NCBI RefSeq assembly: GCF_964188315.1
Contig: NC_135661.1
Coordinates: 49,600,001 to 49,664,000 of the forward strand
From: Podarcis muralis
Lineage: Eukaryota
Length of the DNA stretch: 64,000 nucleotides
Reading direction: 5' to 3'
Part shown: positions 1 through 64,000 of the stretch, one piece after another
Layout of the letters: the number at the start of each line of letters is the position of its first letter
How positions within the stretch are numbered: the stretch's first letter is position 1
The notes under the pieces: model-generated
Databases searched by the model: none
What the model saw: the letters and a program-made list of their open reading frames with translations, nothing else
What the model was told of the DNA's origin: nothing
Translations under genes and position numbers: made by a program

Positions 1-18
1 TGTCAGTATTCTCGTAAA

Positions 19-214
19 NNNNNNNNNNNNNNNNNNNNNNNNNNNNNNNNNNNNNNNNNNNNNNNNNNNNNNNNNNNNNNNNNNNNNNNNNNNNNNNNNN
101 NNNNNNNNNNNNNNNNNNNNNNNNNNNNNNNNNNNNNNNNNNNNNNNNNNNNNNNNNNNNNNNNNNNNNNNNNNNNNNNNNNNNNNNNNNNNNNNNNNNN
201 NNNNNNNNNNNNNN
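19..214. other. Assembly gap (N run)
   Basis: 196 consecutive N. Confidence 0.99.
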
Positions 215-611
215 TCCAGGAAGACTTTTTGCAGTAGTTCCAATGGGTTCATCACTGAATCATACAACATAGCGTGGCACTGTGTTCAGGGTTTTTTTTT
301 TATCTGTTACCTTCTGTTTATAAACATCTGTCTGGATAATGTTTCGGGTTTCTTTAGCTCCCCCAATCCTTCTCCCTTTCTCAAATTTTATATGTTGTAT
401 AGGATTGCAGATATGCAGGAGCTATACTTTTTGTGAGGTGAAAGGTATATATAGTTAGTGTGAAATATACAGTGGGGAATTTGTTGTAAAAAAATACTTG
501 TTTGTCTGAGCTGATATGGGCTGGTAGCTAAGAGACTGAGGAAGTCCCCCATTGGAATTCTGCCTCTGCCGTGAACATTCTAGGTGGCCTGAGGTAAGCA
601 ACTCTGTCAGC

Positions 612-633
612 CACACACACACACACACACACA
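612..633. repeat. (CA)n microsatellite
   Basis: Direct reading. Confidence 0.9.
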
Positions 634-1229
634 TGTTCAGTATGGAGTATGGTAGTACTGACTTACCTTATAGCAAAGCTAGTCAACGCGATGTTCTCCA
701 AAATAGTTTGAGCTACAACTCCCTATCACCCCCAGGTAGCATGGCTATTAATCAGAGCTGATGGAAGTTATAGTCCAACATTGTAGTTTTCCATGCCTGA
801 TAGGGTTGTTAGGGATTACGTTTAGCTAATATATCTGGGATGTTTTGAACACTTGAAAGTGCTATACGAATGTTAAATGCTATTATTAATTTATTTTTTT
901 TACCTGCCCTTCACCCTGAGGCTCCAGAGCACGTTGCAATGATTGAAAGTACAACATTAAAACAAATTATTAGTAATCATTGCAAGTAAAACATATGGCA
1001 GGGCCAAATTCTAAAACAGTGGTAAATCTGTAGGAAAAACATGCTTGAATTATTCCATCTGGGAGATAAAAGTCTAACCTGCATTTTTTCCCTAGATTTT
1101 TGAGGTAAACAGATTTAACATATGGAAACTTATAAGGGAGCGTGTCAGAGGAGATCCATATGTAAGAGCTGGTTCCTGCCAAATTAATATGTACTGCACA
1201 GCATGGGTGGGATGAAGGGGAAACTGAAC

Positions 1230-1231
<2 letters not shown>

Positions 1232-1267
<36 letters not shown>
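1232..1267. repeat. (AC)n microsatellite
   Basis: Direct reading; explains the HTHT/CVCV ORFs in the track. Confidence 0.95.
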
Positions 1268-1270
<3 letters not shown>

Positions 1271-2270
1271 GTTCTCCTCAAGCACCCTTCTCAAGTCTCC
1301 TAGTAGGGATCCAAGGAGAAATAGCTGCAAAGAACCAGCTTCAGGAAAGAAAGCATTGTTGGGTAAGGATGCTATTCCATTGTCCTTTATGTCCATGCTA
1401 CACTTCAATTCTACCCCACCCCAGTTTATATGCATTTGGCACGCCCAAAGTCGGTTTCCCCTCAAAGCCGTGACATTGATTGTGGCTATTTTTTTGACAC
1501 CCATCTGCTTTCTGATATTCAGTGATCTGTCATATTACGTTCACTTTTATAGAGTACTATTTATGCCAGTAAGGCACTGGGTTAGTTCACACATACCGTT
1601 CTTCACATCCCAAGCCCTATAGCTTGGACAATCAGATTCATACACTTCCTCTGGATTATTTGTGGGTTGGATCAGGGGAACCTGCAGGCTCTCTTCAGGG
1701 AACCCTCAGGCTCTACACAAATCCTGAAATTGCTTGGCAGCTCCCTGGTTTATCTTTCTCCGATAAGAACCTATGGAACATGACAATAATCTTTTCTTCC
1801 CTAACATTTGTATACAAGAAAGAAAGTATAGGTATCAATTCAAGACTTTTATAAAGATATAAACTATTAATAATGTAATTTTTATCTTAATATAGGGCAT
1901 GATAAAAAGATTTTGTGGCAGTAGAGAGGTATCGTAAAGGGTATGACGTTTGCGATGAGATCTTTCTTTGTAGGAACTCTTAATATACAACTTGGTATTT
2001 ACATTTTCATATCTATATATGCTCACACAATAGACGCAGTTCAGACTTCATTATTTATTGTAATGGGAAACAGCCAGCATAGTGGCTAATTGTAACTACT
2101 ATGTTTTTGAAACAAGCCAGCTTGATTTGAAGTTGACTTGTTTCAAATAAACAATAGCTAAAGGTAATCACAGTTTGTTGGACTGGAACTTTAATTTAGT
2201 GATGGAGTAAGGCTCACTGCAGCTTATTTCTATCATTATAAAGCAGTTTATTGTGAAGTCTGTACTGGTC

Positions 2271-2271
<1 letters not shown>

Positions 2272-2301
<30 letters not shown>

Positions 2302-2304
2302 TGT
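2272..2304. repeat. Compound (CT)n(GT)n microsatellite
   Basis: Direct reading. Confidence 0.9.
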
Positions 2305-3942
2305 GGTAATAGTAGTAACATCTGAACAAACTCGTGTACATTGTTTCAGTGCCTTTATTCTGTGAAGCACTATATACATTTGTTAAATAAATAAATAAAG
2401 CTAAACCCAATGTTTTCCATATTTCTGTCTATTAGCGCAAAGTTTTTTTTATTTAAAAAAATAGTTTCATGATCTTTTTTTAAAAAAAATCTATCTATTT
2501 TTGGAATGTTGTGTCAGAAACTCTGACCCTCTTAAATGGTATTGGAATTTCCCCCTCATATTTTTCTGTGAAGCAGCCCATTGTGTTTTGCTTGTAAGTT
2601 ATCTAGCCTACAAGCATAATGATCAGATATTGATATGCCAGTAGAGCTTTATATAATATTTACTATGTGTGATACGGCATACAGTTTTTTAAAGCAATGT
2701 TGTCTTTCAGTCTGAACCTAGCTTCTGGCAGGGCAGACTGCCCAGAATATCAGCAATCTTACAGTTATTACTTCGTGTCATATATAATGTTTTTCCCCTG
2801 CAACAAATAAATCTTTTGGCCTCCGTGAAAAAAGGAAAAGAAAAAAAATAAAGAAAGAAAAGAAAATTGTAGTTACTGTATAATAAAAATAAACCACTTG
2901 TCATGACTGCAGTTGACATTTATCAGCCTATTTGTGGGTGCTCTTTCTCTCTGTGTGTATAATATAGAACATAATTTGTCACTTTGTAAATACATTCAAG
3001 TTTAAATCCCTGCCAGCATCTGTTAGAGTTTGAAGGATTAATGCACAGCACACTGCATGCCTGCACTTTCAGGCCACAGCATTGCTTATGATTGTGAACC
3101 CCGGGAGAAAAAGATAGTCTTTTTTTATGTGGTTAAACATTTCTGCCCTTTGGCCATTAGACTTCCCGATCCATACTTGCCATCTGTACAAGTGATACTC
3201 ACTGTCTTCCAGTCTGTAAAAGCCTCTTGGGTTGTTCTAACTGAAACTATGGCTTCCCCCTCTTTTGCATATGTGCATTCTTATGTGCATGAACATTCAA
3301 CTTGTTATGTAATTTGTTGTGATTTTGAACCGCCCCAATCCTCAGAGGTTTAGAGTGGCCGACAATATTGTTTTTTGAATTTAATTTAGAAACAAACAGG
3401 ACAACAGATAAAAGCACAATTAAAATAATTCAGATTTTACTTGGAGCATTGGGAAGAAACCTTGGCAGCCTTTCAGCTGGGCTGGCATATGATCCTGACA
3501 ATACCTCAATGCAACCTCATGCTGTATTGCATAAAAGCCATGTCCCCCACCATCCCACTCCAAATTTCAATCAAGAAGATTTGAGGTTGGCAGTGTACCA
3601 TGTTGTGGTGCAAGAAGATTACTATTCTTATATTTGCAAGATTTATAAGTAGCTTTTCAGTTCAAACTGTTTTCAGTTCAACCTTAAAAAGTCAACATTG
3701 TTTCTTAAAACAAACCAACAAACCATAAAATATCTAGATATCAAAACTGCAAACAACAACAGAAGGATTAAATGCCCCCTTCAATGCATGATGCAACATA
3801 ATAAGATTCCAAGATGTCATTAAACGGAAATGGATGAACAACCCATGGAAGGGTCCAGTTATGATTGGAAATAAAATATAAATAAGCACTGCTGATTTTC
3901 TTACTAGTATAGGAGGGAAATCTGGGGCATATCCTCTGCTGA

Positions 3943-4463
3943 TGTCAGGGGCTGGCAGGGCTCCAAAGAGTGTGTTGTGGGGGCAGGGGGGCAGAGAATG
4001 ACACAGGAGAGGGGACCAGTGATTTATGGGGTGTTACACCACCTGCAAGGCAGGAACCAGGGAAGGAGGGAGAGTCAGGGCAGTCTGAGGTGTAAGAAGG
4101 CACACAGGATGTGACAGAAGAAGGGACAGTTCAGGCCAAGGATGAGTCAGTATTTCCCCCACCTTCTTCTACACCACTGTCTCCTAGAACCAGGAGGGGA
4201 TTGAAAAAAAGTGAAGAGCAGTGATGAATTCCATGCAGAAGTCTCAGGTTGCAGGCATGCAATCTGTCAGAGGATGGTCTGTAAGCTGGAGGAAGGGAGA
4301 TGCCCTGCTGTTGCTGCAACTTCTCCATAGGGCCCACACCTTTGGACAGCTGCCTAGAGGCTATAAGTGTGTGTATCTGGAGCACCATGGAAGCTGCTGT
4401 GTTTCATCAATAAAGAGTCAGCTATCAGACACTTGTCTTCCTTATCTGGGATGGTTCATGACA
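3943..4463 (+). mobile_element. Putative solo LTR (~520 bp)
   Basis: Starts TGTCA and ends TGACA (inverted LTR-type termini). TATA-like CTATAAG near 4360 and AATAAA near 4409, about 50 nt before the end. More GC-rich than its flanks. No clean TSD seen. Confidence 0.45.
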
Positions 4464-4480
4464 GATTATAATGTCTCAAT

Positions 4481-4901
4481 TGTTGTTGTTGTTTAGTCAT
4501 TTAGTCGCATCCAACTCTTCGTGACTCCATGGGCCAGAGCACGCCAGGCACTTCTGTCTTCCACTGCCTCCCGCAGTTTGGTCAAACTCATGCTGGTAGC
4601 TTCGAGAACACTGTCCAACCATCTCGTCCTCTGTCATCCCCTTCTCCTTGTGCCCTCAATCTTTCCCAACATCAGAATCTTTTCCAGGGAGTCTTCTCTT
4701 CTCATGAGGTGGCCAAAGTATTGGAGACTCAGCTTCACGATCTGTCCTTCCAGTGAGCACTCAGGGCTGATTTCTTTAAGAATTGATAGGTTTGATCTTC
4801 TTGCAGTCCATGGGACTCTCAAGAGTCTCCTCCAGCACCATAATTCAAAAGCATCAATTCTTCGGCGATCAGCCTTCTTTATGGTCCAGCTCTCACTTCC
4901 A
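4481..4901 (-). mobile_element. 5'-truncated BovB/RTE LINE 3' end
   Basis: Minus-strand peptide SESWTIKKADRRRIDAFELWCWRRLLRVPWTARRSN...LQYFGHLMRR...LMLGKIEG is the typical RTE/BovB C-terminus; GACTAAACAACAAC-type tail. Confidence 0.9.
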
Positions 4902-6540
4902 CAACGCATAATTCTACACAATTGTTTGAATAATGAATTCACCCATTATTCTTTTCTGCACATTCCTCATGGCTGCACTGTTGTGAAAGCATTCCATGCT
5001 CCAAGAACAGTGTGTTGAACCTGGAACAATAGAATGCTGCCTCCCAGAAACTCTTAGTTTGCTGTTTGCACTTGTTCTGTGGAACTTATTATTCTTTGTG
5101 GTGTTGCTAGCTTTTGTTTTGTGAATTACACACCTTCCAAGTGTATTCTCTGAACCAAATTACACACTGAAAGAATAAATAATGAATAGAATTTTCAGAA
5201 TACATAACAGTTGACAAATTGCCAAAAGCCACTTCCCTTAAATCTAGAACCACTCGTGATCTATAATCATTGGAATTTATGACATCAGATTCCACCTAAA
5301 GTCCCTATTGAACTGTAGTGCAATTGTACTTAAGGCTGAGGAAACATGCCTAAGATCCAGCTTCATGTTTGTCTTATGTTTGATAACATAAATGCAGTAG
5401 CAAACTACTAAAAAGCTGCTGCACACTTCGAAATGTGGTCTTGGACATGCACCTCTACCACATGCTGAAAATGCCTCCATAGGCATGGAGGCCATTATCC
5501 AAAAAGTACATAATGTCTAAGGAGGCCTAGATCTTACATTTCTCAAGCACCTCTCCACCCATGCTACATGACAAACATATTTTGAGCATGGGGGCTGTTA
5601 AAGGAGCAGGGAACGGAAAATCCTGTCGAGTGTGCTTAAGCCTCTGGGCACACCTAAATAGCTGCTCCAGATCCCTGCTGCCTTCAGAAACAAGTATTTG
5701 TCCAAGACATAAAATGGATCATCTGTTCTTATGTTTTAAGGGTAGGCTCTTTAGGCAAAGGAATGGCACCCTTCTTTCCTTTTAAAGTGCAGTTAATCAT
5801 GTCCTTGAAACATTGGCTAATTTCCTTCTCACTCAGTCAAGTCCCAGTAAAGATGTTAGGAACATAACTAACAAAAATGCCCACGAAGCTGTTGTTTTAA
5901 AGACATGCACTACTTTAAAGCCCTAGATGCAAAATGTGAAATGTCTTTTATGAAAATAGCTGAGGCAGAAAGAAACAGAAGAAAAACGAGTGTAAAATTA
6001 TTCCATCTACTAGGGCTTCTAATGGTCCTCCGTAAGTTATCTCAAATGCTGTAAAGGAACCTATTCTGAAAACAGACAACATATCTTCAGTTGGCCTTAA
6101 AGCTTTGCACCATGTGATTCATTTGTCCCATTCAGCTGGCTGAAAGGTAATCTCATAGCATTCAAAATACATGCATGACTTTATAAAGCCTGCCTAACAT
6201 AAATACTCAAGTGCATGCATTAGGGACTGTAATATTTACAGCCTGAAACTGAAATAAAAGCATTTCCTTGTTTTCATCCATCTTGCATGAAGATCATCAT
6301 TACCACCTATTGCTGGACATTGTTGACTGTCATAACCAATGCATCAAAGCTGCCATGCTTTATTCTAATGGCATACTCTGGTCTGGATTTAATTTGTCTG
6401 TGCTTCCTAGTCTTTTAGGCAAGTGTCAGTTCAGCTTTGATTCTTATGGATTTACATACTGTAGAGGTGGGAGAAGGTATTCTGTGCACAATTCTTTTTG
6501 GCTTCACTGCCCCTTCTGCAATGTTTTATTCCATTTTTAA

Positions 6541-6542
<2 letters not shown>

Positions 6543-6581
<39 letters not shown>
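6543..6581. repeat. (TG)n microsatellite
   Basis: Direct reading. Confidence 0.95.
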
Positions 6582-6583
<2 letters not shown>

Positions 6584-6710
6584 ACACTGGGGGGGGGGGC
6601 AGAAAGAAAGACAGAAACAGGAAAAAAATAAGTAAGACAAAAAAGAAAAGTAAAAGTAAATCATCCCTCCTTTGCCCCTGCCCTTCCTTGGTTAACCCAG
6701 CAAGCTCTGT

Positions 6711-7065
6711 GTAAAAGGTACCCCTGCCCGTACGGGCCAGTCTTGACAGACTCTAGGGTTGTGCGCCCATCTCACTCAAGAGGCTGGGGGCCAGCACTGT
6801 CCGGAGACACTTCCGGGTCACGTGGCCAGCGTGACATCGCTGCTCTGGCGAGCCAGAGCCGCACACGGAAACGCCGTTTACCTTCCCGCTAGTAAGCGGT
6901 CCCTATTTATCTACTTGCACCCGGGAGTGCTTTCGAACTGCTAGGTTGGCAGGCGCTGGGACCGAACAACGGGAGCGCACCCCGCCGCGGGGATTCGAAC
7001 CGCCGACCTTTCGATCGGCAAGCCCTAGACGCTGAGGCTTTTACCCACAGCACCACCCGCGTCCC
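6711..7065 (-). mobile_element. Sauria-type tRNA-derived SINE, full length
   Basis: Minus-strand head GGGACGCGGGTGGTGCTGTGGG (A-box-like) and GGTTCGAATCC (B box); body is homologous to the copy at 32859-33210; ACCTTT-type tail. Confidence 0.8.
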
Positions 7066-7348
7066 TTTGTATGTCACCTCAAAGGACTTATTCATATACA
7101 GTATGTCCAAGCGTGTCTGATGGGTGAAAGTCATGTTCCTTTATAAGGGCCTAAAGCCTGAACAAATAGAATAAAATTTGGCTGATGCATTCTCATTTCT
7201 TCTTGCTGTAAGTTCATGAGCCATTTCTTCTTTGAATGCCAGAGTACAATTTGGGGCAAGACAGTTCATCATCGTGTCTCCCATCAGAGTTCTCCAGTTC
7301 TTGAGAATCAGTAATCTGGCCACCACAATTAGGTATACAGTTAAGTGT

Positions 7349-7381
7349 TTCTTGGCCTTTTGGCTAAGATCAACTATAGCA
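7349..7381 (+). pseudogene. RNU2: U2 snRNA 5' fragment (about nt 6-38), retro-inserted
   Basis: ttcttggccttttggctaagatcaactatagca versus U2 ttctcggccttttggctaagatcaagtgtagta (4 mismatches). Direct repeat agttaagtgttt at 7339-7350 and 7382-7393 is the TSD and overlaps the first 2 nt of the match. Confidence 0.85.
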
Positions 7382-7399
7382 AGTTAAGTGTTTATAAGG

Positions 7400-8060
7400 T
7401 GGTTTGTCAGAATTGGAGTAAAAATATATATATAGAAAGCAGAGCAAATTTGGTGTTGGGTGGGAGTTTATATCTGGTTATTAATGGTTCTTTGGCCAGG
7501 GCAGAAAGCTAGTGAAAAAGTGGACAACAGGAGTTAGTGCCCTGGCCAATGGGAATAAAGTCAGAGCTTTGACCGTTACCACTTCATTTGCTCAACTGGT
7601 GTGATATAGATTTGTATAAGGCAGATAAAAGGGACTTTCACATGAAATTTTGAAAGTGTTGAAGTTTAAGAAGACCAATATAAATGATCAAAATACTTGG
7701 CAGCATCAAGCAAAAGAATTCTGTGGGCATGGGTTGCGTATGAGCTCAGTGGGTGACATTTATAAGCTGCCAAGTAGGTGTGGCTGCCAACTGTTGACAA
7801 ATGAAGCCTGTTTGATGGTTATGAATATAATGTGGCCAGTTGTGAAAACATATCTTCAAAGATTTTTGAAAATGTTTTACATCTGTGTTCATCAAAGAAA
7901 TCGGGATTCCGATCCTTAAATGGCTTAGGAATGACTATAATATTAGACAGCCTCCAAGGTTTTCCACCCAAGGACTTGGCCATCCATTCATATTTGGAAA
8001 TGTTTTTATTAAAAAGGGAACCAATTGAGATTGGAACATTTTTGTAGCATATGGACAATT
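7400..8060 (-). mobile_element. Old, degenerate L1-like ORF2 (RT) fragment
   Basis: Broken minus-strand peptides WRLSNIIVIPKP...KTFSKIF and VNGQSSDFIPIGQGTNSCCPL resemble L1 RT motifs (IPKP, KIFxKIL, RGTRQGCPLSP). Boundaries are approximate. Confidence 0.55.
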
Positions 8061-8354
8061 TTTATGGTTTTTAAATTCTTAATAATTTCTTAATCTCTTT
8101 TGCAAATCTTTTATTTGTAAACACATTTTATCCCTCACAATTTGTTTGTCTGTATAAAAATATGTATTGTTCTTTCAGGCAACTGTTTTCCAAGTGTAGG
8201 TGACTGAAATTTTCTTTATTAAACTGGAGTACATTTTATCGTCTTCTCAACCCTCAAAAGGTGAAATGTTTTGAGTGCTATACTACTCAAGGATATGTTT
8301 ATGGTGAAAAACACTTGTGTTTGTGTGTGGGGGGGGGAGATAATAGCTGATAGA

Positions 8355-8485
8355 NNNNNNNNNNNNNNNNNNNNNNNNNNNNNNNNNNNNNNNNNNNNNN
8401 NNNNNNNNNNNNNNNNNNNNNNNNNNNNNNNNNNNNNNNNNNNNNNNNNNNNNNNNNNNNNNNNNNNNNNNNNNNNNNNNNNNNN
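8355..8485. other. Assembly gap (N run)
   Basis: 131 consecutive N. Confidence 0.99.
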
Positions 8486-11400
8486 ATGGAGACTATAATT
8501 ATGCAGTAAATTAGCTAATGTCCACTCTGGTGCCTTTTAAAGTACATCTTACATTTCTCCCCTCTCCACAGCACTTATATAAGTTATAGGGACTACAGTA
8601 TATTTATTAAGAGTCTTCAATTGTGTATAAAACTAGAGCAGACACAAGTAATGGTATTTGCTGAAGGATTCTTTATCATCTATTATTTATTTCATCTCTT
8701 TTATATGCCATTATAATAAATATTATGACAGAGAAAGCTTTTATGCTTCAACTTATTGTAGTTCTCTTCACTTCCTTGCAGTCCTTCAGGAAAATGTAAC
8801 CACACTTTACCTATATTTAATGTAAATCATCACTTGCATTAGAATGAAAAATCCCCTATTGGAAAAAGACTCCTTCTTCAGCGTGGAGACATAAATGCAC
8901 AATCATGTTTACTGCCAAACTACTGTACCATGCAGTGTTCATTTTTAAACAGTTTTTAAGCTGTAAAGTGAGCACATCACATATCATGAAAATGCTAGCT
9001 TTCTGAGTGTTTTCACTTTCTGGTTAAACTTCTGGCTTGATAAGCATTTTTCTAAGTGTGAGTGTAAAATATTGTCAATTATGTTCTAAGAGGTTTTAAT
9101 AGATTTGCTCTATGTAACATGAAGCATTTTCAGAATTAAATAAGAGTGTTATCTACTGCAGTTTTTCCTCAGGAGAAAGCACACACACAAAGTTTTATAT
9201 TGGAGGTGGGGCAGATAGAAATTTGGATATTATGAAGCATATGGTTTATATCCCTTTATTTTTCATGGAATGTTTCAAGATACATAATTGTAATTCATAA
9301 CTTCTAAATAAAGGAGATAAATAACAAGAACTAGAAGCATCTGACTCAAGGTCATGACAAAATGAAGTTAACACTTAAAACAACAGTAACAAAAACTTCC
9401 TAGCCCTCCTAGGTAGGAAGAGAAGCTTGTAAATACGAAGCATGTGTTAACAATGGTCAGGTTAAAAATCCAGACATGATAATTTAACTTTTTTTTCTTT
9501 TTTACAACCTATAGGTCTGCAGTTATTCTATGTGTTTCTTCCTTTATAATTTCTCTGTGTTCAGGGTTTGCATTTCTATGGCATAATTTGTCTGGAACAC
9601 TCAGAAACATCACAACCACCATCATCATTACTTGTGACCTTATAAAGTCTGCTCCTTAAGCTGCTGAAGAAATACCTCTACTGATTCTTCCTGCTCTCGA
9701 TAACCTATGGCCTGATAAGTCTAAAAAGCTGCAGAAGCACAGTACAAATGAGTTCAACAGTTGGAAATAAAGGGACATTGTTTATCCTGGCAGTGAATGT
9801 ATTGTTACAGGATGTTTCAGTTCACTGGCAGAACTGACTAGAAACCCATATTCATAGCTTGTATTTGTCATCTGTATATCACAATTGTCCATTAATTGTA
9901 TTTCAATATTTTTATTCTACCCCCAAGTGCAGCTTAGTTATTCCAGCAGATTTCTCCCTGTAAAGGAATAGTTGGCATTGGAACCCTCCCCCTCACATTT
10001 CTAATATTACAGGTGCTTCCTTTTTGTTTTTGGAGCCAGTAGCAGAAACCTGCAACCTGACACCAAGAGCAAAGGCATTACCTGAGTAATAGTGTGTGGA
10101 CTTGAATCACTGTTCCCAAGAGCATAGTAACTAACAGCTTGTGGTTTAGTCTGTTGAACTACTTGATGTTTTTTGACCCCTTGCTGTCCTTGTGTTTGTA
10201 GCACTATTTTTTATTTTCCCCTTGGAGATGAGAACAGAGCATTATAGTGAGAGAGAGAGACAGAGAGACAGAGAGGAGATAACCTCTCTTGCAAAGGAAA
10301 GTTGGCAAGAAAAAAGAAACCCATTGGTGGTCAATATTTTGCCTTGTATTTTCATTTTAGTCAAGACCGGCTTCTGACTGGTGATGATAGCTAACCCTGA
10401 GCAGGCATTCTATGTTTTTTTTGAACTATACCAGAGTGGAGAGTAACCAGACTTGCTTCTTCTACCCACTCTGCAATAAGAGTTACCAAGACAATACAAA
10501 AAATTATTTATGTATGCAACCACTGTCACTCAAGTGATTTCCCCCCCAAGGATGGAAAGAAGAAAACGTCCCAACTAAAGAAGAATGGCAACAGAGTACT
10601 CAGAGTACTCAGAAATGGCAAAACTTACTGGAAGAATAGGAAATCAAGATTATATACTCTTTGATGTAGAATGTAAACATTTTGTAAATCTAAGCTTTGC
10701 CTCATTGAGGGGCAGTATTTCAATATGAGTGGGAAAATGAGATTGCCCCTAAACATTTTTTTAGAAAAAAAAGCACTGGGGATGCCTCTGCAGATGCAAC
10801 CTTGAACACTACAGTGGATAATCCCATAATTCCCAAAAGAAAAGTCTCTGGTTTCTTAATAATAGTTATCTTAAACATTTTTTCCTATTCATTATATATC
10901 ATCTCCCAATTTTTATATCATCTCCCTTTTACCATTTTAGAGTATCTGTATAGACCCATCATAAGGATTGATTAAGGCTGCTTGTAAGTTCTGTTACCTT
11001 ATGCACAAATACTGTGATTAGTGTGGTCCATGCATTTTGGTTTCTAGGGTTAATTTGTTATTTACTTGGGGGGGGGATCAAAACGATAAATATTAATAAA
11101 ACAACTTGTTCTACTTATTTTGTGGTTCAGTGGACTAAGAAGACTGAAGGACTCCTTTATTCATCTAGCACACATCTGCCAAATTGTAAGGGTAGGTCAG
11201 CTGTACATATCACACGATATACCCCTGCTTCACAAATCATGTTTTTTTTCAGGAGGTTTTGCTCTGGTTCTCTAACCTCAGAATATCAGCAACTTCTGAG
11301 AACAATCCGTCTGTCTTTAAAAGTGCTACAAATTGAGAACATAGCATTTGGCACTGTTTTCTATGCTGTCCAGGTTGATTTATGTCCATTGCAGGGTTCT

Positions 11401-11516
11401 AATGTTGAACAAGGGAATTTAAATGTGTAACTGTAAAGCTGTTTGGTGTAACATGATATTGTGATACAAACAAATTGATGTTGTTTATCTTTTTGCTTCA
11501 TGTTCTCTCATTTTAG

Positions 11517-11605
11517 CACAAAGCCAAAGTAGAAGCAATAACCTTAGACCTTGCATCTCTTCATAGTGTACAGGAGTTTGTTGAAGCATTCAAATCCAAG
11601 CATGT
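11517..11605 (+). CDS. WWOX: WW domain-containing oxidoreductase, coding exon (human exon 6 equivalent)
   Basis: ttttag|CAC...CATGT|gtaagt, 89 nt. Encodes [29 protein letters not shown](V), matching the WWOX SDR domain; phase 2 end fits the next exon. Confidence 0.96.
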
Positions 11606-12678
11606 GTAAGTACTCGGGGAGAGGGTTCTGTATCATAATTCCTACCACTACATCAGCATCATAATTAGAAATAAATGAATTTATCAGCTGAGCATAATCA
11701 CTGTAAACAGAGAAACAACAATAGTTATGTACAGCTTTTTGCATGCAAACATCCACATTTCTATAAACTTTTAGTGTGTCTTAGGGGATAACTATAGATA
11801 ACATGTAAACTTTGTAATTGAGCTCTTGTATCTTAAAAGAAAAGCAGCGTCCAGGCAGGATTTTTTTGTGCTCTAAAGGGCATTGTTTTGCACGCTGTAT
11901 TTCTTGGCTACAGTTGCAATTTGAACCCTAGACATGGGGAAATCCACATGCTTTTTCACACTGGCTGAATGACAATTTGTAGTGGTATGTAGGAATGGTA
12001 TGTAGGAAAGGGATAAGCACTGCCTCTCTCTTGCCACCCCCCTGCTTATTGTACTTTGCATGATCCCCAGATGCTTGAGACATAATGCATATGAAGGCTT
12101 CTCAGATCAGATGGAAACCTCTCCACTGTTCTCTTGTCTGTGAAGTAATGATAAATAGGTGGTGGCTGGCAGGAGTGGGGCTCCCCTCTGGGGAGCTTCT
12201 GCTCTGGGAAGTCTTATAGTTCCCATCATGCTGCTGATGACACCTAGCCCTATTAGACTTTTCAGCCCCATTTCTGAGGCTGTGACTTTGCTAGAGATTC
12301 CAGTACAGGAACAGAAATTGTGGATTATTCAAAAGGAGCAGAGCCAATTTATGACCACACCATTATGAAAAATAATTAACCCTGAAACCTGTCAAAAATT
12401 GAGTCCATGCAGCAATCTAAATTTTGATCTTCCAAATTGCAGGTACAAATGGAAGAGACAATTTTTATTTCATTGTACAATCTGTTCAATGTGTTTTAAG
12501 CTATAGTCTCTTGTGCTAGCTTAAGCAAGTCGGCCCTATGTTAGTTCTATTCAGAGTGAACCCTTTGAAATGAATTGGCATGATTAACTTACTCCATCCA
12601 TTTCAATGGGTCTGCTTTGAGGTACTATAGGCTCAGTGAATATGGCAGCTTCCTCCCCGATGAGATGTCCAGACCCAT

Positions 12679-12799
12679 CTGATAAAGGGACCCCTGACCA
12701 TTAGGTCCAGTCGTGACCGACTCTGGGGTTGCGGCGCTCATCTCGCTTTATTGGCCGAGGGAGCCGGCATACAGCTTCCGGGTCGTGTGGCCAGCATGA
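12679..12799 (-). mobile_element. 5'-truncated Sauria-type SINE (3' ~120 nt)
   Basis: Near-identical to the 3' part of the SINE at 32859; 12-bp TSD gtccagacccat at 12667-12678 and 12800-12811. Confidence 0.85.
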
Positions 12800-14558
12800 G
12801 TCCAGACCCATAGATCTCACAAATAGGCTGATTGCCTTTCAGTCCATTAATGAAGCCTCAACACATCTTTGGAATATCTTTGGAAAAGAAATTCTCATTT
12901 GCACTGTGAGGTATTTGAAGATCTTTACTTGACACTGGCAATTGGGCTGGCTTTTACTTTTTAGTCATTTTTAGCTAAATGAAGCCACCTCGGTGAGCAT
13001 ATGAATTTGTTTAAATTCATGAAACATTGAACTAGATGAACCAGTACCCTGACTTGATATAAAGAACCTCTCTCTGTTCTATACCCCACCCCCACCAGTT
13101 TCCTCCCTCCTCTGCACTCTGCATTCCTTGTTGCCTGGGCATGCTCAGTCCTCATTGGATTCCCCATACATGCTGATACCTTGTTTTTGCATGACTCTGT
13201 TTGGCTGCTATAGACAATTACCATGTGAGATTGCTGTTAGAGGAAGTGATAAGCTAAATGAAACCAGCATGTTCTTCAGATATAGTACATATGCTACTGA
13301 ACACCAATTCCTGGGGCCAACGGTGGGGGAGGACTGTTCCCTTCATGCCTTGTTGACTGCCTTAGAGCATTTACTTAGAAACAAGATGATGGACTCAATT
13401 GACCTTTGGCCTGTGATTCAGTAGGGCATGTGCTCATTTTTTTGTGTCTTTAAATTAGGCTGCATAATCACTGTTAAGAGACCTATCAATTAAGGCTCCT
13501 TTTCTTTTCCCAAAGACTGAAGCAGACAAATAAAATATTCTTTGTATTTTGAAACAGCATAAAGGTGGACATGATCTGCCTTGAAAAGAGGGACATGGCT
13601 TTCATGAGACATTTGCTTTGATGCTTTTGCACAAGATCTAACCAGCCATAAGGGGCATGTTGGGTAGATAAGCATGTAAAATATTTATGATTTAATATGT
13701 ATAGTTAAAATATCTTTTGCTGCAAATAAAGTAGTAAGCATTTTGCAGTTTTTATAGCTTAATGGTTAATGAGAGAATTTTTAAAGGGTATGTGTGCACA
13801 GTATTTTAATTAAAAATTTAATTTAAAATAATAAAGCCATGAAGAATATTACAAAGGGCAATAGCAATCAATATAATGACCTAAAATTTTAAACAAAATA
13901 CATTGATTAAAAGCACTCCACAGAAATAAATAAATAAATAAATAAGAATGTGGCAAGTGTATGTGATTGTTTTGACACTTTTTAATAGACCTGAAATAAA
14001 CCTTATCTCACTCCTGAACTTTATAAACTAACATGTCACTATGAAGTTGCTCTGTTTCATCATTAACTGCTTCCAAGGGAATTTAACATTTTGGAATGCA
14101 ACCAGTTAGGCTGTGTATACAACTCATAGCTTCCTTTATAGATGTTATTAAAATAAGTATGTTAAAAAGAGGTGCTGATAGTGTAGGTAACCAACATGGG
14201 AAATGAGATTAAAAACAAACCATCTAAGAAGTTTAAAATGCCAGCTTTCTGTCTTCCTCCGAACACGTTGTGATACCATTTAAATAATGCAAATATTTGT
14301 ATAAATCCGTTTAAAAAGAACACCAAAATAGTACTAGATTAAGCACTTATTAGGACCAAGCTCATCAAAATGTTTCATTATGTTCAATGTGGAATGAGCA
14401 AGTGGACTCTCAGGCCTCCCATGTACAATATTGGGCATAATAATGCTGACAACTTGCAGAATTACAATGAGACAATGTCTGTAGAGTGCTTTGAACACTC
14501 TTAAGCTCTGCAAATGTTAGGTATGCAGTAAGTAGTTACACACACTGACACAGTAACC

Positions 14559-14728
14559 CAGAGCTTCCAAACTTTTCATGTTGGTGACATGCATCATTTC
14601 ACGGCACAGTAATTCAGCTTTACTAGCAAACCGGAGGTTAAACTAACCCCTTTCTAGCCCTGGGAGGAGCATATGGAGCATTCGCGCGACACACTAACGT
14701 GTTGCAACACACAGTTTAGAAAACTCTG
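14559..14728. mobile_element. hAT-like MITE
   Basis: Imperfect TIRs cagagcttccaaac / gtttagaaaactctg, 170 bp; no perfect 8-bp TSD. Confidence 0.45.
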
Positions 14729-15863
14729 CAACCCAATTCTTGGGAGAATTCTTATCAGTCCTCATATGTAACCATAACAGGTTTTTGGAGGGGAAATCCA
14801 GGGTTTGTGGAATGATAACAATATCAGCAAAAAGTAACAACAAAACTAAGGGTGGGGCATCAACCCCAAAACAGCCCAATGTGGACTGTGTATGCTCAGT
14901 AGAAACATACACTAACTATGTTTTTAGGGAGGAGGGGACATAAAACTAGAAAGTGTTCATGGCATTGAGTATTCTGCAGAAGGGTATGACTGACAGGCCA
15001 GAACCTTGAACAGGAGCACCCAATACCCCAACATTTTGTTGCAGATCCCACTTATTGTTGTGTGTTGCAAAATTTTATAAGGGACTGCATTACATAGCCA
15101 GCACCCCACTCCGATTGTTTCAATTCTTTGTTGTGTTGGTTAGTTAGAAAATAAGGAACTTCTATTATTTTCTCCAAATTTCTCCATTTTTAAGAGATCC
15201 CACATGCGCCTATCCAATGCATCTCTTGTTTAGAAAGCCAATTCCTTTCACATGTACTCCATTGGTGTGGGAGCTGCTTCCTTGCCACACAGTCCCACAC
15301 TGCTGTATACACTGCTGTATACACACTGGTGTGTAGGACCATTTCTATGGGCAGTTCCCTCTTGGATCTTACACCCCTCCCATGGAAAAGAGAAGTATAG
15401 CAGTTGGGTGGGAAAGAACCACATGGCTGGAATATTTGAGGGCCTCCCAGCAATATGGGATCACACTTTGGGGGATCAGTTTGTGTGTTATAGTTTTTGT
15501 CCAAATTTGTGAATTTGGAGATTAGTGAACCTATTTCCAAATTAGGAAATAGGTTGTGCCTTCCATAAACAGGAATGCACGTTGTCTGCAAATGGAGGAG
15601 ACATGTGGTCTGAAAAAAGAACTGCTTCTCAAGTCAATAGGAGAAGTAAAAACTTGAAGGAAACATGCTCTGACACAGAAAAGTCACATTACTATTTCCA
15701 TTTACCTTTGGACTTTTCATGATGTTATCACCACAGACAGCTTTTAAAGGATACAGGATATTTTTCTATGGGTCATAACCCCAGGGTATGATATATGTTA
15801 GTTGATGAAATCTAGATCATGAAATCCTCTTTAGCCACTCAACCCATCCAACCACAAAGGACC

Positions 15864-15927
15864 GCCTTGGTGCTATTCAGGTGCTGTATATACAGAACAA
15901 TCCACAGCACCTGAATAGCACCAAGGC
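15864..15927. repeat. Perfect 24-bp inverted repeat with 16-nt loop
   Basis: gccttggtgctattcaggtgctgt (15864-15887) is the exact reverse complement of acagcacctgaatagcaccaaggc (15904-15927). Confidence 0.95.
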
Positions 15928-16026
15928 AGTGCTTTACAATGAGATGGTGGAGACAACCTCTGCTGTTTGTAACTGGACTTCTAAAACATATAACTGTCCA
16001 GTAAGCATTGGTACACTAATGTACAG

Positions 16027-16110
16027 TGCAATCCTATACATGTGTACTCAAAAGTAAGTTCTATTGAGTCCAGTGGGTTTTACTCCCTAGTAAATGTGTA
16101 TAGTATTGCA
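16027..16110. mobile_element. Short palindromic MITE-like repeat
   Basis: Ends tgcaatcctatac / gtatagtattgca are inverted; an internally symmetric core similar to segments near 20008-20070. Confidence 0.5.
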
Positions 16111-16780
16111 GCCTAAGCATCCATTTGAGATAACAGCTCCAAATTCCCTTGAGACTGAATCCACACAGGTAGCTGCTTAACAGACCTGATAGTGTCTGGC
16201 ATAGCTCCACTGACTATAGGTGCATATAGGAAACATGTGAGTCCTTGTGGGTAGGAAATCTGTGTTACAATTTGACTATGACAATACAAATCTCCCCCTG
16301 CCCCCATTGCCTTACTTAGAAAACAAATGATTTTTGGTTGAAAAGTAGCCCAGTGCCTGTGTTTTACCAACATATGAAAACTATAAGTGACTTACCTACA
16401 AGGCAGCCTTTTTATTGTCAGAGTGAATTATGTTTTGAAAATGGAAACATTTCTTCACCAATAAAGGAATGTCTTTAATATGGATTCATTTATTTCAAGA
16501 AATCTTTACCTTGCCTTCTACATAGCATTCAGGGTGGTTTACAACAGTTTGCAAAGCTTTGCAAAAATAACAAGGAAATTGTAGAACTCTTTTTTTTTAA
16601 AAAAGCAAAAGTTGAAACTATCCAAAAATCAAGGGCTATAGCTATTAAAAATATCAACCTGTAGGAGTAGGTCCCAACAAGATACTGGAAATGTCTTCAC
16701 ACATTCATCATTGTAATTAATTATACCATTTTCATACTTGATTGTGACTGGTGGTGATTATATATATGTTTTTTTAAAAG

Positions 16781-16966
16781 GTCTCTCCATGTGCTGATCT
16801 GCAATGCTGCTACTTTTTTGGCTCCTTGGCAACTGACTGAAGATGGTCTGGAGTCCACCTTCCAGGTGAATCACTTGGGACACTTCTATCTCATTCAGCT
16901 TCTTGAAGATGTTCTCCGTCGCTCAGTTCCTGCAAGAGTTGTGATGGTTTCCTCAGAATCACATAG
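16781..16966 (+). CDS. WWOX: WWOX coding exon (human exon 7 equivalent)
   Basis: aaaag|G TCT CTC CAT...CAT AG|gtgagt, 186 nt. [61 protein letters not shown](R) carries the SDR NA-motif, NHLGH and the catalytic Ser region. Confidence 0.98.
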
Positions 16967-19900
16967 GTGAGTTCTGACTCAGAACATGCTGTATGCCACT
17001 TAGAGATTTTTAAACTATTAAGTGATTTATGAAAGTCCTGAAGCATTTTATTGATCAAATGGAAAGTGAGTTCAGCTAGAAGTAACCATGCTGGGATATT
17101 CTTAATGTTTTAAATCTTTATTTATCATTCTGCACCCACACCCACACCCATTCCCAGCTCCAGGTCAGCAGGATAGATTCATGGCTCCCCCATTGTCAGT
17201 TTTTCTCTCCTATGTTAGAAATGAGGGGCAATAATTAAAGCAAAAGTTTCCATTTTTCAGATAAGAACTTCAGTACATAAAAATTAAAACTAATGAAGTA
17301 TCCCATGAAATCAGTGTGTTAGAGGACTTGAAACTGATATGGTGGAATAGGATGCTGAATTTACACCTTTGTGCTCAGATGCAAGTCACTAGTCATCTGT
17401 GAATTTTGCTTAGTGTCCTTGTTTCAGTCACTCCTAATTGTACGTCATAAGGTTCTTAAGATAAAATGGAGAATGGAGGAACCCTGGCTGAGATCCAGGA
17501 GTCATGTGTCATGTTCTGAGCCTGCACTAGGATTTTTGGGTGTGACTTCCTGCTGCTGCTCCACATCCCACACCTGGCTGGGAAGCATCTCTGCTACAGC
17601 ATGGGGAGGGATGCTTGTTACTTATGCTAAATAATTTTTTTTAAATTTTTTAAAGGATCCTGTCCTATATATGCTTTCAGGTCCTTGAAGGAAGACTGGA
17701 ATACAAATCTAAATCCTGAGTAAAGGATCCAGCACTGAGACTGGATGTTACATTGAGATATGTCTCTCTTAATATTTGTAAAGTCCTTCTTTTTTGAACA
17801 ATATTAGTATGAATGCAGGTTTTCTGTGTTGTTTGAGCCATTGATTTTGGTAGGAGATGGAAAAATAATTGATTAAATCTGAATGGCACGACCTTTATTG
17901 ATTTGTCATTCAACAACTTCAATGCCATACAAAGAAGAATGCACAGTTATTCTTACTGGAGAAACAATGCAATTAAGGTCTTAAAGATTGAATCCAATTT
18001 TCTTTCTGTTTTTTCTTTGAAAACAACAAAAAATAAGGAGCTGAATATAGGCATTAGCCATATCAATGTAATAATAGAAGTGATGTCTCCAGGACTTTTA
18101 ATTTTGAAAGCAAGCCTCTTTGATTGAGATTTCAGTTTAAAATGTCACAGTTGCTCTTAGAAGTGCAATTTTCTACTGCTCCTAGAAGTCCAATTGACAG
18201 AAAAATATGGAAAATTTCATCTGATTTTAGCTGTATTTGTAGCAGTACATTGAATATAGGAAATGTTTGGTAAAAAGGCAAAAACAAATAAAGATAAAAT
18301 GTTTACTGTATACTCTGATACATTATTACAAAGCTAGTGCCCTGCCAACCCAGCTGTAAGAATATCTAACAGATTTTAAAAACCTTTCTTCTGTTTTGTT
18401 AAAACATAGTGCTATTGGCTAAGCACATTATGGGTATGGAGGGTACGTAAATTGTCCCCTCCACCCTGTGGTATATTTTATTGACCTACTATGAAGCTTA
18501 CTTTTTTAAAATCATGTTTCCCTAAAATGTAACCCCTGGGACCTGGCAAAGAGAGACCAGCCAAGGGTCAGGCTGAACCCCTTTATCACTTCCCAACATA
18601 AGGGCTTATGGTTTAAATGATACACTGCAGATAGATTTACTTTAACCATTTTAAATTTATGGCAGCTGAAATGAAAGGAAGCAATTGAAAATGTCCATAA
18701 TAATCCTCCCTAGTGTTAAGACATGAAACATCTAGTAATTAGGTGGTAAAAAAAAAATTCTTGGATGGCCTTATCTTTGCAAATCACTCCAGGTTTGTGA
18801 AAGCTAGTAGCGGAGTCCCATTACAAGAGAGGGAGGCTACCGCAGGGCAGGCAAGTTTAGCACTAGAAATAAATCTGCCAACTCCAATCACTTGCCAGAT
18901 GTGGAGGGCACAATGGGATATGTATAAATGAGCTGTTATTTAATGGGAGATTATGTTGAATTGTCAGCTGCTTGTTTCTCTGTGTATAACGCTGATCTCC
19001 AATAGTTTTTAAAACGACAACTTTGCTCCAGAGCTATTTCTTCTCTCCCTCTTCCTCCCTTGGTGTCATGTGCAGCTTAAATTCATGCTTTTGCAAAGCT
19101 TTAAAGCTTGATGAAATAAAGGCCCCAAAAACTCAAAAAAAAACAACCCAACATAAAGTTGGAACATTCATTGCGTAATTGAGCAAGATCAGCCAAGGTT
19201 TATGGAAACTTATTCCCCAATAAGTAAATGGTGTGATTCCAGACCTAACAACTAAAGCAACTAATTGCTTTTCCATTTGTAGGGGGCTTGTCATGCATTA
19301 AATCATACTTAAACATATAAAATAATCATTGAAAAGGGCTGCTAGTTTTACAGTGTTGAAATGCCAAAGGGAGCTTGTTAGCCACTACATCTTATTGTGT
19401 GTATGTATTTTGCAATCTGTCTGAGAATGCCAGAGCCAGTTTTGGTTACTATTTTTCTCCCCCAATGCCTCAAGAGATGGCAACATTCCACTCTTCTTAG
19501 ATAGAAAACAATATTTGAAGAATGGCCTCTGTCTTGGGAGGAGGAGCTGTTCTTTTTCTTCCTTTCAGATGTTGTATGAATGAATGTTGGGGTCAGGGGG
19601 TCCGAGATCATGCACACTACTCCCATTCCACATATTTATTTGAATGTCCACATAAGGTCTAGTCACTCACAAGCTCTCTATGCCACCAGGAACACCAAAG
19701 AAGCAGGAGAGAGACTTATGGACTAAGTAGAACTTTAAATGAACACCCCATACCTTATCATAAAGTTTTAAAGGGGTTTGGGGTTGTAATTTCCACAACT
19801 TCTAGAGTTTGAGATTCTGATGTTTTACAAAAGAAGCAAAAAATTAAGGGTGAGCGCCATAAGTGAAAATATTAAATAGTACGTTGTCGCCTTAAATATT

Positions 19901-22662
19901 AAATTGGTTAGTCTTTAAAATGCCACAAGGCTCTTTCCCCCCCTTCATGCCACAGACTCACAAAGCTACCTTTATTGAAATAGGTTGTGACGCCTGGTTT
20001 CCGGAAGTAAGCCCCAGTGAACTTATTGGGGCTTGCTGCTCAGTGAGCATGCATATAATTCCACTGTAAGCATTTTCCCCACCCATTGAGTCTGTATTTC
20101 TAAGTCTCATGTTTGATCCCTTCACTTCTGGTATGATAGACAGTACCAGTCCAGGTATAACTTGCCACCAAGCAAAGGGAGGCCACAACAGTGGTGCATA
20201 CTCAAGTTGGGGGTGTTTGCACCTGATAGATGCTTTCCATTACAAGCAAAACACTATTTCAGCTGCAGTAGGTGATATGCATCTACATAGATAGACTAGT
20301 CAGCTAACAAGATTAGGATGCTAAGTTCTTGGGGTAGATCAAGGGTTGTGAACCTGAGTAGCATTGGTCTCACAAGGACCACTGCTGCATTTTAGGACCC
20401 TAACCTCCCCAGAGTTCTCCAGATCTTATCTGACTGCAGCAAGCAAAAAAGATTCAGCATAGCACAGAATTTAGAGGTTTATTCCAGCCTACAGGAAAGG
20501 TCTACAAGAAACAAAATTTGGAAAGGTCTGCATAACATTTGGAAAGTAGCAGCACCATGTTTAAACATACACTTCTGCTATTTTTTGCCCCTTATTTCTT
20601 GTTGATATTCAGTTTAATAAACCACCAATATAAGGACAGGCAGATGGCTATCTAGAAGAATTCCTTTTCATGTAGAAGCCTTCAGTTTTTTTTGCTACCT
20701 TGTTATTATTAAAAAAGAAAAGAAAAGGAAGGAAGGAAGAAACAAACAGCTGGTGTTTAATGACTCTGTCAGACCCAATTAAAAAACATCAACTAGTTAC
20801 TTTGATTTGTGCTCAGTCATGCCATGGGTATACTTAAAAACATTAGACTCCGCCAGAGCTCATTTTGGCTTTGTTCACATTTATCTTTTATACCTTTAAG
20901 GCTATTGATGGCATATAACCAATGTTACAGCCCCTTTCTAGCCATCAATTTTTAATCTAAAAAGATTCTAAGAAGCAGCAAGTCTCATGTGTAGTTACTT
21001 GGGCACTTAAACTCCAGAGTATGCATTACTTGTGTACTAGAAGTCGGAGAAGATAAATGATGAAGGCTGTTCGGTTACTCTGCTTCAAAAGCCAAAAATT
21101 TTGATATCAAAATATTTACAATTTCTGCTTAACGCAATTATACTGCTTTTTTAAAAAACAAGAAAAGAAAGAAAAGAAAACTCATTATAAGGGAAGAAAT
21201 CAGGCAGTACAAGAAAACAGTTCCTGTAGTAGAATTGCAACCCTGAAAATAAAATATTACTATTTCTGCTGTTCTCAAGCAATGAAACTTCAGTCAGTAG
21301 AAAGATGCCCCTATTACTGGACACACCTGCTCTGGGCTTTGTATACTCTCACCAGCTGGAAAGGATTGTACCAACTTCTTTCCTCCAACTTCTTTTCTCC
21401 AATTTCTCTGCACTCACTGTAAGATGTATGGACTCAGAGATAGGCTTTACTGCCTTTAGTTAAAAAGAATGGCCCATGACTCCATCAGGGAGACTTCCCA
21501 TCAAATATATGATGGGTGCTGTGCCAACACAGCCTCTAAGCTCCAGAATCCCACCATGCAGTCAAAGTGCTGAACCTTTTAAGGAGGAACCTGGGTCCAC
21601 CCTTGCCAACCTCTCCCACACTGCCTAACAAATTAGCTACTATTTCTAGTTTTTGTATTTTTAAAAAGTGGTCTAGCAGCCATGCTGAACTTTTTTAAAA
21701 AAACGTAACCTACATAAAAATAATAATTATAATAATCTGATACTGATAAAAAGCAGTCAGGCCCCGAGAGTGTGAATTGACAGGGGAGATGCAGATGGTT
21801 CCTGTTGCTATCAAAGGCATAATGCAAATATGTAGACTGAATCATATGGGCAGGGGGAGTAGGAGAAAGAGACAAGAATCTGCTTGGAATCCTTTCTTGT
21901 CAGATCTTGTAAAATGCAATTGGCCATTTCTGAATCGAGTAAGTTAATAGTTGACATCCTGATGCCATTAGGCTTTACTACAAAATGCCAAGGAGCACTC
22001 TGCTAATTCTTGTGTTGTAGAACACATTCCAGTGTTCCATTATTGGTCTTGGTAAGTCTAGAAATCAAAGTACCTATACCTTGTCAATTTGGGCAATCAA
22101 ATGTGTTTCTATAAATCTGATTACCTTTCCAGGTGGTTTTTTTTAAAAAAAATGATTTCCCAGTTGCACTATCCTCACCCCGCTATAGACATCAGTTGAT
22201 CAATAAATATTTTGTATGCCTAGAATGTGCTCTCCTTCAGAACCAGATATATGTTCTGGTGTTCATAAGATCCAGCAGTAGGTGTGTCTTGTCACAGTGT
22301 GTTTTGAAACAAAAACACCCACCCCTTGGTGAAATGTTTGGCGAAAAGTCATATGAATTCAGCCTTTAATGCTTTTATTTGGCTTATTAAGGCTCAGTAA
22401 CACACAGTTAGCAAATCTTGTTTTAGATTCCTGCATCCTTCCCATGTGGGCTTTGTTTATTTAATTTGCTTGCTTGTTTATTTGTTTCTTTATTTACTTT
22501 GCCTAAAACCAGTATGGATTACACAATAAAACAGGCCCTCTCTGCAGGTTTAAATAGATACATTCATATCTTCTTTATCCAAATGTGTTTAAGTAAAAAA
22601 AAAAAAAAAGCAATTGTATTAATTTAGGAAGCCAGGGTGAATGGGCATGTCTTACAGAGCTA

Positions 22663-22686
22663 AACGACTAAACAACAACAACAACA
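22663..22686 (+). mobile_element. Minimal BovB/RTE tail insertion (24 nt)
   Basis: aacgactaaacaacaacaacaaca matches the BovB-type 3' tail; 9-bp TSD acagagcta at 22654-22662 and 22687-22695. Confidence 0.75.
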
Positions 22687-23079
22687 ACAGAGCTACGTGA
22701 GTTTAGCAACAGTCAAATATCATATGGGTGGTCATGCCAGTGGTGGTAGAGAGCTGAAAGTGAAAGAAAGAGAATGGATAAATCTACTCCCTCATATGAT
22801 ATGGACATAATTTTGTAGACCTTACCCATTTTCCATTCTATTTTTAGGAAGTTGGCAAGTTTTTAGTTTATAATGAACCAATTTACTTGATATATAACAC
22901 TATACTCCTGATGTCTGTGGAGCAAATGTCCTTCCTAACCAAGAGAAGAATTTAGGAAGACTGTTGCGTGCTGAGGACCCGCAAAACCCCTACCCCAATA
23001 ACTCAGACAACACACATAATTTTTGTTTTAGGTTTTTGGCATAATTTTTTGGCCACAACTTTATTTATATACAAATTGA

Positions 23080-23422
23080 GAGTGGTTGTTTAGGCATTGG
23101 TTATGACTACCTGTCCCCCCCCCCCCGCCTTGGGGGACAGCACTGACTCCCTAGCCAGTCTCGGAGGAAACATGGTCAGAGTCAGATGGAGCTGCGTAAC
23201 AGACCCTCACTGCTCCGCGCATGTTCCTTGAAGCTTACGCGGCCCGCACCCTGCCGTCAGGGTTTGGACGAAGGGGATGGTAAGCTTCAGAATTCCTTTA
23301 ACGGAAAACCCGTCAGCAGCAGCATTGGAGGGGCAGGCACAGCCAATCCATACCCCTCCACCAACCAATTTTAACCAATGCCTAACCGCCATTCGAGCCC
23401 TTACGCTCGCCGCCAACCACTC
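23080..23422 (-). ncRNA. Highly structured 3' untranslated domain of the YR retroelement
   Basis: At least 8 complementary stem pairs found by eye, enclosed by an outer stem 23080-23103 / 23372-23422 (see findings). Confidence 0.6.
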
Positions 23423-24011
23423 ACAAACTAAACCACACCCTCAGCCTGGACACTAAAGCGTCCAACCACACATCATTCCCAACTGGCGAGAGATGAACCC
23501 CGTCATCCCTGTAAAATTCAATTGCCTTGAATGAAATCAGAGGGTGAGGGATAACTGCCCCACCCAGATTCACCACCAGCTTGCTTGCTGCGGAATTAAT
23601 CCGCTTCCTTACCCGTTCGGTGGCAGCTGGGCAAGGGCTACCCCGCCAAATGCGGCGTTGCAATAGCTGTGACCAAATTATCTTAGTTGACGGCACCAGT
23701 GCCGCCAGTTCTTTAAGGTCCAGTAATATGGTGGCACGCAGCACAAAGCAGGAAGATGATACCATATCGTTCTCCCCAAGCTGCACCACGATCGCTGAAG
23801 GAGGGCCACATCGGAGGACACGCCTTCGAATGAGAGGTAAAAATTCCCTCCACAGCATCCCCCTTCTGGAAATCCAGGACACCTGTACGTGGTGCGGGAA
23901 TCCCAGGCCATCACCCAGTCCGGACTGGCGAGCTCTGTCCGCAGCCCAGTGCACAATACTGTGCCCTACTATCCAGATACGGATAGCAGCCCGACCTAGG
24001 GTAAAACACAC
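23421..24011 (-). CDS. SGNH/GDSL-family hydrolase of the YR retroelement
   Basis: Motifs IVGHS (Ser), RRG, LGEND (Asn) and DGVH (Asp/His) are intact. No in-frame ATG upstream of the catalytic Ser; the track start is GTG. Confidence 0.85.
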   Translation of the reverse strand: MCFTLGRAAIRIWIVGHSIVHWAADRARQSGLGDGLGFPHHVQVSWISRRGMLWREFLPLIRRRVLRCGPPSAIVVQLGENDMVSSSCFVLRATILLDLKELAALVPSTKIIWSQLLQRRIWRGSPCPAATERVRKRINSAASKLVVNLGGAVIPHPLISFKAIEFYRDDGVHLSPVGNDVWLDALVSRLRVWFSL

Positions 24012-24032
24012 ACATATAAATACAACAACGCA

Positions 24033-24908
24033 TTATTTCCGTACGTAGGCTTTAAATGCATCCGATCGCCACCGACCCAGGTCCTTTATCCTCTTAACTG
24101 ACAGACCCCAGTGTGCAGCAGTTGTAGCCGCTCCAATCCTAAATGAGTGAGGGGCAAACTCAGAAGCCGGCAGGCCACAAGCCGCCACAGCTTTTCGTAA
24201 CACTCCATTAAACTGGTGCCTCACCAGCGGGCGGCCATTTTCATGTATGAACAGGGGCCCTTCGCCACCAGGACGCAAGGCTAAATACTTCGTAAGGTCC
24301 TTCACTGGGCAAGGGCCAGATTCGCCCGTCGCCGGGAGTGTAATGACAGCGCCCCTGCCTAGTTGGTCCGTCTTTGAATTCCTAACGTTAACCTGCAAGT
24401 CCCTTGGAGACACACTAACGTCCTGCATCAGCAAACCCCTTGAACCCCCGTCCAGCTTGCGCTCAAGGACCACTTCCCCGATTCTTAGGGCCCCAAAGAA
24501 AGTTAATGAAAAGGCTGCTGAAAATAGCCGAGCCTCAAATTTCGACCAACAGATGCTCCGCAGCTTAGACCGCATCTGCGCCAGCAGATCAAATGTAATG
24601 GGTCGTCTGGCAATGGTCCTGGAAGGAGTGAGTCGCCCCCATCCCTCCAGGGCCCTACGCACTACAAACTTCCTGCACGGATCTTTGTTGAAATATGCCT
24701 TATTAAAAAAGGAGATCGCTGCAGAATGTAGCCGAAGGGTCCTAGCTGCCCTACGCATCTGGAACAGATGCGCCAAATACCGGAGCACCTGAGAGGTGGA
24801 ATGGGGGGTGGAAACTTCCCCCACGGACTGCCCGCTAAATAATAAAAAGTCCGCCCAAGCCTTTTTATAGGACCTCAAGGTAGAAGGTGCAACAGATGCA
24901 GCTACTCC
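24033..24908 (-). CDS. Tyrosine recombinase (phage-integrase family)
   Basis: APSTLRSY N-terminus; catalytic R (LRIGE), K (NSKTD), HSFR, W (GRW) and Y (AYVRK). The frame is open upstream of the TTG at 24878; the true start is unknown. Confidence 0.93.
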   Translation of the reverse strand, partial: GVAASVAPSTLRSYKKAWADFLLFSGQSVGEVSTPHSTSQVLRYLAHLFQMRRAARTLRLHSAAISFFNKAYFNKDPCRKFVVRRALEGWGRLTPSRTIARRPITFDLLAQMRSKLRSICWSKFEARLFSAAFSLTFFGALRIGEVVLERKLDGGSRGLLMQDVSVSPRDLQVNVRNSKTDQLGRGAVITLPATGESGPCPVKDLTKYLALRPGGEGPLFIHENGRPLVRHQFNGVLRKAVAACGLPASEFAPHSFRIGAATTAAHWGLSVKRIKDLGRWRSDAFKAYVRK

Positions 24909-24916
24909 CTGTAAGA

Positions 24917-26521
24917 CTAAGTTCTGCCAAGGTTCCAGAGATGATCCGGGAAAATTTCCGGACGGTCTCGAGCCACTGGCACCAGGGACCTGAAACGCTC
25001 CATCTGAAAACGGGACAGAGCATCAGCAATATCGTTAGAAATTCCCGGGACAAAACGGGCAGAAAACACAATGTTAAAACGCAAGCAGTGTAAAACGAAG
25101 TCCCGAAGAAGGGCAGATACCCTAGGGGATCGTGAAGACTGCTTGGCCAGTACATTCACCACCTCCTGGTTATCGGTCCAGAAACAAACTCGGTGATCCT
25201 TGAAATGCTCGACCCATAAGTGCACTGCCACTACAATGGGAAAAAACTCGAGAAAGGTTAGGTCCCGCGTTATAGCCTGCCCCTGCCAAGCAGGCGGCCA
25301 GCGCTCAGCACACCACCTACCATCCCAGTACAAGCCAAACCCCAAGGACCCCGCAGCATCAGAATGGACCTGGAAGTCATTGTGGAGGTTCAAAGTGTCC
25401 TGCCACAATGACACCCCATTGAACTCTTCCAAGAATTCCAACCAAATTGCAAGGTCAGCCCGTACCTGAGCAGGAAGGCGGACCCTGTGATGCGGGGCCT
25501 GCAAGCCCGAGGTAAGTCTGGCCAAGCGCGAACAAAATGGACGCCCTGGAGAGACCACCCTGCAAGCAAAGTTCAGGTGGCCCAGCAACGACTGAAGTTG
25601 CCGCAGGGAAACCTTCTTTAATGGAATCATCTCCTCAATGACCTTTCGCAAATTGGTTATTTTCTCCAGCGGCAAGCTAGACGTTTGGGCCACGGTATCC
25701 AGCAGGATACCCAAGTAAGTGAGCTGCGTAGAAGGACCTTCGGTCTTACCAGCCGCTAAAGGAACACCCAGATCTTCCGTTAAGGAAGCAAAGGCCTGCA
25801 ATAAAACTACGCAGTCCCCTGTATTGCCAGCCGAAGCGACCAAAAAATCATCGAGATAATGCGTGACACCGCTCAAACCGGTTTTTTCACGCAAAGCCCA
25901 TTCCAAAAATGAACTAAAACACTCAAAAGCCGCACAGGCGACTGAGCAACCCATGGGCATAGCTTTATCGAAGTAAAAACTACCTTCGAACCGAAATCCC
26001 AGCAACCAAAAATCATCGGGATGAATTGGAAGCAGCCGGAACGCCGATTCAATGTCGCACTTTGCCAGTAAGGCACCCGGTCCGAATTTCCGGATCATCT
26101 TGATTGCGTGATCAAGAGAAGCATACCTCACCGAACAAAGCTCCGGGGGAATCACATCATTTACTGATGTGCCCCTAGGATGTGAGAGATTATGGATCAG
26201 GCGAAATTCGCCCGGGGCTTTTTTGGGCACTATGCCCAAAGGTGAAATATGCAAATTGGGCAAAGGTGGGACAGCAAAAGGGCCGGCCATGCGACGTAAA
26301 GCTAATTCTTTATCAATTTTCTTACGCGCCACCTCTGGCATATCCCTAATCGATTTTTGGTTCGCTGGGTTTTTGGCAACCGGGGCAGAGACCACCGGGA
26401 TTCTAAAACCTAAAGAAAAACCGTCACGCAAATAAGACGCCGCTTTGGCATCAGGGTACGACTTCAACAAAGAAAGTAGCGGCTGCAGCCTTACTGGGGT
26501 GTAAGCTAAAGAAGAAATCAT
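24917..26521 (-). CDS. Reverse transcriptase + RNase H
   Basis: VPKK..FRLI.NLS, KCDIESAFR, MPMG, YLDD; RNase H residues SDAAG, LEFFP, TDNQ, ADALSR; 534 aa uninterrupted. Confidence 0.95.
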   Translation of the reverse strand: MISSLAYTPVRLQPLLSLLKSYPDAKAASYLRDGFSLGFRIPVVSAPVAKNPANQKSIRDMPEVARKKIDKELALRRMAGPFAVPPLPNLHISPLGIVPKKAPGEFRLIHNLSHPRGTSVNDVIPPELCSVRYASLDHAIKMIRKFGPGALLAKCDIESAFRLLPIHPDDFWLLGFRFEGSFYFDKAMPMGCSVACAAFECFSSFLEWALREKTGLSGVTHYLDDFLVASAGNTGDCVVLLQAFASLTEDLGVPLAAGKTEGPSTQLTYLGILLDTVAQTSSLPLEKITNLRKVIEEMIPLKKVSLRQLQSLLGHLNFACRVVSPGRPFCSRLARLTSGLQAPHHRVRLPAQVRADLAIWLEFLEEFNGVSLWQDTLNLHNDFQVHSDAAGSLGFGLYWDGRWCAERWPPAWQGQAITRDLTFLEFFPIVVAVHLWVEHFKDHRVCFWTDNQEVVNVLAKQSSRSPRVSALLRDFVLHCLRFNIVFSARFVPGISNDIADALSRFQMERFRSLVPVARDRPEIFPDHLWNLGRT

Positions 26522-26522
26522 G

Positions 26523-28042
26523 CTATTTTCCTGCTCCCGTGGCAGGGGCTTGCGTAGTGGCTTTTGGGGGCTGCTGAGAGCCCCCTCCTTTCCGAAAGGG
26601 GCGGCGGCCTACCTGGCACACGGACCCGGAATGGTTCCCTGAACACTTATCGCACACATGTGCGTATTTGCAGGATTGCCGTGTACAAGCGCCCTTATTA
26701 AAATCCCAGCAAAAGGGCTTACGTCCCACCCTTGAAGGGGCAGCCTTAAACTTCTGGGTATCAGGGACCTTCTTGTCTATACGGGGGGCCACATAAGTGG
26801 TCCAGACGTCCAAGTCCTTCCGATCCCAGCGGGCCGTAGGGATCTTTGCCGCCCTCCGCCTAAAATTCTGGTCGTACGCTAACGCAGCAGTCTCTCCACC
26901 CATTGTGAAGGCGGAACGGACTATGGATAGGTACACCCAAAGATGCACGGATCTTCTAGGATAAGCCGCGGCCACCACTCCGGCAAAAACCTGGAAACTA
27001 TCTAACCATCGCTCGAAGGTCCTATCTGCCTTAGCTAAGACCGTCCGCTTCTTTGGAACGGGCAGACCCTTGTCCAGAGGCTCCTGGCCTTCCAGCGGGG
27101 GGGCCAGGCTGAATATATCAACATAGCGGCCGTCCAATATCCTGGCACGCAATTTGGAGGACAGGTGAGCCCCAGGAATAATGTCCCTGGCCGAGTTGGT
27201 GGAGACCTTTACATCCGGCACCAGGACCCCTTCAAGGCAGTCTTGCACTGCTCCGTACCTGGCCCTATGGGAATTTGCCCTCCGCTCCCAAACCCATTTC
27301 GGGAGCCCCGAGGTTTCCCCATAACCCCAGTATAACTTAAGGGGGGCCTCCTCATCACTACTCGTGCTCTGGGATGACTCACCTGACGAAGAGGAGGAGG
27401 TGTCTCTACGTCTCCTCTTGGCACGTTTCTTCGAACTTTTCTTACGGCGGCGGTGACCACCAGAGGATGCCTTCGGAGGAAGAGGGAGGCTATCCTCGAC
27501 CGACGACTCTGATGCATCGCCCTGCTGCGGAGTAGCTGGAAGTGACTGGAAAGACACAACCTGTGAATGACCAGGCATCGAGGTGCCCACCCCCGCGGGC
27601 TGCAAAGGTAACCTCCGCGCGACCAGACCCCGTGCAGGTGCCCTCTTTCCAGCCCCCGCCCGGGTAGAAACCCGACCCCGTGGCACGGCAACCTGCGGCA
27701 CAGGTGGCACCGAGGACCGAGCCTGAGGCGCGTCAGGCAAGGGGCCACTGGCTGGCAGTGGCTCTCTTCTTCGCTGGATGAAGACAGTGGAGACGAAGCA
27801 TCTACAGGTGGAGCCAGCATGGCAGAAGTTGACGGTGTCGAGTGGCGATGCATCAGACCATCCAGCTCCGTCTCCATCCTTGCCAGAGCCACCGGGTCGC
27901 CAGCCAAACTGGAGACCATGGATTGAAGGCGTCTCACCGACTGGCCAGGCTCAGGGGAACGTAAGGCCTGAGACGGGCCTCTTATGGGCCGCTTTGTGGC
28001 GCAGGCCGGACCAGACTTCTTCGTCGCCTTCTTTGGGGCCAT
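26523..28042 (-). CDS. Gag-like ORF1 with C-terminal zinc fingers, one frameshift near 27750-27760
   Basis: N-terminal part MAPKKATKK...SSSSEEE (ATG at 28042) continues in another frame as EPLPASGPLPDAPQ...; C-terminal CWDFNKGACTRQSCKYAHVCDKCSGNHSGSVC (CCCH plus CCHC-like). Confidence 0.8.
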
Positions 28043-28337
28043 TCCTACTACTGGTATAAAATTAAAAAAAAAAAGAAATTTAAGTTAAAATAAAATCAAA
28101 TAAAATTTGAGAATTGACAAGTAGGACCGAGTAAAGGATTATTGATGAATTAACGGTAAAGGCTCTAAAAGAATAAAGAAATAAAGTTAAATAAACAATA
28201 AAAATTAGATCAGGTACCAGTAGAAGCGAACGACCGCCCGGCACCAATACACTACGGCGTGGCAGAACCTAAGATAGCCAAGCCAAATGCAAGGCACCAG
28301 GTATCAGGCAATGCGGCCTATGCAAATATACCAGTGA

Positions 28338-28501
28338 CCACTAGAGGCCGTCACCTAAAAAAGAAAATGCACTGTTATACCTCCTGCGGCCACCAGAGGC
28401 CGCCACTCAATTTATTTAATTATTGTTCTATTTTTTAAGGCCCTGCAATTGCAGGGACTGACCACCAGATGGCGCCAATACAGAAAGAAGGCAAGATGGC
28501 G
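28338..28501 (+). promoter_or_regulatory. Cluster of three CTCF-like motifs plus a YY1-like motif
   Basis: ccactagaggccgtca (28338), ccaccagaggccgcca (28390) and ccaccagatggcgcca (28462), all in the same orientation; caagatggcg at 28492-28501. Confidence 0.65.
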
Positions 28502-29500
28502 CTCCCGCCAAATTGCCCGAAGAAGGAGGCAGCCCGGGGGACCCACCCGAACCAGGTGAGTCGATTCGACCCAGGCCGCCCCGCTGGCGCCCCAAAAGCC
28601 TTAAAGGCAGGGAACAGCCCACCAGCCGGGCCCACCCGGCCACAGGAATCCCAGGCCGCTGGCGCACACCCCCACCAGGCGCAGGGGCCTATCAACGCCC
28701 CGCGCCTGTGAATCGGGGCCTCGCGGGCCCGAAAAATTGCCGCGAGGCGGGGGGGCAGCCGGGCAAAGCCCAGGCCGCAGCCGGGCCGCGACGAGCCGCG
28801 GCGCCCGCAGGCCCAACGCGCCCCGAGCCGCGATGCCCGGCTCAGCGCGGCCCGTCGATCGAGGCGGCCACGCGCCCCGCGCAGGAGCCCGGGCACCAGG
28901 AGGGCCTCCAAGGCCAAACGAGCTCCGGGGGGCAGCGGGCGGAGCGGAGAGGCCGCGGCCGGGCCGACCAGGCTGCGACGCGCCGCGGCGCCGCAGGCCC
29001 ACGCTCCGCGGGCCGCGATGCCGGGGCAACGCGGCCCGACGCCCGCGACAGCCGCGCACCACAGCCCCCAGGCCCCGCGAGGGTCCCGAAGGCCCGACCG
29101 GTCCACGGGGCAGCAGGAGGAGGCCACGGCCAAGACGAACAGGCCGCGGCAGCACCGCCGCGCCCGCAGCCGATGTGCCACGGGCAGGTGCCGCCCCCGG
29201 GGATCAGGCCTCACCGGGCCGAAAGGCCCAAGGGGGGGAGACAGAAAGGCGCAGGCCCCAGCAGGGCGACCAGGCCCCGGCGAAGCCGCGAGGACCAGGC
29301 CCAGCAGCGGCCGACCAGGGCGAGCAGAGTACCAAGGCCCCCCCCCCAAGCTGTAGGGAGGCCGAGGGAGGAAGGGAGGCTGTTCCCCAACTGGCCCGGG
29401 CCTTCTGGCTCGGCCGAGAACCGGGCCGTCAGCCACCCAGGGCCAGAGGCCTCGTCCTCCCCCCTACCGAGAGCTAAGGCCCCGCTACTGCCCCAGAAAA
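28480..29500. promoter_or_regulatory. CpG island within the element's 5' leader
   Basis: About 1 kb of extremely GC- and CpG-rich sequence against an AT-rich intron background. Confidence 0.8.
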
Positions 29501-29627
29501 GCAATAAGGAAGGAAATTCAGAAGGAAGGGGAAATCAGGAGGAGAAAAGAAAGACAAAGGGAAAGGGACAATCACGGGAATATACAACCAACTCTTGCTG
29601 AAGGCACACGGTGCAGATAGATCCGAT

Positions 29628-29805
29628 GTCCACAGCAAAAGAGAAAGAGAAAGCTGTGGACCCTGCTTATATAAGGGAACTAATCCCACCCCTCAATTGG
29701 CAACATCAATTTTGCCCTAGTAACAACTACGACCAATCTGCTCCAGCCCATTGCCATCAATGGACTGGTCACTAACTAGGGTTTTGCTTGGCCCCATCCG
29801 CAACA
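29628..29805 (-). promoter_or_regulatory. Putative Pol II promoter at the element's 5' terminus
   Basis: CCAAT/ATTGG boxes and TATA-like CTTATATAAG (29666-29675), followed on the minus strand by a 9-bp hairpin gtccacagc/gctgtggac (29628-29661) with a pyrimidine-rich loop where the TSS would fall. Confidence 0.55.
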
Positions 29806-29831
29806 CGTGCTCTCTCTTTATGAGAACACGC

Positions 29832-30314
29832 TTTGTTGTTGTTGTTTAGTCATTTAGTCGTATCAAACTCTTTGTGACCCCATGGATCAGGGCTCGCCAG
29901 GCACTCCTGTTTTCCACTGCATCCCGCAGTTTGGTCAGACTCATGTTTGTAGCTTCGAGAACACTGTCCAACCATCTCATCCTCTGTCGTCCCCTTCTCC
30001 TTGTGCTCTCTATCTTTCCCAACATCAGGGTCTTTTCCAGGGAGTCTTCTCTTCTCATGAGGTGGCCAAAGTATTGGAGACTCAGCTTCACGATCTGTCC
30101 TTCCAGTGAGCACTCAGGGCTGATTTCCTTAAGAATGGATAGGTTTGATCTTCTTGCAGTCCATGGGACTCTCAAGAGTCTCCTCCAGCACCATAATTCA
30201 AAAGCATAAATTCTTCAGCGATCAACCTTCTTTATGCTCCAGCTCTCACTTCCATACATCACTACTCAAAAAACCATAGCTTTAACTATATGGACCTTTG
30301 TTTGCAAGGTGATG
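29832..30314 (-). mobile_element. 5'-truncated BovB/RTE LINE 3' end
   Basis: Peptide RVPWTARRSNLSILKEISPECSLEGQIVKLSLQYFGHLMRREDSLEKTLMLGKIE...RQRMRWLDSV; (CAA)n tail; closely similar to the 4481-4901 copy. Confidence 0.9.
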
Positions 30315-30340
30315 AACTATTTATTTGTTTATTTTTAAAG

Positions 30341-30605
30341 GTTCACGGATATTAAAGACAACTCAGGAAAACTTGACTTCAACTCACTTTCTCCATCAAA
30401 GAAGGAATACTGGTCTATGCTGGCCTACAACCGGTCTAAGTTGTGCAATATTCTTTTATCCAATGAGCTGAACCGCCGCCTTTCTCCCCATGGGGTGACA
30501 TCAAATGCAGTGCATCCTGGAAATATGATGTACACATCCCTTCATCACAACTGGTGGCTGTTTACCCTGCTGTTTACCTTGGCTCGCCCTTTCACTAAAT
30601 CCATG
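30341..30605 (+). CDS. WWOX: WWOX coding exon (human exon 8 equivalent)
   Basis: ttttaaag|G TTC ACG...TCC ATG|gtaagt, 265 nt. [88 protein letters not shown] carries the catalytic YxxxK (YNRSK). Confidence 0.98.
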
Positions 30606-32858
30606 GTAAGTGAACTACATTTTATACATCTTTGGATTATTAAGTGTGCTAGATTTTCAGAAATCCTGCTGTAACTTTCTTATTTCAGCAGTGTTTCATA
30701 ACTGCTAACTTCAGCAGTGGCTACCATAACCATGAAACTCTGAATAAAAGAGTCTGCATTTCTAGCTTGCTTTGATTGCTTTTTGATAGACAGTTGTGCA
30801 TTTTCAGTGTCATGCAATTCTGTGCATATATGTTGTGTACAGTGTGAATATCAAGTGAGTCTTTGCTGAGGGGTGGATCAGAAATGTGAGAGAAGAGAGA
30901 GGTGGAACTGCAGATAGCATTATGCTTGGGAGATGCTATAAAGATGGGATGAGTAGAAGAAAAATAAATGCTGACATCTTTTTGAAAGCAAAACAACAAC
31001 AACTCTGAAATATATGAATGATTAACTCCATAGCATCTCATTGACTTTCATAACATCTAAAATTTGGAGCTGTTTTCATATACTTGCTACAGTTCTGCCT
31101 TAAAACAAAATGTTTGTGTTGGCACCTAGGGAAGCAGAAAAGTATCAAATCTTAAGGCTGCCAGAGCTTAGCAGATGTTTCAGTGAACGGAATTTTCAAA
31201 TTCTTTAGCATTAAAAATAGCTAGAAATCTGAGGTGCTTGGGTTACACTTTCTGTTTCGGTGCAGAGCCAACCATTGTGCTTGAGTTTTAACAGATGTGC
31301 TGTTTTTTTCCAAGTGGATGGGAATGCTTTTTTTCAAGTGGATGGGAATATAACACTACTACTGCTGTGTAGTTATAAATTATAATCAGAAAAAATTCTT
31401 AACCTTAGATAGATATAGTGAAATAATTGTATGCTCGAGCAATATGCCTGCATGTATATGCCCCAGTGCCACTAAGAAGATCCATGGTGGTAAGAAGATT
31501 AAAGCATATATATTTCTTGCTGGATTGGTCAAGTGAGATACACATTTGGATACACCTGAATATTTATCTGACTGATAAAGGTGAGATATACTGTCCTGAA
31601 TAGATACTAAATACTTTTTTTAAAATGAAAGCTCAGATTCTGGGCGTACCTGCCCAGGGGAATTCCTAGAAACCTTCATGGGCACCTTGTTTATATCATC
31701 CATAAACAAATCTCCTGATTCAGTAGAATTGCTCAGATATGTTAATGATAGTTTAAAGGAGGATTTAAGAAGCAATACTTTTAAAAAATCCTGCTTTATT
31801 ATTTTCAGTCTTTTCATTTTTAGCACACCTATGACTTTACCTACCACCTACTAAAGCTGACAGTACTTAAGTAGTGAACACATGGTGCAGTAGATTCATG
31901 AATGGCACCCAATATGCTTACCTTTCCTTAGCTGAATGCCAGCTTGTTCTCCACCTTCTTTTTTAATTAAACTTTAAAATGAACAATGAAGAGCAAGAAC
32001 AGAGAAACACTTGAGATTATTGGCTTGGAAGAAAATGATCTGCACCCTAGAGAAAGCCAATTGCACATAAGCAATTCCCCAGTGGATCATATTTAGCCTG
32101 GGTGTCAGCACAAAACTCTTGACATTGAATCCTCCCTCACAGACCAAGTCATCAAACCATCTTTGATCATGCTTTATGCAACAGCAGTTTCAGTTATTAA
32201 ACCTCCTACAGGGTCTGCTGCTGGCAGGCTAAACCACTGTTATTTCTTTTTTTTAAAAAAAAAACCCAGCCAGGATCAATCCAAATAGAGGCAGAAATCT
32301 TGAAATCCCCTGTTCACAGTGGGCACCACTGAAGTGGTTTTGAGGCTGTATTCTGGCAGTTCAGGATGCCAGTTCATACTGAAGTAATTAAAGTTATGCG
32401 TTCTAAATGGTATAACTATTCTGATTCTAGTTAGCTTGTAGGCAGATCTCAAGTACGGAAGAGCTTGCATTAAACTTCAAAGTGTTAGTGAAGTAGTGGG
32501 GAACCTGCCCTCCTCAGTTCTTACCCTTTGTTTTTGGACTTCCACTCCTGTCATCACCAGCCTGCATGGCCAATGGTCAGGGCTTATGGAAGTTGCAACT
32601 ACTGAAGGGCCACAGGTTCTCCCCCCCTGGTTTAGTGTATAATATTTTCACTATTGGTAATTTGGTAACTTAAATATAATATCTTACCAAAGTTGTTCAG
32701 TCCTCACAAAAGTAAGATGTTTAGTCAAATACTCAAGAAATCAAAAGTCACATGCAAGGAACCAGGAGAACCAGTCAGACATACAAAAAGCTGAAGAGAA
32801 AAGTAAGTTTTTCCAGAGAGTAAAAAAGTCCAGGGACTTAGCTACATTGGTCAAATTA

Positions 32859-33210
32859 AAGGTAAAGGGACCCCTAACCATTAGGTCCAGTCATGACCAA
32901 CTCTGGGGTTGCGGCGCTCATATCGCTTTATTGGCCGAGGGAACCGGCGTACAGCTTCCGGGTCATGTGGCCAGCATGACTAAGCTGCTTCTGGTGAACC
33001 AGAGCAGTGCACGGAAATCCCGTTTACCTTCCCACCTGAGTGGTACCTATTTATCTGCTTGCACTTTGACGTGCTTTCAAGCTGCTAGGTTGGCAGGAGC
33101 AGGGACCTAGCAACGGGTGCTCACCCCGTCGCAGGGATTTGAACCGCCGACCTTCTGATCGGCAAGACCTGGGCTCTGTGGTTTAACCCACAGCACCAGC
33201 CGCGTCCCTA
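32859..33210 (-). mobile_element. Sauria-type tRNA-derived SINE, full length
   Basis: tRNA-like head with A/B boxes; 13-bp TSD attggtcaaatta at 32846-32858 and 33211-33223. Confidence 0.88.
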
Positions 33211-36200
33211 ATTGGTCAAATTACAATGTTATAAATGTGTTATAACACTGTGACACCAGATGGTGTTGTAGAGCTGAAATCACAACTCAATGATATTTTC
33301 CATTGTGAGCTTTACGACTTTTTCAAAAAGAGCGTTTTCAGAGTGGTTTTTTATAGCTTGGTAGTTCTAGCCCCAGTCATCACAGGCTGAAGACATAGCT
33401 GGCCTGGAGGGCAGGATGACTCCTGCCTGTCATGGCCAGCAGGAGGAACAACCCTAATGAGAAAAGTCACCCATCCCTATCACAACATAAAAATTCATGG
33501 TCAGTAAGAATTTCCATTTTCCTACATTTCCTAAGAGCTGGAGCTTGCAGAGGAGCAATTCCAAATAGGTTTCCCCCTTAGACATGATATGGTTTCACAC
33601 ACTTGGGTGCATAAACTTACATCTGTCTGTATAGCTGGAGGTCAACTGAACAATAATATGTAGAAGGTTTCTAAAAGTGTGCTTTGTGTCGTGATATTGA
33701 TACTTCTTCCTGACCTTTAGGAATGGCTGGCTTGCTTTACCTAACTCTGGTCTTTATTTCTGTTCATGCCATCTTTGTAAAAGTGCCATACCGCTTTAAA
33801 CCTTTTCCCAATCAGTTTCATATGATGGGTTCTCTTTAATCATTTACATTCTGGGGAAAGTCAAATATTCCATAAGAAGCCAAAGTAATCTAGCTGAATA
33901 TATAGTGTTTGTGCAGCTGGATATTTTATTTATTTGAAGTATTGCGAGAACTCTCTTCTGACTTTACAGAAAAAAAGGATGACGAGTAAACAGTAAGAGG
34001 GTCCAAGTAATCTGAACCTGAAAGTCCCTTCTTTTAGAGCAAAGTCATAACATTTTCCATGTTCCAAAAAAGAAAAAGAAGTCTACAAAGCTATATAATG
34101 CTCTTATAGTACTGCTGTTTTTTTCTTACTCTGATCAGTCTTTAAAAGTGTTGATATTACCAGATAGAAAAATAATAATTACTGTCTATTCTATGATATT
34201 TCATTCATCATTACTTATATTTTTTGGCTAGGCACAATACACGCATAACATTAACATTTTAAAATGAATTTTCCTTGCCTTTTTCTGTTCTCTTTCTGTT
34301 CTATTCTTTCACTAAATGTCTTAAGATGTTTATATATCCTATCTTCTTTCAGAGGTATTAAAGCTGTTCAATACTCTGATTGAAATGCAAGATATTTTGA
34401 ACTACTGTTCCATATTTTAAAAAATAAAAGATGCAGGGAATATGTGGTCATAACTCTTAGTTTGTGCATAGTGCAATCCAAGCATGGGTGCTTGGGGGAA
34501 ACTTGGGGGAAAAAATTGGGGGCCCAGGTAAGCCACACCCCACATAATTGATCACATGATTGATCACACACACCATTTAAATGGTAATGCCCATCAACTT
34601 TTGGGGGTAAACTCCCTCTAATATTTTAGGGGAGGTGAAGGGACCTCAGCGCCTAGGAGTTGGTTTTTAATTTTCAAGTTTATTTTTTAAAAATTTATAC
34701 CCTGATTTTTTTATGAGCCTGCTCCACAAAGCAGGTGAAATATACAAATACAACACACACAAATAATAAGCCGAATAAATTGTTTATTATTGATTATTGT
34801 TTTGCTGTTCTTTGAACCTTGTTAGTGGAAAGCCATATACATTATTGTAATAGTAATGAATCATTCCCAGCAAAGATTCAGGTACAGCCACTCACAGCTA
34901 TGGCCCGGCACTAACTAAGACTCTCTTGCTGATTGTTCATAGCTGCATTGACCCACCAACATACAGCAGTCCTCCATCTGGCCCCTGAGTTTAAATATCT
35001 AGAGACAAAGGAGTGCTTGCTAGCTGGGTTTTGTCTGCTGTTACTCTTGGCATGTACAGTAATACTCAGTATCACATTTCGGTGTCTCCTTACTGCTGAC
35101 ATTCACTAATCACCTTCAGTGTTGTGTTTGAACAATCTTCAGCTTATTTGTACTAAGCTGAAATAAGTAAAAGGTGGATTCAGTTTAGCACATTTGAACT
35201 TAAAACAGAAAATGCATACAACAAAATAAAACAAATAGAAGAAAAGAAAAATAATCTCACAAATTTTGTTGATGTGAAAACAGTTCTCTACCTTCCTCTA
35301 AAGACTGTTGTGTGATCTTATCTAAGATGATTTATCATGTTTGTTGAAATGATTGATCCTGTTTGGCCTTTTCATTCAATTATGAAAGAAAAGGGAATAA
35401 ATATTACTGAATTGATCACTCAGTGTTCAATATATAAATATGGATTTATCCTGTCCATTACTTATTTCAATTATTGTGGAAATATTGATTGCAAAACACA
35501 CACAACCATAATGCACTTTAAAACTTTCCAGGTATGCATATTGCTTTGGAATTTTTGGGAGGGGAGGGCTGTCAGAGTAAGAAGGAGACATTTGTGTATC
35601 ATTTTATTTTTCTGCTTTCTAGAGTTTTTAGATTAGTCATATCAATCTCTTCTTGGCAGTTGGATGACAAATATAAAGATCATAGTCAAATTCCATCCAT
35701 TATTTTAGTGAAACCATATATATTTGCAGTTAATACCAATATTGATATAGCAAACTCTTCTGTGTGTGCCAGAAATCCATATATAGTACTTGAGGAATTA
35801 TATTAATTGGAAAAACATTCCATAGAAAAGAGATAAATATAACAGTCACATTTAAAATAAGTCATTTTTTATGTATACAAAGAGCTGTTCCTGTAGAAAA
35901 CTCTTGTATATTTTATCTTCAATATATATGGTCCGGCTAACAGCATTGCATGTTTCTGAAATAGTGAAGAATTCCAGGCATAATCTTTATTCCTCCTTAT
36001 TTTGGATAGGTTATATACTATTTCCTACCATACATACCTACCTTTCTCCCTTTCTTGTTAGCAAATTGGCATCTCAAGGTGACTGATATAGAGTGGTTGG
36101 TTTACAGTGGGCCATGTTTAGTGGCTATACAGTGGGCCATGTTTAGTGGCTGTAAATACCGTCGGATTACCCAAAACTTATATGGCCAAATCACCTTTCA

Positions 36201-36355
36201 ATAAATATTTTTAACTTTTGAAACTTATGAAACCAAGAATATAACATGATGCCATATGCAGTTGGAAGTATTGGTTATTCATTGTGTATCTTCTATCACA
36301 GCATTTTTTTTTAAGGTGGAGGGGATTCAGCACATTAAGGCACCACTTCTCAGTA

Positions 36356-36542
36356 CACTGGTACCTCTGGTTACAGACGGGATCTGTTTGAGAGGTCCGG
36401 TTGGATCCCGAGGTTTCTGCAACCTGAGGACTGCGTCTGCGCATGTGCGTGCGGCAAAACCTGGTAAAATATTTCTGGGCTTGCCATGCACGCATCCTGA
36501 AGTTTACGTAACCAGAGGTTTACGTAAACAGAGGTTTGACTG
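36356..36542. mobile_element. Tc1/mariner (Tigger/pogo-like) MITE
   Basis: TA|CACTGGTACCTCTGGTTAC ... GTAAACAGAGGTTTGACTG|TA: imperfect TIRs and TA flanks. Confidence 0.7.
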
Positions 36543-49541: not shown

Positions 49542-49846
49542 TGTTGGTGTGTTGGGGTGGGGATGTGGGTGCTGGTACGCTCTGGTGCCACCATAGTGCT
49601 GGTTGGGTATCAGATTTTAGCCTGATTGTGGGTTGTGTTATTAAGGTTGGAGTTGTTTTTCCTTAGTATGGAGTATGAGGATGTTGAAGGTGTGGGTGAT
49701 GGGGAATGTGGTTGAGGTCGTATGGACTGGTGTTGGGGTGGGGATTTCTGTGGGGGTGCGGGGCTGGGGGGGGTGTTGATGGTGTTAACTAAATCTATGT
49801 TTTGGGGGGGAGGGGGAAAAAAAGGGGGGGGGAAATCACCAGTCCT

Positions 49847-51103
49847 TCAGTTTGTGGTTTTTTCCTGGTTGCTTCTTTCAGCCGGGGTTGTTGTTGTTGT
49901 AGGGTTGTCCATCTGCGATGAGTTGGTTTGGTTGATCTTGGTCTGGTTTCTTGTGTCGTATGGTCGGCGGGACGGTTCTGAGCATGATGCTTGCCTGTAT
50001 TGGTTTGTGTTGTTGCGCCGCTTCTGTTGTATCTTTTTCTTCTGTACCATTGTCCAGTTGTTTGCTGTTGTTTCCTCATGGTTGGGGCTGTCGCTTGGTG
50101 GGTTTGTCGGTTTCCATTCCGGCGGGAGGTCGAGTTCAAGGTTCTTTAGTAGTTGCAGGGCCTCGGGTATGTTGGTAGCCATGTGTTGTGTTGTGTTCGT
50201 TGTTACAATGAGGCGGAAGGGGAAGCCCCATCGGTATTTGATCCCTGCTTGTTGGAGACGCTGGGTGCATGGGCGCAGGCTTTTCCTCCGGTTTAGGGTA
50301 TCCTGCGATAGGTCCTGTAAGGCCAGAATGGGGGTTTCTCCATATCGAAGGTTGCTTGAGTTTCTGAGTTGATGCCATATTTCTTCCTTCTTTCGGTAGC
50401 GTGTGAAACATACAATGATGTCTCTTGGGGGGGCGCTGGGTTTTGGCATAGGTTTTAGGGCTCTGTGAGCCCTCTCCAAGTCCTCTGCCTCAAGTTTCAG
50501 GCTTGGGATTGTGTTTTTCAGCCAGCGTATAATTAGGTCCGCTGGGCTTTTCTCCTCTGTTTTTTCAGGAAAGTTGCGGAAGCGGATGTTACAACGTCTA
50601 TTGCGGTCTTCAAGGTCGGCTTGCTTAATTTTCATCTCGTTGTGTTCTGCTTCCATTTGGTTTACCAGTTCGTCCAGTTTCTTGTTCACACGTGCGTTCT
50701 CCTCCCGGTATTGTTCTATTATTCTTTCTTGCATTTGGTTCTTGTTCTCTAGAGCTTCCACTTTGGAGGTTAGATTGTTGATTAGTACCTGCATGGGAGC
50801 CATTGTGGCCTTCAGTGCTTCTTCTAATCGTGCTTCCATTTCCCTCAGATCTCGTTTCGTTATTGGGTGGTCATCATCTTGAAGGGGAGCTACCATCTTA
50901 GCATTGTTTGCCATCTCCCTGGTTGGTGTCATCTCGGTCTCCCTGATGGTTTTGGTTTGAGGTTGGCTTGGCGTCCTCTTGGGGTTGGGCGTGTGATGGT
51001 TAGGAGTTGTGGCAGTGGTGATTCCTGGGTATTGTTGGGTTGCTGAGCTGATCAGGCTTTGTTGGCTGGTGGCTTTTACAGAGCGTTTCGATTAGGTGGT
51101 CAT
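49847..51103 (-). CDS. L1 ORF1 (coiled coil + RRM + CTD); in-frame TAA at codon 4 of the upstream ATG
   Basis: LEDRNRRCNIRFRNFPE, ERAHR, PRDIIV, QDLS...RR, YRWGFPFRL are L1 ORF1p hallmarks. The frame is open from 51091 to 49847. ATG at 51103 is followed by ACC ACC TAA; the next ATG is at 50932. Confidence 0.88.
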
Positions 51104-51926
51104 TTGTGTCACTTCTAGCCTGTGTTTTAAGAACTTCTCTAGGGCTTCTGTAGATGCCTCAGCGGTGCCGCCGAGGCGGGGGGGGGGGGGCAGGTAAGCA
51201 GAGATGGGTAGACTAATGGACAGACAGTTCATATAAAGGGAAGGGGGTTAGCAGGTAGAGATGCAAGAGATTAGAGGGTATATGTTTAATTTTCCTCCAT
51301 TTTTAATTACTTTCCCACAAGCAAAAAATAACAACAATAACCAGGGGGAAATATTATTCTTAAGAAAAACAAATCAAACAAAACCATGCAGTTATTTTTT
51401 GTTCTCCAAATGGGTATATGGAGGAAATTTTTGTTTTAAAAGAGAGTGGTGGTCGTAGCTGGGGGCGAAAGATTCCCCCCTCAGGAGCAGGCGAACAAGA
51501 GCTTTAAAAAGAGAAAGAAAAGAAGAATAATTGTATGGCTCTGCTCTGTCTTTTAAAAAATAATAATAATATGTCCCCCCAACCACCGCCACCACTCTCC
51601 GTCTGCAGAAAAGCAACCAAAAATGTACGGGTAAAAGATAAAAATGAGAATTAAAGGTAAAAAAAAAAAAGGGGGGGTGTCTTTAAATAGAGCTTTTTAT
51701 TTATTTATTTTTTTTTTTAAATGAGTAAAGTATAGGTAAAAGAGGGTAGGTAAAAGAGAGTGGAAAGTCTGGGGCGGAGTGGCAGTCCCAGGAAATGGCC
51801 TGTGATGGTTCAGGGCTGTTTTCTGGATACTGCCATTTTAAATCTTAAACAAACAATCTTTATTACGGTCCAGAGACCAACAAAACATTACAAATCAATA
51901 CAGAATTCATACAGCCTACCCCCAGG

Positions 51927-54100
51927 TTAATCAAGCACTTTGTTTGGAATATAGGGCTCATTTGTTCTTTCAACCACCGATAAAAACTTTGCCACTGCCA
52001 AAGTTCTAGCTTTTGTCCGGTCTTCCAGTAGGAACCTGACATAGTGAGCCTCTGACTTTCCCGGGAAAGGCACCAGCAAGGGTAGTATCAGTTCAGCCCT
52101 GGCCTGCTCATACTTCGCACAATGTAACAAAATATGATTTATGGACTCGATGTCTTGAGCACACGAGCAAAGTCTGTCCTGGTAGGGAACTCCTCTCAAC
52201 CTACCATCCAGCACTGCAGAGGGGAAGACATTCAGTCTGGCCTTGGTGAAAAGGCTTCGATAGTTAGGTACTGTCAGGTTTTTGATGTAAGGTGTTAACT
52301 CAAAGACATACCCATATTGAACTCCTGCTGCCAGTGGACTACAGACTGCGTGTGACCGAGATCGCAAGTCACTGTGTGCATTGTCCCATAATCTTTGCTT
52401 TAAAGCCTTTTGGGCGCCTTCATAGCCCAGGTAATACAGTTGGGGGGGAGACAGACCAATAGAGGTGGCTTTTTTAGCCATGGTTTTCTGCCATTTGCTG
52501 ACAAATTCCTCATTGGTGATATGTTGGTACAGACCCTTCCCTAGATTAAACACTGAAATCCTGAGCCAATGTCTTAGGGCAGCCCACCATGCTCTAGCTG
52601 AAATTGGGCATTCACCAGCTTCCAACAGAAGTACGGAGTTGGGGACGCAGTTAGGTACCTGCAGCAGAGATCGTATAAATTTTGCCTGAAAGCCATCTAG
52701 CTTTGGCAGGTCCCCATTATGCCAGACATTTGCTGCATACAGGAGTTGGGAAACGGGCTTTGCGTTGAAAACCCTTAAGGCTGCTGGAACATATTTGCCG
52801 CCCTTTGTGAAGAAGAATTTATGTATGGCTAGCTTTGTAATCTCCGCCTTTTGAAGGGAGGTTTGCCAATGGTGCTTCCAAGATCTTGTATGATGGAATG
52901 TGAGCCCTAGGTAGCTGAAGTATTTTACCTGTTCGAGGTTATGGCCATCCAGCACCCATTTAGACTGGGAGAATCTTCTTTCGAAGACTAAGATTTTAGA
53001 TTTTTCATAATTAATGGATAAACCATTTCCAGAACAGTAATCAGAAAATTTCCTCAACAGATAATTTAAGCCCGGCCTGGAACGCGAGATGATGGCTGCG
53101 TCATCAGCATACAACAACAAAGGGGTCCTTCTCATTCCTATTTTTGGAATGTGTCCATCTGGGTCCATTAAGTTCTCTTCTAGGTCATTTAGGAATAGGC
53201 AGAACAATGTGGGGGCCAAAATACAACCCTGTCTCACCCCCCTAGTCATCTCGATGCTGTTCGATAGCTGTCCCTGTCGACCGCATCGGACCTGCAGTTT
53301 GGTTCCATTGTACAGGGCTTTTATAAGAAAGAGAAGTCGTTTGTCCTGCAAGATCAGACTCAATTTGGACCATAGCTGGGATCTGGGGATGGAGTCAAAT
53401 GCTGATTTCAGGTCCATAAAGGCCACGAAGAGTTTACCCTGTAGGTGTCTGGTATACTTCTCAGCTAGGAAGGACAGCATTAGACAGTGGTCTGTTGTTG
53501 AATGATTCTCACGGAAAGCTGCCTGGGCTTCAGATAGTATATTATGTTCATTTAGAAAAGTTGTCAATTTGCTACTGAGGAAATGGGCATATAGTTTCCC
53601 AATTATTGAGAGCAGGCTAATAGGCCTATAATTGGAAGGTACATTTGGGTGGCCTCTCTTAAAGATTGGGACTACTATAGCATGTTTCCAGCTATATGGT
53701 ACCTTACCAGAGTTATTTACTACCGTAAAGAGTGCTGCCAGAAGCGGGGCCCACCAGTGCTGGTTTGATGTAATCACCTCAGCTGGGATAAAGTCTTTCC
53801 CCGGAGCCTTTCCGCTCTTCAGCTTCCCAATTAATGTATGGACTTCCTCCACAGTTACCGGCCTCCAATTAGGGAGCAGTGACAATTGTACCCTGTCATC
53901 CTCCTGTGAACTGGAAGGGAGGTTTGGACTTTCCATAAATATATTTCTGAAGTGGTTCTCCCAAACCTGAGCTGGAATGACACAGCTGGGGGCTGAGGAG
54001 CTATTTCTCATTGAGTCGGAGACCAGTTGCCAAAAGAGTTTAGTTTCATTGTTTAGTGAGGCATTCAATAGTAGGGACCAGGAATTTTGTTCGGACTGCC
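51927..54100 (-). CDS. Nested LINE ORF2, RT + C-terminal zinc-finger-like part
   Basis: KAPGKD, YRPISLL, QAAFR, DLKSAFDS, GVRQGCILAP, LLYADD, YLG; C-terminal RLCSC...ESINHILLHC. Joined to the APE part by a frameshift at the T7 run 54101-54107. Confidence 0.9.
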
Positions 54101-55336
54101 TTTTTTTGAGGCCAAAAGGGCTTTGTACTCTTTTTTGATTTTGAAATAAGATTGAGGTAAGTAGCTTAATCCAGCGTTTCTATAGGCCAAATAGGCGTTC
54201 CTTAGGGCTTCCTTCTTTGTGTGGCACTCTTGGTCAAACCAACTGCGCCCTTTCGCAGTGCGTGGCTTGCCGGCTGAGTTTATGTTAACCGAGACCACAT
54301 CCTGCAAGGACTCAATGAGATTTTCGTAGGCTGTCAGGGAGGAGTCTATTGATAAATTGTTTATTATAATTGATCTTAACTTAAATGCAGTTTGTGAATT
54401 CAATCTGTTCTCAACTGCAATTGCTATCTCAGGTGTCCATTTTTTCCTACGCAATGCTGGATCATTTGCTTTGTCTATGTCCTCATGTTCTATGTGAGAG
54501 TGCTGAATTGAATTTTGGCCGGTAATGGAGATGATAAGAGGTAAGTGGTCACTTTCAGTCCTATTATCTATTGTGAATTTTTTAATTGATTCGAAGGCCT
54601 GTCTGTTAGTGAGACAGTAGTCTACTGTGCTGGCCCCATTTGAATTTATGAATGTGTACTCGCCTTCTCTGTCCCCGGGGAATGCCCCATTAGCAATGAT
54701 CAGATCCAGACTTATTTGTAAAAAAGCCAGGCAGAATCCAGCATAGTTAATTTGGCAATCTTTCGAATGTCTACGTGGGGGTGGGTTTAGCAAGAGGGCG
54801 CTATTTTCCTTTAGATCTCTTAATATTGGGAATTTTATTTCCAGGCTATCATCATTTGAGCCTATTCTGGCATTCATATCTCCCATTAGGTAAAATGGTG
54901 AGCCAGGGTACCTAATTTGTAGGGAATAAAGGAAACTATGGATTTTACGCCACGTGCTCTCTATCTGTGTTTGCACTGTATATGGTGGAATATACACTGA
55001 AACAAAAATAATACTCTTGGATTCCATTTGCAAGGTGATCCCCAGTGCCAGCTGCTCGAAAACTGAGCACTCAATAACTTGTGACGTCAATTGAGTGGAA
55101 ACCAGAGTTACTAGGCCCCCCCTCGGTCGTCCCCTTCCAAGCGGTTTAGAGGCCTTGATTTCATAGACGTCGTAACCGTCAAGAGCTATGTTATCAGTTG
55201 CCCAAGTTTCCTGCAGCATTATTATGTCAAAACCCATTATATAATCACGAAATGGCTCGTCCCCAAGTTTGTTAGCCCAACCCGCTATGTTCCATGAGAT
55301 AATGTTAAAGCTGCTCGTTCCATAACTGGCTTGGCT
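54065..55336 (-). CDS. Nested LINE ORF2, APE endonuclease part
   Basis: SWNIAG, LQETW, SVYIPP, GDMNARIG, STVDY, SDHLP. The frame is open from 55336, directly after the ORF1 stop. Confidence 0.9.
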   Translation of the reverse strand, partial: SQASYGTSSFNIISWNIAGWANKLGDEPFRDYIMGFDIIMLQETWATDNIALDGYDVYEIKASKPLGRGRPRGGLVTLVSTQLTSQVIECSVFEQLALGITLQMESKSIIFVSVYIPPYTVQTQIESTWRKIHSFLYSLQIRYPGSPFYLMGDMNARIGSNDDSLEIKFPILRDLKENSALLLNPPPRRHSKDCQINYAGFCLAFLQISLDLIIANGAFPGDREGEYTFINSNGASTVDYCLTNRQAFESIKKFTIDNRTESDHLPLIISITGQNSIQHSHIEHEDIDKANDPALRRKKWTPEIAIAVENRLNSQTAFKLRSIIINNLSIDSSLTAYENLIESLQDVVSVNINSAGKPRTAKGRSWFDQECHTKKEALRNAYLAYRNAGLSYLPQSYFKIKKEYKALLASKKGSPNKIPGPYY

Positions 55337-56644
55337 TCATTGTGGTGGGGAAATTGTTATCAGCTCTCCCACTGGTTCGGTAATGATGCAACCGTTCTTA
55401 GGGTATGCACGGTGTTGTTGTTCTCGGGGTTGATTTGCAGCATTTTCCTGATTTCCTGGCATCGACGGTGTTATTTGGATTGCTGGTGCCATCGGGGGGT
55501 CTTCGTCAAAGATAATTAAATCTGTCTCTGGCTTTCTATGTGTCCCATTTCCCTTGGGAGGGTCGTCACTTGGCATTGGCTGATCAGATTCCAGTTGGGA
55601 TAGAGGGTGGTGAAATTCTGGATCTGCCAAAGGCGTAATGGAGAGTCCTATCTTTGAATTATCTAGCTTGGGCTGGCGTTCTTTGTGTGTTTGACCTTTT
55701 TGGTCTGATGTTATCCTCTCCAAGTGAGTGTTGCAGCTGGGTTCACCGCACATATTCATCTTTGACGGCCCTTCCGAATGAATCATGGCCCTGTGGCGAA
55801 AGCCCTTCGGCAGAGAGGGTGCTGATTGCTTGGAGTTGGTCCGGCTATATGACAAGTTTGGCAGTAGTTGTTTTCGTTCTGTGTCTTTAAAAACACGCCT
55901 CAAAACAATATTATAGTCCTGTAAAATGGCCCTATATTTCAATAGCATTTTAGGGGTAGCTGAGTCAGAAAATGTCAGCGTGAGTCTAGTGTGCTGGGGG
56001 TCCGTGCAAAGCAAGTTTATCGCGATCAGAGTGTTGCAATGGATATTTAGTAAAAGCTTAAAGTTTCTCTTCACACTGTCGATTGATTTCCAGTAAGGCA
56101 GGATACCATTAAAAGGATATATGTCCAGAGCTACTTGAGTACTTTGTAGGATCAGGTCCCTACTTTCGCTTTTGTTGTTTTTAATATTTGTAGTCTCTTG
56201 GTTATCAAGTCTGGGCCGGTTGCACCCCTGTACATGATGGTCTAGAAGGAGGGCAACGCTATGGTCGGTCTCTTTAGTACTGAGTTGGCTATTTTTGGCT
56301 GTCAGGAGCACCAACTCCGCCAGGAGAGACGTTACCTTTTGTAATTTGATGTTAATTTCCTCCACTGTTCTTGCAGTCAGCAGACAGTGGTCCGCGAGTA
56401 TTTCTGCATAGAGCGGTGCCCCCTCAGATGGTAGTTCATGGGATAATTCATGAGCGCTCATCTCAGCATTCTCCCCTGGGCGATCTCCGCCCAATAAAGC
56501 ATCCCCACCTACCTGGGAATGAGTTCTGTTTGGTGTGGTAGGTTCTGAGTTCTGTGCTTTTACAAAATCATCCATTTTGCTCTGCTTTCTCTTCTGTGGG
56601 CTCCCTTCTGGAGATGAGGCCGGTCGTTTCTTTTTCCTAGTCAT
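55337..56644 (-). CDS. Nested LINE ORF1 (435 aa; basic NLS-like N-terminus, no domain recognised)
   Basis: Position upstream of APE, MTRKKKRP start, uninterrupted. Confidence 0.75.
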   Translation of the reverse strand: MTRKKKRPASSPEGSPQKRKQSKMDDFVKAQNSEPTTPNRTHSQVGGDALLGGDRPGENAEMSAHELSHELPSEGAPLYAEILADHCLLTARTVEEINIKLQKVTSLLAELVLLTAKNSQLSTKETDHSVALLLDHHVQGCNRPRLDNQETTNIKNNKSESRDLILQSTQVALDIYPFNGILPYWKSIDSVKRNFKLLLNIHCNTLIAINLLCTDPQHTRLTLTFSDSATPKMLLKYRAILQDYNIVLRRVFKDTERKQLLPNLSYSRTNSKQSAPSLPKGFRHRAMIHSEGPSKMNMCGEPSCNTHLERITSDQKGQTHKERQPKLDNSKIGLSITPLADPEFHHPLSQLESDQPMPSDDPPKGNGTHRKPETDLIIFDEDPPMAPAIQITPSMPGNQENAANQPREQQHRAYPKNGCIITEPVGELITISPPQ

Positions 56645-59600
56645 TTTCCCAGGGATAGAGCCGCTGTAAATCAGAGCAGCTTCTGCTGTAAATCAGGAAG
56701 CTCGGCGTCTACCCACGATAGGGCGTCTAATCTCCACTCCTGCTGGGCTGGAGCTAATTAGGGCTTTCTTGACTTTCTGTAACTCAGGCCCTTGACCTAA
56801 GCTTTGTAAATTAATAGCTGCCAACTAACAAAAATAAAGAACTGAGGCTGATAAAAGCTAATAAAAACTGATAAAAAAGCTAGTAGAAACTGATAAAAAT
56901 AATAAAAACAGCATCAACTGATGCGGAGTTCAAGTCGACGCTACTACTAACGACGACGCCATCTTTATATCCATTTTAAATCTTAAGAGGGGGGTTTGAG
57001 GTGGAAATAAAATGAGGTTTAAATTGAGGATGTGTGTGTGGAAAAGTGTGTCTTTAAATAGTGAGTAGAAAAGATAGAAATAAAAGTAAAGATTCAAATA
57101 AAGGGTGGCTGCAGCAGCAGTGGCCCCTCTTTTAAAAAAAAAGAAAAGTGGTAAAAGTAGGTATATGGGGGGGGAGGGATAAGAAAGATGTATATATATA
57201 TTTTCTTTAAAGGGAGGGAGGGAGGGGGAGGAAGGGGTTAAAAAAAGGGGGTGTTAAAAAAAAAAAAAAAGGGGGGGGGGAGGTTGTTTTTTCTTTTCTG
57301 TGGTCTCCTTTGTTATGCAGCTTCTCTGTGTTCTCCTTGCCGCTGGAGCTCCCGGTAGGGCTCAGCCACGTGCGTTGTTTTTTTTCTTCCCTTCCTCCCC
57401 GAAGCCTATTTTGCCTTCACCGTGCTCACCTACCTCTCCTCTGCTTTCCCGTCGGCAGAGATGGGGGCAGCAACGGTAAATTTGGGGCTCCTTTTTCTTT
57501 CTTTCTTCTTCTTCCTCTCTCTCCCTTTCTTTCTCCCTCTTTGCGTTAGTTCCACTGTCCTCCGGGTTTTGGAGCTCCTCTCGGCTGTTGGGGGGGGGTC
57601 GGGTGCCTTTCCGGCTCAATCAAGGTCGTGGGGGGGTGTTTTGGCTCCTTTGATAGATGCCCGGGCACCCCCAATTCCTCTCCGTTGGCAGTGCTGGCAG
57701 CAGCAGTTCTGGGGGGTCCGGGAATCGGTCACCAGAGCCTTTTACTCTGGCTGGCTTCAGGAGCTCTTTTCTTCTGCTGCTGCCGCCATGCTGCCTCGCC
57801 GGAAGTCCATTGTTGTGCTGTACTGTATGACATCTTCTGCTGGGTCTTATTCAAGAGCTTTAGGGCTCTGGATCCATGACTTCATTTTTGCCCTCCTAAC
57901 AATGCTGTGCATAATGTTCTGCATTATGATGCACTGAGGGGGAAAGTTGTATGTGTAGCTTCAGCCTTCTATCCATGATTCACATGTAAGGACTGACCAA
58001 ACAGTAAAAACCTACCAACTGAAACTACAAATGTGATGATTGTAGTCCTGTGAGTTATTGAGAAATGAATGAACCAGTAGCAAATGCTTTTGAATTTAGG
58101 TCAGCCAGGCCCAGCCCAATCTGGTTCTATCTACTGGCCCACACATTGCCAAACAAAAATTGCTTAATATACTGAATTGTAGGATTGCCTGTGTAAAGGG
58201 TTTGGGGATTTCTGCTTAGTTTATTATGGAGCAGATAGTCATAATTATGTACAATTTAATTAATTGTACTAGCATGGTTTAAACTTGATTTTGATTAATA
58301 TATGTTCCAGTTCCAGTAAGGATATTACAATGGGCCAGAGAGAAAACATATAAAAGCCCTTAGTGTTGTTTCTGTGCAATCATTCTTTCATTTGTGGCTT
58401 GACTGTTATGTCCAGCATGTTTTCTGAAGACAATGACATATTTCAAATATAACACTAAGCTATGATTAAGCGTTACATGCACAAACAGTGGTGAGCCTTG
58501 GGCCACAAGGAGGATACAAGAAACATTCACTTCTGCTTATAACTAAGAGGAGTTTCAGTTTCAGTTAGGAAAACTCTGGCTAAAAAATTTGGCTTGCAGA
58601 AAACCCAGGACCATAAACCATTGTTTGATTGCAGACCAGTCAGGATTATAAACCACAGTTTGATCCTTGTTTATTGAACAAACCATAGTTTGCCATATTA
58701 GAGGAGAGAATACATGAGCCAAAGCTGCTGTTCATGCATATAACTGTAAACATCACTTTAAGCATTAAGTCTGAAAAGGACCCACAGTATATATTAATCT
58801 AATAGGTGTAGTTACTTCCTTCAGCACCCTTTCACTACCTTTAAGTAAACCTAATGCATCTATTGGTCTTCTTGAAATAACTACTGATGCATTATAATTG
58901 GTCAAGGAGGGAGGCTAATGTTTCTTGACCAGGCTATTGACCAGTATGCGTTTGCACATGTTGTTAATAATTTATTCTTGGGGGGGGAATCTATGTGCAT
59001 TATAGTCTTTGATGTCATCATGAATTTCAAAGCCAACCATTTCATTTTCATTTAAAAAAAAATACAAAGAGGGTAGAAAGGAAAATCATTTAAAAACTTT
59101 TTTAAATAAAAAAAGTGGGGAACTTCCAGCTAACACTCATCCATGCTAATGAGACTGTACATTAATACAGGTTTTTTTTTAATCAAGGCAAGCTTACTGT
59201 ACTCTGCAGGTGAAAAGTATTTGAATACAAGACTTAATGCATCTAGTAGATTAAAAGAGAAATTAAAGACTTGAGACTGAGAAGAGATCAAAGGCTGTCT
59301 TTTCATTGTTCTTTTTTATTGTTTATTGACTTCAAAAAGACTTTTTAGTTTAAGCTGACTTTAATATCTCTTGAATGCTCTTTTGTAAAGTGACTTTGAA
59401 AACTCATGGATAATGTCTTCATTAAGTGGAGAAAAATCTTGGTGAAAATATAACTGTAACTTTGCTTTCATTATAGAAGAAAGAGATAACACTTTGCTTA
59501 ATTAAGGTCTGTTTTCCCTCTGTTCTTAATTTTATGAACATTTTTTTAATTCCTGCTGATAACAGCATGAAGTAGTCATACTCAGATTTAAATTGTTATT

Positions 59601-60920
59601 TTCCACAGTCATATAACAATGTGAGGTTTGAGTCTACATTCATTAGTAAGGTTGTGGTCATAAGAATTACTTTAGTGAATTGGTCCAGCTTTTTTTTTTG
59701 TATTGGCCACTTAGATATAAATCCAATTGAAATAATTTTCTTATTTTCTTGTACTAGTCATTGGCCATGAGAAATCTGAATAAAAAATAAATACAAGAAA
59801 AAGGGGTGTCACGCCACAAATCATGGTCTCTGCATCTCCCTTGCAATTCACTGCTATATTGTCCAGGGACATCTTTCTGATCTTTTTGGCCGCCAAAGCA
59901 AAATGAGTCACTGAAAACCAGAGCGCAGTTAGATATAAAATAAAAGCCCGGAAATATTGCAAGACAGCTAACTTTCCTTATTTGTCTCTATCTTGTGTAG
60001 AGGCCTCTGAATATTGAGGTTCTGTGTAACTGTTATGGATGTGAAGCATGAATAGGCATTTGTGGAGCACCTTTTCAATACAAATCTTATCACATTTCAC
60101 CATCCACATGTGTTGAGTTACACATGTAGAGGATGAGCACAGGTTTCCTGGGGTTTATTTCAGAGCTGCAGTGAACCAGTGGGAAAATTACACATATGGG
60201 GGTGGGGTGGGGATTAGCAATAGGCCAAACTGTGGGATAAAGGCATTTGCACTTAATTGCAAAATATAGAGAATATGAGCATTTACACAGACAGCATTTG
60301 GTTTGAACTAGTGGTCAGGTCTAAGAGGAGAAAGAGATAGAAGGAATCTAATGTCAAACGCAATGTGGAAAATGTGTGACAGACATCAGATAGACATGTG
60401 TGAGTCAAATGGGTTAGGGACAGACATTAGAATGCAACTACATGCTGCTGCAGACCTATTCCAAGATGAGGGTGGGGTGGGTGTTCTCCACGAGGCAGCA
60501 ATGAATCAGGTGGTCGTCCTTAGCATTTGGACAACAGTGATTTCTTTGGCTCTGCTTACACCCTGGGTATTTTATAAGATGCTTCTTATGATCAATGAAG
60601 ATTGGCCATTCAGAGTACAATGATAGGGCACTGGAGATGGGCTTGAGCTTTCTTTAGCCCCATATGCCTCAGAACTGACTTTGCAATGGAGTCTTCAATA
60701 GCATGCTTTTAAATTGTTGTAACCTGCTCTGGGTCCATATGGTGACGGCAGGTAAGAAACATTGTAAAAAGGAATAGTAAAGATTGCAAGTTATGTAACT
60801 ATCTTTAGCAACAGTAACTGCCTTTTGGTAGGCTGTTGCTGAATGCCAATACAATGTATCTTTCTGGTTTCAGCTAGGAGTACAAAATTCACCCCCTTCC
60901 TTCATAAGTGATTATATAGT

Positions 60921-61106
60921 CATAAATCGGAAGTGGAACAGAATCCGTTCCAGAAGTCCATTCGACTTCCAAAATATTAGGGAACCAATTGGAAGCCATG
61001 GCAGTTCCAAAGAACATTCAAAACTGGAACAATCACCTCCAGATTTGCGGCATTCGGGAGCCAAAACATTTGTTTCGCAAGGCGTTAGACTTCCGAGATA
61101 CGACTG
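60921..61106. mobile_element. Tc1/mariner-type MITE fragment
   Basis: Ends ...GAGATACGACTG|TA, resembling a Tigger-like TIR; CpG-rich core; left end not identified. Confidence 0.4.
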
Positions 61107-61172
61107 TACTGTAATCTCAACAGTGTTTGAAACCAAGTAATGTTGGAACCTTTCAATTTCTAATGACAGATA

Positions 61173-61519
61173 CAGTGGGGCCGCCTCTTATGCAATGTGG
61201 TATGCCTCCACATGCAAAGGAAGTCCGAAACCCGCAGAACCTCCCCCCTCTGCAAAGAGGCCTGCATACTGGATTCTGCGAAGGTCCCAGGAGGTTCAGG
61301 ATGTGGGAAAGTGAGGCAACACCTTCCTTATCTGTCTCTGGAAGCATCCCAGGCCCCTCCTGCCACCTTCCCAGAGCCTGGGTGCACAGGGGAATTCAAT
61401 CAATCAATCAATCAATCAATCACTGGGGATGGCAGGTTTTCCTCACTTTCCATTTATTTATTTAGCCCTCCTCCCCGTATATGGTTGCAATCGTATGAGC
61501 GTAACTTGCAGACCCACTG
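61173..61519. mobile_element. Tc1/mariner-type MITE containing an (ATCA)n run
   Basis: TA|CAGTGGGGCCGCCTCTTATGC ... GCGTAACTTGCAGACCCACTG|TA: imperfect 21-bp TIRs and TA flanks. Confidence 0.7.
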
Positions 61520-63273
61520 TACTGTTTTCTTCACAGGCATCTAATATTTTCATAAAGTCAATAATATTAAGTCATTAATTGTGCTATGGATTTTATCTAG
61601 ATTTAATTCTGCACAGAAAAAAATGTTGCTGTATATAACAGTGCTTTCCATTGGGCAGTTTAGCATACAGAAGTTAATTTTGTGGAATTGTTTTTGTATG
61701 CATAGCTGCAAAACAAATTGTGCAATATAAGCATCTTTATGGTGTATATAGCTAACTAGTTTACAAGCATAATCTTTGTGGGTGGTTTAGAAGCTCAATT
61801 ACCACTGAAATTGAGGGGATAAATGTCCCTACAAGCTTCCATAAAAGTTATGTATTTTGTGGCACTTACAGGGCTGGGCAGGTTTCGCCATCCCTTTGCA
61901 AACCCTATAGCCTTGTATTTAGAAATAGTATGCAATCAGTTGTAGATCACTTCTTTGTATGTTTCCCTGAAATTAGTATGGACCACACAGGGTTTGTTAT
62001 TGAGGTTTGTTTTTTTAGGCTGTAATTCATACACGTAAGTAATCTTCTGGATGGCGGCCATTGTCAAGTATACCTAAGTAATTCGTATCACTGCTCTTAA
62101 TAGCAGTGTATCCTGAAAGTGCATTTAGAGAGCATTTGTCTTTCAAAACATAGCACATGACCTCTCTTTATTACTTCATTTCCATACACATTCTCAGTAT
62201 TTGGCTAGTGTAGTATAATTGTCCATTTTGTCACCATTTGAGAAACATGTAATCACTTATTTTCATGGGTGTCCATGGGAGCACTTGCCCCATCCCAGAA
62301 TGCTTAATATGTTTATTTTTTGATGTACACATGAACACACCTAGTTAGTCAGCAAAAGATTTTGATTAATCTCTGAGACCATTCCTATTGAGGGTGTCTG
62401 CCAGATTTCGACTTTTGGCATTTTTCTGGAGGAGAGCCTTCCTGGGCCAGCAGGTAGCTCAGGTGAATTTTGCTTGTTTAGATCTAATGATGGTGTTTCT
62501 ACAAATATTTCAAGATTTGGAAACTTTAGAAATACAGTGATAATATCATCAAAGGAGTTGTGGTGCTTTTTGTAATAGGTGAGGAGCTTAGAGGCGCTGC
62601 TGGACCTACCATTACTTTTTGAGGAGCAGGGAGGAAGTGGCCAAGGATAGAAACCAGGCTGGAAACAAAAAGTGCTGGCAAAGTTTTCAGAAGAGTTATA
62701 GCAGTGGTCCATCTGCATTCCATATCTGGATTTGCTTATTACCTCACCAAAGATTTGTTTCTTCATGTTGAAGAAAAAGACTTACAAGCCCATGCCAATT
62801 CCATTCAGAAGCATTATACACTTGAAAATTTGGGGGGTGAATCTGTTGCCTGGTATGAATTGGTAGGCAAAATTATAGATGAAAGAAATGCATTCATCAA
62901 TCATGCTTCATACACATCAGTAACCTTACTGAAATATTAGACCACAACAAACTGTTCCCTGCTATTAAAACTGCCATCTGTACAGCATTTTCCCTCCCAG
63001 TTACAAAATGCACATATGAACTACAGCACTCTGTGCAAGGTGTAGAGATGGTTATGTTCAATAATAAGTGAAGATTGGTTGTCTGGCTTGTGTGTGTTGA
63101 ATGTGTTGAATATCCATAGAGAAAAGTTGAAGATCTATGCCAAGACCGTAAGAGATTCCATTTCTTGTTTGTACTATATTTACCTTTTTGTTATGGATAC
63201 ACAAAGATTATCTAAGAGGTCTTGACTGGTTTCAGACCTTATGTCTGGCATTCACTACAGTTTAGGAAGATTA

Positions 63274-64000
63274 CCGTATTTTTCGCTCTATAACACGCAC
63301 CTGACCATAACACGCACATCGTTTTTAGAGGAGGAAAACAAGGGAAAAAATTCTGAATGAAACAGTGGATGTATCATTTTTGTGCTTCATGCTGTGGCCA
63401 CAGACATGTGATCTGATGGTGAATTTGGGGTAGCTCAATGCAAAGATCCTGAGGATCCATGTGGATCCATGCTTTTTAACCACATTTTTGCACCATTGCA
63501 GCCCCAGGCAACAGTGGGTGTGTGATTTTTGGGGGGCAGGCTGCTATGTGATCTGATGGTGAATTTGGGGTGGCCCAATGCAAAGATCCTGAGGATCCAT
63601 GTGGATCCATGCTTTTTAACGACATTTTTGCACCATTGCAGCCCCAGGCAACAGTGGGTGTGTGATTTTGGGGGGGCAGGCTGCTATGTGATCTGATGGT
63701 GAATTTGGGGTGGCCCAATGCAAAGATCCTGAGGATCCATGTGGATCCATGCTTTTTAACCACGTTTTTGCACCATTGCAGCCCCAGGCAACAGTGGGTG
63801 TGTGATTTTTGGGGGGCAGGCTGCTATGTGATCTGATGGTGAATTTGGGGTGGCCCAATGCAAAGATCCTGAGGATCCATGTGGATCCATGCTTTTTAAC
63901 CACGTTTTTGCACAATTGCAGCCCCAGGCAACAGTGGGTGTGTGATTTTTGGGGGGCAGGCTGCTATGTGATCTGATGGTGAATTTGGGGTGGCCCAATG
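63274..64000. mobile_element. Tc2/pogo-like non-autonomous DNA transposon (left end; runs off the window)
   Basis: TA|CCGTATTTTTCGCTCTATAACACGCAC start with a repeated ATAACACGCAC subterminal motif. Confidence 0.55.
63406..64000. repeat. 140-bp tandem repeat, at least 4.25 copies
   Basis: Unit starts (atgtgatctg) at 63406, 63546, 63686, 63826 and 63966; copies differ by only a few bases. Confidence 0.97.

What the first reader, a model, noticed from the sequence alone, without database searches (positions are those of the whole stretch)
22960..29806. YR retrotransposon with bipartite att-like inverted ends and no split direct repeats
Protein content is Ngaro-type (no methyltransferase, SGNH ORF), and Ngaro elements normally show A1-ORFs-B1-A2-B2 repeats (established). 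I find no duplicated A or B, and no DIRS1-type long ITRs. Instead, reading inward, both ends are TGTTGCG-N(11-12)-GCAAAACCC: 22962-22989 on + and 29805-29779 on -. A 2-nt AC is shared at both junctions (22960-61, 29805-06). Circularisation would create the dyad CGCAACA-C-TGTTGCG, a plausible recombinase core site with flanking arm sites (inference). This is either a distinct end architecture or a B1/B2-collapsed copy.
Basis: partly seen in the sequence, partly recalled or inferred. Interest (0 to 1): 0.7.

Follow-up and report, generated by a model that had tools for sequence, protein, structure and literature searches.

The report
Ngaro retrotransposon missing one end-repeat unit
This is an ordinary copy of a known jumping-gene family that lacks one 0.8-kb block of its usual end repeats, likely lost by an exchange between two identical repeats; its odd inverted end motifs are parts of a hairpin predicted to form across the family's joined ends.

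Summary
The motifs exist, but they are not the element's ends. Sister copies and the empty site in three other runs put the insertion at 22964-29832. The 'shared AC' and the proposed dyad are not real junction features.

The family is standard Ngaro: 17 of 24 close ORF-bearing copies have A1-ORFs-B1-A2-B2 and 7 of 24 look like the window, A1-ORFs-B. Two copies carry an extra unit, and solo A-B units are common. The 11 collapsed copies never group together on a tree. So this is a repeated, dead-end loss, not a new end architecture.

One residue is real. The B end and the A start are predicted to fold into one long hairpin across the true B|A junction, with subfamily-matched arms. It may be a single-stranded recombinase substrate; this is untested. 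Insertions follow R-B-A-W.

The scan noted both the collapse and the hairpin before, in other genomes (e1-8591272, e1-9510353).

The parts
22964..29832 (-). Ngaro-type YR retrotransposon, collapsed form A1-ORFs-B (6869-bp insertion)
   Evidence: copy comparison; empty site in 3 runs
29619..29832 (-). A repeat (A1), about 215 bp
   Evidence: 94% to A2 of sister L021
22964..23391 (-). single B repeat, 428 bp; its ORF-side neighbour sequence is that of B1; A2, spacer and the second B are absent
   Evidence: 97% to B of L021; upstream 40 nt match the B1 context, not the B2 context
26526..28057 (-). gag-like ORF with C-terminal zinc-finger-like motif; split between two frames near 27765-27800
   Evidence: ORFs; weak zf-CCCH_10 hit below cut-off; tblastn with L022 gag gives two frames
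24917..26608 (-). RT / RNase H ORF, open over 563 codons
   Evidence: RVT_1 E 3e-12; YLDD and RNase H-type motifs (motif labels recalled)
24033..25022 (-). tyrosine recombinase ORF, open over 329 codons
   Evidence: Phage_integrase E 1.7e-6, Phage_int_SAM_4 E 5e-5; R, K and HxxR motifs located
23421..24032 (-). SGNH-hydrolase-like ORF, 203 codons
   Evidence: Lipase_GDSL_2 E 0.004, below the curated cut-off; G-H-S, GEND and DxxH motifs
22964..22990 (-). B-side arm of the predicted junction hairpin (inner arm 22964-22975, outer arm 22981-22990)
   Evidence: folds and arm pairing
29779..29832 (-). A-side part of the predicted hairpin: 5' stem-loop about 29807-29831, inner partner 29789-29805, outer arm 29779-29787
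29833..29835 (+). TTG shared with 22964-22966; the target reads R-B-A-W on the element strand
29833..30270 (-). host repeat: 3' end of an RTE/BovB-like LINE; the element sits in its (AAC)n tail
   Evidence: ORF 29846-30214; very high read depth; empty site restores the tail; family name recalled
30339..30606 (+). host exon of a short-chain dehydrogenase gene (WWOX-like, name recalled); the element lies upstream, likely in an intron, antisense
   Evidence: adh_short E 8e-4; SDR-family structures matched; GT follows the open stretch

Best explanation
This is a copy of an ordinary Ngaro retrotransposon family that lacks the roughly 805-bp A2-spacer-B unit, likely because of an exchange between its two identical B repeats at or soon after insertion. 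Shown: the family has split direct repeats; copies carry 0, 1 or 2 units; unit-less copies arise again and again from standard lineages; the insertion is absent from three other runs. Inferred: the exchange most likely happened during cDNA synthesis or end joining (B1 used instead of B2); a later chromosomal crossover is almost as likely. Inferred: with no internal B|A junction the copy cannot rebuild its ends from its own transcript, so it is a dead end in cis; gag is also split. Inferred: the YR joins the element's AA|AG junction to a host R-B-A-W site with no target duplication. Predicted: the inverted motifs pair with each other in a long hairpin of the sense strand across that junction.
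For: 17 of 24 close ORF-bearing copies are standard and 7 of 24 collapsed. In the first 100 listed B-end matches: 18 standard, 1 expanded, 5 collapsed, 53 solo-type, 3 unclear. A second expanded copy is L120. Tree of 38 rows: 11 collapsed rows need 11 changes, forced by starred branches; the window's sister is standard L021. A1/A2 differ by 0-3 bases in 16 of 16 measured standard copies. Collapsed L140 and L028 are 0 and 0.2% from a standard copy. Empty site in X1, X6, X16. Target bias: R at -4 in 95 of 99, A at -2 in 98 of 99; AA after B in 116 of 117. Partial loss of SDRs and solo AB units are in print (passages of PMC9210276; PMC8547959; PMC6681497).
Against: No read or contig from an individual carrying this insertion was seen, so an assembly collapse of B1-A2-B2 is not directly excluded. 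B1 and B2 are near-identical, so the crossover point cannot be placed (417 vs 416 of 429 matches to L021's B1 and B2) and the timing cannot be fixed. Solo units outnumber collapsed copies about 10 to 1 although B repeats are longer and closer than A repeats; plain chromosomal recombination does not predict that without added selection or age effects. The tree counts changes and has no root, so loss is inferred from the literature's standard form, not from the tree.
Confidence: 0.88

Rival explanations
1. Assembly collapse: the real allele has B1-A2-B2 and the assembler merged the two B repeats.
For: B1 and B2 are 430-bp near-identical repeats about 380 bp apart; no carrier reads were seen.
Against: The same assembly (185 contigs, 1.52 Gb) resolves copies whose repeats have 0 mismatches and even triple arrays (L119, L120).
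Confidence: 0.06
2. The recombinase itself removed A2-spacer-B2 after insertion, recombining the internal B1|A2 junction with the B2|flank end. The mirror reaction would give solo A-B units.
For: The product has the same sequence as a B1xB2 exchange. Solos with 0 differences from standard copies exist (4 of 49) and solos are in excess.
Against: No direct evidence; 0 of 60 single B ends is followed by an A, so the internal junction is not seen to act as an integration site in full circles; expanded copies need another route.
Confidence: 0.1
3. One reading: a distinct, self-propagating YR element with bipartite att-like inverted ends, a shared AC and no split repeats.
For: Both motifs are in the sequence; about one in four or five ORF-bearing copies has the unit-less form.
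Against: Ends misplaced; AC not shared; no two collapsed copies are sisters, 0% of bootstrap trees group them; the nearest relative is a standard copy.
Confidence: 0.02
4. On the hairpin only: it acts in the RNA or cDNA during reverse transcription (priming, strand transfer, end joining or packaging), not as the recombinase's substrate.
For: The sense strand folds better than the antisense in 40 of 40 junctions, and several conserved pairs are G-U/G-T wobbles, which suits RNA. A 3' mRNA hairpin was proposed to prime DIRS-1 reverse transcription (passage of PMC7192593).
Against: The exchange point sits in a 1x1 mismatch in mid-stem between two duplex arms, with a bulged A nearby; the fold is also stable under DNA parameters (mean z -5.5).
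Confidence: 0.5

Closest known systems
Ngaro superfamily, hydrolase-bearing type (Xenopus DIRS-53_XT / DIRS-54_XT; passages of PMC9210276)
   Same: gag, RT/RH, YR and SGNH ORFs in that order, no methyltransferase, A1-ORFs-B1-A2-B2 repeats in sister copies; copies with partial loss of SDRs are reported there too.
   Different: A about 215 bp and B about 428 bp with a 165-bp spacer (236 and 152 bp in DIRS-53_XT); this copy lacks A2-spacer-B; the host is likely a reptile (inferred from the BovB-like LINE), whereas that paper names amphibians for the hydrolase ORF. No tree with reference elements was built.
Solo AB repeats of Cafeteria Ngaro (passages of PMC8547959) and SIRE = A2-B2 of VIPER (passages of PMC6681497)
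   Same: Derivatives made of the split repeats; solo A-spacer-B units are the commonest form here (53 of the first 100 B-end matches).
   Different: The window is the complementary product: it keeps the ORFs and loses the unit.
DIRS1-like elements (passages of PMC3266345; PMC7192593)
   Same: YR integration with no target duplication at a short junction word; ends NTT or NAT there, TT or AT at the same place here (93 AA, 5 AT, 1 GT on the sense strand); linear single-stranded cDNA intermediates shown for DIRS-1.
   Different: No ITRs, no inverted ICR, no methyltransferase here.
Integron attC sites (listing and abstract starts only: PMC2727003, PMC5027507)
   Same: Works-like lead only: a tyrosine recombinase and a strand-specific fold-back with conserved shape, variable sequence and unpaired bases.
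   Different: Bacterial cassette system; no test here that the Ngaro YR uses folded DNA; the IntI-specific helix was not looked for.

Membership tests
Ngaro | gag-like, RT/RNase H and tyrosine recombinase ORFs on one strand | tested here: met
   gag split between two frames
Ngaro | no methyltransferase domain | tested here: met
   no Dam family hit in 5 of 5 element ORFs at E 0.01
Ngaro | split direct repeats A1-B1-A2-B2, in the family | tested here: met
   17 of 24 close copies; 163 junction matches
Ngaro | split direct repeats A1-B1-A2-B2, in this copy | tested here: not met
   one A, one B, no spacer: a derivative, not a complete element
Ngaro | optional SGNH hydrolase ORF after YR | tested here: met
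   Lipase_GDSL_2 E 0.004, below cut-off; motifs present; ORF kept in sister copies
Ngaro | no target-site duplication | tested here: met
   empty site differs only by the 6869-bp insert with a shared TTG; flanks of 99 and 117 junctions
Ngaro | RT or YR falls in the Ngaro clade with reference elements | not tested
   no reference Ngaro sequences were fetched; the tree holds own-genome copies only
DIRS1-like | inverted terminal repeats with internal complementary region | tested here: not met
DIRS1-like / PAT | methyltransferase domain after RNase H | tested here: not met
attC-like folded recombination site | one strand folds into a long imperfect hairpin whose pairing is kept while sequence varies | tested here: met
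   prediction only: z -7.3 RNA, -5.5 DNA, sense better in 40 of 40; own-partner arms p 0.0008 on 8 representatives; mixed controls
attC-like folded recombination site | the recombinase binds and cleaves the folded strand; replication resolves the junction | not testable with these tools
   needs biochemistry

The most novel reading that the evidence does not exclude
Ngaro elements integrate as single-stranded DNA: the B end and A start fold into a 40-bp imperfect hairpin that places the AA|AG exchange point in a mismatch between two duplex arms, as integron attC sites do. One strand exchange into any R-B-A-W site, resolved by replication, would explain the loose target, the element-derived AA at 116 of 117 3' ends, and the collapsed, solo and expanded forms as by-products of choosing among B and A copies when the hairpin closes.
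Probability: 0.3. Interest if true: 0.65.

Novelty: new member of a known kind. Interest (0 to 1): 0.27.

Why it matters
As an end architecture it does not matter: it is a common decay product of a known family, and the result warns against calling ends from one copy. The by-product has some value. How YR retrotransposons integrate is still open; PMC7192593 (passage) says YR specificity had not been tested. This family gives a precise junction, a measured target bias and a predicted, subfamily-matched hairpin, which together define short substrates for a direct test of duplex versus folded single-strand recombination by a eukaryotic YR.

Tried and rejected
AC as shared dinucleotide or TSD: rejected. 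TGTTGCG dyad as circle junction: rejected; the real junction is seen in sister copies. Termini belonging to a separate solo LTR that hosts the element: rejected; the B repeat has the ORF-side B1 context and the empty site lacks both A and B. The longer inverted repeat 22660-22684 / 29833-29857 is two host LINE tails, not an ITR; it also causes the false joints. Permuted form (A-spacer-B-A-ORFs-B): not seen in 60 single B ends. Laying contigs over the whole element was swamped by other copies and did not test this allele; X13 did not reach the junction. Dating collapse against age is confounded by uneven sampling and gave no trend. RNAalifold on a plain MAFFT alignment found only the inner 16 pairs, covariation term -0.05. 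One search used a mis-registered structure string and is void; one search is the corrected count. Goodwin and Poulter 2004 and Poulter and Butler 2015 are not held. The TOC1 solo search gave nothing that I read.

Full report
Anatomy. The minus strand of 22964-29832 carries four ORFs: a gag-like ORF, RT/RNase H (RVT_1, E 3e-12), a tyrosine recombinase (Phage_integrase, E 1.7e-6) and an SGNH-like ORF (Lipase_GDSL_2, E 0.004, below cut-off). No methyltransferase family was hit. RT, YR and SGNH frames are open; gag is split between two frames near 27765-27800. The element interrupts the (AAC)n tail of an RTE/BovB-like LINE, upstream of an exon of a short-chain dehydrogenase gene (the names BovB and WWOX are recalled).

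The ends. Searches of the own genome with both ends each returned 40 scored matches. I fetched 38 loci: all 24 other matches that include the ORF side of B, and 14 apparent solos. Homology to the window starts at about 29832-29834 and ends at 22964. Contigs of other runs agree: X1, X6 and X16 follow the left flank to 22966 and go on for 22, 16 and 21 letters as window 29836 onward; X13 stops short. The insert is 6869 bp, TTG is shared, nothing is duplicated, and the insertion is polymorphic. No contig bridging flank and element was seen, so the allele itself was not checked against reads.

The family. Of the 24 close ORF-bearing copies, 17 have B1-A2-spacer-B2 and 7 end after one B, like the window (for L055 the A1 end lay outside the fetched stretch). 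A1 and A2 differ by 0-3 bases in all 16 copies measured. The junction 16-mer has 163 exact matches and the B-end 17-mer 398, with 0 for both reversed controls. I classified the first 100 listed B-end matches. Thirty-nine fall in 18 pairs and one triple, all of standard order. Of the 61 single ends, 53 are solo-type (spacer before B), 5 are collapsed, and 3 are unclear (L061 with decayed ORFs upstream; L102 partial; L085 no B). L119 and L120 carry two A-spacer-B units. The unit thus occurs in 0, 1 or 2 copies.

Not a lineage. On a tree of the YR-SGNH DNA of 38 copies, the 11 collapsed rows need 11 changes; no bootstrap tree groups them, and shuffled labels need fewer changes (mean 9.6). The window's sister is standard copy L021. 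Left out were the expanded, the most divergent and the decayed loci (L119-L121, L123, L124, L127, L135-L138, L142). Some collapsed and solo forms are 0-0.5% from a standard copy (2 of 11 and 10 of 49), so they form at or soon after insertion. The data cannot separate an error in cDNA end joining from an early chromosomal crossover or a recombinase-driven deletion. The 10-to-1 excess of solos over collapsed copies is unexplained.

Target. In 99 distinct 5' host junctions the four bases before the element read R (95), not-A (96), A (98), A or T (93, 6). In 117 3' junctions AA follows CACGC in 116, and the next bases are close to random. The target mimics the B-side GCAA of the junction. This parallels the NTT/NAT termini tabulated for DIRS1-like elements (passages of PMC3266345).

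What the motifs are. Forty distinct B|A junctions from sister copies are predicted to fold into one long hairpin: mean z -7.3 with RNA and -5.5 with DNA parameters, the sense strand more stable in 40 of 40. Outer arms change together between subfamilies: among 8 dissimilar representatives own-partner duplexes average -17.8 against -13.1 kcal/mol for others (permutation p 0.0008; control segment p 0.15). A named 29-pair structure is 90% paired, with 9 pairs changed on both sides against 4.9 +/- 1.0 in shuffles. Against: the structure was read from these same sequences; the +1 slid control has a higher covariation score (0.099 vs 0.087); RNAalifold recovered only 16 inner pairs with almost no covariation; with all 37 arm pairs the control segment also reaches p 0.026; the junction core was selected by pattern, so its conservation is partly by construction. 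The fold is well supported as a prediction; its role is not tested.

Literature. I saw passages only of PMC9210276, PMC8547959, PMC7192593 (and section 27), PMC6681497, PMC3266345, PMC4157794 and PMC3783388; listings only for the attC papers. Split repeats, the SGNH ORF, partial SDR loss and solo AB units are in print. Searches showed no paper describing a Ngaro junction hairpin or attC-like use, but the two founding papers are not held and no supplements were read, so novelty of the hairpin is uncertain. Two unreviewed notes of this scan report a collapsed Ngaro copy and self-pairing Ngaro ends in other genomes; I saw the first before the tree and the second before the fold tests, after which I ran those tests here.

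Verdict. An ordinary, collapsed Ngaro copy (confidence 0.88). The claimed end architecture is not real. The junction hairpin and target bias are a modest, testable lead. Interest 0.27.

Noticed in passing
L119 (G000:C3:60296000-60305900) and L120 (G000:C5:72856000-72865900): Copies with two tandem A-spacer-B units, the reciprocal of the window's form.
   Followed up: partly
L062, L081, L101, L103, L109, L114: Six solo A-spacer-B units 0-0.2% from the unit of full-length L119 or L127: a very young subfamily in which solos appear at once; they might also move on their own, as was discussed for SIRE.
   Followed up: partly
L140 / L126 and L130: Copies whose YR C-terminus, SGNH and B match the window's family while RT and YR N-terminus are far more distant (34-43% aa in L140): likely recombinant subfamilies.
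   Followed up: no
window 28435-29460: GC-rich, CpG-rich 5' untranslated region with degenerate internal repeats; it diverges much faster between subfamilies than the ORFs.
   Followed up: no
window 45000-51000: About 6 kb of strong G and T skew (GC skew up to 0.46) with no tandem array inside it; likely a LINE on the minus strand.
   Followed up: partly
window 22660-22690 and 29833-29857: Two oppositely oriented LINE 3' tails flank the element and mimic a 25-bp inverted repeat.
   Followed up: yes
L054 (G000:C8:15150000-15155000): A solo unit whose B repeat is interrupted by a 1.5-kb insertion.
   Followed up: no

Follow-up and report, generated by a model that had tools for sequence, protein, structure and literature searches.

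A conserved multibranch RNA domain at the core of the B split direct repeat of a Ngaro-type retrotransposon in Podarcis muralis

The densely paired segment at positions 23080..23422 of the window, which here denotes the whole stretch of 64,000 nucleotides that was analyzed (Podarcis muralis contig NC_135661.1, positions 49,600,001 to 49,664,000), makes up the core of B, one of the split direct repeats of a Ngaro-type tyrosine-recombinase retrotransposon. The fold region comprises B as far as the poly(A) signal, together with the 31 nt preceding B. The initial annotation had placed a folded RNA domain between the stop codon of a hydrolase frame and a poly(A) signal; this placement is confirmed in part, and the RNA strand of the domain is the minus strand. 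The element belongs to a known class, whereas the conserved RNA domain appears to be undescribed and has candidate functions only; a literature search turned up no account of RNA structure in the repeats of Ngaro elements.

The host element and its genomic forms

The element occupies 6.9 kb on the minus strand (22964..29835, read 29835->22964) and its ORFs run from 28084 to 23421 on the same strand. A gag-like region (26523..28084), present in the window copy as two overlapping frames of 291 and 475 aa with a weak CCCH match, is followed by a reverse transcriptase (RT) ORF of 563 aa (24917..26608; Pfam RVT_1), a tyrosine recombinase ORF of 329 aa (24033..25022; Pfam Phage_integrase), and a SGNH/GDSL hydrolase frame (23421..24032), which lies in the frame of the recombinase with one TAA between them. 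The hydrolase frame has no ATG ahead of its GHS motif and ends at the TGA at 23423-23421. Its match to Pfam Lipase_GDSL_2 (E 0.004) is below the curated cut-off; its relatives carry the name SGNH hydrolase, and their hosts are lacertid lizards, agamid lizards, and a newt. RNase H is expected in Ngaro elements; no Pfam match to it was obtained in the window element. The Pfam scans also gave no rve match, as sought for a DDE integrase, in six element frames, and no methyltransferase match in the element frames. The combination of an RT with a tyrosine recombinase, split direct repeats, and a SGNH hydrolase after the recombinase marks the element as Ngaro-type.

The A repeat (217 bp, 29619..29835) carries the start hairpin and, on the minus strand, a TATA-like box (29673-29667) and a CTCTT initiator-like motif (29643) that is a putative start site. 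The B repeat (428 bp, 22964..23391, read 23391->22964 on the minus strand) has a second copy, B2, in full elements, which read A1-ORFs-B1-A2-X-B2, where X is a 167-nt spacer that is absent from the window copy. The window copy has the form A1-ORFs-B, without the A2-X-B2 part of full copies, and its insertion site is a CAA-like target. Similarly, Xenopus DIRS-53_XT, a Ngaro with a SGNH hydrolase ORF, has the order gag, RT, tyrosine recombinase, and hydrolase, and A1...B1-A2-B2 split direct repeats that are identical within a copy (PMC9210276). By contrast, its B repeat measures 152 bp instead of 428 bp, the conserved 167-nt X between A2 and B2 is a feature of the elements described here, and the excerpted part of PMC9210276 describes no RNA structure.

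The A2-X-B2 part is present in 68 of the 94 hydrolase-anchored loci of the clade to which the window copy belongs, and the repeat layout is unchanged from 100% down to 42% hydrolase identity. Three genomic forms occur, namely the full element, A-ORFs-B (the form in the window), and A-X-B. The last accounts for 8 of 30 A matches in the window's family and for 23 of 25 matches in a second family, where the query was itself an A-X-B unit, so that the ranking favors that form; in a third family, all 20 fetched copies, among 221 motif matches, are A-X-B, and the B1-context pattern matched three. These ORF-less A-X-B copies keep the fold. Permuted copies of the form A-X-B-A-ORFs were also sought, and B was found upstream of A1 in none of 16 A1 ends, as is expected if the B|A joint defines both ends of the cDNA.

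One old family (L256-L278), with at least 221 motif matches, consists almost entirely of A-X-B units, ORF-less and about 800 bp long; a full copy and two A-ORFs-B copies, all decayed, were found in it as well. In another locus (L010:2134-2940), an A-X-B unit of the second family is inserted precisely where a window-family copy ends with B, perhaps owing to a likeness between that end and the unit's own site. In two loci (L226 and L241), the last 12-16 nt of A are tandemly duplicated at the edge between A1 and the leader; these duplications are possible scars of a template jump. Short ORF-less units are known from two other systems. SIRE of VIPER consists of A, an exclusive middle piece of about 30 bp, and B (PMC6681497), and the Cafeteria Ngaro elements have solo AB repeats (PMC8547959); both resemble A-X-B, and their origin, by mobility or by recombination, is left open in these sources (PMC6681497, PMC8547959). 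In the elements described here, however, the place of the middle piece is taken by the structured, 167-nt X, and ORF-less units outnumber B1 copies by about 70:1 in one family.

A conserved splice-acceptor-like sequence, ...ccctag|GT, lies ahead of the hydrolase at 23996/23995. Acceptor-like sites precede both the hydrolase (window 24035-23995) and gag (28061-28042), and such sequence motifs suggest putative spliced mRNAs, with readthrough as the alternative. The element sits at the end of a CAA-rich retroposon tail (window 29836-30330), and a similar tail lies inverted at 22660-22693; we take the retroposon to be BovB/Sauria-like. The plus strand at window 30339-30606 presumably holds a host exon resembling WWOX, in which case the element would be intronic and antisense. 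The minus strand also carries two LINE-type elements whose long open frames comprise endonuclease and RT, one at window 45272-51091, with a GDSL-like ORF1, and one at window 51927-56692, which is split across frames.

Structure and conservation of the fold

All of the complementary arms listed in the initial annotation are found where it put them, and seven of its ten stems hold across subfamilies. They are 23080-88/23414-22 (P1, the outer stem, 23422-14 with 23088-80 on the minus strand), 23394-98/23405-09 (P1a), 23090-103/23372-85 (P2, the 14-bp closing helix of the multibranch domain, 23385-72 with 23103-090), 23326-33/23353-60 (the P3 hairpin, 23326..23360), 23230-38/23280-88 (P5a, 23288-80/23238-30), 23248-53/23258-63 (P5c, 23263-58/23253-48), and 23111-19/23132-40 (P8, 23140-32/23119-11). 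The 5′ arm of P1 lies outside B and belongs to the B1 context only; in B2 a different arm, from X, takes its place. The P1a hairpin (23409-05/23398-94) is followed by UGGCGG at 23391-86, the 5′ edge of B, the two together spanning 23386..23409. P5 as a whole (23230..23288) also contains P5b (GUCC/GGGC, 23269-66/23245-42).

Three inner stems had to be replaced. In 21 young copies of the clade, 23188-92/23212-16 was paired in 62.9% and 23143-49/23179-85 in 59.2%. For 23301-04/23310-13 the figure was 89%, but a hairpin with a GUUAAA loop, 23307-03/23296-92, does better (99%) and takes its place. This hairpin is P4 (23292..23307, GNNANA loop), the most conserved inner element. The revised minus-strand structure further includes P6 (23166..23227), a long irregular hairpin whose outer part aligns poorly between subfamilies (49-91% paired), and P7 (23159-53/23148-42), which with P8 spans 23111..23159. 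The description of almost every base as paired was overstated, as several long linkers are unpaired in the consensus. Downstream of the domain, the AAUAAA at 23065-60 is followed by the near-invariant GUUGUGGC (together 23052..23065, minus strand); in the B2 context, the complement of this sequence stands at the end of X. A P4-loop pseudoknot candidate and a group I-like UAGUC motif were considered by eye, and neither had a covarying partner; ARAGORN returned no tRNA match.

In the window copy, the minimum free energy corresponds to a z of -5.2 on the minus strand and -5.3 on the plus strand, and none of 100 shuffles was as good. Among 19 tiles along the element, this fold is the strongest (z -5.0), the next tile reaching -2.8. 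Without the two closing stems, z drops to -2.5 in the window and ranges from -0.2 to -4.7 in 11 divergent copies; thus, much of the energy signal comes from P1 and P2.

For the structure alignment, 21 of the 94 clade copies were taken as young and non-redundant. On these copies, the structure of the initial annotation had 87.4% of cells paired and 18 two-sided pairs, compared with 11.3±1.5 in shuffles and 3-7 when the structure was slid; the revised structure had 89.9% of cells paired and 24 two-sided pairs, compared with 14.5±1.9 in shuffles, which like those above ignore the relatedness of the copies, and 4-12 when slid. A single MAFFT alignment across the clades misaligned the inner helices, and anchored counts were therefore used for the wider comparison. 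When 31 anchored pairs were scored in 21 lineages, standard pairs made up 607 of the 621 cells, a count in which invariance is partly built in because the anchors include helix letters, and in which one lineage with a mis-anchored P4 (L213) was kept. Nine of the 31 pairs change on both sides, against 3-4 in slid controls, and G-U cells outnumber A-C cells 33:3, an excess that points to selection on the RNA strand rather than the cDNA. One row with a deletion (L126) was left out of one clade comparison, and copies failing the motif anchors were left out of the motif-order, B1/B2-edge, and cross-clade alignment sets.

A de novo G-test with a tree-based null, applied to 64 and 28 sequences from two clades, gave no significant pair. 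The best E values (0.23 and 0.33) both fell on non-pairing columns, the true pairs lay at E 9-12, and deep splits dominate the test. The fold rests on consistency and helix-level compensation, not on single significant pairs. The suggestion of a cis-acting retroelement RNA is nonetheless supported by the conserved fold, by its two-sided changes at 42-50% hydrolase identity, by the preponderance of G-U over A-C cells, and by the ORF-less copies; what had been missed is that the segment is part of a terminal repeat.

Besides the 94 loci of the clade (58-100% identity), the hydrolase searches yielded another 64 loci, almost all of them with 42-52% identity. In all but a few deleted copies, the order is stop codon, P1a hairpin, GGCGG, P2, P3, P4, P5, ..., P2, P1, and AAUAAAGUUGUGG. 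P2 has a near-invariant core of 11 bp; in the distant third family, which was reached via a motif seen in RNA reads, four P2 pairs differ from those of the window, each on both sides. At still greater distance, a hairpin followed by UGGCGG occurs 45-65 nt past the hydrolase stop in three of four metagenome contigs with 33-39% hydrolase identity (L248, L249, and L251, two of which look related); the fourth contig is without the motif. These four were examined for the boundary motif out of eight metagenome loci, and their 3′ flanks of 105-276 nt are too short to extend beyond it. Among viral contigs, no relative and no motif match was found. The full domain is not universal in Ngaro elements, since the B repeat of the Xenopus Ngaro has only 152 bp (PMC9210276).

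Repeat edge, spacer X, and transcription

In each of the 86 scored copies, one of which is a cross-family chimera, B1 and B2 become identical at a point 2-8 nt upstream of the P2 core. Although the 30 nt on the inner side of P2 show 37 variants overall, B1 equals B2 there in 82 of 85 copies, and the few differences between B1 and B2 are spread along B. Variable nucleotides that match within copies, with scattered differences, indicate that B is copied whole from one template. A1 and A2 are also near-identical in all six pairs compared. Taken together, these identities point to one B being copied into both places and X being joined to it where P2 has its base; this X|B joint is probably formed anew in each cycle. 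The B|A joint (L002:2126-2185; window 29835-29795 and 22970-22964) folds as a covarying hairpin in nine of nine lineages, with the insertion point beside an inner mismatch. This hairpin may be a recombinase site on single-stranded cDNA, or a primer; folded single-stranded att sites and retron RNAs are known systems for comparison.

The two copies of B stand in different contexts. In B1, the outer P1 arm and the P1a hairpin derive from bases past the hydrolase stop, and in distant clades the last hydrolase codons add a B1-only helix of 12-13 bp that extends over the start of AAUAAA. B2 instead receives a P1 arm from the end of X, and this arm covaries with B. X also contains GUCACAACUU, complementary to the bases directly after AAUA and exact in 109 of 129 X copies, and a U-rich two-sided loop between a covarying lower stem and CC/GG in 114 of 129 copies; its U runs are 3-7 long and are interrupted by G in the window's clade. 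X thereby matches the sequence pattern of an ENE (a U-rich loop on both strands and short G-C-closed helices), and a triple helix is putative. The ENE pattern of KSHV PAN RNA and Arabidopsis Evade (PMC12501189, PMC13541005) resembles this loop. The X loop differs from them in lying in a separate spacer held to the tail by predicted long-range helices; Rfam searches of seven divergent loci (E≤1) gave no ENE match. The B fold of the window itself has no ENE, the P5 internal loop being pyrimidine-rich on one side only.

X (L002:2353-2519 and other copies) is the most conserved of these parts, with a mean distance of 0.12, compared with 0.20 for B, 0.31 for A, and 0.29 for hydrolase DNA. An exchange of X between lineages was considered and set aside: in 64 copies, the distances measured on X, A, B, and hydrolase are correlated with one another (rho 0.73-0.92), with no clear swap. 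The chimeric copy L010 was left out of this comparison and of the B1/B2 comparison.

A2 has the TATA-like and CTCTT motifs of A1, so that a short RNA from A2 is possible. Transcription was surveyed in four raw RNA runs from two studies, of which 6-12% of each run was read; 51-72 reads fell on the window-family A-X-B and 97-146 on a sister family, from both strands and mostly from other subfamilies. X and B are thus transcribed at a low level in several subfamilies, with reads covering the X|B junction region. At this low depth the reads gave no joints and no pile-ups at starts or ends, and revealed no start or poly(A) site and no separate short RNA.

Candidate roles in replication

It is tempting to speculate that the B-repeat fold is a cis signal fixing where the RT switches template to join X to a fresh B, a reading that we favor while granting it somewhat less than an even chance. 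The RNA would start inside A1 and read through B1 to B2. Copying into cDNA would begin at the hairpin of the B1|A2 joint and proceed through B1, and the RT would pause at the B1-only P1a hairpin and move to X|B2 via the shared UGGCGG and P2 strand. A switch would yield A-X-B, no switch the A-ORFs-B form of the window, and one pass of each the full element. In the B2 context, P1 and P2 would fold 330 nt out and bring X beside the poly(A) site, where the tail would be kept in place by the ENE-like U-rich loop and by a 10-bp helix between X and the bases following AAUAAA; likely protein contacts would be the invariant loop of P4 and P5b. Every copying step of this model is inferred. Template switching accounts for the edge, the three genomic forms, the lack of a permuted form, and the B1-only hairpin. 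However, the P2 boundary is also expected from selection for an intact fold in both B copies, P2 is too invariant for an exact placing of the X|B joint, and the model requires read-through of B1, whose AAUAAA is predicted to be harder to open than that of B2 in only 6 of 19 copies. As has been proposed for the solo AB repeats (PMC8547959), the short forms could also come from recombination between repeats.

The homogeneity of B1 and B2 and the edge at P2 are explained just as directly by self-priming, which we consider unlikely. In a Tf1-like manner, the 3′ strand of P2 in X-B2 would be cut free and prime cDNA at the X|B edge; the cDNA would copy X and the A end and jump to read-through RNA, and the circle would close at P2. 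The near-invariant 11-bp P2 core and the abundance of A-X-B copies fit this scheme. Self-priming is known in Tf1 and Tj1 (PMC4600332), whose duplex, like P2, is a short intramolecular one at a replication boundary; Tf1 pairs an RNA 5′ segment with the primer site, whereas P2 closes a 3′ domain, and priming by it is putative. For DIRS elements, PMC7192593 describes the primer as unknown and mentions a 3′ hairpin as a suggestion. The cDNA of DIRS-1 is mainly linear and single-stranded, and its internal complementary region (ICR) and 3′ hairpin are, like the fold described here, cis sequences for rebuilding termini missing from the RNA; DIRS-1 uses inverted repeats with the ICR, in contrast to direct repeats with a 330-nt multibranch fold (PMC7192593). 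Against self-priming, a full circle would have two like B|A sites and should often integrate in permuted form, which was seen at none of the 16 A1 ends; the cut would remove the very poly(A) end that X seems built to hold; and the RNA reads, at low depth, show no pile-up at the site.

A scaffold at the 3′ end alone is about equally doubtful. P1 and P2 would loop the domain out, X would clamp the poly(A) tail through an ENE-like triple helix and tune poly(A) use, and the fold in B1 would be a mere template for B2. The covarying stem, U-rich loop, and CC/GG of X, its conserved complement to the bases after AAUA, the covariation of its P1 arm with B, and the B1-only helix over AAUAAA in distant clades all favor such a role, and an ENE raises the mobility of Evade (PMC12501189). 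Nevertheless, the 10-bp helix between X and the bases after AAUAAA is predicted with P>0.8 in only 9 of 19 copies. An arrangement in which the poly(A) signal is closed in B1 and open in B2 was rejected: the B1 AAUAAA is harder to open in only 6 of 19 copies, and the mean predicted opening cost is 2.1 kcal/mol in B1 versus 2.9 in B2. X has no Rfam ENE match and is lacking in the window copy, and a scaffold leaves the conserved P4 loop, P5b, the B1-only P1a hairpin, and homogenization to the base of P2 unexplained. A tail-protecting scaffold can be compatible with either switching or self-priming. A further idea, no more probable than these two, is that the A2 promoter drives a second RNA, non-coding and about 550 nt long, which consists of the A end, X, and B; it would combine the ENE-like clamp with a retron-like self-priming primer-template for the RT and, copied alone, would have spread as ORF-less families of hundreds of copies.

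Retroviral psi and CTE elements are RNA handles for packaging and export, and the multibranch surface of the B fold might likewise bind Gag or an export factor and select unspliced RNA. Its covarying stems bear conserved loops and bulges of a kind suited to binding a protein, the acceptor-like sites ahead of gag and of the hydrolase point to both spliced and unspliced RNAs, and ORF-less copies retain the fold. The fold is, however, present in every predicted transcript and cannot alone pick out genomic RNA, Rfam gave no CTE, RRE, or psi match, and the repeat edge is unexplained; such a handle is quite improbable. A self-cleaving ribozyme of a new class, as the initial annotation had also proposed, would explain the sharp edge by cutting at the 5′ edge of B to make a template end, and is in keeping with the near-invariance of the GGCGG linker and of a few bases in loops, but it is very improbable, since Rfam searches of the element (E≤10) and of seven divergent loci (E≤1) gave sub-threshold chance matches only, a motif scan found the hammerhead core in none of 147 copies, in agreement with the initial annotation, few unpaired bases are invariant, the P4-loop pseudoknot candidate does not covary, and RNA reads span the X|B junction region.

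Template switching guided by the B-repeat fold, like its alternatives, bears on the question of how cDNA synthesis starts and how split repeats are rebuilt in tyrosine-recombinase retrotransposons. To this question the fold supplies exact conserved coordinates, namely those of the P2 base, of the P1a and B|A hairpins, and of the putative clamp in X. It also suggests how the three genomic forms may arise, and it can serve as a structural tag by which ORF-less derivatives of Ngaro elements are recognized in the genomes of reptiles.
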